Shown here: positions 1-32,000 of the stretch, one piece after another
How the letters are laid out: every line of letters starts with the position of its first letter
How positions within the stretch are numbered: position 1 is the stretch's first letter
Source of the DNA: Kiritimatiella glycovorans
GTDB lineage: Bacteria; Verrucomicrobiota; Kiritimatiellia; Kiritimatiellales; Kiritimatiellaceae
DNA length: 32,000 nucleotides
Assembly (NCBI RefSeq): GCF_001017655.1
Contig: NZ_CP010904.1
Location: forward strand, 1,860,001-1,892,000
Direction of reading: 5' to 3'
Made by a program: the position numbers and the translations under genes
The notes under the pieces: model-generated
What the model was told of the DNA's origin: nothing
What the model saw: the letters and a program-made list of their open reading frames with translations, nothing else
The model's database searches: none

Positions 1-41
1 CACCGTCAAGGCTGCCTGCCTTCTCAAACGGACACGCGCAT

Positions 42-1337
42 TCATGATCTCTGCGCCTCTTCACAACCTGACAGCAGGTAACGCCAGGCGGGAATGGAGT
101 TGGGTTCGGCCTCGGACAAACCCGGCGCATACTCGTGGTAAACCAGGTGTCCCCGTGCCTCGGGCCAAAGGGTCCTTCCGAACTCCATGACGTTCTTCTC
201 GCGCTCGAATGCGGCATCGTCGGCCAGGCTCCAGCACGTGTTCGCAAACCAGGCGCCCTCGCCGTCGCACAGGTCGACTTCATGAGCATTCGAGTAGTAG
301 TAGAGGTCCCGACGGCGTCGGCGAGCCTCCAGAAAGACGGCCGTCTCCAGCTTGTGGCCGACGTCGCGCTGGGGGTATGCCTTGAAAGCCGCGACGAGAC
401 CGGGGTCGATCACATGCAACTTCTTGGGATTGTGCTCCTGCTTGCGCAACGACTCGTCGCGTTTCGGCACCATGAAGACCAGAGACGCATCCTTCAGGCA
501 GCCGAGGTACTCGTGCAGCGTGTTCTTCGACACCGCCAACCCCAGCGATTTGAAGTCACGGTGTAGCTTGCTGACGTTGATCAGCGATGCCGTGTTCCGA
601 AAGCAGTACCTTAACAGGGTTCGCATGACCTTCTCGTTCCGTACTCCATAACGCTCGACCACGTCCCTGAACAACATGAGCGAGGCGTACTCCTCCAGGA
701 TCAAGGGGCGCAGCGGCGCCTCGGCGAGCACGATCTCGGGGAAGCCGCCCCATGTCAGATACTCGACAAGCTCCGCGCGCGCGCGGCTCTCGTCGCGAGC
801 GCTGAACGAGGATATCTCCACCTCTCGAAACGAGAGAAACTCCCTGAAGCTCAGGGGAAACACCTCCAACGTGATGCTGCGTCCCCGCATTGCGGCAGAC
901 AGGTCGCGGGCCAGAAGCCGGGAGGACGAACCGGTAACAAAGATCGATATATCCTCGGTATCTTTAAGCCGCCTGACCCAACGCTCCCAGCCGGGTACGT
1001 CCTGCACCTCGTCCAGAAAGAGGTAGGTCTTGCCGGAGGCCGTATCGGGGTACAACTCGTTCAGGCTGCGAAGCACAAGATCCAGTTCTTCGGCGCGCAC
1101 GGGGTGCAGGCGATCATCCTCGAAGTTCAAGTACACGAGCTGTCGCCGGTCCACGCCTTGCCGGACGAGCCGGTGCATGGCGTCGAACAGCAGGAACGTC
1201 TTTCCGGAGCGGCGCGGCCCCGAAAGCCCCACCACTTTGCCGGTGTCCGCCGGGAGAGATCTATCGCGAGGACGACAAACCGGCAATTCGCCTTCGATGA
1301 ACTGGCGCAACACATACTTCAGATTGTAACTGTTCAT
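42..1337 (-). CDS. AAA+ ATPase of the AAA_14/DUF4143 type
   Basis: 431-aa ORF with ATG at 1337. Walker A GPRRSGKT and Walker B-like YLFLDEVQDVPGWERW, with a long C-terminal region as in DUF4143 ATPases. Confidence 0.8.
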   Translation of the reverse strand: MNSYNLKYVLRQFIEGELPVCRPRDRSLPADTGKVVGLSGPRRSGKTFLLFDAMHRLVRQGVDRRQLVYLNFEDDRLHPVRAEELDLVLRSLNELYPDTASGKTYLFLDEVQDVPGWERWVRRLKDTEDISIFVTGSSSRLLARDLSAAMRGRSITLEVFPLSFREFLSFREVEISSFSARDESRARAELVEYLTWGGFPEIVLAEAPLRPLILEEYASLMLFRDVVERYGVRNEKVMRTLLRYCFRNTASLINVSKLHRDFKSLGLAVSKNTLHEYLGCLKDASLVFMVPKRDESLRKQEHNPKKLHVIDPGLVAAFKAYPQRDVGHKLETAVFLEARRRRRDLYYYSNAHEVDLCDGEGAWFANTCWSLADDAAFEREKNVMEFGRTLWPEARGHLVYHEYAPGLSEAEPNSIPAWRYLLSGCEEAQRS

Positions 1338-1496
1338 AGCGACAATATAGATACTCCCGTCCCTTTATGCAAGGACAATCTCGCATCTCGTTGGCCATTT
1401 GCGGCTTCGCCGCGTCATCGGTCATGGGTATCCCATTCCGGGCCGTTTCCTTTGTGGGCCTCTCACTCATTCAATCGCACTCCCATATCCTCCCAC

Positions 1497-1517
1497 CATT
1501 GGCCAATGACCAATGAC
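1497..1517. repeat. short TTGGTCA/TGACCAA heptamer patch
   Basis: ccattggccaatgaccaatgac read directly, with palindromic core CATTGGCCAATG. Same unit as the larger arrays below. Confidence 0.6.
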
Positions 1518-1612
1518 GGCCGCGCAGCCTGCCCGCATTGCCCGCCCGCAACGCTGGCGCGTAGCGACTGCGGGCAGGCTCCGCAAAGCGATGTAGGCGG
1601 GCGGCCAAATGA

Positions 1613-2071
1613 CTACTGATTACACTCCCGGCAAACACCCAGCACGGTGATCCGGTGCGCTCGCTGCTTGAAACCCGCCTTGCGGCAGGCGATGGCGATG
1701 CGCTGGTGGATCTTGGGGTCGAGGAACTCGATGAACTTCCCGCACTGCTCACAGATCAGGTGCTCATGGTCTTCGAATCCCAGGGTCCGGTCGTAGTGCA
1801 CCTCGCGACCGGCTTCGCGGATCTCGCGCAAGAGACCGGCACGAACCATCAGGCCCAAGGTCTGGTACACGGTGCCACGGCTCACACGGGCCGGGCCGGC
1901 ATTGCTCAGATCCATGGCAAGCTCCTCGGCCGTGAAATGGCCGTCGCCTCTGAACACGCGATCGCAAACAATCCGGCGTGGCTGAGTGACCCGCAGACCC
2001 GACTCATCCAGGTAGTTGCCGAACACGAGCCAAGCCTTGCCCGTGGTCAATGGGTTTTTCTGCCCTGCCAT
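1613..2071 (-). CDS. Fur-family metal-responsive transcriptional regulator (Fur/Zur type)
   Basis: Winged-helix segment VSRGTVYQTLGLMVRAGLL, then HEHLICEQCGKFIEF and C-terminal GVCRECN metal sites typical of Fur proteins. ATG at 2071 (MAGQKNPL) follows GGAGAAGAGAGG; the ORF-track start at 2089 is GTG. Confidence 0.9.
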   Translation of the reverse strand: MAGQKNPLTTGKAWLVFGNYLDESGLRVTQPRRIVCDRVFRGDGHFTAEELAMDLSNAGPARVSRGTVYQTLGLMVRAGLLREIREAGREVHYDRTLGFEDHEHLICEQCGKFIEFLDPKIHQRIAIACRKAGFKQRAHRITVLGVCRECNQ

Positions 2072-2120
2072 CCTCTCTTCTCCGCGCACTGCCTGGGGGC
2101 AACGTGCCTCCTATTCAGAC

Positions 2121-2160
2121 CAGATCTAAAGAATGATTCAGTAACGTGTTAGTGAAGACA
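2121..2160. promoter_or_regulatory. AT-rich divergent promoter region with a possible Fur-type box
   Basis: Locally AT-rich cagatctaaagaatgattcagtaacgtgttagtgaagaca between the divergent Fur-family and ferredoxin genes. Contains the near-palindrome GAATGATTC. No scoring was possible. Confidence 0.25.
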
Positions 2161-2251
2161 AACTCGGCCATGGAGATCTACGGTATTGGTGTTGCGGCAA
2201 GGTGCGACGCTCGCATCGTGCCGGCAGCAACAACCCGAAGGAGGTACCATC

Positions 2252-2422
2252 ATGGCCTACAAGATATCGGATGAGTGTACTGCTTGCGGTTCCTGCAAGG
2301 ACGTCTGCCCGGTTGAGGCGATCAAGGAAGGTGACCCCAAGTACACGATCGACCCGGACATCTGCACCGACTGCGGAGCCTGCGAGGCCGAGTGCCCCGT
2401 CGAGGCGATCAGCGCGGGCTGA
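2252..2422 (+). CDS. 2x[4Fe-4S] ferredoxin (56 aa)
   Basis: MAYKISDECTACGSCKDVCPVEAI...DICTDCGACEAECPVEAISAG carries two CxxCxxCxxxCP motifs. SD GAAGGAGG lies 7 nt upstream of the ATG at 2252. Confidence 0.9.
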   Translation: MAYKISDECTACGSCKDVCPVEAIKEGDPKYTIDPDICTDCGACEAECPVEAISAG

Positions 2423-2444
2423 AGCCAAACCACGGAAAGTCGTG

Positions 2445-2482
2445 AGCGCCGACGCCCTCACGGGTGCCGGCGCTTTGCTTTT
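2445..2482 (+). terminator. candidate intrinsic terminator after ferredoxin
   Basis: AGCGCCGACGCCC-tcac-GGGTGCCGGCGCT imperfect hairpin followed by ttgctttt. It lies between convergent genes. Confidence 0.45.
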
Positions 2483-2496
2483 CCACAAAGTCGCAG

Positions 2497-3447
2497 TCAC
2501 TCTTCGCGGCTTCCTTGCGACTGCCCTTCCCCTGATGCCGTCGTCTGCAGTGTCAGTTCGCTAAAGCCGAAACGGTGCCGGAGCTCCTTTGCGAGTTGAT
2601 CCGTGATCTCGGTGCAATCCGTCACGCGAACGCCTTCCGCCATGACCAACTCGGCCGTGAAGGCGGTGACATCGTCCGTGATCGACCAGATCCTGACACG
2701 CTTGAGGCTCTCCACCTGCGGGCATTCGGCCGCGACAAAACGCTCGACGTCAGCAGTCGTGATGCGGCTCGGAGCAATCTCGAGCAGGATGCGGGAGGTA
2801 TCCCGGAAAAGCCCCCACGCCCACGCGAGAATCACCATCGCGATACCGATACTGAGGAGGGGGTCGATCCAGGTCCAGTCCGTGACGGCAATCACCAGTG
2901 CGCCAATCACGATGACGACGGACGACACGGTATCGGCCGCCATGTGCACGAGCGCACTCCGGACGCTGATGTTCTTACCGTGGCCATGAAGCAGCAGGAT
3001 GCTGGCGACGTTGACGGCGAGGCCGATCGCTGCAACGACAAGCATCTCCCGCGTTAGCACCTCCTGCGGATTGAGCAGCCGCGCCACGCCCTCGTAGGCG
3101 ATCGTCGCAGTGACGGCGAAGAGGAAGAGCGCATTGGTGTATGCCGCGAGCACTTCGGCCCGCAGCAATCCGAACGTGCGGTGATGGCACGGCTTTGATG
3201 ACGCCATGCGCAGGGCAATCGCGCTGATGCCCAAGGCGAAGACGTGCGTGAACATGTGGCCGGCATCGCTGAGCAGCGCCAGGCTGCCGGTCAGCAGGCC
3301 GCCCACGATCTCGATCGCCATGCCCGTCACCGTAATCGCCATCGACCACAACAGGCGCGCCTGCGAAAGGGAGCGGTACTGCAGGAGTTCATCCATCCCT
3401 CCAGCATGCGTGTGGCGATCCGATTCATGAGTGCGTCCCGTCGTCAT
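2497..3447 (-). CDS. cation diffusion facilitator (CDF) family metal exporter (CzcD/ZitB-like)
   Basis: 316 aa with six hydrophobic segments. TM2 LSDAGHMFTH and TM5 HMAADTVSS form the H-D/H-D site. His-rich N-terminus and a C-terminal cytoplasmic domain. Confidence 0.9.
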   Translation of the reverse strand: MTTGRTHESDRHTHAGGMDELLQYRSLSQARLLWSMAITVTGMAIEIVGGLLTGSLALLSDAGHMFTHVFALGISAIALRMASSKPCHHRTFGLLRAEVLAAYTNALFLFAVTATIAYEGVARLLNPQEVLTREMLVVAAIGLAVNVASILLLHGHGKNISVRSALVHMAADTVSSVVIVIGALVIAVTDWTWIDPLLSIGIAMVILAWAWGLFRDTSRILLEIAPSRITTADVERFVAAECPQVESLKRVRIWSITDDVTAFTAELVMAEGVRVTDCTEITDQLAKELRHRFGFSELTLQTTASGEGQSQGSREE

Positions 3448-3569
3448 GGCTTCACCCGTGAAGGGGAGAGGGGGCAGTCATTGCTTTCGATTCCGCTGAT
3501 GAGCCTCGGCGGTGGGGCGCTGGCCCCATTTGAAGAATCGTCCTCATAGTCCCTATGGTCTACAGTTTC

Positions 3570-3800
3570 TCAGTGGTCGTCTTCGCAGGTCTCCTCCTGA
3601 TCATTGCCGTCATTCTTTGTCGCGGTTGGCTTGCATGCTCCATGGTCGCAGCCGTCGTGCAACTCTGTCTGTGCGGCGTCGGGCTCGCCCCTCGCTATGA
3701 CGATGCGGTACACAGCGGCAGCGGCAACTGCGGCGGCCAGGATGATGATTACGATGCGGGGCCATAGGGCGGATGGCTTGGTGCTTCTTCCTTCTGTCAT
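3570..3800 (-). CDS. small single-pass membrane protein with Cys/His-rich tail
   Basis: ATG at 3800 preceded by GGAG. One TM (IVIIILAAAVAAAAVY), then HDGCDHGAC and CEDDH. Sits between the lipoprotein and CDF genes. Confidence 0.45.
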   Translation of the reverse strand: MTEGRSTKPSALWPRIVIIILAAAVAAAAVYRIVIARGEPDAAQTELHDGCDHGACKPTATKNDGNDQEETCEDDH

Positions 3801-3853
3801 GTGTCGGCTCCTTACTATCGGTCGTTGGTGTAGTACCGGCTTCGACAAACCCA

Positions 3854-4243
3854 TCAGGAACCGTCCCGCAGTTCGGGGCCCTTACCTTCGCCGTAGGTCA
3901 GCAACAGGTAATCATGCAGGTCGTTCAGGAACTGATCGAACTCCCGTGCGGGCAGGTCCTTCCTGGGCCCCGTGAAACGCAGCACGGGTAGAAAGTCGTT
4001 CGGCATAGCCTTGAGCAGACTCTCGTTCAGCACGACCGAAACGGTATTGCTCCCCATCTCTACCATGATGTCCGCGTCCGCCTCGCGGCCAATCCGGATG
4101 CCATGACCTTCCGCAATGTGCTCGATCATGTGCGCGTGGCTGTGACCATGTCCGTGCTCTTCGTGGTGTACGTCCCGCCGACCGCAGCCGGCAAAGAGAG
4201 CCAGACACAACAGCAACAGGTGGCGGGGCTGGCGCCTTCTCAT
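3854..4243 (-). CDS. His-rich lipoprotein (putative periplasmic metal-binding protein)
   Basis: Signal peptide with lipobox LFAGC, then HHEEHGHGHSHAHMIEH. ATG at 4243. Confidence 0.6.
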   Translation of the reverse strand: MRRRQPRHLLLLCLALFAGCGRRDVHHEEHGHGHSHAHMIEHIAEGHGIRIGREADADIMVEMGSNTVSVVLNESLLKAMPNDFLPVLRFTGPRKDLPAREFDQFLNDLHDYLLLTYGEGKGPELRDGS

Positions 4244-4258
4244 GATGACATCCTTCTT

Positions 4259-4335
4259 CGTCAGTCATCGGTCATTAGTCATGGGTCATCGGTACCCTCT
4301 TGCCATTGACTAATGACTAATGACCAATGACCATT
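4259..4335. repeat. inverted pair of TTGGTCA-type heptamer arrays
   Basis: cgtcagtcatcggtcattagtcatgggtcatcggt ... ccattgactaatgactaatgaccaatgaccatt. The right arm supplies the last codons (MVIGH) and the TAG stop of the 4317..4940 gene. Confidence 0.85.
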
Positions 4336-4940
4336 CCCTCCGGCCGGGTGCGACTGATGTAATCCAGCATCCGCTCAATGGTCGCGGCCTGTTCCGTGAC
4401 CTTGGCCCTCAATTCCCCAACCGAGAGATCCTCCGTGGGCACGGTGCTGTCCGGTGGCGCAATATCAGTCAGGGAAACGTCACAGCGCGGTCTGATCGCA
4501 CTGAGACCGCGATGCAGGCAGGCATGCGCGACCGTCCTGCCCAACGTGAGCTTCTGCTCGCAGGGATCCGTGAGCAATCCCCAGAGGATCCCCGGAAGCT
4601 CGTAAGATTCCGCCGCAAGGCTGTCGAGGCGCTCCCGCACCGTGTCCAACGATGCCCGGGACACCCACGCCACTTCTTCCCGGAACTTGTCGTCCAAGAG
4701 ATGGCTGACTTCCCGGCTGAACTCGTTTTCATGATGGGCGCCCTGGTGCGCTGCCTGCAGCAGCAAGCCCCGGTCTTCGGCCAGGCGCGACCCAAAGCAA
4801 GGGCACGCGCGAGGGATCACGGCGTTTTCGAGTTCATCCGTACTCAGGCCGATCCCGAGCATGGTGCAGATCGACGTGCAATCCAGCTTCCAGATAGGAG
4901 TGCGCTTGCTTGGTTTCTCGCTATTCTGTTCCATTTCCAT
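4317..4940 (-). CDS. hypothetical protein, short paralog of the N-terminal domain of the DUF2325 protein at 29011..30180
   Basis: 207 aa. Shares IWKLDCTSICTMLG and GILWGLLTDP with IWSLDCIAICTVLG and GIMWALLTDP in the larger protein. Confidence 0.6.
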   Translation of the reverse strand: MEMEQNSEKPSKRTPIWKLDCTSICTMLGIGLSTDELENAVIPRACPCFGSRLAEDRGLLLQAAHQGAHHENEFSREVSHLLDDKFREEVAWVSRASLDTVRERLDSLAAESYELPGILWGLLTDPCEQKLTLGRTVAHACLHRGLSAIRPRCDVSLTDIAPPDSTVPTEDLSVGELRAKVTEQAATIERMLDYISRTRPEGMVIGH

Positions 4941-4952
4941 GTCCAGTTATCC

Positions 4953-5012
4953 TTGGTCATTGGTCATTGGTCATTGGTCATTGGTCATTGGTCATCAGTC
5001 ATCGGTCATTGG
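4953..5012. repeat. tandem TTGGTCA heptamer array (about 8.5 units)
   Basis: ttggtca x6, then tcagtca, tcggtca, ttgg. Fills the 54-nt gap between the ICMT-like gene stop (4995) and the next gene start (4940). Confidence 0.9.
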
Positions 5013-5477
5013 CGACTTCCGCCGCGCGTATGGCAGAATCCGCGCCACGCGTTTCGAGTAGTCTCGGTACGCTTCGCCGTATTTCTCTGCAAGCCATGCC
5101 TCCTCGCCGGGCAGCACAAGCCGCAGCACGACATACATGATGAACGGGATCGCCAGGAGCAGCGGGTTGCGGAAGAACAGGACGAAGCCCGGCACGAGAA
5201 ACAGAATCCACGCCGCGTAGATCGGGTTGCGGCAGAGGGCGAAAACACCGCTCGTGCAGAGCGTCTCGGCCTGGTGCGCCTTTCTCAGCGTGATAGCGGA
5301 GATGAACCAGAACGGAATGCCGGCCAGCAGGATCGCGATGCCCGCGCCATAGAACCACCACGGTGAAATGGCTGTCACCACCAGCGATTCGCGGAACACG
5401 GCCGCGCAGACGACCACCGGCGCGGACGCCAGCAGGCTCCAGAGCAACCACTTGCCGCCTATTCCCCAAACCGTCAT
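4995..5477 (-). CDS. ICMT/PEMT-family membrane methyltransferase
   Basis: 160 aa, multi-pass. Motif region GVFALCRNPIYAAWILF...PGEEAWLAEKYGEAYRDY is typical of the isoprenylcysteine carboxyl / phospholipid methyltransferase family. Confidence 0.8.
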   Translation of the reverse strand: MTVWGIGGKWLLWSLLASAPVVVCAAVFRESLVVTAISPWWFYGAGIAILLAGIPFWFISAITLRKAHQAETLCTSGVFALCRNPIYAAWILFLVPGFVLFFRNPLLLAIPFIMYVVLRLVLPGEEAWLAEKYGEAYRDYSKRVARILPYARRKSPMTDD

Positions 5478-5490
5478 CTCTTTTCCTTCT

Positions 5491-5603
5491 GTCGGTCATA
5501 TGCGGCTGCGCCGCCGTCATTGGTCATTTGCGCCTGCGGCGCGTCATTGGTCATCAGTCAATGGTCAGTGGTCGGAACAACCAATGACTAATGACCAATG
5601 ACA
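5491..5603. repeat. inverted TTGGTCA heptamer arrays with embedded GC stem
   Basis: gtcattggtcatcagtcaatggtcagtggt-cggaacaa-ccaatgactaatgaccaatgac. Supplies VIGH plus the TAG stop of the ABC gene ending at 5588. Confidence 0.85.
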
Positions 5604-7342
5604 TTCTCACTGATGCTCCATCCGGCGGATTCCTGTTGCAGCTTCCACATCCGTGCGTAGAGCCCGTCCACCGCCAGCAATTCCTCATGGGTTCCCGACT
5701 CGGCGATGGCGCCCTTGTCGAGCACGATGATCCGGTCGGCGCGGCAGATGGTCTTCAGGCGGTGTGCAACCACGATCACCGTGCGACCTTCAATCAGGCG
5801 ATCGATCGCCTTCTGCACGTCCCGCTCGTTCTCCGGGTCGAGCGAGGCAGTCGCTTCGTCCAGAAGCACGATCGGCGCGTTCTTCAGGAACGCACGGGCA
5901 ATGGAGATACGCTGCTTCTCGCCGCCCGAGAGAGTGCACCCGCCTTCGCCGACCGGTGTGTCGTACCCTTGCGGCAGAGCAGCAATGAACTCGTGACAGC
6001 AGGCTGCCTTCGCCGCTTCCACGACCTCCTCGTCGGTTGCGCCTTCCCGGCCGAAGCGGATGTTGTTGCGAATCGTATCCTGGAAGAGATAGACGTCCTG
6101 GAAGACCATGGACAGACGGCGGAACAGTCGCTCGGGATCCATGCCGGTCATGGGTTCCCCGCCAAGGCGAACCGTCCCCTCGCCCGGATCGTAGAAACGG
6201 GCCGCCAGCTTGAGCATGGTGCTCTTGCCGCTGCCGGAGGGACCGACCAGGGCGGTGAGGGTTCCCGGCTCCATCCGCGCCGAAACACCATGCAACACCG
6301 GTTCGTCGTGGTAGCCGAACGAGACGTTGTCGAACTCGATATCCGCGGACTCCGGAGGCGCTTGCGTTCCGTCCATCTCCGGTTCGCGGTACAGGTTCAG
6401 GATGCGTTCGCCCGCCTGCTCGCTGTAGCGGACCAGGGCGAACTGCATGAGAGCCAGCGTCAGCGGATCGAAGATGCGCGAGCCGACGATCAGGAACGCG
6501 ACGAAGACGAGCAGATCCAACGTTCCGCCGATCAGCAGATGCACGCCCACCAGCACCATGATCGTCAGTCCCGCGCGCATGCAGGCGATGGCGAGCATGA
6601 GGAAAGGTCCGACCCATCCTTCCAGCCGGATGCTCTGTTTCATCAACTCCCGGAATGACATCTCAAGGCGCGCGAAGCGCGTGCCGGTCAAGTTGTAGGC
6701 CTTGATGACGCGGATGCCGTACAGGTACTCCTGCAGGCGGTTCCCGGCGTCGATCTTGGCGCGCATGTGGCGGCGGCCAAGGGCGCGGACGATCTTTGTC
6801 GAACCCGCGAAGATCACCAGCGCCACCGGCAACGCCGAGAACATGGCAACGGCCATGCGCCAATCCAGAAAGGAGAGACCAATCACCGCCAGAACGGGCA
6901 TGACCAGTGCGCCGATCAGTTGCGGCACGAAATGCGAAACGCTCTGCTCAAGCAGTGCAAAATCGCCCATCAGCATGTTCGCGAGATTCCCCGGGTCACG
7001 TCCGGTGAGGTAGCCCAGCGGCAATTTGCGCAGATGCTCGGCCAGTTCCGTCCGCCCCTCCGCCGACACGGAATAGGCCTGACGGAAGCAGGCCCGGTAA
7101 GCCGGGCGTTCGGCCAGGAAAATGAAGGGAAGCGAGACCGCCAGGGCGGCGCATGTCCACCAGAGGCTTGCCGTATCCAGCGGGGCGCCGGACGCGTATG
7201 CGCCGAAGATCGTTCGCACCGCCTGAAGCGCCAGCACGAAGGGAATCAGATTGACCAGGTTGGACAGAAGGACGAACGCAACCGGCTTCCGCAGCTTGTC
7301 GGGATGACCGACGGTCACATGATTCAGAAATCGGGCGATCAT
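5588..7342 (-). CDS. ABC transporter, fused permease/ATPase (exporter-type half transporter)
   Basis: True start MIARFLNH at 7342 (ATGA overlap with the upstream stop). Six-TM domain, Walker A GPSGSGKST, signature LSGGEKQR, Walker B VLLDEATS, H-loop VAHRL. Confidence 0.9.
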   Translation of the reverse strand: MIARFLNHVTVGHPDKLRKPVAFVLLSNLVNLIPFVLALQAVRTIFGAYASGAPLDTASLWWTCAALAVSLPFIFLAERPAYRACFRQAYSVSAEGRTELAEHLRKLPLGYLTGRDPGNLANMLMGDFALLEQSVSHFVPQLIGALVMPVLAVIGLSFLDWRMAVAMFSALPVALVIFAGSTKIVRALGRRHMRAKIDAGNRLQEYLYGIRVIKAYNLTGTRFARLEMSFRELMKQSIRLEGWVGPFLMLAIACMRAGLTIMVLVGVHLLIGGTLDLLVFVAFLIVGSRIFDPLTLALMQFALVRYSEQAGERILNLYREPEMDGTQAPPESADIEFDNVSFGYHDEPVLHGVSARMEPGTLTALVGPSGSGKSTMLKLAARFYDPGEGTVRLGGEPMTGMDPERLFRRLSMVFQDVYLFQDTIRNNIRFGREGATDEEVVEAAKAACCHEFIAALPQGYDTPVGEGGCTLSGGEKQRISIARAFLKNAPIVLLDEATASLDPENERDVQKAIDRLIEGRTVIVVAHRLKTICRADRIIVLDKGAIAESGTHEELLAVDGLYARMWKLQQESAGWSISENVIGH

Positions 7343-9144
7343 GCGGATTCCCCCTGTCGAAAGGCCCACATCGACGCATCGCTGTACGTGTCCCACATGC
7401 GCTTGTAGAGTCCGCCTCCCTTGAGCAACGCCTCGTGTCGCCCTTGTTCCACGATACGGCCTTGCTCCAGAACGACGATCCGGTCCGTATGGCGAACGGT
7501 CGACAAGCGGTGCGCGATCACGATGACGGTCTTGTTCCGGATCAGTTCCCGCAACGCCACGTGCATCTTGTGCTCGTTCTCCGGATCGGCAAACGCCGTC
7601 GCTTCGTCCAGTACGAGGATGGGCGCATCCTTCAGGATCGCACGGGCCACGGACACGCGCTGCTCTTCGCCGCCGGAGAGGTACACGCCACCCTCGCCGA
7701 TTTTCGTGTCGTACCCGCTCGGCAGGCGCGCGATGAAGTCGTGGCACTGTGCCGCCCGGGCCGCGGCCTCGACCTCTTTGCGGCTGGCGCCGGGCCGGCC
7801 GATGCGGATGTTCTCGAACAGGGAGTCATAGAACAGAAACGTGTCCTGGAACACGAAGGACACCGTGTTCATCAGGTCTTCCCCTCGCATCTCGCGGATG
7901 TCCACGCCACCGATGCGAATGCGGCCTTCGGACACGTCCCAGAACCGCGGGATCAGGTTGGCGACAGTCGACTTACCCGACCCCGACGGGCCGACCAGTG
8001 CGGTGATGCCGCCCTGGGGCGCGCGGAACGAGATGGCACTGAGCGCCTCCGTCCGCGTCGAGGCGTCGGGCGCGTCGTAGGAGAAGGAGACGCCGTCGAA
8101 CTCAACGTCGTACCCTTCGGGCCGCCGGGACTGCGCCGGCTCCACGGTTTCGGGCTCGGAGAAGATGGCGTCGATCCGGCTGACGCCTTCGCCGATGTCC
8201 TTGAGAAGCGACGACATGAAGAGCAGCTTGTAGAGCGGCGCGGCCGTGCCGGGCGTCATGACAAGGAAGAAGAGGACCGTCAGCGCCAGGGCCATGTTCT
8301 GCGGTTCTCGGCTCAAGAGCAGGGCGCCTACCGGCAGCACAAACGTCAGAAAAGAGGCCAGGATCGTCTTGTACGCGATGTAGCCATTCTGAAAGGAATC
8401 GGTCCACGCGGTGACCATATCGCGATAGCGGATCATGTCGCCGTGGAAGCGCCGGAAGGAGCGGACCGTCTGGCCGAACAGCTTCACCGCCGGCATCCCG
8501 CGTACATACTGGATAGCGGACGCGTTGATGTTCTCGAGCGCGTCGTGATACTTGGCCATCATCTCCCTGGCGCCCTCGCCAAACATCATCGATGCCTGAA
8601 CGGCCACGCCGGCCAGGAGGGCCAGCACGCAGACCAGCGCCATCCATCCGTTCAGCCAGAACATGACGGCAAACATTACGACAACCGTAGCCGCAACGCC
8701 GACGAGGTCCGGGACTTGGTGCGCGACAAAGCTCTCGATCTTCTCCACGTTCTGTTCGAGCGTCTTCTTCACCGCCCCAGTGGATGTGCGGGAGAGATAC
8801 CCCAGATGCAGCTTGCCAATGTGATTCGCCAACCGCACGCGCAGACCGTAGAGGATGCGGAACGCCGCAACGTGCGAGGCCATCAAGCTGACGTAGAGCA
8901 CCACGAACCCCGCAACCAACCCGCCCAGGGCGATCCATCCCCACCGCGCCATGAGCGCGCCGTCGGCCTGCGCGGGCGCTCCCGCATGGCGCAGGAGTTC
9001 GGCCAATATGAAGTAGACCGCCAAGTATGGAACAAGCATGAGGATGGAGCTGACGGCCGAGAGCGCGCAGGAGAGAACGAGCAACCCCTTGCGCTCGCCC
9101 GCGATCTCAAGCAGCCTTCCCACGCCTTCGGGTTTCTTCTTCAT
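7339..9144 (-). CDS. ABC transporter, fused permease/ATPase (exporter-type half transporter)
   Basis: True start MKKKPEGV at 9144 (ATGA overlap). Walker A GPSGSGKST, signature LSGGEEQR, Walker B LVLDEATA, H-loop IAHRL. Confidence 0.9.
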   Translation of the reverse strand: MKKKPEGVGRLLEIAGERKGLLVLSCALSAVSSILMLVPYLAVYFILAELLRHAGAPAQADGALMARWGWIALGGLVAGFVVLYVSLMASHVAAFRILYGLRVRLANHIGKLHLGYLSRTSTGAVKKTLEQNVEKIESFVAHQVPDLVGVAATVVVMFAVMFWLNGWMALVCVLALLAGVAVQASMMFGEGAREMMAKYHDALENINASAIQYVRGMPAVKLFGQTVRSFRRFHGDMIRYRDMVTAWTDSFQNGYIAYKTILASFLTFVLPVGALLLSREPQNMALALTVLFFLVMTPGTAAPLYKLLFMSSLLKDIGEGVSRIDAIFSEPETVEPAQSRRPEGYDVEFDGVSFSYDAPDASTRTEALSAISFRAPQGGITALVGPSGSGKSTVANLIPRFWDVSEGRIRIGGVDIREMRGEDLMNTVSFVFQDTFLFYDSLFENIRIGRPGASRKEVEAAARAAQCHDFIARLPSGYDTKIGEGGVYLSGGEEQRVSVARAILKDAPILVLDEATAFADPENEHKMHVALRELIRNKTVIVIAHRLSTVRHTDRIVVLEQGRIVEQGRHEALLKGGGLYKRMWDTYSDASMWAFRQGESA

Positions 9145-9698
9145 GATTCGTCTCCGCCTTCGGTAGATTGCTCGAATCGCAGGCGCGCGATGCGCGGGGC
9201 AATGCGGGACCGGATAAAGGGCAGGCGGACAATGCAGAGGCCTTCGGCAATCAGTAGAACCGGGCGGCCGGCATCGTCGACCTTCTCCATCCATTCCGTA
9301 TCGAACACCGAAGCGGTGAGGAAGCGGTAGCGATCGGTCTCCTCGAAGAAGCGGCGCCGGAGTTCCAGAGACTCGGCCAGGTCCGGTTCATACCAGTCCG
9401 TCTCGACGCCAAGGCGATGGCGGCGCGTATCCAGGCCAGCGCCAAGATTCACCACCACGCCGTCGGGATTGCGCCGCAGAAAGTCGCTCGTCGCCCGATC
9501 CAGAAGCATGGTGCGGATGGCGACGCCGAGTTGAGAAAGACGGGCCTTGGCGAACTTGGCGAAGTCATACTCGATTTGCCGCACCATCTCGGCCGCCTTG
9601 TCGTCGCGCACGATGGGGTCGGGCTCCTCGCCCTCGACGGCCCGCGCCCACAGGGGGATAAGGAGTGTCTCAGGGATGCCGCTTAGTTTTGCGGTCAT
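9141..9698 (-). CDS. class I SAM-dependent methyltransferase of the LCM/TcmP-like family, apparently C-terminally truncated
   Basis: GIPETLLIPLWARA, VVNLGAGLDTR and LLIAEGL motifs. The family-like sequence stops after LLIAEGL, at about residue 153 of 185. Confidence 0.7.
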   Translation of the reverse strand: MTAKLSGIPETLLIPLWARAVEGEEPDPIVRDDKAAEMVRQIEYDFAKFAKARLSQLGVAIRTMLLDRATSDFLRRNPDGVVVNLGAGLDTRRHRLGVETDWYEPDLAESLELRRRFFEETDRYRFLTASVFDTEWMEKVDDAGRPVLLIAEGLCIVRLPFIRSRIAPRIARLRFEQSTEGGDES

Positions 9699-10207
9699 TC
9701 TTGATCCCTCCCTTGTTCAGGCGCATAGTCGCGTATACCGCGTTCCCGGGCCGTGTCGTCCGCCACTTCGTCCTGCCAGCCGGAACGGACGTTTTCGCGG
9801 AGGTCATAGCGGGCAATGAAGGGCTTGATGTCCAGGAGAGGCGTTCCATCGAGGATGTCGACATCCTCGACGTGCAGCGTGGTCCCTTCGACCGAGAGCA
9901 GGCGCACGACGCTGAATCCGATATGGTTGGGGCGGAACGGGGCGCGCGTGGCAAACACGCCGCGTTCCTGATCCTGCAGGTACGGACGGACCCGAAGCTT
10001 CACCTTGTCCGCGCGGTCAAAGCGATAAACCAGGTAAATATGAGAAAAACCTTCCAGGTCGAGGAGACCGTCTGCATACCTCTCCTCTACCGTGACCGTG
10101 CCGCGTATGCCCCTGGCGAAGACCGGCTGAATCGGCGTTTCTTTCGGTTTTCTGTGAGGGGAATGAATATGTCCGATGGGTTCTATGGTGTATCGTCCGG
10201 TGCTCAT
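9695..10207 (-). CDS. TsaA/TrmO (YaeB, UPF0066) family SAM-binding protein
   Basis: IGHIHSP...FSHIYLVYRFD...GVFATRAPFRPNHIGFSVVRL...DILDGTPLLDIKPF. ATG at 10207 with an ATGA overlap. Confidence 0.85.
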   Translation of the reverse strand: MSTGRYTIEPIGHIHSPHRKPKETPIQPVFARGIRGTVTVEERYADGLLDLEGFSHIYLVYRFDRADKVKLRVRPYLQDQERGVFATRAPFRPNHIGFSVVRLLSVEGTTLHVEDVDILDGTPLLDIKPFIARYDLRENVRSGWQDEVADDTARERGIRDYAPEQGRDQE

Positions 10208-10845
10208 TGTAATCTCCTTCCCCAGGTGCAAAGGGTTGGGGCTTCCGACGCGCCCCCATCATTGGGATTGTGCAAGATGATCTGCCGGACCTCGCTAAGC
10301 CCGGCCTTGGCAAAGCCGTCCGCGTACCGGGCTTTTGACCACATCTGCATGGGCACGCCCAGCCTTTCGGACCAGTCGTGGCTGGCGGCGTTTTCATGAT
10401 AGAGATCCACCAACACCCACAGCCAGCCGCCCGGTGCCAGCAGGCGCGCGGCATGGTCCAGCCCCTCCTGGATACTGGAGAAGTAGTAGAAGACTTCCAT
10501 GGAGAAAATGGCATCGAAGGTCAGCCCCTCACCCGGTTCCCAATTGATGAAATCGGCCGCTTCCAGTCGGACATTGCCCAGTCCGGCCGTGGTCTCTCTG
10601 GCCAGACGGATCATGCCCTCGCTCACGTCGATGCCCACGCATTGGCCGTCACGGTACTGGTTCGCGGCGATATGCCGCAGCCCCAGTCCGCACCCGCAGC
10701 CGACCTCCAGATAGTTCCCGTCGGAGTTCGGAATCATTTGCCATACCTGCCGGACGCGAGGCAGGTGGTTCTGCCACATTGGCCGTGCGCGGTCACCCGT
10801 TGCCCAGTGATCAAATAGTTGTGCTGCTGCATGACTATCGCTCAT
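10204..10845 (-). CDS. class I SAM-dependent methyltransferase (Methyltransf_11-like)
   Basis: SAM motif I YLEVGCGCGLG, then GIDVSEGMI and LLAPGGWLWV. Confidence 0.85.
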   Translation of the reverse strand: MSDSHAAAQLFDHWATGDRARPMWQNHLPRVRQVWQMIPNSDGNYLEVGCGCGLGLRHIAANQYRDGQCVGIDVSEGMIRLARETTAGLGNVRLEAADFINWEPGEGLTFDAIFSMEVFYYFSSIQEGLDHAARLLAPGGWLWVLVDLYHENAASHDWSERLGVPMQMWSKARYADGFAKAGLSEVRQIILHNPNDGGASEAPTLCTWGRRLQ

Positions 10846-10927
10846 GAGCGATCCTTTGTTTCCATCATCTTCCTTTTTTTTTCAAAGTCTTCCGCAAAAC
10901 GAGACCAATACGTCTCTTTCTCCATCG

Positions 10928-11962
10928 TTAGCTCCCTTTTCTTCCAATCGTCATTTCAACCGGCCCGAAGGCCGGCGCGTCGAGGTCGGTCAGGGTGCGC
11001 ATCTCGGTCGACACGAATCCGGCGTCCAGCATGGCGCGGGCGACTTGTCCGGTCAGAAACGACATGTCGTGGCCCGTCACCTTGGTCGACAGCCAACTGA
11101 TCACGCTCGCTGCCGGGGCCGTGCCGTCCACGCTCATCCCGTCGGAAGTCACCATGAAAACGCCCCCCGGCGTCAGCGCGTCGAGCACCTTGCGCATGAT
11201 GTCGCCCAAACGGTCGCGGTAGAAATTCAGCGTGAAGTTCGCCATGACGAACTCGTAGCCCGTGCCGAAGTCGTCGGTCATGTAATCGCCGCCCTCCACG
11301 GTAACGCGGTCGCCCATGCCATACTCGGCGACCACCTCCTCGGCCACCTTGGCCACGGGCGGCTGGTCGAAGACAACGCATTGCAGCGACGGGTGGGCCG
11401 CCGTGACCGCGATGCCGATAAGGCCAGGGCCCGCCCCCATGTCGAGAATCTTCGTGAACGAGGGGAACTCGGGCAACGCCGCGACAAGGCGTGCGAGCCT
11501 TTGTGCCCGCCCGGCGCGGGTCAAGGCGATGCCGGCTCGTGCGCCCTGCTCCCAGATGGCCGGGTCGGCCAGGTCCTCCCTGGGCGGCGGGCCGTCCTGG
11601 AGCAGCTTCTTCAGGCCGCCGTTCAGCAGCGGCTCGTTCCAGCCCGCCATGTACAACATGGCCGCGCCGAGGGACGTTTTCTTGCCGCTGGCGAGAAGCG
11701 CCTCTGCCCGCGGGGTGTTCTGAAATCGCCCGTTCGCTTTCGTCAGGCAGCCGAGCGCCACCAGCGCGTTGAGCACATACTCCGTGTTGGCCGGGTGAAG
11801 CGCCAACGCCCCGGCAATCTCGTCCGCCGTGGCGGGCTCGACTGTCCGGTCAAACAGGTTCAGCTCGATGGCCGTCTTGAGCAGTTCCCACTTCACCGCC
11901 TCGTACGGCAAGTCCAACAAGGCGGATGAATCACAGGTTGTTGACGGCAAAGACTTCTTCAT
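10928..11962 (-). CDS. O-methyltransferase family 2 protein (dimerisation domain plus Rossmann domain)
   Basis: 344 aa. N-terminal winged-helix/dimerisation-like region, SAM motif ILDMGAGPGLIG, and VFDQP...GGDYMTDDF as in small-molecule O-methyltransferases. Confidence 0.85.
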   Translation of the reverse strand: MKKSLPSTTCDSSALLDLPYEAVKWELLKTAIELNLFDRTVEPATADEIAGALALHPANTEYVLNALVALGCLTKANGRFQNTPRAEALLASGKKTSLGAAMLYMAGWNEPLLNGGLKKLLQDGPPPREDLADPAIWEQGARAGIALTRAGRAQRLARLVAALPEFPSFTKILDMGAGPGLIGIAVTAAHPSLQCVVFDQPPVAKVAEEVVAEYGMGDRVTVEGGDYMTDDFGTGYEFVMANFTLNFYRDRLGDIMRKVLDALTPGGVFMVTSDGMSVDGTAPAASVISWLSTKVTGHDMSFLTGQVARAMLDAGFVSTEMRTLTDLDAPAFGPVEMTIGRKGS

Positions 11963-11987
11963 GTTCGCATCTCTCTCCCTCGGTGGG

Positions 11988-12052
11988 CATGGTCAGTAGT
12001 CATCGGTCATCAGTCATTGGCGTGCCCGCCAGCTCCCAATGCCCAATGACCC
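11988..12052. repeat. inverted TTGGTCA-type heptamer arrays between two operons
   Basis: catggtcagtagtcatcggtcatcagtcattgg ... cccaatgcccaatgaccc, between the lipoprotein stop (12083) and the O-methyltransferase start (11962). Confidence 0.8.
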
Positions 12053-12082
12053 TCCGTCACTCTCCGAGCTATGGAGGGCACG

Positions 12083-12484
12083 CTATTGACCAGTATCATT
12101 CGCGATCGACGGTGCATTCGCGATCGAGGAGTCCCAGAAGACGGTCGCCAAGCCTTCGCGCGCCAGCCCGTCCCGGACCATGATGGTGTTGCCCCCGGTC
12201 CCGCGCGACGTATGCGTGTAGGTCGCCTTGTCGGCCGACTGCGCCACGATACTGCCCATGGACGAGTCGCTGACGGACCATTCGAGAGGATACACGATCG
12301 GTTCGGGATTCGTATCACCGATGGAGACGTCGGCCGTGAGGATCACGGTTTTCTCGTCGCCGGTCAGGGTTGTGGTGGCGGGCGTCACCGGCAGCTCGCC
12401 GCGGACCTCGTCGTCATCGGGCTCGCAACCCGCGCACAGCAATATAAGCGGTAGTATTATCAGAATCAGATGGTGTCGTTTCAT
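12083..12484 (-). CDS. lipoprotein with Ig-like (Big_2-like) beta domain
   Basis: Lipobox LLCAGC. VTPATTTLTG...WSVSDSSMGSI...GGNTIMV resembles bacterial Ig-like domains. ATGA overlap with the pilT stop. Confidence 0.6.
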   Translation of the reverse strand: MKRHHLILIILPLILLCAGCEPDDDEVRGELPVTPATTTLTGDEKTVILTADVSIGDTNPEPIVYPLEWSVSDSSMGSIVAQSADKATYTHTSRGTGGNTIMVRDGLAREGLATVFWDSSIANAPSIANDTGQ

Positions 12485-13587
12485 CGTGTACCTTTCCGTT
12501 TCGGCGATTGGCCGGCGTGGCGATCGAGTTCTTCAAGCAGATTCGCCTTGTCTTCGCTGTATTCGAGAGCCGTGGCGCGGTCGATCTTGCGGCGTTGCAG
12601 CAGGGCCAGCAGCGACTGGTTGAGCGTCTGCATGCCGTGTTCGCCGCCGGTCTGCATCGCCGTGCGCATCTGGTGCGTCTTCTCCTCGCGGATCATGGCG
12701 CGAACGTTCGGGGTCGCCACCAGGATTTCGGCGGCGAGCGACCGTCCCCCGCCGTTCGCCCACGGGACGAGCTTCTGGCTCAGCACCACCTGAAGCGTCG
12801 ATGCAAGCTGCACCCGAACCTGGGCCTGATGCGCGGCGGGATAGGCGCTGATGATGCGCGAGACGGATTGCACGGCATCGGAGGTGTGCAGCGTCGCGAA
12901 GGTGAGGTGTCCGGTCTCGGCCAGGGTCAGCGCCGCGGTCATGGTTTCCAGGTCGCGCATTTCGCCCACAACGATCACGTCCGGGTCCTGACGCATGCTG
13001 CGCCGCAACGCTTCAGCGAAGCTGGCGGTGTCGCGACCGACTTCGCGTTGCGTGACGAAGGACTGGAGGCTCCTGTGCCGGTACTCGATGGGATCCTCAA
13101 TGGTATGAATATGGCAGGGCCGTGTCTTGTTAATCTCGTTGACCAGGCTGGCGATGGTGGTGGACTTACCGCTGCTGGTCGTTCCCGTGACGAGGATCAG
13201 CCCGGAATGCATCGCGCAGATGCTCTTCAGCAGTTTCACGTCCAGACCGAGCTCGTCCAGCGCGAAGAAGCGATCGGGCAGCAATCGAATGGCAGCGGCG
13301 AAGTCGCCCTGTTGGCGGTAGGCGTTAATACGCAGGCGCGTTCCGTCCTGGCGCTCGAAGGCGGCGTCGAGCTCGCCGGTGTGCCGCAGCCGGTCCAGCG
13401 CCTCGTCGCCGACCGCGCCAGCGATGACGGCGGCGATCGCCTCGGCGCTCAGCGCGGCATCCCCCTCGCCGACACGCTCCAGGCGGCCGTGCAGACGGAG
13501 CACGGGCGGATTGCCGGCGGCGAGGTGCAGGTCGCTGCCGCCGCGCACGGCCAGCTCGTCGAGCCAACGATCCAGATCAATGTTCAT
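12481..13587 (-). CDS. pilT: type IV pilus retraction ATPase PilT
   Basis: GGSDLHLAAGNPPVLRLHG, Walker A GTTSSGKST, Asp box TIEDPIEY, Walker B DPDVIVVGEMRD, His box TGHLTFATLHT, PilT-type motif NVRAMIRE. Confidence 0.92.
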   Translation of the reverse strand: MNIDLDRWLDELAVRGGSDLHLAAGNPPVLRLHGRLERVGEGDAALSAEAIAAVIAGAVGDEALDRLRHTGELDAAFERQDGTRLRINAYRQQGDFAAAIRLLPDRFFALDELGLDVKLLKSICAMHSGLILVTGTTSSGKSTTIASLVNEINKTRPCHIHTIEDPIEYRHRSLQSFVTQREVGRDTASFAEALRRSMRQDPDVIVVGEMRDLETMTAALTLAETGHLTFATLHTSDAVQSVSRIISAYPAAHQAQVRVQLASTLQVVLSQKLVPWANGGGRSLAAEILVATPNVRAMIREEKTHQMRTAMQTGGEHGMQTLNQSLLALLQRRKIDRATALEYSEDKANLLEELDRHAGQSPKRKGTR

Positions 13588-13614
13588 CTGTCATCTTCCC
13601 AAGGCTGTCGCGAA

Positions 13615-13691
13615 GATTCACCACGGAGACACGGAGACACAGAGAATTCGTCTCCTTGCTCCGCGCACTCTCCGTGCCTCTGTGGTTCAAC
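13615..13691. repeat. CACGGAG-type palindromic element (PAL-B)
   Basis: gattcaccacggagacacggagacacagag ... ctctccgtgcctctgtggttcaac, between the secretin stop and the pilT start. Confidence 0.85.
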
Positions 13692-13716
13692 TTGCTTCAA
13701 CATCCTGCACTCCCGT

Positions 13717-15576
13717 CTAATGCCTAACGCCTAACGCCTTCTCCCTAACCCCTCCTTCAAGCGTGGCGCCATCCGAGCCGACCGTTTCGAGAAACTGTTT
13801 TGACGCCGATTCCGCGTCGCCGGGTGCAAGCACGACGTACGGGCGAATCAGAACCAGCAGTTCGCTGCGTTCGTCGCTCTTGACCGTGCGCTTGAACAGG
13901 TTCCCGAGCAACGGAATGTTCATCAGCAACGGCACGCCCGTCTCGCGATCTGCCTGCCGCTCCCGAATGAGGCCGCCGATGGCGACGGTGTGCTTGTCCT
14001 TCGCGAGCACGGTTGTCGTAACGGAGCGTTCGTCGATGTCTTGGGTTCTGAACTGCTCCCCTACGTCGCCGTACTCGATCGTCCGCTCGTCACCCAGTTT
14101 GGTTTCCTCCTGGAGTATCCGGATGGTCACCGTCCGGTCGGCGTGAATCTTGGGCGTAATCAGGAGCGTGGTTCCAATGCGCTCCTCCTCTGTTTGAGGC
14201 TCCGTTTCGTAGTCGAGGACCAGGCCCGTCTCGATATCCCGTACGGCATTGAGCTCAACGCTCTTGAGTATGGTCACTTCGCTCCCGATGAAAACGCGTG
14301 AGGCCTCGTTGTCGGCCACCAGCAGGCTGGGCGTGGCCAGCGAATGGATGCGCTGTTCATCCTGAAGGAGTTGGATACGCGCGCGCACATCGGCGCTGAC
14401 AAACGAGAACACGGAAGCGAGCGGGTCGATGCCCGTGCCTTGCGGGACCAGGCTGAACGGATCCGAGGATCGAATGCTGTTGCCGGGTTCCGCCGTAATG
14501 CCGGTGGCCCGGCCGCCACTCAGCATCTGTCCGTCTCCCGTGGAGTTCTGGAACAGCCAATCCACTCCCCGCGCGCTCTCGTCGTCGAGCAGGATGTCGA
14601 GCACCTTGACTTCCAGAAGCACCTGCGGCTTGGGTTTGTCGAGCTGTTGGATCACGGTCTTGATCGTCTCTACGGACGCCGCGTCGCTGGACCGCAGGAT
14701 CAGCGCGTTGGCGGAGGGCGAGGCGGAGATGTAGACCAGTCCCGGCCGGTCGTTGCGTCCGCCGATGTCCTCGGGTATCCCCCGCACGGCCTGCTGCGCT
14801 TCCAGCGAGCGCTGTTGTTGCTCGACCACTTCTTCGACGGTCTGCTCTTCCGTCGCACGACCGGACCGACTGCCGTAGCGGCCGGTTCGATCCCAGGTGT
14901 CACCGGTCCGTCGGCGGTATGAGGAGCCGTCGTATCGATCCCGATAGCCTGTCGTCGTACCGCCGAGGTTCTCGGAGTCAACCAGCGTGGCACGGTCAGC
15001 CATGGTGTCCATGCGGTCGAGGGCGCTTTCGATGCGCGGCATGTCGTCAGCGATGTCTTCGGGCGGCGGGTCCCAGACCACCCGGTCCTGGAACAGTCGC
15101 GCCAGGGCGTCGCCGATCTCCTCCGGCGCGGGATACATCACCGGGACGACCTCGACGGCCTCGTCGGCATAGAGATTCAGACCCTCTCGGTATTCCTCCA
15201 TGGTTTCGATCTGGATGATGTCCGATCGTCGCGAGCGGCGATACCAGAGCCCGTACGTCGCGCAGATCGAACGGAGGGTCTCGTCGATGCCTGTATCGGA
15301 CAGGTAGAAACTGATGCGCTTCTCGCCCGCCTTCTCGCTGACCAGCACCTTCCAGTCCGCCTCGCAGCCGCGCGTCATCAGCTCGGCGAAATCCCGCAAC
15401 GCCATGTCGCGAACGAAAACCGATTCGATGACGATGGCCTCGTTCGTGTCCTGGGCCTGCGTCGAAGCGACCGGCAACCCCGCCAGGAGCAGCGCGACGC
15501 ATAGAGCGGGGAGGATGGTGTGTGGGAAGTGTATGGGTGTGTGTGGGGTTGAAGAGAGGGAACGAACATCGAACAT
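13717..15576 (-). CDS. secretin (GspD/PilQ family outer-membrane channel)
   Basis: Secretin domain LLEVKVLDILLDDESARGVDW ... ETGVPLLMNIPLLGNLFKRTVKSDERSELLVLIRPYVV. Signal peptide ILPALCVALLLAGLPVASTQAQ. Start is uncertain: ATG at 15576 or 15597 is preferred over 15741. Confidence 0.85.
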   Translation of the reverse strand: MFDVRSLSSTPHTPIHFPHTILPALCVALLLAGLPVASTQAQDTNEAIVIESVFVRDMALRDFAELMTRGCEADWKVLVSEKAGEKRISFYLSDTGIDETLRSICATYGLWYRRSRRSDIIQIETMEEYREGLNLYADEAVEVVPVMYPAPEEIGDALARLFQDRVVWDPPPEDIADDMPRIESALDRMDTMADRATLVDSENLGGTTTGYRDRYDGSSYRRRTGDTWDRTGRYGSRSGRATEEQTVEEVVEQQQRSLEAQQAVRGIPEDIGGRNDRPGLVYISASPSANALILRSSDAASVETIKTVIQQLDKPKPQVLLEVKVLDILLDDESARGVDWLFQNSTGDGQMLSGGRATGITAEPGNSIRSSDPFSLVPQGTGIDPLASVFSFVSADVRARIQLLQDEQRIHSLATPSLLVADNEASRVFIGSEVTILKSVELNAVRDIETGLVLDYETEPQTEEERIGTTLLITPKIHADRTVTIRILQEETKLGDERTIEYGDVGEQFRTQDIDERSVTTTVLAKDKHTVAIGGLIRERQADRETGVPLLMNIPLLGNLFKRTVKSDERSELLVLIRPYVVLAPGDAESASKQFLETVGSDGATLEGGVREKALGVRH

Positions 15577-15660
15577 CGAACACCGAACATCGAACATCGA
15601 AGTCAGAGGTTGTCCGGCTGTTGGACGTTCGATGTTGGACGTTCGATGTTGGGCGTTCGC
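15559..15660. repeat. inverted arrays of CGAACAT heptamers / GTTGGACGTTCGAT 14-mers
   Basis: cgaacat cgaacat cgaacac cgaacat cgaacat faces gttggacgttcgat x2.5. Translated as MFDVRCSMFDVR in the ORF track. Confidence 0.8.
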
Positions 15661-15703
15661 ACTCATTCCCAATGCGTTATGCATGAACCGAGAAAGTCGG
15701 TTC

Positions 15704-15734
15704 AACCAATGACCAATGACTAATGACCAATGAC
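15704..15734. repeat. TGACCAA heptamer array
   Basis: aaccaatgaccaatgactaatgaccaatgac directly after the PilP-like gene stop. A GAACCGA-gaaag-TCGGTTC hairpin lies at 15685-15703. Confidence 0.85.
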
Positions 15735-15737
15735 TCT

Positions 15738-16223
15738 TCATCGGTATATCCTCACATCCTGCGGCCGGGTGCGCGGCGCGATTTCGATTTGACTGGCGGT
15801 CACCGATTTCACCAGCAGGTATAACTGCGCATCGGTCGCCCCCGCGGCGGCGCCGCCTCCGGCGGCACGGTCCACCTGAACGATGTCGCCTTCGCGGACG
15901 AAGTAGAGGTTCTTCACGCCGGGGATGGATATCGCACCCACTGGCTCTTTGCCGGCCACGGCCAGAATTCCCACTACGCGGATGCCTGGCGGAAGCGCGG
16001 CAGGTCCGGCGCTGACGAAGCCTTCGTCATCCGTCAGCCCCCGCATCGCAAACGGGTCGCCGGTCGGCATCCGGGGCGGAGGCGTAACCTCCGCCGCGGC
16101 GGTTCCCGCCGGCGCAGCCTTCTCTACCGCATTCGTCGCGACGCCAGCGGACACGCCGTCCTGCGCCATCGCCGGAACGGCAACGGCCCCCCATAGCCAC
16201 AGAAACCATATCGCTTGTTTCAT
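15738..16223 (-). CDS. PilP/GspC-like periplasmic pilus-assembly protein
   Basis: ATG at 16223 (MKQAIWFLWLW) with GGAG 7 nt upstream. Signal peptide, Ala/Pro linker, then the beta domain IRVVGILAVAGKEPVGAISIPG..YFVREGDIV. Confidence 0.5.
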   Translation of the reverse strand: MKQAIWFLWLWGAVAVPAMAQDGVSAGVATNAVEKAAPAGTAAAEVTPPPRMPTGDPFAMRGLTDDEGFVSAGPAALPPGIRVVGILAVAGKEPVGAISIPGVKNLYFVREGDIVQVDRAAGGGAAAGATDAQLYLLVKSVTASQIEIAPRTRPQDVRIYR

Positions 16224-16231
16224 CGTCTTCT

Positions 16232-16277
16232 CCAATCACTATTGACCAATCACCAATGACTAATGACCAATGACCAT
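16232..16277. repeat. TGACCAA heptamer array
   Basis: ccaatcactattgaccaatcaccaatgactaatgaccaatgaccatg, between the GspF/PilC stop (16281) and the PilP-like start. Confidence 0.85.
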
Positions 16278-16280
16278 GTC

Positions 16281-17516
16281 CTACCTCGCCGCCCGCGTGG
16301 CCGTCAGCACGGCCAGGTAGAACCCGAAATATACGAGCCCGACAAAGCCCCCCACCACAACGAATACGGCGGGTTCGACCAGTTTACTGAGCAACGTCAC
16401 ACGGCGGGTGAGCTGATCCTCCGAAAATCGGCCGACCTCCAGCAGACTCTCGTCCATGTGGCCGCCTTCCTCGCTGACGCTGACCAGCGTGTGCGCCATC
16501 GGCGTGAGCCGGTACAACTCCGTGGCCTCGATGCTCTTGCTCAAACTGGAACCGTCGCGCAGCATCGCGCGCACGCGCTCGAACTGCGCCGCGTAAATCC
16601 AATTGCTCATCGTGCCCCGCACGAGATCCACGGCCGCCAGCACGTCGAGGCCGCTGCCCAGCAGCGAACCCATCGTGGAACACCACATCGCGTTGGCATG
16701 GAAGCGCAACACACCGCCCAGCAGCGGAACCCGCAGCGCGATCGCGTCCACCCATTCGCCGGAACGCGCCGTGCGCCGCAAGGCCACCACAAGCACGACC
16801 AGCACCACCGGGGCGAGCAGGACATACAACCCGTACTCGGTCAGGAAACCGTCAAGCGCAATGACCATGCGCGTGGGCAGCGGCAATTCGACGCCTTTAC
16901 GGCTGGATTCGATGAACTTCATCACCGCCGGAAAGACCTTGCGCACCATGAACGCGCCAATACCCATGGCCGCCACGAGCACGACGGTGGGATAGCTGAA
17001 CGCCTGTAGAATCTGCTCGCGGGTCTTGCGCGCGCGCTCCTTGAGCCCCGCCGCATGCACGGCCATGGTGTCGAGCGTGCCGTTGGCCTCGCCCACGCCC
17101 AGCAAACCGATGGTCACCCGGTCGATCCCCGGCAGATTCTCGGCCAGGGCCTTGCTGAACGACTTGCCTTCGCGAATGCGTTCCGCCGTGTGCCGCAGCG
17201 CCTTTTGCATGGGCGGCGGGGCCGTGCGCGCCAGGGCGGTCAGCGCCGTGAGGATCGGCACGCCGGAACGCAGGAGCGAGCCGAGTTGCCGCAACACCAG
17301 CTCGACGCTGCTGGATCGGATCGTGATGCGGTCCAGCAGCCGTTCCAGGAACTTCGATTTCCCCGAACCCGTATGGCCGGCCGGCGCCGGGGCCAGCGAC
17401 AGCACGCTGGCGCCGTCGGCCCGCAGGCGTTCGGCCGCTTCGCGTTCCGATGCCGCCTCCAGCGTGCCTTCACGCCGTATGCCGCCCTGCAAAACGATGT
17501 AGCGGAATCCAGGCAT
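16281..17516 (-). CDS. type II secretion / type IV pilus platform protein (GspF/PilC family)
   Basis: 411 aa with two T2SSF-type repeats and three hydrophobic segments. The N-terminus MPGFRYIVLQGGIRREGTLEA is typical of the family. Confidence 0.9.
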   Translation of the reverse strand: MPGFRYIVLQGGIRREGTLEAASEREAAERLRADGASVLSLAPAPAGHTGSGKSKFLERLLDRITIRSSSVELVLRQLGSLLRSGVPILTALTALARTAPPPMQKALRHTAERIREGKSFSKALAENLPGIDRVTIGLLGVGEANGTLDTMAVHAAGLKERARKTREQILQAFSYPTVVLVAAMGIGAFMVRKVFPAVMKFIESSRKGVELPLPTRMVIALDGFLTEYGLYVLLAPVVLVVLVVALRRTARSGEWVDAIALRVPLLGGVLRFHANAMWCSTMGSLLGSGLDVLAAVDLVRGTMSNWIYAAQFERVRAMLRDGSSLSKSIEATELYRLTPMAHTLVSVSEEGGHMDESLLEVGRFSEDQLTRRVTLLSKLVEPAVFVVVGGFVGLVYFGFYLAVLTATRAAR

Positions 17517-18973
17517 CAGACGTCAACCTCCCCGACGAACGTCACCCGCCGCACTTCCTCCGGCGTGGTGAGCCCGGCCGCCACCTTGTCCGCCCCGTCC
17601 TGCGCCAGGGTCGGCAGCTTGCGCTGCTCGAATGCGAAATCGGCCATGCTATCCTCCGATGCATCGGCCACGACCAGGTCGCGCAGCGCGCGGTCCACGG
17701 GCGTCATTTCGTAGAGCCCGAGACGCCCCGCGTACCCGAGCTGGCCGCAGAACGCGCAACCGCGCGCGCGGGCAACCTGCGGCGGCGCGGCCGGATTCCA
17801 GCCGAACTCGGCGCATTGCGCTTCGGTTGCGGGCTCGCGAACGACGCAATGCGGACAGGGGCGCCGGACGAGCCGCTGGGCCACCACCAGCCGCAGGGTC
17901 GAGGCCGCCAGTTCCCGCGACACGCCGAGATTCAGCAGGCGCGTGATCACGGACACCGACGTGTTGGCGTGCAGCGTCGCCAGCACGATGTGCCCGGTAA
18001 GCGCGCTCTTGACCGCGATGTCCGCCGTTTCCGGGTCGCGGATTTCGCCGATCATGACGATATCCGGGTCATGCCGCAGCACGCTGCGCAGCGCCTTGGC
18101 GAACGACACCCGCTCGCCGTCGATCTGAATCTGGTTCACGCCTTTGAGCGGGATTTCGACCGGGTTCTCGATGGTCAGGATATGCTGCGTGCCCGGTTCG
18201 CGCAGATGGCGCAGCGCGGCGTACAGCGTCGTGGTCTTGCCGCTGCCGGTCGGCCCGGACAGCAGAATCACGCCGTAGGCCTGTTCCAGCGCGGCGCGCA
18301 TCATGCCGTAGTGCATCTCGCTCATGCCGAGCGCGTCCAGCCGGTCCAGCTCTTCCGATACGGCCGCCGTGGCCAGGATGCGCAGCGTGACCTTCTCGCC
18401 GTGCGTCGTGGGAATCACCGCCACGCGCATGGCAATGGACTCGCCCAGGCTGTCCATCACGATCTGGCCGTCCTGGGGCGCGCGCCGTTCGGAAATGTCC
18501 AACCGCGCCGCCACCTTCACCGCCGAGATCAAATCCGCCATGAAGGCGGGGGGATATTCGCTCACGACGCGCATCATGCCGTCCACGCGCATGCGCGCCA
18601 CGCCCATGCCTTCTTCGGGATCGAGATGGATGTCCGAACAGTGAATCTGGATCGCCCGGTTGACCAGCCGCTCCAGCGCGGCCAGCGCCGTCGGCGTCTC
18701 GTCGCCGGCCGCTCCGGCATAGTATCGCTCGATCGCGCGGGCAACCGCTTCCGGGCGCGAGGCGGTCACCGTCCGAACGCGCATGCCCAGCCGGCTTTCG
18801 AGTTCCATGACGCCGATGGGATCGTCGGGATTGGCCTGCGCCACGGTCAGCGTCTCGCCCTCCAGCGCCACCGGCAGCAGCCCGTAGCGCCGGGCCAGCC
18901 GCGCCGGGACCCGCGCAAGGGCCGCCTCCGCAATGGCGACCTTGGAGAGATCGACTGTCTGTTGCCCGCTCAT
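17516..18973 (-). CDS. GspE/PilB-family assembly ATPase
   Basis: True start MSGQQTVD at 18973 (ATGA overlap). T2SSE_N-like LARRYGLLPVALEG, Walker A GPTGSGKTTT, TIENPVEI, DPDIVMIGEIRD, TGHIVLATLHAN, tetracysteine CPHC...CAFC. Confidence 0.9.
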   Translation of the reverse strand: MSGQQTVDLSKVAIAEAALARVPARLARRYGLLPVALEGETLTVAQANPDDPIGVMELESRLGMRVRTVTASRPEAVARAIERYYAGAAGDETPTALAALERLVNRAIQIHCSDIHLDPEEGMGVARMRVDGMMRVVSEYPPAFMADLISAVKVAARLDISERRAPQDGQIVMDSLGESIAMRVAVIPTTHGEKVTLRILATAAVSEELDRLDALGMSEMHYGMMRAALEQAYGVILLSGPTGSGKTTTLYAALRHLREPGTQHILTIENPVEIPLKGVNQIQIDGERVSFAKALRSVLRHDPDIVMIGEIRDPETADIAVKSALTGHIVLATLHANTSVSVITRLLNLGVSRELAASTLRLVVAQRLVRRPCPHCVVREPATEAQCAEFGWNPAAPPQVARARGCAFCGQLGYAGRLGLYEMTPVDRALRDLVVADASEDSMADFAFEQRKLPTLAQDGADKVAAGLTTPEEVRRVTFVGEVDV

Positions 18974-19626
18974 GCGCCGCCCCCTCCGTACAGATGGAGC
19001 ACGAGCGTGAAGCGCAGCACCAGCGGCGGCGCGGTGGCGCCGCCGAACCCGTCGCTCTCCCTCAACAGTCCGATCGAGACATCGCGCAGTTCCCACAGGA
19101 GCGGCTCGCGGCGCGCCTCGTCGAGAAACCCGTAGATCGCGCCGAACCGCCCCGCCAGCTCGTACGCCGAGGCCACCGTCGGGACCGGAGCGTCGCCGGG
19201 GCTCTCCACCGCCGTATTCTTCAACACATGCAGACCGTGCCGGCCCGCGAGCGCCAGCAGCGCGGCATTCGCGTCCGCCTTGCCGGCGTCCAGCCGGTAG
19301 GCGCTGGTCTTTTCGACCTCCGCCAGCTCGGCGGCGCGGTCCTGGAGACTGCGTTGCAGGTTTTCGGCGCGCAGTTCTTCCTCCTGGATCTCCGGGTCGT
19401 CCGCCGGCGCGGGCACAGTCACGGGCACGCCCTTATCGGCCAGGGTCTTGCGCTCCGCGGCCAACTCGCGGTCCAGCGGGTCGAGGACTTTCGTCCGGGC
19501 GGCGATTACCACGCCCATGGCGAGCACGATGCCGATGATGATTCGGTGAAACGCCGTGAAGCGTTGCCAGAACGTCAGAAACTCGCGTTTCCACTGGCGC
19601 AGTGCGCGCCTTAATGCCCGCATCAT
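18970..19626 (-). CDS. PilO/GspM-like bitopic assembly protein
   Basis: ATG at 19626 (MMRALRR). Short basic N-terminus, one TM (IIIGIVLAMGVVIAA), a coiled coil and a C-terminal alpha/beta domain. The ORF-track N-terminus [10 protein letters not shown] is repeat-derived. Confidence 0.55.
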   Translation of the reverse strand: MMRALRRALRQWKREFLTFWQRFTAFHRIIIGIVLAMGVVIAARTKVLDPLDRELAAERKTLADKGVPVTVPAPADDPEIQEEELRAENLQRSLQDRAAELAEVEKTSAYRLDAGKADANAALLALAGRHGLHVLKNTAVESPGDAPVPTVASAYELAGRFGAIYGFLDEARREPLLWELRDVSIGLLRESDGFGGATAPPLVLRFTLVLHLYGGGGA

Positions 19627-19652
19627 GATGCCACTCCTGTTGGCTGAAAAGA

Positions 19653-19927
19653 ACTCACCACGGAGGCACGGAGGCACGGAGCCGACGCGCTGGGAATAGG
19701 CTGATTGTTCAAAGCTTCAGCAATGAACTCAGTGTCTCCGTGTCTCTGTGGTGAATTTGACGACGGGAGAGGGGGACTCACCACGGAGGCACGGAGGCAC
19801 GGAGCCGACGCGCTGGGAATAGGCTGATTGTTCAAAGCTTCAGCAATGAACTCAGTGTCTCCGTGTCTCTGTGGTGAACTTGACGACGGGAGAGGGGGAC
19901 TCACCACGGAGGCACGGAGGCACGGAG
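19653..19927. repeat. 123-bp tandem duplication of a PAL-B hairpin unit (2 full units plus a third left arm)
   Basis: Period of 123 bp confirmed by the 41-aa peptide periodicity in ORF 19623..20024. The units differ at one position by eye (gaatttga vs gaacttga). Confidence 0.9.
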
Positions 19928-19951
19928 AAGAGAAGACAAGAGAGGAGATTT

Positions 19952-20329
19952 TCATAGAACCATCCGTTTGATGCCATGCTTGAGCACGGGAACATTGAAA
20001 TTGATAAGCAACCCGACTCTGCATCCGGTCAGCTTCATGTAGGTGAGCAATTGCGCTTCGTGAATGGGCTCCAGTTCCTTGACGGCCTTCAGTTCCACAA
20101 CCACTTTCCCGTGCACGACGAGGTCCAGGCGCAAGTCCTCGCCGACTCGCTCACCCTTGTACAGCAGGGGCAATCTCACCTGGGTCTCGGACGCTACGCT
20201 GCGAAGGCGCAACTCGTGGCATAGGCTTCTTTCGTAAATCTCCTCGTACAGACCGGGACCCCAGTGCTTGTGCACCTCGATGGCCGCCCCGATGATCTGC
20301 TCCGTCAGCTCTGCTTCCACCATGCCCAT
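19952..20329 (-). CDS. GxxExxY family protein
   Basis: 125 aa. [29 protein letters not shown] contains G-L-Y-E-E-I-Y. Length and LLINF.. C-terminus are typical of the family. GGAG SD upstream of the ATG at 20329. Confidence 0.85.
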
Positions 20330-20360
20330 TCCATCTCCTCTTCCGCGCCCCCAAACACTG

Positions 20361-20389
20361 CTCCGTGCCTCCGTGTCTCCGTGGTGAGT
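20361..20389. repeat. PAL-B right arm pairing with the left arm at 19899-19927
   Basis: ctccgtgcctccgtgtctccgtggtgagt is the reverse complement of 19899-19927 at 28 of 29 positions. Confidence 0.85.
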
Positions 20390-20392
20390 TCT

Positions 20393-21763
20393 TCATTCCG
20401 GCACCACCGTATAGCGGAAGCGCTGCGCGTATTGGCCTTCGATCGTTTCCAAGCCGCCGAACTCGCGGCGCAGCCCCTCGCGCCGCCCCATCTCGCGCAG
20501 CGCCGCGTCGAGCTGGGTCAGTCCGTCCTGCCAGCGGGTGAGGCCCACGATTTCGAATCCGCCGCCCTCGCGCTGTTTGACCGATCCCAGGCACGAATAG
20601 GCCGGCATGTGCTGGGCCAGCGTCTCCAAGAGTGGCAGCAGTCCGTGCGGCAGACAGCGCCGCCCGGCCAGCATCTCCTTCTTCGTCACGATCGCGGTCT
20701 GGCGCTTCCGCAGCGCTTCGCTCTCGCCCGCCGCCTTCTTCCGCGCGCTCTCCAGCGTCTCCCACGCCTTGAGGTTGGCCTGCGCGCGGCACAGGTCGTG
20801 GTGCAGGGTCTGCCGCCGCCATCCCACCCAGACCAGCGAGAAGGCCAGAATGATGAAGAGCAGCACCGTCCCGTGCCGGTGCGGATCGCGCGGACGCGGC
20901 GGAAGCCCGATCCACGGACAGGCGTCTTCCACGCCACCGACGCGCCCGCCCGCAGTCCCGCGCAACGCCGCTTCCTCAAGCTCCGGCAGCGCGAGGTACT
21001 CGACATCCGCGCACGAGCCGATGTAGGGCGCAATTCGGCCTTGAAGCTGTTCGACCTCGCCCGGCAACACAACCGTCATGGGCACGGCATCGTGTACACT
21101 CAAGCGCTCCCGTGCGCGCTCCGCGCGTTCGCGCGCCGTCGGGTCCGATGCCGCGTCCAGCCCCAGCGGGATCGTCGCCGTCATGAACGGCTGGGGATCG
21201 TTGGCCGGCACGGCGTAGAAGCTCGTACGCTCGCGAACGATGAGCAGCCGCCGGTTCGGCGCGCGATGCGCATGCGCGGCCAGTATTGCCAGTTCGAGCG
21301 ACCCCGCGCCCTCGAACGCCACGCCCTCGCTTTCCGCGTCCGCCACGAAGCGATTCAGCCGTTCGATCTCGAACGACGCGGCCAGCAGCGCCTTGCGGTC
21401 GCCGCCCATCTCGTAAAGATGCGCCCGCGCCGCCGCCAGCCGATGCCCGGCCGCTTCCAGTCCCGCCTCGCCCTGCGCCTCGTAAGCCAGCGCGGTCTGC
21501 AATTCCTCGTCCGAGGCGTCCTCCGGCAATTCCGCCAGAAGCGCATGCACATCACCCGACAGCAGCACGCGCAAGCGCTTTGCCCGGGATTGGGCAATGA
21601 AATCCAGAATGGTCTTCGGCAACCCGCGCCCGGCGCGCGACGCCTCCTCCGCGCGATCGACGCACGTCCATTCGCCATGCCCGCGTTTCAGGGCATACGC
21701 CCGCCACGCCAGCCCGTCATGGACGGCGACCACCAGCGATTTGCTCTGTCCGGGTAATCTCAT
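20393..21763 (-). CDS. GspL-like protein (PilM-like cytoplasmic domain, TM, PilN-like periplasmic domain)
   Basis: 456 aa. About 300 cytoplasmic residues, TM VLLFIILAFSLVWVGW, a coiled coil, then a C-terminal alpha/beta domain. Sits upstream of the PilO/GspM-like gene. Assigned from architecture and context only. Confidence 0.6.
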   Translation of the reverse strand: MRLPGQSKSLVVAVHDGLAWRAYALKRGHGEWTCVDRAEEASRAGRGLPKTILDFIAQSRAKRLRVLLSGDVHALLAELPEDASDEELQTALAYEAQGEAGLEAAGHRLAAARAHLYEMGGDRKALLAASFEIERLNRFVADAESEGVAFEGAGSLELAILAAHAHRAPNRRLLIVRERTSFYAVPANDPQPFMTATIPLGLDAASDPTARERAERARERLSVHDAVPMTVVLPGEVEQLQGRIAPYIGSCADVEYLALPELEEAALRGTAGGRVGGVEDACPWIGLPPRPRDPHRHGTVLLFIILAFSLVWVGWRRQTLHHDLCRAQANLKAWETLESARKKAAGESEALRKRQTAIVTKKEMLAGRRCLPHGLLPLLETLAQHMPAYSCLGSVKQREGGGFEIVGLTRWQDGLTQLDAALREMGRREGLRREFGGLETIEGQYAQRFRYTVVPE

Positions 21764-21787
21764 GGCTGTTCTGACCTGTTATTCATG

Positions 21788-21861
21788 CTCACCACGGAGA
21801 CACGGAGGCACGGAGGAGAGATGAAGGGGATTCTCTCTGTGCCTCTGTGTCTCCGTGGTTG
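21788..21861. repeat. PAL-B palindromic element
   Basis: ctcaccacggagacacggaggcacggag - 19 nt - ctctgtgcctctgtgtctccgtggttg. Confidence 0.85.
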
Positions 21862-21886
21862 TTCTCTCTTCAACGGCATCATCATG

Positions 21887-22860
21887 CTACGGCTCCCTTT
21901 GGAGTTGCTCCGCTAGATAGAGGGTGATGAAGTTCGCGCCGGGCCGGATCTCAACGGATTGGGCTCCCGAATGCCACGCGTTATTCGTTGTGCCGCCGCC
22001 TGCGTTGAACCCGTACGCAAAGACCTGCCTGATCCCCGGAAACAGGTTCGAGAACACAACCGGGGTTCCTGCCGTGAGCGATTTTGACAGAGGCCCCGTT
22101 GTATTGGGAACGGCCAGGAGGACGTTTCCAGCAGTCAGAAACTCGTGCTGGGGCAATGCATACCAGTTTGTACCGGTCACGGACGGAGGTTCATTGCTGT
22201 TCGTCGACATACAGACATAGACATCCGCGTTGGTGCTGCACAGGTCGCCCGGAAAGTAGTTTGTGGTGGACGACCAGAGGGATGGCGCATTCGTGTTGGG
22301 GCTCATCCATGCGCAGAGAGCGAGTCGTGGGTTCCTGTGCAGAGCACGTACCTCCACCCGTAGCCAGCAGTTCGAAACGCTCGCAAAGGAGTATTCCACG
22401 TCATTGGTCAGCCAACCCGCACGGTCTTTCACTCTCGCCACGAGCTGTGTTCCGTTGATCAACTCGATCGGCTCGCCGAATCCGTCGTAGAAATTGGTGT
22501 CCGAAGCAACCACATAGGGTCCGGCCCAGCCCGCGTGTAAACCGGCAGTAATGGGCGCATAGCCAGGCACATCGAAACTATACGAAAGGTGCTGGAACGT
22601 GTTGGTGCTGGTAACGAGTTCACCCAGCGAATTCGGCAACCTCCCCATGTCGCGGACGAAGCGGCCGGCTTCCACGCCGTTGCCGACGACGGCTTCGCGG
22701 ATCAGGCGCATGCGCGTGACCGTTTCGTCGTAGCGGCCCCGGTTGGCGAGATCGCTGGCGCCAACCAGCATCATGCTCGCCAGGCCGGCCATCAGGGCCA
22801 GGACGACCACCAGCTCGATCAGCGTCATGCCCGCGCGCGGGTCTGACGCCGGTGCAGCAT
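21887..22860 (-). CDS. large prepilin-like (pseudopilin) protein with an apparently frameshifted leader
   Basis: G|MTLIELVVVLALMAGLASMML prepilin motif with its ATG at 22828. No conventional in-frame start exists: only GTG at 22942 or an ATG at 23119 inside repeats. A basic leader MLHRRQTRARA lies in another frame from 22860. Confidence 0.65.
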
Positions 22861-22864
22861 CGGC

Positions 22865-23116
22865 GGAAAGCGGACGCTCACCACGGAGGCCACGCCTCCG
22901 GCGTGGTAAACACGGACCTTGCCACGCCAGGGGCGTGGGCACGGAGAAGCGTTTGCTATTCCTCGCCCTCTGCGGCACTCCGTGCCTCGGTGTCTCCGTG
23001 GTGAGTTCTTTGGAAAGCGGACGCTCACCACGGAGGCACGGAAACACGGAGAAGACTCTGCGCTTCCGCTCTCTCTGCGGCCCTCCGTGCCTCGGTGTCT
23101 CTGTGGTGAGTTCTTT
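22865..23116. repeat. two tandem PAL-B units
   Basis: Both units start ggaaagcggacgctcaccacggagg and end ctccgtgcctcggtgtct(c/t)cgtggtgagttcttt. The first unit carries an extra roughly 40-bp internal insertion. Confidence 0.85.
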
Positions 23117-23141
23117 CATATCTTCTGCCCCTCCAACCGGA

Positions 23142-23735
23142 TTACTCGTCGAACGTCAGTTGCCGTTTCAGCTCTTCGCGTTTCTCGGCGTTGAACCTCC
23201 CGCTGTTCGTGCTGGGGTACAGAAACAGGTTCGTGAATCCGGCGGACGGATAGTCGTTGCTCACCACCACCTCATACGGATCCCCATACGGGTCGAGCAA
23301 TGCGCGGTAGCCGGCAGCGTTGGTTCCTTCGGACACGGCATAGGGTCCGCGCCAGCCGCGGTTCTTCGCCAAGTCCCACTCTTCATAGCTAAAGAGCGAA
23401 GGTGAATTGGTGTCCGTTTGCGTCAGGAGCGGCGCGAGATCGACGGCGGCCCAGTCCGCCATGTTGGTTGGCCCTCCCGTAGCGAACTCGCAATGGTTGT
23501 AGAACCGGATGAACGTGCGCTGGATGTCGTACATCTCGCTCTGCACGACGGATTCCATCGATTTCTCCTTGTCGACTTTGAGCAAGGGGAGCATCAGGGA
23601 GGCCAGCGCGCCCAGCAGCCCGATCACGATCAACAGCTCGATCAGCGTGAAGCCGGAAGAGGCGCTTCGCGCCGTCATTGGCGATTGGTCATTCGTCATT
23701 CGTGAAGAGCCCAGTGCGTTTCGTGTCTTGTTCAT
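23142..23735 (-). CDS. GspG-like major pseudopilin / type IV pilin
   Basis: G|FTLIELLIVIGLLGALASLMLP, with GWRGPY and DPYGDPY as in GspG. The ATG at 23735 has GGAGG 7 nt upstream. Alternative ATG at 23678. Confidence 0.85.
   Translation of the reverse strand: MNKTRNALGSSRMTNDQSPMTARSASSGFTLIELLIVIGLLGALASLMLPLLKVDKEKSMESVVQSEMYDIQRTFIRFYNHCEFATGGPTNMADWAAVDLAPLLTQTDTNSPSLFSYEEWDLAKNRGWRGPYAVSEGTNAAGYRALLDPYGDPYEVVVSNDYPSAGFTNLFLYPSTNSGRFNAEKREELKRQLTFDE
23672..23704. repeat. TGACNAA heptamer array inside the prepilin leader-coding region
   Basis: The mRNA strand reads cacgaatgacgaatgaccaatcgccaatgacgg, encoding SRMTNDQSPMT. Confidence 0.75.
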
Positions 23736-23943
23736 GGTCTTGCCTCCATTGTTGCAACGCTGTTCTTTCTGCTTTTGCCATCCGCGCGATGCACGCGGGA
23801 CAGGGATTGCCCGTCAGGCAGCCCGTGCAGCGACCGCCTCCGTCGCACCGATGGTCGTGGTGATCGCGGTGATCGTCGTCCGGCGCTTTCCCGTCGGGCT
23901 CGCGCTCGCTATCGTATCTCTCTGCTATCATGAGTTTCTCCAA
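23689..23943 (-). CDS. doubtful small His/Asp- and Cys-rich ORF
   Basis: 84-aa ORF with DDDHRDHHDHRCDGGGRCTGCLTGNPCPAC. GC-rich third positions, but no SD was seen and it overlaps the 23735 pilin start by 47 nt. Confidence 0.2.
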   Translation of the reverse strand: MEKLMIAERYDSEREPDGKAPDDDHRDHHDHRCDGGGRCTGCLTGNPCPACIARMAKAERTALQQWRQDHEQDTKRTGLFTNDE

Positions 23944-23949
23944 ACCTGG

Positions 23950-24019
23950 ATTTCACCACAGAGGCACGGAGGCACAGAGTTCAATCTCTGCTCCGTGTCT
24001 CCGCGCCTCCGTGGTGAAT
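23950..24019. repeat. PAL-B palindromic element
   Basis: atttcaccacagaggcacggaggcacagag - short loop - ctgctccgtgtctccgcgcctccgtggtgaat. Confidence 0.85.
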
Positions 24020-24059
24020 CTTCTCTTCAGTTGTTCTGTAGGACCTCTGGCAGTCCCTT

Positions 24060-24090
24060 CCAATGACTAATGACCAATGACTAATGACCA
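24060..24090. repeat. TGACCAA heptamer array
   Basis: ccaatgactaatgaccaatgactaatgaccag, ending 2 nt before the thioredoxin stop codon (24093). Confidence 0.85.
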
Positions 24091-24092
24091 GT

Positions 24093-24596
24093 TCAATGAT
24101 GCTCATGTCCGTGTCCATGGTGATCGTCCGTGTGGATGAAGGCGGCCGCCGCGATGTGAGGCCGCAGCCATTCCTTCAAAGCGTTGTCGTCCTGGTAGCC
24201 CAAGCGTCGATCAGTGGACTTGCCGCCGACATAGAGGCGCGTGTCCGGTATGGCCTCCACACCGCTTTCGCGGGCGAGAGCCCTGTGAGTGTCCGTGTCG
24301 ACCAACACAACACGCATGGTGCCCGGCAAGGCGTCGGCCAGGCGATGCAGATTCGGCTTCAACGCCCGGCAATGGCCACATGCTTCGCCCCCATAGCTCA
24401 CCAATACAAGGGGCGTACCGGTCAGCAGATCGTCCAGATTCGCGTCTTCGGCCAGCTCCACGACGTGCGCACTGGGAACCACCTCGCGCGCGGCCTTCTG
24501 CCGGTGCAACTGCACAACGACGATCACCGCGAAGGCGACCGCCGTGATCACGAGGATGCGGACGGCGCGGAACAGGATGCTTTTCTTCGTTGTCAT
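24093..24596 (-). CDS. membrane-anchored thioredoxin-fold protein with CGHC active site and His-rich tail
   Basis: N-terminal anchor ILVITAVAFAVIVVV with a basic cytoplasmic side. VLVSYGGEACGHCRALKP, cis-Pro region EAIPDT, C-terminal HTDDHHGHGHEHH. Confidence 0.8.
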   Translation of the reverse strand: MTTKKSILFRAVRILVITAVAFAVIVVVQLHRQKAAREVVPSAHVVELAEDANLDDLLTGTPLVLVSYGGEACGHCRALKPNLHRLADALPGTMRVVLVDTDTHRALARESGVEAIPDTRLYVGGKSTDRRLGYQDDNALKEWLRPHIAAAAFIHTDDHHGHGHEHH

Positions 24597-24605
24597 TTCA
24601 TCAAC

Positions 24606-25742
24606 TCACAAACTCTCAGGCTTTTCCGGGCCGCCATTCAGGATCATGAAATAACTGTAGTCTTTCCGGGCATGGCGCCCCAGGAGGTCTTTGACGAGTC
24701 CCTGCCGAATCTGGCTCATCTCGTCCTTTGGAAGCGTTCCGGGGTTCGTTTTCCCTTCGAAGAAACGTTGCAAACGGGCCTTGGTGTCGTCATCGTAGGT
24801 GAAAACGATTCGCTTCCCGTCAGATAGCCGTTCGGCGAAAAAGACCATCGCCTTCGGCGAGGGGCCCAGAACGCCACGCTCGCGGGAAAGCCGACGGCCT
24901 AGAATCAGTTCAAACGCATCCCAGATGCCCCCCATCTTTCCTTTGCATTCGATGCGCAGATCGTCCATCAGCGGCACTTCGTCGCCGTACAGCTCGCGAA
25001 TGGCGAAATCCATGGCCAGGAATCCGCTCAGTGCGCCAGGGCAAAGCCCCGCCTGAGGCAGTTCGAAATCCACCCTCTTGCCGGCCTTGACCTTTTCCTC
25101 TGCCACGGCCACGAGGGCGCCCATTTTACTCTGGGCATGGTACTGCAGGCATTGCATCAGGGAGGTGGTTCGCACCATACCGAGGACGTTCCTGACCGAT
25201 ACCGTCTTGTCCGCCAGCAACCGTTTAATCTCCTCCGTGAAATGCGCCTTCAACGGAAGCGTCCATTGCGGATGCAAAATCAGATCAGAACTTTCGGACG
25301 CAGTTTCACCGAATTTGGCGTCCGCGGCACCGGCCGGGATAATCGGGCTTGCCAGAGCGGACAACTCGGGCGCGGACTCACCGGCCTTCAGCACGATCCC
25401 ATCGCGTTCAACGGAATGTCCCGGTTCATCGTCGACAAAGCGGACCACATAGGGCTCCATCATCTTCGGGCACTGCAGTGCGCCTTCCGCGTTCAACGAA
25501 CCCTTCCACAGGACTTCGCCATTGGTCTTTGATTTCAACAGTATCGGCGCGCCCGCCCCCGATTCGCCGTCCGAAAAGCCTACGGTGACCGTGAACGTTC
25601 CATTCTCGTGGTCCTCGATCATCATCAGCGGCTTGTGGGCGTACGCTGTCGCGGCCAGCATGGCCAGAAGCAGCAACGGCAGGCCTCGGCGAAGTATTCC
25701 CTTGCCCGTGTTTTTGTATGGTTTCAGCACCTTAGTCTCCAT
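24606..25742 (-). CDS. secreted two-domain protein; C-terminal domain tentatively FmdE-like
   Basis: ATG at 25742 (METKVLKPY). Signal peptide LPLLLLAMLAATAYA|HKP. GLCPGALSGFLAMDFAI, then IECKGKMGGIWDAFELILG and KAMVFFAERLSDGKRIVFTY, resemble FmdE/FwdE family motifs. This comes from memory only. Confidence 0.6.
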   Translation of the reverse strand: METKVLKPYKNTGKGILRRGLPLLLLAMLAATAYAHKPLMMIEDHENGTFTVTVGFSDGESGAGAPILLKSKTNGEVLWKGSLNAEGALQCPKMMEPYVVRFVDDEPGHSVERDGIVLKAGESAPELSALASPIIPAGAADAKFGETASESSDLILHPQWTLPLKAHFTEEIKRLLADKTVSVRNVLGMVRTTSLMQCLQYHAQSKMGALVAVAEEKVKAGKRVDFELPQAGLCPGALSGFLAMDFAIRELYGDEVPLMDDLRIECKGKMGGIWDAFELILGRRLSRERGVLGPSPKAMVFFAERLSDGKRIVFTYDDDTKARLQRFFEGKTNPGTLPKDEMSQIRQGLVKDLLGRHARKDYSYFMILNGGPEKPESL

Positions 25743-25807
25743 TCTTTCAAGTGGTTGAGCGAGCGGGGCGGCCCGCGGCGGCCGCCCCGCCAACGCCTTT
25801 GGTTTAT

Positions 25808-26644
25808 CTATGGGTTCAGCGGCTTTCCGCACATTACTCCGATCAGTTTCGCGGGCTGGATCCCGTCCGTATCGTCGTCGTCCACCAGGAAGTGCGCGGT
25901 GTAGTAGGCGAAGTTGACCTCATTGCCGCCTTCGGCATCCTCCGTCGGCACGGGCGCCTGGCCCTCCATGGAGATACCGAGTTCGACGTTGCCCTTGGTC
26001 CAGTCGGTATTGTCACCGCTGCCGGCCTGCCAGTCGATGGTGGGCGTTACCCAGCAGGGAATGATGACCCCGTCACTGGCCCCGCCGTTCATGTCCGTGA
26101 CCCACTCGTCCAGCGCACGTCCTTCGAACGTGATCTTGCCCTTGCCGGTACTTCCGACGTGCGGCGTGAAGTGCTTGTGCAGCCACTGCTCGCCGTCGGG
26201 ATTGCAGGACATAACCACATAGTCGCCAACCGCCAGCGTTCGGGAATTGAAGCCGCTGTCATAGCAGAGGCTGGTAATTCCGGCCGCATTCAGCGAGGCG
26301 ACCATGTTCGTGGTCAACGGCTGAATCGATGCTGGCTTCGGCCCGCCCCCGTTGCTGATGTTGAACGCCATGGACTTCTGCATGCCGGGCATGCGTCCGC
26401 CGCTGGCCGCATTCGTCAGACCACTGTGCATGTCGTTGGGATATTTGCCCGTGATCTCTTCGTACTGGTACAGCGTGCGGATCGTGCCCGCCTTGTTGTA
26501 CTGGCTCACATCCATCATGGACTCCCGCCGATCGGCCGTGAGCTTAGGCAGGACGAGAGCGACCAGCGCGCCCATCAACCCGATCACGATCAACAGTTCA
26601 ATGAGCGTGAACCCGCTTTTCTTGTTTCGCTTCTTCGTATTCAT
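25808..26644 (-). CDS. prepilin-type N-terminal cleavage/methylation domain protein (pilin paralog B)
   Basis: MNTKKRNKKSG|FTLIELLIVIGLMGALVALVLP. GAGGAAAG SD. 4 Cys. The C-terminal ITPTIDW..GDN.DWTKG..FAYY..LNP block is shared with paralog A. Confidence 0.9.
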   Translation of the reverse strand: MNTKKRNKKSGFTLIELLIVIGLMGALVALVLPKLTADRRESMMDVSQYNKAGTIRTLYQYEEITGKYPNDMHSGLTNAASGGRMPGMQKSMAFNISNGGGPKPASIQPLTTNMVASLNAAGITSLCYDSGFNSRTLAVGDYVVMSCNPDGEQWLHKHFTPHVGSTGKGKITFEGRALDEWVTDMNGGASDGVIIPCWVTPTIDWQAGSGDNTDWTKGNVELGISMEGQAPVPTEDAEGGNEVNFAYYTAHFLVDDDDTDGIQPAKLIGVMCGKPLNP

Positions 26645-26664
26645 TCTGTTCTTTCCTCTGTTTA

Positions 26665-26740
26665 CCGATGACCAATGACCAATGACCAATCACTAATGAC
26701 CCATGACGCGCCGCAGGCGCAAATGACCAATGACCAATCA
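26665..26740. repeat. TGACCAA heptamer arrays flanking a small GC stem
   Basis: ccgatgaccaatgaccaatgaccaatcactaatgacccatgac-gcgccgcaggcgc-aaatgaccaatgaccaatca. Confidence 0.85.
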
Positions 26741-26745
26741 GGAGA

Positions 26746-26775
26746 GGCGCCGGGGGCGTGGAAGCCCCCGGCGCC
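26746..26775 (-). terminator. perfect 12-bp GC hairpin between the two pilin paralogs (terminator/attenuator candidate)
   Basis: GGCGCCGGGGGC-gtggaa-GCCCCCGGCGCC, 16 nt downstream of the pilin A stop. On the mRNA strand it is followed by tctcctgattggtcatt, only moderately U-rich. Confidence 0.4.
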
Positions 26776-26790
26776 GGGTTTGGGTTTACG

Positions 26791-27591
26791 TTACGGATTC
26801 AGCACGCCGCATTCAGGGCATGAGGTGCCGATCAGTCGGGCCGCTACTGCTGGAGCCTCGTCGTAGACCTTGAAGTAGGCCATGTAGTAGGCGAACTCCA
26901 CCTCTTCGCCGCTGGCCGCGGAGACCGGAATCGGGCACTGGCCTTCGAGGCTGATGCCGTAATTGACCGCACCCTTGGTCCAGTCGAGGTTGTCGCCGGC
27001 ACCGCCCGACCAGTCAATCGTCGGCGTGATCCAGAGGCACACCACTGTGCCATTTGTCGTATCCCAGCCAGGCGTACCGGTGGCGGTTTCCCAATCCGCG
27101 ACAGTGACGCCGTCGAACTGGTACTGCGCCGGCGTATCATCCAGCCAGTTGGTCGTGCATCGCGCAACGTGAACGCCGGCAGCCAAGTTTGTGACTTGAT
27201 AGCCAGTACCATAGGCAACCGTGTCGATACCCGCCGCGTTCAGCGAGGCCACTTCGTTCGTCGATAGCCCATAGCGGGTCGAGTCGATCTGACCGATCAT
27301 GTTGGTATGCTGCGCTTCCGGCAGCCCTTTAATAGCTGACGCCGTCGAACCCGTGCCATCCAGCCCGTTGTGCATGCCGTCGGGGTACTTGCCGAACATG
27401 TCCGCGTACTGATTCAGCACGCGGACCGTTCCGGCCTGGTTGTAGTCGCAAACGTCGCCCATGGCTTCTTCCCGATCCGCCGTGAGCTTGGGCAGGACGA
27501 GAGCGACCAGCGCGCCCATCAGCCCGATCACGATCAACAGCTCGATCAAGGTGAAACCACCCTGACCCTTCTTCGTCTTTTTCGTACTCAT
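26791..27591 (-). CDS. prepilin-type N-terminal cleavage/methylation domain protein (pilin paralog A, likely major subunit)
   Basis: MSTKKTKKGQGG|FTLIELLIVIGLMGALVALVLP. AAGGAAGAG SD. 6 Cys. First gene of the filament cluster. Confidence 0.9.
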   Translation of the reverse strand: MSTKKTKKGQGGFTLIELLIVIGLMGALVALVLPKLTADREEAMGDVCDYNQAGTVRVLNQYADMFGKYPDGMHNGLDGTGSTASAIKGLPEAQHTNMIGQIDSTRYGLSTNEVASLNAAGIDTVAYGTGYQVTNLAAGVHVARCTTNWLDDTPAQYQFDGVTVADWETATGTPGWDTTNGTVVCLWITPTIDWSGGAGDNLDWTKGAVNYGISLEGQCPIPVSAASGEEVEFAYYMAYFKVYDEAPAVAARLIGTSCPECGVLNP

Positions 27592-27856
27592 TCTGTTCTC
27601 TTCCTTCATCTTTCTCGGCACCATCATGGCGCCTTCGTTCTTGTGGACGGCTCCCGCTCGGTCAGCCCGCCCGATATGTCTTGCGAGTTCAATGGCGCGG
27701 GAACCGCTCCCGCAACCGATGTCTCACTCGATACGCAGCTCCTTTCCGGTCATGGCCGCCCCGCGCCTCGCGGGGCCGGCCTTCCACCGGCGTTCGTTTT
27801 CGCCTGTATTCTTCAACCCTGGCGGGCGCCACGCCCGCTCTGTATTACATCCTTGA

Positions 27857-27937
27857 GATTCACCACGGAGACACGGAGGCACGGAGAGAAATGCAGAGCT
27901 TCTCTCCTGTTCTCCGTGCCTCCGTGTCTCCGTGGTA
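27857..27937. repeat. PAL-B palindromic element
   Basis: gattcaccacggagacacggaggcacggag - 25 nt - ctccgtgcctccgtgtctccgtggta. Confidence 0.85.
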
Positions 27938-27941
27938 GGTC

Positions 27942-28181
27942 TCATTTTCTCCCCGGCCCGGTTTCTTTGCGCGGCGACTCGTGGCACGGGCATTCCTCGC
28001 CCGTGGGGCAATCGCACGGCACGACGAAGCGGTACTGCTTGCCGCACTTGATCAGCACTTCCTTCTCGTGCTTGCGCAGAAAACGGATCTCGATGCTCAT
28101 GTCGCCGTATCCGCTGTGCGCGAACAACATGCGATAGAGTTCCTCGATCCGCGCCAGCACGGCGTCATGCGACGATGGCAT
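27942..28181 (-). CDS. small protein with C-terminal CDC..CPC motif (weak YezD/DUF2292-like resemblance)
   Basis: 79 aa with AAAGGAG SD, 30 nt downstream of the DtxR-family gene. GYGDMSIEIRFLRKHEKEVLIKCGKQYRFVVPCDCPTGEECPCH. Confidence 0.55.
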   Translation of the reverse strand: MPSSHDAVLARIEELYRMLFAHSGYGDMSIEIRFLRKHEKEVLIKCGKQYRFVVPCDCPTGEECPCHESPRKETGPGRK

Positions 28182-28211
28182 GGGCTCCCACTCCTTTCCT
28201 GCAAATCAAAG

Positions 28212-28646
28212 TCATGCGTCGCCCCCTGATCCACCAGGCTCGCGCATGGGCGTTCCGTTCTTGTCATTGGCCGCGACGAACTCGAGCAGCCGGTCCGTGA
28301 CCTGCTTGGAGACCCCGTGCTCCAGACGGCAGGCCGTGGCATCGGCTTCTTCCTCCTCAACACCCAGCGTACCGGTGAGGAATGCCTTCCATGCCCCGTG
28401 CCGCCGCGCCACGCACCCAGCGACCTGCTCGCCTTCGGGCGTCAGCGTGACGTAGCCATACGATTCGTGTTCCACCAACCCCCGCTTCTGGAGCGCATGC
28501 AGCGCGCCGGAGACCGAGGACCGGCTGACGTTCAGCCGGGCCGCGATGTCCTTGGACCGCGCGACCGAACGCTCCCGCGTCAAGGCGAAGATGGCCTCCA
28601 GGTAGTCCTCCTGACTGCCGCTCACGCTGTTATTCGTTTCCTGCAT
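28212..28646 (-). CDS. DtxR/MntR-family metal-dependent transcriptional regulator
   Basis: SQEDYLEAIFAL, HTH ARSKDIAARLNVSRSSVSGALHALQKRGLV and VTLTPEGE are typical of the iron-dependent repressor N-terminal and dimerisation domains. ATG at 28646 (the track start at 28652 is TTG). Confidence 0.88.
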   Translation of the reverse strand: MQETNNSVSGSQEDYLEAIFALTRERSVARSKDIAARLNVSRSSVSGALHALQKRGLVEHESYGYVTLTPEGEQVAGCVARRHGAWKAFLTGTLGVEEEEADATACRLEHGVSKQVTDRLLEFVAANDKNGTPMREPGGSGGDA

Positions 28647-28685
28647 CGCCAATCCAATCTCCCGATGACCTTCCCGAAGGCGCTA

Positions 28686-28846
28686 GGCGCCGCCGCGCGA
28701 GTTCGTCGTTGCACACAGAGTGCGGCTAGGCGAACTCGCGGGGCCAAAAAAAGGCGCGTGCGCCGACCAGCATCTTTTCCGCCTTTCATGTTCGTCGCGC
28801 CAAACATAATACGCCCCGCCACACTACGTCAACAACTTTTTTTCAC
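28686..28846 (-). promoter_or_regulatory. promoter plus conserved leader module, copy 1 (upstream of the DtxR-family gene)
   Basis: On the minus strand: A-tract, TTGACG (28827-28832), TATTAT (28806-28811, 15-nt spacer), then a leader with hairpin 28699-28737. Near-identical copy at 31673-31830. Confidence 0.55.
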
Positions 28847-28869
28847 CTTTTTTCGACCGCTGCGTTTGC

Positions 28870-29006
28870 GTCATTGGTCATTGGCCATTGGTCATTTGCG
28901 GGCTTCGCCCACAGTCATCAGTCATTGGCAGCCAACGGAAAGCAATGACCCGCAACCAATGACTAATGACCATTGACTACTGACCAATGACCAATGACTA
29001 ATGACC
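28870..29006. repeat. long inverted TTGGTCA heptamer arrays
   Basis: gtcattggtcattggccattggtcatttgcggg ... cccgcaaccaatgactaatgaccattgactactgaccaatgaccaatgactaatgacc, ending 5 nt before the DUF2325 gene stop. Confidence 0.85.
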
Positions 29007-29010
29007 TCCC

Positions 29011-30180
29011 CTACGCCGCCCCCATCAGCACCGCTTCCAGCGCCGTCGGACTCGTCTCTCGCAGAGCCATGAATTGTCTTCCCGTCTTCTTGCACAGTCC
29101 CTTTACGACCTTCAGTGCGGAGTGGCTGTTGACGCGGGTGATGAAGATCACCAGGTCCGCCTGACACACCGCCGTCCTCAACCTGTGACAGCCGCCTTGA
29201 CAGTCGCCGTTATGGAAGAGGAACTGGCCGCCCATGGCTTCGACCACGCGGCGGTAATGCGGCTCCAAGCGATCCAGACCACCGATTACCGCAACGTGCA
29301 TGGCATCGAGCGGACAGGGATCTGCTCCCGAGGCGGCGCAATGGGCCAGTTCGGTTTCGCAGGCTGGAACGGCGCATGGCGGCGGCGGCTCCTCGCCGAA
29401 CGTGGGCGCGCCGGACTTGTCGGACAAGTCCAACAGATCGGACTCGGCCGGTGCTCCCGCAGACGTCATGACCGCAGGTTGCTGCCGCACTTCCTCCAAC
29501 TCATGCTCCAGAATGCGGATGCGCCTGAGCAGTGCCGCCTCGCGGTCCGGTTGCGCCTCCAGTTCGGCGATGCGCTGCTCGTGACGGCGGCAAGCGGCCT
29601 TGAGATCGTCCGATTCGCGCTCAGTTTGCCGGAGTCGCTCCCGGAGCGCGTCGGCCGCCGCCTTCTGCTTCGCCAAACTTGCCCGCGCCTTGTTCTCCGC
29701 CATCTCCGCGGCTTTCGCCTGTTCCGCTTCCCGCAGCGATTCCAGAGAGCGTTGACGGGAATCGCGGAAAGCACCGTAGGCGATCTGGTGAACAAGATAC
29801 ACGCCCAGGTGTTGGAACGACTCGCGGGGATCGGTGAGCAACGCCCACATGATTCCTGCCGGCGTCTGCTTGATCCAGTCTTCGAGCTGCGCCAGGATCC
29901 GATCCTCCGATCCCTCCTCCGTAGCCCTGACGATTTGGATGATCCGCGTGTACCGTTCGTTGAGGAGTTTGGTCAGGCGCTTCGGCAGCAGGCCGCCTTG
30001 CTCGTGACAGGCCTTGTGCAGCAGGTAGAAGCCGAAAGACGAATCAACACGCTTGCCCTGCTTGGAGAGATTGAACTTGCGGCAGAGCTTGCCCACGTTC
30101 TTTGCATCCAGAGCGAAGCCGAGGACCGTGCAGATGGCAATACAGTCCAGCGACCAGATGTGTTGATTGTCGTTGCTCAT
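29011..30180 (-). CDS. DUF2325 domain protein with N-terminal Cys-containing domain and central coiled coil
   Basis: C-terminus VAVIGGLDRLEPHYRRVV...ADLVIFITRVNSHSALKVVKGLCKKTGRQF matches my recollection of DUF2325. The centre is about 90 aa of E/A/R/K heptad-like sequence. The N-domain is paralogous to 4317..4940. Confidence 0.75.
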   Translation of the reverse strand: MSNDNQHIWSLDCIAICTVLGFALDAKNVGKLCRKFNLSKQGKRVDSSFGFYLLHKACHEQGGLLPKRLTKLLNERYTRIIQIVRATEEGSEDRILAQLEDWIKQTPAGIMWALLTDPRESFQHLGVYLVHQIAYGAFRDSRQRSLESLREAEQAKAAEMAENKARASLAKQKAAADALRERLRQTERESDDLKAACRRHEQRIAELEAQPDREAALLRRIRILEHELEEVRQQPAVMTSAGAPAESDLLDLSDKSGAPTFGEEPPPPCAVPACETELAHCAASGADPCPLDAMHVAVIGGLDRLEPHYRRVVEAMGGQFLFHNGDCQGGCHRLRTAVCQADLVIFITRVNSHSALKVVKGLCKKTGRQFMALRETSPTALEAVLMGAA

Positions 30181-30246
30181 GCGATCAGCCCAACGCGGCC
30201 TGCGGCCGCTGGACCGCAGCCCAAGAAATATCCTCGAATCCGCGAA

Positions 30247-30331
30247 GACTCACCACGGAGGCACAGAGGCACAGAAAACTCGCCTCCGCCCACCGCGCGT
30301 TCTCCGTGTCTCTGTGTCTCCGTGGTTCAAC
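30247..30331. repeat. PAL-B palindromic element
   Basis: gactcaccacggaggcacagaggcacag - 27 nt - ctccgtgtctctgtgtctccgtggttcaac, between the DUF2023 and DUF2325 genes. Confidence 0.85.
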
Positions 30332-30360
30332 TGTTTCTACATCCTGCGCTCTCGCGTGGG

Positions 30361-30738
30361 TCATGCGATCATCCTTTCCACGAATGGGGCTTCCTGGGGC
30401 GTACTCCGTGGCGGTTCGCCGCCGGCGCGCGCCCGCTGGAGATAGCGGTCGCACTGCTTGATGCGGTCGTAGCCCAGCATGATCCCGAGCATGAAGTCAT
30501 GTTCGGGGCTCAGGCTGGAGAGATTTTCGCAACCGATCCGCCGCACCACATCTACGCAAGCCGCATTGCCGAAGAACACGTTCACGCGGGTCTGTCCGAC
30601 CGGGCAGACGAGGTAGTCAATGCCGCATTTCCGCAGCTTTGCTTCCATGAACTGGCGTTGTTCGGCAGCCCCGGTGAAAAGCACCAGATTGCGCAGTCCC
30701 TTCCTGTATTCGTAGATGTGGTGCAGGAAGACCTTCAT
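30361..30738 (-). CDS. DUF2023 family protein
   Basis: True start MKVFLHHIYEYRKGLRNLVLFT at 30738 (1-nt TGATG overlap with the flavodoxin stop). About 125 aa, as in flavodoxin-linked DUF2023 proteins. Confidence 0.7.
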   Translation of the reverse strand: MKVFLHHIYEYRKGLRNLVLFTGAAEQRQFMEAKLRKCGIDYLVCPVGQTRVNVFFGNAACVDVVRRIGCENLSSLSPEHDFMLGIMLGYDRIKQCDRYLQRARAGGEPPRSTPQEAPFVERMIA

Positions 30739-31247
30739 CAGCTCATCCCCAGTTCCTGCTTGAGTTGCGTGACCCAGGCCGCGATCCGCGCGTCCGTCTG
30801 GCCGGCTTGGTTGTCGTCGTCGAGGACCAGCCCGACGAACTGGCCGTCGACGACGGCTCGCGATTCGCTGAACTCGTATCCGTCCGTGGCGCATGCGCCC
30901 ACGACGGTCCCTCCGGCCGCAATGGCCGCGTCGTAGAGGTCGCGCATGCCGTCAACGAAGCTGTCGCCGAATCCGTTCTGATCGCCGAGGCCGAAGACGG
31001 CAACCTTCTTGCCGGCGAGGCGCGCGCCCTTGAGCGCGTCGAGCGCGCCCACCCAATCGTCCTGCAAATCGCCGACGCCCCATGTTGACGTGCCGAGAAC
31101 CAGTACGTCCGGCTCGCTGAACGCGTTAGCGTCCGCGCCGCTGACATCGCGCGCCTCTGCTCCATCGCCCAGGGCGGCCGCGATCGCTTTGGCAGCACTA
31201 CCTGTGTTGCCGGTCGTGGATCCATAGAACACCGTGATCTTCTTCAT
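30738..31247 (-). CDS. fldA: long-chain flavodoxin
   Basis: MKKITVFYGSTTGNTGSAAKAIA is the FMN phosphate loop. STWGVGDLQDDW and FGLGDQNGFGDSF. 169 aa. AGGAAG SD. Confidence 0.9.
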   Translation of the reverse strand: MKKITVFYGSTTGNTGSAAKAIAAALGDGAEARDVSGADANAFSEPDVLVLGTSTWGVGDLQDDWVGALDALKGARLAGKKVAVFGLGDQNGFGDSFVDGMRDLYDAAIAAGGTVVGACATDGYEFSESRAVVDGQFVGLVLDDDNQAGQTDARIAAWVTQLKQELGMS

Positions 31248-31276
31248 CTCTGACTTCCTTTCTCGCTAGCTAGTTA

Positions 31277-31303
31277 TTTGTCATTGGTCATTAGTCATTC
31301 GTG
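31277..31303. repeat. TTGGTCA heptamer array in the flavodoxin 5' region
   Basis: tttgtcattggtcattagtcattcgtg, 30 nt upstream of the flavodoxin ATG. Confidence 0.8.
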
Positions 31304-31335
31304 CATCCATCTGACGAACAGGCTTTTTCCAACGT

Positions 31336-31642
31336 GGGTGGCTGATTGACTCAAATGACGGATGAACGGACGGGGAGCTTCACCACGGAGGCACGGAGAC
31401 ACAGAGAAGACTCCTCCGTTCCGTGCTCTCTTCCGGCCCAACCGTTGCGCGGATTTGCCACGGGGCGCGGTGGATCCTTGGGGCGGAAGTCTGTTTCCCA
31501 TCTGCCGCACGCCGTGGCAAATCCGCGCAACACACGGCGGGGAGGCGGCAGAGGAAGCTCCGCTGGCCCGCTCCCATCCGGAACTCCGTGCCTCCGTGTC
31601 TCCGTGGTGAATCCTCGCATCGCTTGAGTCAATCAGCCACCC
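31336..31642. mobile_element. MITE-like nested palindrome (outer 19-bp IR, PAL-B arms, inner 20-bp IR)
   Basis: gggtggctgattgactcaa (31336-31354) pairs with ttgagtcaatcagccaccc (31624-31642). PAL-B arms at 31378-31406 and 31583-31612. gttgcgcggatttgccacgg (31444-31463) pairs with ccgtggcaaatccgcgcaac (31512-31531). No target-site duplication was seen. Confidence 0.45.
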
Positions 31643-31672
31643 AGATTCCCCATTGCAAGAGGCGCTCCGTTC

Positions 31673-31830
31673 CGCCGCCGCCGCGAGTTTGCCGCCGCAC
31701 ATAGAGTGCGGCCAGACAAACTCATGGGGCCAAAAAACACGCCTGCGCCGTACCATGTCCTTTCCGCCTTTCATGTTCGTCGCGCCAAACATAATACGCC
31801 CCGCCGCACTCCGTCAAACGTTTTTTTCAC
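31673..31830 (-). promoter_or_regulatory. promoter plus conserved leader module, copy 2 (upstream of the flavodoxin operon)
   Basis: TTGACG at 31812-31817, TATTAT at 31791-31796, hairpin at 31685-31723. The 45-nt core is identical to copy 1. Confidence 0.55.
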
Positions 31831-31844
31831 TATCGTTCCATACG

Positions 31845-32000
31845 GGAAAGCGACACTCACCACGGAGGCACGGAAGCACGGAGAAGGCGCCGATCCTCCG
31901 TGCCCTCTTCCGGTTCAACCGTTGCGCGGAAAATACGCGCACCACTCGCCAGGGAGGAAAGGGGATAACCCGCAGTCTCTCTCCTGCCCGACACTCCGTG
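31845..32000. repeat. PAL-B element of the long-loop subfamily, truncated by the window end
   Basis: ggaaagcgacactcaccacggaggcacggaagcacggag. The loop shares cctccgtgccctcttccggttcaaccgttgcgcgga with the 31336-31642 element. The right arm begins at 31991. Confidence 0.7.

Follow-up and report, generated by a model that had tools for sequence, protein, structure and literature searches.

The window, by which we mean the whole 32,000-nucleotide stretch of the Kiritimatiella glycovorans genome analysed here, is 89% coding, with all real genes on the minus strand, and its gene content includes PVC-like pseudopilins in a host of about 62% GC. Dispersed along it are about 16 arrays of the heptamer TTGGTCA and its variant TTAGTCA, made of tandem head-to-tail 7-nt units and mainly intergenic (Table 1). 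Arrays read as TGACCAA on the mRNA are referred to as F sense, and those read as TTGGTCA as R sense. A phase-aware count gave 15 arrays with 61 units (427 nt), the degenerate pair at 11988-12052 being extra; TTGGTCA accounted for 26 units and TTAGTCA for 11, and the GTCA core was almost invariant among the 61. An earlier note on this DNA had listed 12 loci, and TRF detected period-7 tandem arrays at all 12 of them. The one at 5491 is present but not simple, being a compound array (5491-5574; TRF period 28) broken by two 13-nt GC hairpins. When the pattern TTGGTCATTGGTCA was searched with up to two mismatches, 40 matches were found compared to 0.17 expected from shuffled sequences, and none of 100 shuffles reached 40. 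The repeat tracts are genuine, and their unit is the same as that of the 7-base intergenic repeat of filamentous cyanobacteria. Most array bases (381 of 427, 89%) are non-coding, and the 46 that lie inside genes all fall within the last 18 nt or less of those genes. No family was returned by an Rfam search of the window. Two other heptamers, GCGTTAG (13717-13739) and ATGTTCG (15563-15601), also have arrays at gene ends in the window.

Table 1. Heptamer arrays, a nested insert and predicted folds of inverted pairs in the window
Feature	Position	Strand	Context	Fold
Compound array TTGGCCA-TTT-[GC mini-hairpin 1401-1413]-GTCA-TCGGTCA	1391..1430	+	F sense on minus-strand mRNA; Fur to ATPase intergenic region	
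R-sense units (1500-1513) and GTAGTCA unit	1497..1620	-	GTAGTCA unit holds Fur stop TAG (1613-1615)	
90-nt GC-rich structured insert between R-sense units	1518-1608		Nested at TGAC^...^AAATGAC junction	dG -57.1, z -2.4
4-unit array, 3' F-sense arm of inverted pair	4261..4288	+	Just upstream of RBS/start of gene 3854..4243	
4-unit array, 5' R-sense arm of inverted pair	4307..4334	-	Encodes MVIGH and TAG stop of gene 4317..4940	
Inverted pair	4255-4340			dG -38.3, z -6.6
Focal array, 8 units (6 perfect), F sense	4953..5008	+	Contains PMTDD-TGA of gene 4995..5477	
Compound F-sense array, 2 nested GC mini-hairpins (5502-5514 GCGGC-TGC-GCCGC; 5530-5542 GCGCC-TGC-GGCGC)	5491..5574	+	3' part is inverted-pair arm	
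R-sense arm	5580..5602	-	Encodes VIGH and TAG stop of ABC transporter gene 5588..7342	
Inverted pair	5540-5605			dG -36.1, z -8.3
Degenerate inverted pair	11988..12052	.	Between last T2SS-operon gene (12083..12484) and O-methyltransferase gene	
Inverted pair, weaker	11985-12080			z -3.2
R-sense array	15703..15730	-	5 nt past stop of gene 15738..16223; within over-extended 5' end of secretin ORF	
R-sense array, 5-6 units	16236..16277	-	Fills gap from T2SS-F stop (TAG, 16281) to next gene's RBS/ATG (16223)	
F-sense array and mini-hairpin GGCGC-TTC-GCGCC (23661-23673)	23661..23705	+	Encodes ...MTNDQSPMTARSASSG before prepilin cleavage motif G/FTLIELL	
R-sense array	24060..24091	-	Starts 1 nt past thioredoxin gene stop (TGA, 24093)	
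Compound R-sense array, nested mini-hairpin (26708-26720 GCGCC-GCA-GGCGC)	26662..26737	-	Upstream of pseudopilin RBS/true ATG (~26643)	
Compound F-sense arm, mini-hairpin (~28900-28910 GGGC-TTC-GCCC)	28867..28935	+	3' arm of longest inverted pair	
R-sense arm, 7 units	28955..29008	-	Starts 3 nt past DUF2325 gene stop (29011)	
Inverted pair	28865-29010			dG -77.1, z -8.2
F-sense array	31271..31299	+	First TGA is stop of gene 31295..31792; 29 nt upstream of flavodoxin ATG	

The focal array (4953-5008) consists of six identical units at 4953-4994, compared to the degenerate arrays elsewhere in the window, followed by TCAGTCA and TCGGTCA. It leads directly into an AAGGA Shine-Dalgarno sequence, leaving 12 nt to the ATG of gene 4317..4940. 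That three genes end inside arrays, with their last residues and stop codons array-encoded, had been read correctly from the sequence (4317..4940, 5588..7342 and 4995..5477), and two further gene ends lie in arrays, namely the Fur stop TAG at 1613, in the GTAGTCA unit, and the stop TGA at 31295, in the first unit of its array. The accompanying argument about a 7-nt unit and a 3-nt code also holds: (TTGGTCA)3, translated as LVIGHWS, has no stop in any frame, while in TGACCAA both TGA and ATG turn up in every frame. Arrays also overlap the pseudopilin leader at about 23680, where the last unit of array 23661..23705 probably supplies the prepilin ATG and a short leader, and the 5' end of the secretin ORF. 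The broader claim that arrays abut or invade gene ends stands for 3' tails and stop codons, but several of the apparent 5'-end invasions are longest-ORF artefacts running through the open orientation. For annotation, this means that the open orientation inflates ORFs and yields false TTG starts, and that array-encoded tails (VIGH, VIGQ) enter protein databases. Starting from a conserved ATGA coupling start, the secretin ORF crosses about 200 nt of repeats (three arrays) without a stop or a change of frame, and some array-encoded peptide may be translated and selected.

The four inverted pairs for which hairpins had been proposed all exist and fold, the 11988-12052 pair more weakly. On the mRNA, inverted pairs in the window are always arranged as 5'-(TTGGTCA)n...(TGACCAA)n-3' (R...F), and five such pairs follow stop codons in intergenic regions. 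For the three strongest, the predicted stems are about 18 to 40 bp long with dG of -36 to -77 kcal/mol and z of -6 to -8, and carry no U-tract. Within positions 1-20000, no match to the intrinsic-terminator pattern (GC stem plus U-tract) was found at any array, and the sequence past the array stems lacks T runs. The single F-sense tract at 4953-5008 is predicted to be unstructured (dG -1, z +1.65), with less structure than its shuffles. Several arrays harbor nested GC-rich mini-hairpins at a fixed point of the unit, TGAC^...^(A/T)AA. Hairpins nested at this same position were found in the window, in a Verrucomicrobiota MAG, in a metagenome contig (L160) with five of them within one array, and in a Nostoc locus, where a 30-nt hairpin is inserted after the TGAC of a unit.

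Comparison with related operons revealed compact junctions at the sites of the window's arrays. Three orthologous T2SS operons, whose T2SS-E is 84-87% identical, have junctions of -4 to +21 nt, or 82 nt in a single relative, while in the window the gap from T2SS-F to the next gene is 57 nt and includes a 42-nt array that all three operons lack. Relative to the same operons, the window's secretin ORF has about 66 extra, array-made N-terminal codons, and it is called at 674 aa versus 605-608 aa in two of the three relatives. Relatives' junctions (e.g., GATAGAAGAAAGGAATGAGCAAATG) carry no proto-unit. At the ABC-B gene, a 94%-identical relative retains a degenerate array at the same stop (...SVIGQ*) and has an extra array before ABC-A that is missing from the window, whereas relatives at 88% and 80% identity have no array and the canonical end ...GWSL(N). 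The sole homologue found for the 207-aa protein of gene 4317..4940 has a different, longer tail, and the degenerate pair at 11988..12052 coincides with a synteny breakpoint relative to the relatives. The nearest related proteins are 87-94% identical, no strain-level relatives having been found. Among T2SS-E relatives, the nearest one with a name carries the label 'Spartobacteria bacterium' (84%), with Planctomycetota forming the tier after it. Because the related junctions are compact, the arrays are, as judged from these alignments, lineage-specific, recent insertions and not conserved regulatory sites. When the arrays were compared with MITEs, TIR-like R...F arms and empty orthologous sites were seen; no target-site duplication was recognisable when filled and empty junctions were aligned, the flanks being too diverged.

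Heterocystous cyanobacteria have three STRR families, and the heptamer TTGGTCA is, we presume, the unit of one of them. In 1990, Mazel et al. reportedly described these short tandemly repeated repetitive heptanucleotide families, and such heptamers have been used for decades for cyanobacterial fingerprinting. A literature text search, to which the original STRR definition was out of reach, did not find TTGGTCA under the STRR label. The proposed link to cyanobacterial repeats was nevertheless upheld by genome matches: among the 120 (TTGGTCA)3 loci listed, 76 were cyanobacterial, mostly from Nostocales, and Nostoc PCC 7120 shares both the unit and the C/T variant. In that strain, a GAC(C/T)AAT x8 tract abuts the recO start codon, and deletion of the (GACCAAT)8 tract alters recO reporter behavior (bioRxiv 10.1101/2022.06.06.494920). 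Intergenic STRR hairpins of cyanobacteria have been proposed to influence transcript stability or coupling (PMC2670836). The arrays of the window resemble STRRs in the 7-nt unit, the TTAGTCA variant, dispersed intergenic placement, inverted pairs that often form hairpins between co-transcribed genes, and stops or starts inside arrays, and the two also share R...F polarity and the F sense before starts. They differ in that the host here is a PVC bacterium and not a low-GC filamentous cyanobacterium, and in that the arrays hold 13-15-nt GC-only hairpins with GNA loops and co-exist with an octamer hairpin family (CACGGAGG), which was absent from the 120 listed genome loci and from six relatives' loci.

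The earlier note considered a PVC context unexpected, and this was not borne out. At least 22 (TTGGTCA)3 loci came from at least 19 PVC genomes, which among the matches listed belonged to Pirellulales, Gemmataceae, Isosphaeraceae, Phycisphaeraceae, Verrucomicrobiota and Victivallales; other hosts among these matches included Bacteroidota, Acidobacteriota, Gemmatimonadota and more. No published account of heptamer repeats in Verrucomicrobia or Planctomycetes was found in the literature search. The orientation rules extend across these hosts, with R...F pairs outnumbering F...R pairs 30 to 6 over all loci (20:2 in cyanobacteria). Within 80 nt upstream of long ORFs, F sense exceeded R sense by 61 to 21 outside the window (43:15 in cyanobacteria), a 3:1 preference seen in cyanobacteria, PVC and Bacteroidota. 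Neutral slippage alone does not readily explain why at least four phyla have the identical heptamer, TTAGTCA variant, pairing polarity and gene-relative sense, and this likeness hints at a trans-acting factor in common.

Neither a transposase nor any other gene that could mobilise the heptamer arrays was found linked to them; in particular, RAYT (IS200/IS605-like Y1) transposases were absent from the window and from between any R...F pair in 160 loci. An association of arrays with a gene family was rejected as a general rule, as the ORFs between arrays 150-1500 nt apart were ordinary housekeeping genes. In two instances a small gene does sit between repeats. One, in the window, encodes a GxxExxY PD-(D/E)XK protein and is flanked by octamer arms; the other, in L160, encodes a four-helix bundle and is enclosed by R and F heptamer arrays. 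Searched by tblastn (~1.3 Mb each), the GxxExxY protein gave one unrelated match against 159 loci plus the window, and the four-helix-bundle protein gave none against 160 loci plus the window.

Three other systems offer comparisons. TAACTGA direct repeats have been described in marine Beggiatoaceae, cyanobacteria and Bacteroidetes (MacGregor 2015, PMC4679880). These are likewise heptamer arrays of two to tens of units, intergenic and a few nt upstream of starts, with a stop-rich 'forward' and a translatable 'reverse' sense, and their patchy occurrence across phyla suggests horizontal spread by a mechanism that is not known (PMC4679880). However, their unit differs from TTGGTCA/TGACCAA, PVC hosts were not reported there, and almost all sets are direct (1 indirect in 170; PMC4679880), whereas a third of the window's arrays belong to inverted pairs. 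The REP/BIME/REPIN elements of proteobacteria are also short intergenic repeats after stops within operons, with inverted doublets that form stable hairpins and a lineage-specific copy number. REPs are, however, unique 20-40-nt palindromes mobilised by RAYTs (Y1) and carry a conserved GTAG-type 5' motif, while the arms here are tandem heptamers of variable unit number, with no RAYT or equivalent found in the window or between the R...F pairs of the 160 loci. In E. coli, REP/BIME elements stabilize upstream mRNA. The small dispersed repeats (SDR) of Nostoc punctiforme, said to have been described by Elhai et al. in 2008, are likewise very small hairpin formers, tens of nt in length, that sit within other repeats, and the Nostoc locus with the 30-nt hairpin shows the same insertion point as the mini-hairpins of the window; the inserts of the window, compared by description only, are shorter (13-15 nt) and GC-only, with GAA/GCA loops.

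Taken together, we favor, with a probability of roughly 55%, the reading that the arrays are a PVC-lineage repeat of the STRR type, which spreads and expands at gene junctions and has REP-like effects on mRNA. The arrays would be non-coding DNA with a fast turnover, seeding at gene junctions in two forms, either a single tract or a convergent module, 5'-(TTGGTCA)n-loop-(TGACCAA)n-3'. We infer that unit number rises and falls by slipped-strand mispairing, in favor of which speak the six identical units of the focal array beside degenerate arrays elsewhere, and the tracts would serve as landing sites for small GC-rich hairpins at TGAC^...^(A/T)AA. Selection would keep the copies that spare genes, i.e., those between a stop codon and the next RBS or over the last few codons only. 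Being open in all frames, the R sense could fuse to C-termini as ...VIGH or VIGQ until a TTAGTCA variant supplies TAG, while the F sense, with TGA and ATG in three frames, would end any incoming frame and be preferred before starts. On a polycistronic mRNA, paired arrays would act as inter-cistronic stem-loops of the REP/BIME kind and not as terminators. Their stems would be expected either to hold up 3'-5' exonucleases or to undergo cleavage by RNase III, and would thereby uncouple formerly translationally coupled cistrons; single TGACCAA tracts would provide a structure-free leader. Counting against this reading are the lack of a linked mobilising gene and of a visible target-site duplication, the likeness of the arrays across phyla, and the secretin ORF that stays uninterrupted through its repeats.

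It could alternatively be hypothesized that the arrays are dedicated cis-regulatory platforms, on which an RNA- or ssDNA-binding protein, with one protomer per heptamer (e.g., of the cold-shock, S1 or CsrA type), recognizes (UGACCAA)n in 5' leaders and controls translation or stability across a dispersed regulon. The F-sense preference upstream of starts in three groups, the common unit and variant in distant phyla, and structure-free tracts ending 0-30 nt before an ATG are consistent with this, as is the expression shift on tract deletion in Nostoc (bioRxiv 10.1101/2022.06.06.494920); the same regulatory argument has been made for the parallel TAACTGA case (MacGregor 2015, PMC4679880). However, orthologous junctions in 84-87% identical relatives have no arrays, the adjoining genes are unrelated in function (ABC transporter, methyltransferases, pilins, flavodoxin, Fur), an equal number of arrays have the opposite sense and follow stops, half of the arrays are locked in long stems, and a candidate binding protein was not found in the window. 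We therefore regard this explanation as unlikely.

Independent slippage in situ at stop/start junctions (TGAnnnATG, in 7-nt steps) would make the heptamer's recurrence across phyla a case of convergence and not of a family. In TGACCAA followed by TG, a stop indeed overlaps a start (ATGA), an arrangement typical of coupled genes, a stop codon is the exact starting point of several arrays, and the GCGTTAG and ATGTTCG arrays in the window show that other heptamers occur at gene ends. This model, however, leaves unaccounted for the reverse-sense arrays and the R...F polarity, the identical variant spectrum in Nostoc and the window, and the identical nested-hairpin composite on different contigs, and the lack of a proto-unit at relatives' junctions also speaks against it, so that we consider it quite improbable. 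Still less can be said for contingency (phase-variation) tracts. A 7-nt unit is out of step with the 3-nt code, and each one gained or lost would shift the reading frame at the secretin N-terminus or in pilin leaders and vary surface structures; several arrays do flank T2SS/type IV pilus genes, the secretin ORF stays in frame across three arrays from its coupling start, and a perfect 6-unit tract is prone to slippage. Most arrays, however, are non-coding or reach into no more than the final 2-6 codons, so that a shifted frame would do next to no harm there; housekeeping and metabolic genes have arrays beside them too, as do ribosomal-protein genes in cyanobacteria, and the relatives found were too distant to look for unit-number polymorphism, which makes phase variation very improbable as a general account. 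Finally, an assembly or sequencing artefact at low-complexity sequence has next to no probability, for although contigs often break in TAACTGA-type repeats (MacGregor, PMC4679880), each array has its own variant pattern and unique flanks, reading frames and RBSs are intact, and isolate genomes have such arrays as well, among them the complete chromosomes of Nostoc sp. C117 and Calothrix NIES-2100.

Returning to the STRR-type reading, PVC bacteria constitute a new host group for a known heptamer repeat, which is not unique to the K. glycovorans genome. A bolder extension, which we consider doubtful, is that the arrays, the GNA-loop mini-hairpins and the small genes in the loops of pairs form one horizontally spreading system across phyla, with shared trans-acting machinery that recognizes GTCA-heptads, either a nuclease or recombinase acting on hairpin DNA or an RNase III-type excision as in the intervening sequences of rRNA. 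If this were true, the 35-year-old question of the nature and spread of STRRs would become answerable by phylogenetic profiling over cyanobacteria, PVC and Bacteroidota. Compared to the compact orthologous operons, the effects of the repeats on the genome are visible: translationally coupled genes have been pried apart, C-terminal tails, stop codons and probably even one prepilin leader have been rewritten, and arrays coincide with synteny breakpoints. With the unit, its polarity and its sense seen in several phyla, a cyanobacterial curiosity turns into a comparative problem, namely which proteins co-occur with the arrays across phyla.

An earlier note, made from the sequence alone, had listed TTGGTCA arrays at a dozen loci, and TRF confirmed period-7 arrays at every one of them. 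Paired consecutive units with at most 2 mismatches occurred 40 times in the window, compared to 0.17 expected from dinucleotide-preserving shuffles. A phase-aware count gave 15 arrays with 61 units and 427 nt, including TTGGTCA (n = 26) and TTAGTCA (n = 11); the GTCA core was near-invariant, and variation fell at positions 1 to 3. The degenerate pair at 11988-12052 is additional to these 15. The focal array (4953-5008) consists of 6 perfect units, followed by TCAGTCA and TCGGTCA. Because all real genes in the window lie on the minus strand, as indicated by GC3 analysis and Pfam/NCBIfam matches, arrays are described here in mRNA sense, with R for TTGGTCA, F for TGACCAA and R...F for a convergent inverted pair. 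These genes include Fur, a CDF transporter, a methyltransferase/TrmO/LCM/ABC-A/ABC-B cluster, a PEMT-like protein, thioredoxin, DtxR, flavodoxin, DUF2023 and a T2SS/type IV pilus operon (E, F, secretin, PilT-like and several pseudopilin genes). The frame logic proposed in the note was correct: R is open in all frames (LVIGHWS), and three units of F are enough to present TGA and ATG in all frames. Once starts were corrected, 89% of the window was coding, and 46 of the 427 array bases lay within coding sequence, every one in the last ≤18 nt of a gene. Three layouts were observed: a stop codon, 0-5 nt, an R array, RBS and start (T2SS-F to the next gene, and after thioredoxin); an F array running from the upstream stop to ~12-30 nt short of the next ATG (4953-5008 and 31271-31299); and R array, loop, F array.

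The three genes previously said to take their last residues and stop codon from an array indeed do so. The Fur stop TAG (1613) also falls within a GTAGTCA unit, gene 31295..31792 takes its stop TGA from the first unit of an array, and the secretin C-terminus, ...ALGVRH-stop, is encoded by another heptamer array, (GCGTTAG)3 at 13717-13739, which supplies both the terminal residues and the stop codon. The array-encoded tails are secondary, since homologues end differently. The ABC-B family C-terminus is ...GWSL(N/A/S) and that of the window protein ...GWSISENVIGH, with a relative at 94% identity ending in ...GWSINESVIGQ and relatives at 88% and 80% identity having no VIGH/VIGQ-type tail; the sole homologue of the 207-aa protein ends in ...RPVPAGVQEDES, and the window protein in ...RPEGMVIGH. 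Array-encoded VIGH/VIGQ tails were also found in relatives' database proteins.

Several apparent 5'-end invasions were longest-ORF artefacts with true starts elsewhere; ORFs extend through R-sense arrays because this sense lacks stops. The true start of pseudopilin 25808 is an ATG near 26643, preceded by a GAGGAAAG RBS, and that of gene 15738 is the ATG at 16223. Two 5'-end overlaps, in pseudopilin 23142 and secretin, look real. The 5' region of the former reads ...ATGACCAATCGCCAATGAC-GGCGCGAAGCGCC-TCTTCCGGC/TTCACGCTGATCGAG; the ATG is available from the final array unit, and TARSA within the short leader MTARSASSG/FTLIELL (MKTYRTTHG/FTLMEML in a relative) comes from the nested hairpin. The secretin ORF has kept the ancestral ATGA-coupled start and carries ~66 extra codons from three arrays, open and in frame, ahead of the signal-peptide core; it encodes 674 aa, compared to 605 and 608 aa in two relatives' orthologues and 646 aa in a third (L124). 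Within this 5' extension (15555-15665), (ATGTTCG)5.6 lies opposite an inverted 14-mer array, (CAACATCGAACGTC)3, and the two fold jointly (-51.6 kcal/mol, z -7.3). For annotation, the hazard is that longest-ORF calls cross the stop-free TTGGTCA sense (13717-15741, 25808-26689, 15738-16235), giving a 674-aa secretin rather than one of ~605-608 aa, and false TTG starts.

The suggestion that inverted pairs could form hairpins held for three of them, which fold strongly as RNA with stems of ~18-40 bp and 0 shuffles with an equally good fold, whereas 11985-12080 was weaker (z -3.2). The pair at 1385-1520 was not distinct from shuffles (z -1.3). The single F tract 4945-5015 was essentially unstructured (-1 kcal/mol, z +1.65), and a single R tract folded no differently from shuffles. 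No T run follows the array stems, no terminator-like site coincided with an array in a terminator scan of 1-20000, and no Rfam match was found in the window.

Repeat features of the window, and gaps between adjacent genes (nt; negative values are overlaps) compared with relatives L124, L125 and L126
Feature	Window coordinates	Gap, relatives	Gap, window	Details
R array, loop, F array	4261-4334, 5540-5602, 28867-29008, 11988-12052, 1391-1513			
Folded pair	4255-4340			-38.3 kcal/mol, z -6.6
Folded pair	5540-5605			-36.1 kcal/mol, z -8.3
Folded pair	28865-29010			-77.1 kcal/mol, z -8.2
Mini-hairpins	1401-1413, 5502-5514, 5530-5542, 23661-23673, 26708-26720, ~28900-28910			last with 4-bp stem
Octamer family	13622-13700, 19653-19927, 20361-20383, 21793-21857, 23029-23052, 23957-24000, 27864-27934, 30254-30324, 31384-31606, 31861-31883			
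pilin to hyp456		0 to 2	123	octamer hairpin
hyp456 to hyp235		-4	715	octamer hairpins and GxxExxY gene
T2SS-F to next gene		17 to 82	57	42-nt R array
next gene to secretin		-4	~177-200 nt of arrays	TTGGTCA and ATGTTCG arrays
secretin to PilT		-17 to +30	129	GCGTTAG array at stop, octamer hairpin
last T2SS gene to neighbour		19 to 93	120	R...F pair

Mini-hairpins are nested in the heptamer arrays, five with a 5-bp GC-only stem and 3-nt loop and a sixth with a shorter stem. In F sense the loops are GAA or GCA; a GNA triloop with a C-G closing pair is a classic, very stable DNA mini-hairpin. They always sit at one unit junction, TGAC-hairpin-A(A/T)A-TGACCAA in F sense, and GCGCCGCAGGCGC is identical at 5530-5542 and 26708-26720. 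A structured, GC-rich 90-nt insert (1518-1608) occupies this junction as well. The composite of array and nested hairpin was also present in a Verrucomicrobiota MAG (L060) and, in five copies within a single array, in metagenome contig Ga0180435_10166357 (L160), and in a Nostoc locus (L048) a 30-nt hairpin is inserted after the TGAC of a heptamer unit. Small dispersed repeat (SDR) hairpins reportedly nest in other repeats.

For T2SS-E, the best named relative (84%) carries the label Spartobacteria, and Planctomycetota form the next tier (~60%); on this basis the lineage belongs to PVC. The orthologous T2SS operons of L124, L125 and L126 (T2SS-E identity 84-87%) are compact, and the array-free junctions of the window's operon are the same as theirs (-4, -1, -4). 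Judged by the relatives, the arrays are recent. A TTGGTCA array of L126 lies at a site other than the window's, and another relative's locus (L122) carries one ahead of ABC-A, a position without an array in the window. Relative to L124, L125 and L126, arrays lie at synteny breakpoints after the last T2SS gene (11988-12052), before flavodoxin (31271-31299) and after ABC-B (5491-5602). Beyond the last T2SS gene, the window has an O-methyltransferase cluster, L125 flavodoxin and L124 another methyltransferase; downstream of ABC-B, the region differs in each relative. This coincidence could reflect recombination among dispersed arrays, or arrays that came in along with inserted genes. The O-methyltransferase/methyltransferase/LCM/ABC-A/ABC-B cluster (5588-11962) is kept as a block in distant contigs (L121, L123), beside TetR and prophage genes. 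Homologues of ABC-B at 64-76% identity occur in Desulfarculus, Brevibacillus and Paenibacillus, suggesting that the cluster is a horizontally mobile biosynthetic or export island.

A second repeat family, tandem-octamer hairpins of the form (CACGGAGR)3, loop, (YCTCCGTG)3, occupies many intergenic regions; it was found neither at the orthologous junctions of the relatives nor at any of the 120 TTGGTCA loci listed. A 123-bp unit at 19653-19927, made up of two octamer arms around a 60-nt loop, is repeated in tandem (2.2 copies, 99% identity). A complete GxxExxY / PD-(D/E)XK gene (19952..20329; TIGR04256 1.3e-44, PF13366 1.7e-43) lies between the arms of octamer hairpin 19905-20383 (minus strand), a layout like that of a RAYT gene flanked by its REPs. 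The insertion is at a junction where the neighbouring genes share a 4-nt overlap in 3/3 relatives. On L160 (940-1600), a four-helix-bundle gene (TIGR02436, 2e-24) lies between an R-sense and an F-sense compound TTGGTCA array, both holding nested GC mini-hairpins; its product takes its terminal residues, TNDQ-stop, from the array, and an ExbB/TolQ gene on this contig ends in ...LVIGQ-stop within an array.

A scan for (TTGGTCA)3 in one genome per GTDB species returned at least 120 loci, with group shares reflecting scan order. Among the matches listed were at least 76 cyanobacterial loci (mostly Nostocales and Oscillatoriales), at least 22 loci in 19 PVC genomes (Pirellulales, Planctomycetaceae, Gemmataceae including Zavarzinella and Frigoriglobus, Isosphaeraceae, Phycisphaeraceae, Verrucomicrobiota and Victivallales), at least 13 Bacteroidota loci, and single genomes of Polyangiaceae, Hyphomicrobiales, Acidobacteriota, Gemmatimonadota, Desulfobacterales and Sericytochromatia. 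The earlier view of the PVC context as unexpected was not borne out, since many PVC genomes (at least 19 among the matches listed) carry arrays. At PVC loci the arrays are intergenic too, often beginning -18 to +30 nt from a stop codon. Viral sequences had the motif too (33 IMG/VR contigs), with several arrays in some. R...F outnumbered F...R pairs 30:6 over the sampled loci and the window (cyanobacteria 20:2, PVC 5:2, other phyla 2:1, Bacteroidota 0:1, window 3:0 with a strict caller; binomial estimate p ~7e-5, the loci being not fully independent). Outside the window, arrays ≤80 nt upstream of a long ORF were F in 61 cases vs R in 21 (cyanobacteria 43:15, PVC 11:4, Bacteroidota 7:2); downstream of stop codons, R was weakly preferred (48:34). 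The R...F polarity and the F sense before ORFs hold across groups.

TTGGTCA is presumably a unit of the cyanobacterial STRR (short tandemly repeated repetitive) heptanucleotides. This link, proposed in the note, is supported by the data, with 76 of the 120 listed loci cyanobacterial and the Nostoc 7120 recO unit, GAC(C/T)AAT, a cyclic permutation of the window's TGACCAA/TGACTAA. In Nostoc 7120, the start codon of recO is overlapped by eight such units, copies of the heptamer are found ahead of at least 13 genes, and deletion of the recO tract alters reporter activity (bioRxiv 10.1101/2022.06.06.494920). TAACTGA arrays in Beggiatoaceae, cyanobacteria and Bacteroidetes lie directly upstream of start codons, with a stop-rich forward and a translatable reverse sense; horizontal spread is suspected, by a mechanism not known (MacGregor 2015, PMC4679880). 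Hairpins of 7-bp STRRs between cyanobacterial genes may influence transcript stability or coupling (PMC2670836). Our literature search found no paper describing heptamer arrays in PVC bacteria.

Across phyla, the unit, its variant, the polarity and the insertion point are identical, which argues against pure convergence and leaves room for a shared trans-acting factor. The arrays fit a fast-turnover, non-coding repeat family that would seed where genes meet, in many cases as a convergent module, then shift in length by slippage and be retained solely where genes survive, with array sequence absorbed by genes at their extreme ends. At the RNA level, an F tract would provide a stop-saturated, unstructured leader. 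For the paired stems, a REP/BIME-like effect is the most likely molecular consequence, we infer, because they are long, lack a U-tract and lie inside operons; they would serve as a 3'-5' decay barrier or RNase III substrate, and would uncouple cistrons whose counterparts in relatives are translationally coupled.

Follow-up and report, generated by a model that had tools for sequence, protein, structure and literature searches.

The region analyzed, hereafter the window, is a 32,000-nt stretch of the Kiritimatiella glycovorans genome (NZ_CP010904.1, positions 1,860,001 to 1,892,000), and all coordinates below refer to it. Within a type II secretion/type IV pilus-like operon, two neighboring genes were separated by an insert composed of one gene-bearing unit, in which a GxxExxY gene lies between two inverted arms (hereafter the cassette), and two gene-less hairpin units. 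The features at this junction are as follows.

18970-19626, minus strand: downstream flanking gene, 218 aa, no Pfam match; ancestral Shine-Dalgarno sequence and ATGATG start retained
19627-20392, minus strand: whole insert, 766 nt between the 456-aa "GspL-like" and the 218-aa "PilO-like" genes
19653-19775, unstranded: gene-less hairpin unit 1 (arm 19653-19681, 46-nt loop, arm 19728-19757, spacer)
19776-19898, unstranded: gene-less hairpin unit 2 (arm 19776-19804, 46-nt loop, arm 19851-19880, spacer of ~20 nt)
19899-19930, minus strand: cassette 3' arm in gene orientation, beginning 24 nt past the stop codon; the third left arm of the plus strand
19952-20329, minus strand: GxxExxY gene, 125 aa, with profile matches to PF13366 and TIGR04256
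20330-20357, minus strand: 5' UTR of the cassette gene, carrying a GAGGAG Shine-Dalgarno sequence
20358-20393, minus strand: cassette 5' arm in gene orientation, AAGAAC-TCACCAC-GGAGACAC-GGAGGCAC-GGAG; inverted repeat with the 3' arm
20393-21763, minus strand: upstream flanking gene, 456 aa, no Pfam match; C-terminal codons and stop remodeled by the insertion, as judged against the empty sites described below

The layout given in the initial annotation was confirmed, every element lying at its given coordinates. The 766-nt gap extended from the end of the flanking ORF at 20393 to the ATG of the next gene at 19626, and the two 123-nt tandem units (19653-19775 and 19776-19898) agreed at 122 of 123 positions. 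The third left arm (19899-19927) was identical to the left arms of both tandem units, and the right arm (20361-20389) was complementary to it at 28 of 29 positions. We found that the cassette inverted repeat reached 32 nt (19899-19930 and 20358-20389, 94%) and that the outermost pair of repeats reached 34 nt (19649-19682 and 20360-20393, 97%). The gene indeed occupied the loop position, as short and gene-bearing units shared the same polarity (TCACCAC...GAG, then loop or gene, then CTC...GTGGTGA), and it had its own Shine-Dalgarno sequence, GAGGAG, 6-7 nt before the ATG. The stop codon of the upstream gene (TGA, 20393-20395) abutted the outer edge of the cassette 5' arm. GC content was 0.573 in the insert versus 0.687 in the flanking genes. 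No Pfam or NCBIfam match supports calling these genes "GspL-like" or "PilO-like"; this naming rests only on position in an operon that contains T2SSE, T2SSF, secretin and pseudopilin genes. One ortholog was named "PilN" in its source record.

Comparison with related genomes showed that the junction was empty in three Kiritimatiellia (L081, L083 and L084), with orthologs 78%, 73% and 64% identical, respectively. In all three, the flanking genes overlapped as ATGA, with no insert and no arms, and none had the gene at this position without the repeats. Besides, no arms were found in the syntenic operons of these relatives, versus 13 arm matches between 15 and 25 kb of the window. The gene-bearing unit and the two gene-less units are inserted into a formerly overlapping stop/start junction. 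No target-site duplication was evident at the two junctions when compared with the empty sites, the relatives being 64-78% identical at the protein level and the boundaries imprecise. Two alternatives had been offered at the outset, a cassette-like insertion or short elements derived from such cassettes by deletion. The empty sites support the former. The latter gained no support in its simple form: the loops of the short units showed no similarity to the cassette interior, so these units do not look like simple deletion derivatives. Descent may have run from cassette to short units, or a hairpin may have acquired the gene.

The cassette protein matched TIGR04256 over the entire model (positions 1-116 of 116; 151.2 bits, cut-off 35, E 1.3e-44) and PF13366 PDDEXK_3 (148.1 bits, cut-off 22, E 1.7e-43), which was its only Pfam match. 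Its N-terminal motif, G26-L-Y-E29-E-I-Y32, corresponds to G-x-x-E-x-x-Y; all three residues were invariant in alignment A3, and in A4 E29 and Y32 were invariant and G26 was conserved in at least 90%. Among 91 sequences D69, E79 and K81 were invariant and E39 was also conserved, and the ExK motif was followed by a QxxxY motif (Q93-L-L-T-Y97) with invariant Q93 and Y97. Most homologs are 123 aa long, their alignment beginning at residue 3; translation may therefore start at the second ATG (20323). An AF2 model based on the 91-sequence alignment had a pLDDT of 93.6 (a shallow alignment of sequences with 78-92% identity gave a pLDDT of 50 and was unusable), with a predicted helix-helix-strands-helix-strand topology. 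A nuclease-like fold had been raised as a question for structure modeling, and the top Foldseek matches of this model were all PD-(D/E)XK enzymes, which is consistent with such a fold. The best were Cas4 SSO0001 (4ic1; probability 0.99, TM 0.54), lambda exonuclease and MGME1, with modest scores (best E 6e-3), and I-Bth0305I was a weak match at rank 24 (E 0.2). Sequence searches of the PDB gave only spurious YebT matches with the single protein and none with a 25-sequence profile. Only two cysteines are present (C37 and C103), so the protein has no four-cysteine Fe-S cluster. We predict that the 125-aa product is a minimal RecB/Cas4-type PD-(D/E)XK nuclease whose catalytic motifs are apparently intact.

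The GxxExxY/PF13366 family comprised 20,857 clusters at 50% identity (E up to 1e-3) and occurred in bacteria, in MAGs labeled archaeal and on viral contigs. Many of its members were two-domain tandem fusions, which suggest a dimer. Codon positions 1+2 were 64-96% identical and position 3 was 32-56% identical; for the eight homologs with 75-89% amino-acid identity, positions 1+2 were 77-96% identical. Judged by these codon patterns, the gene is under strong purifying selection. Protein identity across phyla reached 80-93%, and recent horizontal transfer was rejected as its cause since third codon positions were near saturation. That synonymous sites are saturated and the protein is very conserved indicates long-term retention, which fits a role useful to the host, or domestication, no less than selfishness.

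The flanks of GxxExxY genes elsewhere were examined in GTDB genomes from more than 10 phyla, where 63 of 74 testable loci had the gene flanked by arms of the same motif. This test scored the inverted repeat between 300 nt upstream and 300 nt downstream of each gene, the threshold being the 99th percentile (12.2) of 581 controls of the same geometry. Together with the empty sites, the result supports the earlier suggestion that a precise inverted-repeat boundary ties the gene to a mobile type of palindromic element. The arms, ~27-40 nt long, consisted of a TCACCAC cap and three 8-nt repeats, TCACCAC(RGAGRCAC)x3, the repeat being also written CACRGAGR. In a regular-expression scan, arm-to-arm loops of 300-800 nt held a GxxExxY ORF of the same polarity with two exceptions, one of which (L049, 3127-3536) looked like a GC-rich false arm match. 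A general cassette system with varied cargo was rejected, since loops of this size held only GxxExxY and no other gene family was found in them. Longer "loops" in an arm-seeded metagenome sample corresponded to ordinary genes with a complete hairpin on either side, or to unrelated repeats nested inside. Several gene-bearing copies within 20 kb were found in L015, L046 and L075.

Arms were more conserved than synonymous positions and 5' UTRs. Relative to the K. glycovorans arms, the two arms of other cassettes were 78% and 77% identical, versus 39% for third codon positions of identical residues and ~51% for 5' UTRs (n = 49). For example, in L178 the protein was 57% identical and third positions 22% identical, yet the arms were 100% and 93% identical. 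In cassettes with the variants CACCAAG, CACAAAG or CGCAGAG, the change was concerted in both arms. On these comparisons, the arm sequence itself is constrained, beyond pairing alone. Homologs on viral contigs (38-41% identity) were flanked by 47-66-nt inverted repeats with a GC clamp and three ~12-nt repeats, and gene-less hairpins were found nearby; their arms, of an AT-rich type, were different in sequence and of the same build. Two-domain variants adjoined hairpins of opposite polarity and lay outside any loop.

The same hairpin family was abundant across the window. Allowing 3 mismatches at most, the arm core CACGGAGGCACGGAG occurred 46 times versus 2.2 expected, with a maximum of 7 in 100 shuffles, and hairpins amounted to ~12 units in the 32 kb, alongside a single GxxExxY copy (tblastn). 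Units outside the insert are listed below.

13618-13691, unstranded: gene-less hairpin of the same family
21789-21861, unstranded: gene-less hairpin of this family in the adjacent operon junction, which is likewise an insertion when compared with the related genomes
22865-23114, unstranded: two further hairpin units (22865-23009 and 23025-23114), another palindrome being inserted in the left arm of the first
23953-24020, unstranded: gene-less hairpin of the same family, 11-nt loop
27860-27938, unstranded: gene-less hairpin of the same family, 25-nt loop
30250-30328, unstranded: gene-less hairpin of the same family
31380-31613, unstranded: hairpin unit with a 177-nt loop, in which an unrelated palindrome is nested and no trace of GxxExxY is present

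No Rfam family reached its gathering score anywhere in the window, and an E-value scan of 19400-20600 gave only sub-threshold miRNA-precursor matches, which we read as generic hairpin matches. In the arm-seeded metagenome sample, 86 of 149 arms were in hairpins and 51, about one third, were solo, and only 2 complete cassettes were present. Gene-less hairpins and solo arms are in large excess over gene-bearing units. Some arms were arranged in same-orientation arrays; these and the solo arms are left unexplained by a pure hairpin model.

The genomic position of the cassette was unrelated from one genome to another, and the unit typically lay hard against a stop codon. The upstream gene was co-oriented in 41 of 48 cassettes, and in 25 of 48 its stop codon lay within 15 nt of the arm core, sometimes within the arm edge. 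No promoter-like or terminator-like sites beyond chance were detected at 19500-20600. Cassette expression would probably occur via read-through from the co-oriented upstream gene.

We consider it probable that the cassette belongs to a widespread hairpin-repeat family, as its gene-bearing form, and is a selfish element made of a nuclease and its cognate arms. The recurrence of the gene-plus-arms unit across many bacterial phyla and on some viral contigs suggests a selfish DNA element of a kind not yet described, whose mode of movement we infer. The nuclease, probably as a dimer, would recognize the three-repeat arms of its own family and cut at or near them, possibly as a hairpin or cruciform. 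Such cutting would drive the spread or maintenance of the cassette and of gene-less copies; this might proceed by break-induced copying, for which the arms would supply the homology, or alternatively by a REPIN/RAYT-like action in trans. The cassette encodes no transposase, integrase or ligase, and a lone nuclease is not known to carry out strand transfer. More tentatively, GxxExxY cassettes could represent a new class of prokaryotic and viral mobile elements, in which a RecB/Cas4-like nuclease, without a transposase or recombinase, recognizes triple-repeat inverted arms and propagates itself together with solo arms and gene-less hairpins that far outnumber it. We regard this wider claim as possible rather than probable.

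Other explanations have to be weighed against a selfish nuclease with cognate arms. The element might act at the RNA level in the manner of an intervening sequence (IVS), with a ~27-34 bp transcript stem serving RNase III or mRNA stability and the ORF being a passenger. It matches the IVS of Coxiella 23S rRNA in size and layout (PMC4990558), it shows no promoter of its own, and its upstream gene is mostly co-oriented. Short hairpins, too, were mostly between co-oriented (45) or convergent (16) genes, and only 2 between divergent ones. In the predicted RNA fold of the K. glycovorans cassette (MFE -212.7 kcal/mol, z = -3.75) the arms paired, and the 5' UTR paired with the 3' UTR; conserved pairing of the two UTRs beyond the arms was rejected as a general feature (mean z = -0.76 for other cassettes, n = 27). 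In gene-bearing units, G.U-compatible arm mismatches were more frequent on the sense than on the antisense strand (55 versus 28, p = 0.004). However, a strand-specific wobble bias was absent from the short operon hairpins (47 versus 55), and a stem conserved for pairing alone would drift by compensatory changes, whereas the arms remained ~78% conserved while synonymous sites were saturated. The three-tandem-repeat build also recurred with unrelated sequence in a distant protein clade, one third of the arms were solo and unable to form a stem, and GxxExxY was the only cargo. We consider an RNA-level element unlikely.

A host-beneficial or domesticated nuclease, involved in repair, defense or toxin-like control, with the arms as its operator sites and passive movement by host recombination, would agree with the strong purifying selection and old divergence, with the very large size of the family and with the presence of homologs on viral contigs. 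The K. glycovorans Shine-Dalgarno sequence was occluded by the stem in the predicted fold, which would limit expression, and PADLOC gave a weak Cas4-profile match (E 0.0014). Yet no defense-system model was convincing, no PHROG family matched, and the unit contained no immunity, antitoxin or sensor partner gene. The unit is an insertion in K. glycovorans, its positions were unrelated between genomes and typically against a stop codon, copies could be several within 20 kb, and gene-less copies far outnumbered genes, all of which speak against domestication as the main explanation; we regard it as quite improbable. Simple chance, a small gene falling between two common hairpins, is conceivable in a window so dense in such units, but the gene was flanked by two half-units, a left arm and a right arm, and not by complete hairpins. 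Chance juxtaposition was rejected by the flank-repeat test, in which the arrangement exceeded the control percentile in 63 of 74 independent loci, and by the loop-cargo scan, in which such loops held no other gene family; its likelihood appears very small.

No papers on the arm sequences were found, nor any paper, Rfam family or solved structure describing a GxxExxY-plus-arms element, and GxxExxY/PF13366 received only passing mentions, without an assigned function, in the searchable literature. A sequence-conserved nucleic-acid partner gives GxxExxY its first testable function. If the nuclease acts on the arms, it would explain intergenic hairpin repeats in Verrucomicrobiota, Kiritimatiellota, Acidobacteriota, Planctomycetota, Chloroflexota and others, would offer a non-transposase route to repeat proliferation beside REPIN/RAYT, and might yield a compact sequence- or structure-specific nuclease. 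The units also matter for annotation: operons with translational coupling are interrupted by them, genes acquire new stop codons, and ORFs are spuriously extended. For example, ORF 21887-23119 was such an extension, created by hairpin units.

Several known systems share part of this organization. Among nucleases, Cas4, RecB and lambda exonuclease have a common motif set with the cassette protein (D, ExK, QxxxY) and include its best structural matches; in contrast, they have ~200 or more residues versus ~125, the cassette protein has no four-cysteine Fe-S cluster, and no CRISPR/cas or recombination genes were found near the cassette in the window. PD-(D/E)XK homing endonucleases (I-Bth0305I, I-Ssp6803I) are likewise small nucleases, and the cassette could spread as they do, by cutting a cognate site followed by repair copying. 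Known homing endonuclease genes reside in introns, inteins or phage genes and have a single allelic target, whereas the "site" of the cassette would be a dispersed repeat family, and the similarity, seen in the predicted model, is at the level of the fold only (E 0.2). Integron cassettes also combine a promoterless single ORF with an imperfect hairpin-capable palindrome, occur in tandem arrays and are expressed by read-through. They have one attC, with RYYYAAC/GTTRRRY core sites, at one end, on which an integrase acts; the elements described here have arms at both ends, always carry GxxExxY, and have neither an adjacent integrase nor attC core sites.

Resemblance to rRNA intervening sequences is closer in layout. 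The IVS of Coxiella 23S rRNA is 428-444 nt long, with a 28-bp terminal stem and one small ORF, and is cut by RNase III (PMC4990558). ORF-containing 23S rRNA IVSs (Coxiella, Leptospira; S23p four-helix-bundle protein) are regarded as selfish and horizontally acquired (PMC4990558). The cassette is similarly an element of ~430-490 nt with a ~28-bp stem formed by terminal inverted repeats and one small ORF. In contrast, IVSs lie in helix 25 or 45 of 23S rRNA and are excised by RNase III, whereas cassettes lie between protein-coding genes, encode a different ORF family and have arms that are sequence-conserved triple repeats. Identity with rRNA IVSs was rejected, and the suggested association of GxxExxY with intervening sequences was not borne out, as all 80 loci lacked each of five conserved 16S/23S rRNA motifs.

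MITEs and their parent insertion sequences share with the cassette family terminal inverted repeats, many short non-coding and few coding copies, and insertion polymorphism between relatives; they differ in that the cassette does not encode a recombinase of the DDE, HUH, serine or tyrosine type, no target-site duplication was evident at the two junctions compared, and the short copies do not look like internal-deletion derivatives. The REPIN/RAYT system, the subject of PMC3116915 and PMC3337134, appears similar in population structure. In both, extragenic repeats are abundant as singlets, hairpin-forming inverted pairs and clusters, mostly downstream of genes, and a rare gene is flanked by inverted repeat copies, gene-less copies being far commoner. 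RAYT (REP-associated tyrosine transposase) is an HUH/Y1 enzyme of the IS200/IS605 type, whereas the cassette protein is predicted to be a PD-(D/E)XK nuclease, and each REP is a small palindrome, whereas each cassette arm is a non-palindromic triple 8-mer. RAYT genes are typically single-copy and vertically inherited; in contrast, the cassette gene unit is itself an insertion and can be multicopy. A new class of elements, if this is what the cassettes represent, would parallel REPIN-RAYT on a different enzymatic basis and over a far wider phylogenetic range (more than 10 phyla).

The 766-nt gap between two operon genes of the window is occupied as follows:

20393-21763, minus strand: upstream gene, 456 aa, followed by the 766-nt gap
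20389-20361, minus strand: 5' arm, TCACCACGGAGACACGGAGGCACGGAG in gene orientation
between 5' arm and ORF, minus strand: leader of 31 nt that includes the Shine-Dalgarno sequence GAGGAG
20329-19952, minus strand: GxxExxY ORF, 125 aa
between ORF and 3' arm, minus strand: 24-nt trailer
19927-19899, minus strand: 3' arm, CTCCGTGCCTCCGTGCCTCCGTGGTGAGT in gene orientation
past the 3' arm: two 123-nt units, each consisting of spacer, arm, 46-nt loop and arm
ATG at 19626, minus strand: downstream gene, 218 aa, after the gap

The ORF matched PF13366 and TIGR04256 over its full length. As stated in the initial annotation, the arms around it are complementary (28 of 29 positions pair) and the tandem 123-bp units of the palindromic repeat PAL-B are near-identical (122 of 123 positions). 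The PAL-B arm core occurred 46 times in the window vs 2.2 expected, and every arm there was part of a left-loop-right hairpin with a loop of 11-177 nt; given this polarity, the GxxExxY gene does occupy the loop position, as had been proposed. The names GspL-like and PilO-like given to the flanking genes found no HMM support. T2SSE, T2SSF and pseudopilin genes are part of the operon, which in relatives also has a secretin gene. No promoter-like or terminator-like sites beyond chance were found in 19500-20600.

The suggested insertion was borne out by an empty site in related genomes. We compared contigs with orthologues of the 456-aa protein (78%, 73% and 64% identity), and in all three the homologues of the 456-aa and 218-aa genes overlap as ATGA with no spacer. 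In the alignment, K. glycovorans retains the old Shine-Dalgarno sequence and ATGATG start at one side of the insert, and at the other a TGA stop (20393-20395) is new, lying exactly at the insert edge. Syntenic 9-kb stretches had no arm matches in the relatives vs 13 in K. glycovorans, and a further insertion, of a gene-less hairpin, occupies the operon junction next upstream (21764-21886). The cassette gene differs in composition from its neighbours (GC 0.57 vs 0.69; GC3 0.75 vs 0.83-0.86). No target-site duplication was found against these relatives, which are too diverged for nucleotide-exact boundaries.

Other repeats were also seen in the window. Arrays of 7-nt units (CCAATGA / GTCATTG), unrelated to PAL-B, lie at many gene junctions (1475-1531, 4264-4352, 4950-5023, 5502-5602, 11992-12031, 15692-15748, 16218-16288, 24046-24102, 26651-26741, 28870-29012 and 31273-31312), often just 5' of start codons; hairpin-forming arrays are among them (e.g., 5543-5602). 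They are probably the PAL-A class of the initial annotation and, like PAL-B arms, are tandem short-oligomer repeats. A PAL-B unit at 31380-31613 has a 177-nt loop with a different palindrome nested in it (about 31446-31537), and another at 31857-32000 runs off the window, its left arm and ~45 nt of loop being 82% identical to the former; tblastn detected no GxxExxY remnant in either. At 22865-23009 a small palindrome (CCACGCC...GGCGTGG) interrupts a PAL-B left arm, suggesting that one repeat family can land in another. Hairpins also inflate ORF calls at 21887-23119 (minus strand), where the mechanically called pseudopilin ORF begins inside them (translation ...TTETPRHGG...); its N-terminal methylation motif at residues 95-111 places the true start far further downstream. 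The T2SSE ORF as listed (17516-19096) shares ~127 nt with the final part of the 218-aa gene (18970-19626, minus strand), and since the T2SSE protein of relatives has 485 aa and a 4-nt overlap, its real start probably lies further downstream as well.

Scanning one genome per GTDB species yielded 80 loci with relatives at 55-89% identity, distributed among Verrucomicrobiota, Kiritimatiellota, Lentisphaerota, Acidobacteriota, Planctomycetota, Chloroflexota, Desulfobacterota, Gammaproteobacteria, Nitrospirota, Elusimicrobiota, Leptospirales and an ANME-1 MAG. Pairing the 300-nt upstream flank of each gene with its 300-nt downstream flank, we scored the highest ungapped inverted repeat and set it against 581 control positions of the same geometry. 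Other GxxExxY genes proved to be arm-flanked, as the palindromic-element idea had implied: the score exceeded the control 99th percentile in 63 of 74 testable loci (median 19 vs 8 in controls). The same motif recurs across loci, the upstream repeat being [T]TCACCAC-RGAG-RCAC-RGAG-RCAC-RGAG and the downstream one its complement, and in lineage variants (CGCAGAG, CACAAAG, CACCAAG, CACGAAG) both arms change together. Loop lengths across 1.1 Mb were bimodal, with 68 units below 150 nt and 50 units of 300-800 nt; all but two of the latter contained a GxxExxY ORF of the same polarity, and no other gene family was found as their cargo. Chance juxtaposition of gene and hairpins is excluded by this sole cargo together with the inverted-repeat test. 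Five additional copies in loops were found within the flanks of the loci. Many cassettes leave very little spare sequence: the ATG can abut one arm and the stop can be 0-10 nt from the other. In one contig (L190, 836-1520), a left and a right arm 637 nt apart surround a small ORF (MPVDVTVDDKLVEDARKLG...), which we take to encode a VapB-like antitoxin, together with a further nested palindrome; the two arms are probably independent of each other and form no cassette.

Comparison of cassettes indicates that the arms are constrained as sequence, beyond stem pairing. Over 49 cassettes, mean identity to the K. glycovorans copy was 78% for the left arm, 77% for the right arm, about 51% for the 5' UTR and 39% for third codon positions of identical amino acids. 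In the clearest case (L178) the arms are 100% and 93% identical, the protein 57% and third positions 22%. Homologues on IMG/VR viral contigs (38-41% identity) have flanking inverted repeats of 47-66 nt whose sequence is unrelated to PAL-B and whose build is shared (a GC clamp and three tandem ~12-nt repeats), with gene-less hairpins of that type nearby. Because the build persists while the sequence switches with protein clade, we infer that the encoded protein reads its arms. The arms of viral loci L208, L209, L210, L211 and L212 are AT-rich triple repeats (GC clamp GGGCGCTTCGCTTGAAA and 3 x TTTTACTTAAAA-like); the left arm is duplicated in L211, and in L209 two gene-less hairpins follow the gene on its 3' side. 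At L207 (2900-3528; 38%-identical homologue, contig GC 0.40), the only viral locus where the inverted-repeat signal was absent, a ~90-nt flanking repeat (AAATAAATCAGCGTAAATC.GCGAGATCCG.GGGAAATAAAAAA...CCCGCAGAT...) is present as direct, not inverted, copies. Soil metagenome contigs (L116, L125, L134, L189, L200) contain in their loops and flanks, beside the PAL-B type, several other tandem short-oligomer arm families (e.g., ATCAGTGT x3, CGATTCCGG x3, CACGGATT x3, GCGATGGAT x3), which may be partners of other small-protein clades.

Within the protein, E39, D69, E79-x-K81 and Q93-xxx-Y97 were invariant or nearly so in alignments, and these residues are the RecB/Cas4-type motif set. A sequence-based search detected no solved structure of any GxxExxY relative. 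The AF2 model from a 91-sequence alignment (pLDDT 93.6) best matched Cas4 SSO0001, lambda exonuclease, MGME1 and a restriction-endonuclease-like protein in the PDB, and more weakly tRNA-splicing endonucleases, Hjc and a homing endonuclease, all of these matches being distant (TM up to 0.56). With only two cysteines, the protein lacks a Cas4-type Fe-S cluster. Between homologues of different phyla, codon positions 1+2 are 64-96% identical (77-96% at 75-89% amino-acid identity) and position 3 is 32-56% identical, which means that divergence is old and purifying selection strong; the diverged third positions rule out recent transfer between phyla as the source of the similarity. For example, an Acidobacteriota MAG (L050, 1853-2206) and an Elusimicrobia MAG (L064, 10001-10357) share 93% of positions 1+2 and 42% of position 3; the constraint spans phyla without recent transfer. 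At 50% identity the family comprises 20,857 clusters (E up to 1e-3). Tandem two-domain fusions of 220-295 aa are frequent among the top matches (P0259-P0282 and others), suggesting that the protein works as a dimer. The two-domain genes examined (L205, 413-1294; L213, 1502-2335) lie outside any loop, flanked or preceded by opposite-polarity hairpins whose ACCAC ends face inwards to the hairpin loop.

A metagenome scan seeded with the arm sequence rather than the protein gave 120 loci (643 kb) with 149 arms, 86 of them in left-loop-right hairpins with loops mostly <150 nt, 51 solo, and a few in opposite polarity or same-orientation arrays; this sample contained just two complete cassettes and one partial. 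Short hairpins lay between co-oriented genes in 45 cases, convergent genes in 16 and divergent genes in 2. Of 48 cassettes, 41 lay directly 3' of a co-oriented gene, and in 25 of the 48 the upstream stop was at most 15 nt from the arm core, sometimes inside the arm edge (TAA-CCAC, TGA-TTCACCAC). A tandem array of at least six same-orientation arms (L089, 2524-2700; period ~35 nt), mixing variants CACAGAG, CACGAAG, CACCAAG and CGCAAAG, is left unexplained by a hairpin-only model. Solo arms just 5' of start codons (L097 ~2401, L123 ~1491, L167 ~5624), oriented CTC...GTGGTGA relative to the gene, hint that arms function in 5' UTRs or insert preferentially at such sites; that of L123 lies 7 nt before the ATG of a presumably aspartokinase-like gene (MIVMKFGGTSV...).

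We consider it reasonably probable that the unit is a selfish, or formerly selfish, partnership of a minimal PD-(D/E)XK nuclease with inverted arms of three tandem recognition repeats. The protein would come from the rare gene-bearing units; gene-less hairpins and solo arms, which are numerous, would be its substrates or relics. Copying might be break-induced, with the arms serving as homology, or might involve action on single-stranded hairpins at replication forks. An element acting at the RNA level, comparable to the 23S rRNA IVS of Coxiella, which bears an ORF (428-444 nt, 28-bp stem, RNase III cleavage; PMC4990558), would fit the stem predicted in the transcript, the co-orientation of the cassette with the upstream gene and the sense-strand wobble bias of gene-bearing units (55 vs 28, p = 0.004); however, short hairpins have no strand bias (47 vs 55), solo arms exist and the arms are conserved at the sequence level, making this account unlikely. 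The strong purifying selection would also fit a nuclease useful to the host with arms acting as operators, but such a role leaves both the insertion behaviour and the excess of gene-less copies unexplained, and we regard it as quite improbable.

In the literature, three papers name 'GxxExxY' and two name 'PDDEXK_3/PF13366', each only in passing; no mention of the arm sequences was found, and no Rfam family matched. The selfish partnership follows the logic of REPIN/RAYT systems (PMC3116915, PMC3337134) and of MITE/IS pairs, in which rare gene-bearing units likewise accompany many gene-less repeats. We file the GxxExxY unit under repeat families that carry their cognate nuclease gene within them. 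In the test of the defining enzyme the unit differed from REPIN/RAYT, IS/MITE, integron cassettes and rRNA IVS alike, and for this reason a categorically new class of mobile element stays a live, if tentative, possibility.

Follow-up and report, generated by a model that had tools for sequence, protein, structure and literature searches.

Our analysis of two related intergenic segments of Kiritimatiella glycovorans suggests that they stem from a segmental duplication, in which the promoter region of the flavodoxin operon was copied. This region would respond to metal, most likely by iron repression, and we assign the reading as a whole a probability of roughly 0.6. Both segments are read on the minus strand of the window, by which we mean the whole 32-kb stretch of DNA that was analyzed, and they stand upstream of a gene for a DtxR-family regulator (copy 1) and of the flavodoxin gene fld (copy 2). 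We propose the following model for their function. A metal-loaded, dimeric repressor, most probably the product of the downstream DtxR-family gene, would bind a palindromic box on the promoter and block RNA polymerase, and iron scarcity would allow the promoter to fire. Downstream of the promoter, each copy carries a T-run and two overlapping, putative weak boxes, in a place where related bacteria have a T-run and one or two boxes. In K. glycovorans these downstream boxes form a 39-bp palindrome, which we would read as an operator array acting at the level of DNA rather than as a selected RNA structure; owing to the palindromic arrangement of the two boxes, the transcript could nonetheless fold into a long hairpin. 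Judged from its sequence, the module looks like an ordinary metal-repressed promoter that has been duplicated, and not like a new structured RNA.

The first-pass annotation of this DNA had described a duplicated promoter and leader module, and both the strand reading and an alignment bear out a duplication of ~165 nt, with two minus-strand copies at 28686–28846 and 31673–31830. Similarity between the copies extends from the A-tract (~28846 and 31830) to ~28686 and 31672, with a mean column identity of 82%, and the module reaches a length of up to ~190 nt once the weaker similarity at its ends is counted. Copy 1 (28686–28856, minus strand), which adjoins dtxR on its upstream side, is composed of an A-tract, the promoter, box 1, the T-run, and a palindrome containing boxes 2 and 3. 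Copy 2 (31672–31830, minus strand) has the same architecture and is located about 425–580 nt upstream of the fld start codon. The same pair of copies was recovered by a repeat finder (as families D12 and D16), and neither this program nor blastn found a third copy within the 32-kb window. A blastn comparison of both modules with 113 other loci likewise yielded no homologous module outside the window.

A core of 45 nt (GGCGGGGCGTATTATGTTTGGCGCGACGAACATGAAAGGCGGAAA) is identical in the two copies, at 28820–28776 and 31805–31761 on the minus strand, as had been reported. Given a divergence of ~18–20% outside this core, the chance of finding 45 identical bases is 0.8^45, or ~4e-5 per start, which argues for constraint on the core or for its gene conversion. 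Conservation within the module is lowest between the core and the T-run, where the copies differ by a 1-nt indel; it is confirmed that they share no reading frame beyond MFGATNMKGGKD, as already noted in the earlier annotation. The T-run itself and the motifs GGCCCC and CGCACTC are kept in both copies. A leader peptide (MFGATNMKGGKD or MKGGKD...) was considered and rejected, as the first ATG lies within the -10 region, no Shine-Dalgarno sequence precedes it, and the frame is lost at the indel. We also rejected a function on the plus strand, where no genes lie downstream and where the palindrome and the A-run after it do not make up a terminator.

The core is predicted to hold a promoter of the sigma-70 type. 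The previously described combination of TTGACG, a 15-nt spacer and TATTAT is present in both copies, and a promoter scan calls TTGACG-18-TATGTT in both, instead of the 15-nt spacing. In copy 1, the -35 hexamer TTGACG (28827–28832, minus strand) is preceded by an A7 tract, and the -10 region (28803–28811, minus strand) comprises TATTAT, at a distance of 15 nt, overlapping with TATGTT, at a distance of 18 nt. The -35 hexamer of copy 2, again TTGACG, is found at 31812–31817 (minus strand). Between positions 27800 and 32000 the scan detected two promoter-like sites only, both of them inside the modules. Farther downstream follow a T7 run in copy 1 (28746–28752, minus strand), which matches the position of the T-run before the downstream boxes of relatives, and a T6 run in copy 2 (31732–31737, minus strand). 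We also considered a second promoter of the kind seen in the relative L112, with a T-run, TTGGCC, a spacer of 17 nt, and a -10 element. The corresponding K. glycovorans hexamer, CGCACT, lacks the essential A2, and the counterpart of the second promoter in this organism is probably vestigial.

What is the relevance of the palindrome that overlaps the promoter? In both copies, a 20-bp imperfect palindrome, ATGTTTG-GCGCGA-CGAACAT, covers part of the -10 element (TATGTT/TATTAT). This palindrome occurs exactly twice in the window, compared to 0.00 expected occurrences, at 28788–28807 in copy 1 and, in identical form, at 31773–31792 in copy 2 (both minus strand). A transcription start 6–8 nt past the -10 element would fall inside the palindrome, which would thus form no 5' RNA stem and is placed as an operator would be. 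We therefore consider box 1 a candidate repressor operator that spans the -10 element and the likely transcription start. It is one instance of a box with the consensus rGTTwG-N6-CwAACy; at least seven related lineages have this box at a flavodoxin or feoB promoter.

Upstream of fld in species A (L018–27, flavodoxin 79% identical), the box GTGTTAG-GCGCAC-CAAACTC is found just past a -10-like TATAGT. Species B (L028, flavodoxin 82% identical) has two to three boxes upstream of fld, including GTGTTTG-GCCTGC-CTAACAC and CTGTTTG-CCGTGG-CATACTG, and L112 (65% identical) has AAGTTAG-AGCAGT-CAAACTT and AAGTTAG-AGGCGT-ATAACTT in this position, with two further boxes upstream of another gene. In L035, a T-run and the box AAGTTTG-TCAAAG-CGAACAT directly precede feoB-...-orf79-fld-DUF2023, and this locus adjoins a gene for a DtxR protein that is 59% identical to the one in the window. 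Boxes overlap with the -35 and -10 elements of consensus-like promoters of DUF3793-fld operons in L040, L076, and the L083 group. The window itself contains a third box, GAGTTTG-TCTTCA-CTAACAC (2146–2165), which matches the pattern GTTWG-N6-CWAAC with zero mismatches (2148–2163) and lies between two divergent genes, one of the Fur family (1613–2071, minus strand) and one for a 2x[4Fe-4S] ferredoxin (2252–2422, plus strand). Recurrence of the box upstream of metal-homeostasis genes (fld, feoB, and fur-like/ferredoxin) across these genomes is the signature of a regulon.

A weight matrix built from the boxes of relatives alone gives its two highest scores in the 32-kb window, 17.5 bits, to the module boxes, compared to a 95th percentile of 15.5 bits for the maximum in shuffled windows; the third-ranked site is the box between the fur-like and ferredoxin genes. 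In a scan of metagenome contigs with the flavodoxin, no match exceeded 58% identity; the relatives recovered in this way were used for the box statistics. With a matrix derived from all nine boxes, 432 kb of distant fld loci contained 19 sites above 16 bits versus 2.25 ± 1.4 in shuffled sequences, in a search that is partly circular, several of the relatives' boxes having first been noticed by their likeness to the K. glycovorans palindrome. This circularity affects neither the recurrence of boxes inside L112 and L040 nor the positional preference of the box, with 15 of the 19 high-scoring sites located no more than 1 kb upstream of fld. A contig scan with ATGTTYGKCGCGMCRAACAT gave 15 matches in unrelated phyla, where ~17 are expected by chance, and K. 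glycovorans was not among them.

Which protein would recognize the box? The gene downstream of copy 1 (28212–28646, minus strand) encodes a metal-dependent regulator of 144 residues that is assigned to the DtxR family based on the Pfam domains Fe_dep_repress and Fe_dep_repr_C (E of 1e-15) and on its best matches in the PDB, MntR, IdeR, and DtxR. Like the flavodoxin of the window, it is 100% identical to the corresponding NCBI protein of K. glycovorans. An assignment to iron or manganese from the protein sequence was rejected: the best PDB matches mix MntR and IdeR at similar scores, and all NCBIfam matches fall below their cut-offs. We take the metal site of the protein to be mixed as well, with an aspartate at the position of Met10 and a cysteine at that of Cys102 in DtxR. 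Flavodoxin is the classical iron-sparing replacement for ferredoxin. In relatives, the neighbors of fld or dtxR include feoB, a TonB-dependent receptor, ExbBD/TonB, and hemP, and K. glycovorans, L035, and L112 have both the box and dtxR. Considering the role of flavodoxin, these iron-related neighbors, the location of dtxR in box-controlled operons, and the pentamers GTTAG and CTAAC in the half-sites, we favor iron as the predicted signal and the DtxR homolog as the putative repressor. The earlier proposal of a shared promoter and operator that places the regulator and flavodoxin genes under common control gains support from the recurrent box at fld and feoB, from the nature of the downstream genes, and from the 160–600-fold induction of fldA-DUF2023 upon iron depletion in three Bacteroidetes (PMC10434189).

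The arrangement of the locus suggests how the two copies came about. Copy 2 is followed by fld (30738–31247), a DUF2023 gene whose start overlaps with the fld stop codon (30361–30738), and a DUF2325 gene (29011–30180); copy 1 is followed by dtxR and orf79 (27942–28181), which encodes a conserved small protein of 79 residues found in the fld/dtxR operons of relatives. All of these genes are on the minus strand. In the metagenomic relative L001, whose DtxR is 72% identical, the stop codon of DUF2325 abuts dtxR, which is followed by orf79. L113 (DtxR 64% identical) has DUF2325, one small open reading frame, and then dtxR, and the gene order in L112 is fld-orf-DUF2023-dtxR. None of these three relatives has the promoter module before dtxR. 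Since dtxR is distal in the fld operon and lacks an internal promoter in all three, copy 1 appears to be a lineage-specific duplication. In K. glycovorans, 365 bp are inserted between DUF2325 and dtxR. They consist of module copy 1 and a palindrome of GGTCATT and AATGACC heptamer arrays (28857–29010) that is missing from L001 and L113, and GGTCAT motifs mark both edges of the insertion.

In the ancestral state, dtxR would have been distal in an operon fld-DUF2023-DUF2325-dtxR-orf79 and driven from the fld promoter. The 365-bp insertion in K. glycovorans would have split this operon, and the copy of the promoter module it brought would have given dtxR-orf79 a promoter of its own. As an outcome, dtxR would be both autoregulated and co-regulated with flavodoxin; its position under copy 1 makes autoregulation probable. 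Copy 2 is ~545 nt away from the fld start codon. Between them lies a nested palindromic element of 309 bp (31335–31643), bounded by perfect terminal inverted repeats of 20 bp, and with this element intervening, fld may have a promoter nearer than copy 2. Neither copy 1 as a derived insertion nor the 309-bp palindromic element before fld had featured in the first-pass annotation.

The distal part of the module had been described as a long leader hairpin, and the corresponding 39-nt palindromes are indeed present at 28737–28699 in copy 1, with the outer arms GAGTTCG and CGAACTC, and at 31723–31685 in copy 2, with the outer arms GAGTTTG and CAAACTC (both minus strand). The hairpin arms, GAGTTYG and CRAACTC, are half-sites of the box, and each 20-nt half of a hairpin scores as a weak box (ranks 6, 7, 10, and 15 in the window), yielding overlapping weak boxes at 28718–28737 and 28699–28718 in copy 1 and at 31704–31723 and 31685–31704 in copy 2. 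A T-run followed after 6–8 nt by a box recurs in L028, L112 (twice), L035, and L040, and the spacing between the T-run and the left arm in K. glycovorans is the same. A covariance model of the T-run and hairpin matches only the two copies and positions 166–226 of L028, the closest relative found (29 bits); in the latter, the T-run, box 2, and box 3 occur at the same 19-bp offset, and the arms are non-complementary. The simplest reading of these sequences is that the hairpin represents an array of operator sites that happens to be, or has been remodeled into, a long palindrome. In copy 2, the inner stem is complementary even within the N6 spacers, which the operator model does not require. Because this complementarity is left unexplained, the 39-nt palindrome may have a secondary role as RNA or as a cruciform.

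It is conceivable, albeit unlikely in our estimation, that the operator is as described above and that the 39-nt hairpin and U-run were selected as an RNA element of the 5' leader, serving as a stabilizing or processing hairpin or as an attenuator. The hairpin of copy 2, at -37 kcal/mol (z = -6.1), is among the roughly six 60-nt folds of highest stability in the window, its pairing includes spacer positions that a repressor would not need, and the T-run, GGCCCC, and CGCACTC are shared by both copies. The compensatory change that had been pointed out in the outer arms is real, with a C-G pair in one copy and a U-A pair in the other (columns 69/97), but it accounts for 1 of 22 predicted pairs. 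A U.G of copy 2 is C.A in copy 1, whose inner stem has two further C.A mismatches, amounting to three broken pairs; with the hairpin degraded in one copy and a single pair compensated, there is little evidence of covariation. At -29 kcal/mol (z = -3.1), the hairpin of copy 1 is ordinary for this GC-rich genome, failing to reach the level of -30 kcal/mol or lower attained by 54 clusters in the 32-kb window, and the whole leader of copy 1 has a z of -0.7. An Rfam search with cmscan returned no match at gathering thresholds in the window and none on the modules at E of up to 10 (28300–32000). Six related leaders, including those of relatives with 65–82% identical flavodoxins, lack the hairpin, and the homologous segment of L028 keeps the positions of the boxes and loses the pairing. 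The hairpin is carried by two sequences only, too few for a covariation test, and no conserved structure with covariation was found in homologous leaders. A terminator scan called no intrinsic terminator at the T-runs, which are preceded by no stable stem; the stems there measure 3–4 bp and lack conservation. A structured leader or small RNA, as envisaged in the first-pass annotation, is thus not supported, given the lack of an Rfam match and of a conserved terminator, the absence of the hairpin from relatives, and the identity of its arms with operator half-sites.

We regard it as very improbable that each module encodes a small RNA, short and under metal repression, with its end at the T-run, in the style of PrrF1/PrrF2. 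The prrF1 and prrF2 genes of Pseudomonas are tandem, Fur-controlled genes with duplicated metal-repressed promoter units. As in that system, two diverged copies of a promoter and operator reside in one genome and would confer the same metal response on two transcription units. In K. glycovorans, a run of 6–7 Ts follows the promoter and operator ~45–55 nt on. Unlike prrF1 and prrF2, the K. glycovorans units drive protein-coding genes, and no small RNA defined by a terminator is evident. The segment that would lead from the core to the T-run is the least conserved one and holds the indel, the short stems before the T-run differ between the copies, and in relatives the T-run, with no stem before it and a box 6–8 nt downstream, resembles a promoter-proximal T-tract and not a terminator. 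We are similarly inclined to dismiss the notion that the module belongs to the generic REP- or MITE-like repeats of intergenic regions and plays no part in regulation. As a GC-rich intergenic palindrome in a genome full of such elements, it has a superficial likeness to them: intergenic repeats are abundant, heptamer arrays and CACGGAG palindromes occur 10–17 times in the window, and both copies are embedded among repeats of this kind. However, the module occurs twice in 32 kb compared to the 10–17 occurrences of true repeat families, it has no terminal inverted repeats, and its flanks differ between the copies. Each copy faces genes on its downstream side, the region has no promoter-like sites other than theirs, the palindrome arms are operator half-sites in positions homologous to the operators of relatives, and the core box is conserved at the fld and feoB promoters of other lineages.

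A further alternative concerns the repressor rather than the module. The box may be the operator of the Fur-family regulator encoded at 1613–2071, which would place fld and dtxR under Fur-type control, an arrangement that we deem improbable, if less so than a small RNA or a generic repeat. The high-scoring box between the fur-like and ferredoxin genes is what an autoregulated Fur protein would show, a classical Fur-box-like sequence is found upstream of fld in L110, and the ATGTT...AACAT ends of the palindrome presumably resemble inverted repeats of the Zur/Fur type. However, box and dtxR go together in three lineages (K. glycovorans, L035, and L112), dtxR is found inside fld/DUF2325 operons in L001, L113, and L112, and no fur homolog is present in any box-bearing locus of the relatives. 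In addition, the GTTAG and CTAAC pentamers fit the DtxR consensus, and the spacing of the half-sites is unlike that of a 7-1-7 Fur box. We thus continue to favor regulation of the duplicated promoter by the DtxR homolog.

How does the proposed promoter–operator unit compare to known systems? Operators of DtxR, IdeR, and MntR at sigma-70 promoters, known as iron boxes and including autoregulated ones, share several of its features: a DtxR-family gene in cis, a palindrome over the -10 element and likely start, targets for iron sparing or uptake (flavodoxin and feoB), and several sites per promoter. The half-site pentamers GTTAG and CTAAC are those of the 19-bp DtxR consensus TTAGGTTAGCCTAACCTAA (PMC7762939). 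The box does not match the 19-bp DtxR/IdeR consensus TTAGGTTAGCCTAACCTAA as such; it has only the pentamers in common with it, and these mainly in relatives. Whereas the half-sites of the DtxR/IdeR box are 1 nt apart, they are separated by 6 nt here, and K. glycovorans has GTTTG and CGAAC in place of GTTAG and CTAAC. The K. glycovorans protein is also short for the family, at 144 residues, and lacks an SH3-like domain. By the look of the sequences, the mechanism would resemble that of DtxR operators, but the box is not a canonical iron box. The fldA-DUF2023 operon of Bacteroidetes (PMC10434189) contains the same gene pair, and feoB, a TonB-dependent receptor, and hemP are located nearby in relatives. 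In contrast to that operon, the one described here belongs to Kiritimatiellota, is extended by DUF2325, dtxR, and orf79, and is predicted from its sequence to be regulated by metal.

One may go further and consider the rGTTwG-N6-CwAACy arrays as a previously undescribed operator architecture for an iron regulator of the DtxR family in Kiritimatiellota and related bacteria, with the 39-nt palindrome of K. glycovorans doubling as an RNA or cruciform element. This combination strikes us as a long shot, less plausible than either a selected leader RNA or control by Fur, though not as implausible as a small RNA or a generic repeat. The architecture would consist of a box on the -10 or -35 element, a T-run, and one or two boxes 19 bp apart. 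If it held true, a single sequence would act as an array for the repressor and as a hairpin in the leader, and the compensated change in the arms would be accounted for.

Under the reading that we prefer, a duplicated metal-repressed promoter, the module brings no new type of regulatory RNA to light. We found no description in the literature of a comparable metal-regulation motif for Kiritimatiellota, and searches for K. glycovorans together with flavodoxin, or for DUF2325 together with flavodoxin, returned nothing relevant. The box would provide a candidate operator motif and a first sketch of a metal regulon for this under-studied phylum, comprising flavodoxin-DUF2023-DUF2325-orf79, feoB, the fur-like gene with ferredoxin, and possibly pseudopilin and CBM96 genes. 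In addition, the locus may represent a clear case of regulatory evolution, in which an insertion split an operon and a duplicate of the operon's own promoter–operator module came to lie before the regulator gene, such that autoregulation would have been preserved.

Two repeat families occupy intergenic space in the window. Repeats of the REP-like CACGGAG / CTCCGTG family (TCACCACGGAGGCACGGAGRCACGGAG) give strong intergenic hairpins at 13603-13691, 19640-19930, 20335-20392, 21774-21866, 22940-23116, 23938-24022, 27845-27943, 30235-30333, 31365-31615 and 31842-31930, and include one tandem duplication of 123 bp (19653-19898). The weak microRNA matches returned by the permissive Rfam scan (E up to 10) are spurious and have their source in these repeats. 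The leader of fld, the flavodoxin gene, contains a nested palindromic element of 309 bp (31335-31643), placed between copy 2 of the duplicated promoter/operator module and the fld ribosome-binding site. This element carries perfect 20-bp terminal inverted repeats (TGGGTGGCTGATTGACTCAA), CACGGAG-type arms and an inner inverted repeat of 32 nt, and it looks like a MITE-type insertion.

The second family is built from a 7-nt unit, GGTCATT / AATGACC with TAATGAC variants, arrayed at 1475-1531, 4264-4352, 4956-5023, 5502-5582, 11992-12031, 15692-15748, 16218-16288, 23674-23713, 24046-24102, 26651-26707, 28870-29012 and 31273-31312, where arrays are often paired in inverted orientation and so form long palindromes. 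Heptamers of similar sequence lie upstream of fld or of dtxR, the DtxR-family regulator gene, in the related loci L019, L028 and L001. Because GGTCATT / AATGACC heptamers bracket the 365-bp insertion that carries module copy 1, the arrays are suggestive of recombination hot spots.

Positions 27942-28181 on the minus strand and, in relatives, L001 845-1042, L019 3509-3748 and L035 3501-3716 code for a Cys-rich small protein, 79-94 aa long (MPSSH..VLARIE.LYRMLF.HSGYG.MSIEI.FLRKHEKEVLIKCGKQYRF...). It is 79-90% conserved, matches nothing in Pfam or NCBIfam, and is always located within fld/DUF2023/dtxR operons; we regard it as an uncharacterised member of a putative iron-limitation regulon. Directly 3' of an fld or dtxR operon, prepilin-type (N_methyl/DUF1559) pseudopilin genes are present in K. 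glycovorans (23142-27627), species A (L018 2087-2908) and L040 (4740-5588), in the last of which they are preceded by copies of the candidate operator, the rGTTwG-N6-CwAACy box. Genes for CBM96-domain proteins adjoin boxes in L112 (7894-10036) and L002 (9656 and 10035-10598), and both kinds of gene may be additional regulon members.

A Fur-family regulator gene (1613-2071, minus strand) diverges from a gene for a 56-aa 2x[4Fe-4S] ferredoxin (2252-2422, plus strand). Their common intergenic region holds a box (2146-2165), which suggests that ferredoxin and flavodoxin are controlled jointly or reciprocally; a cation-efflux (CDF) gene adjoins the pair (2497-3447).

Other candidate operators are found in relatives. 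At L112 7500-7535, a separate palindrome (TTAGGATGGCCTAATTAGGCCACCCTAA), a near-classical DtxR/IdeR box, precedes a second gene of the DtxR family, one that carries a FeoA-domain fusion, and this organism may therefore possess two DtxR paralogues with differing operators. Upstream of fld (1162) in L110, whose flavodoxin is 69% identical, a classical Fur-box-like sequence (TGATAATGAGACTCAATCTCAATA) follows TTGACG at ~830-860. Its presence in place of the rGTTwG-N6-CwAACy box suggests that the fld promoter has changed regulators within the group.
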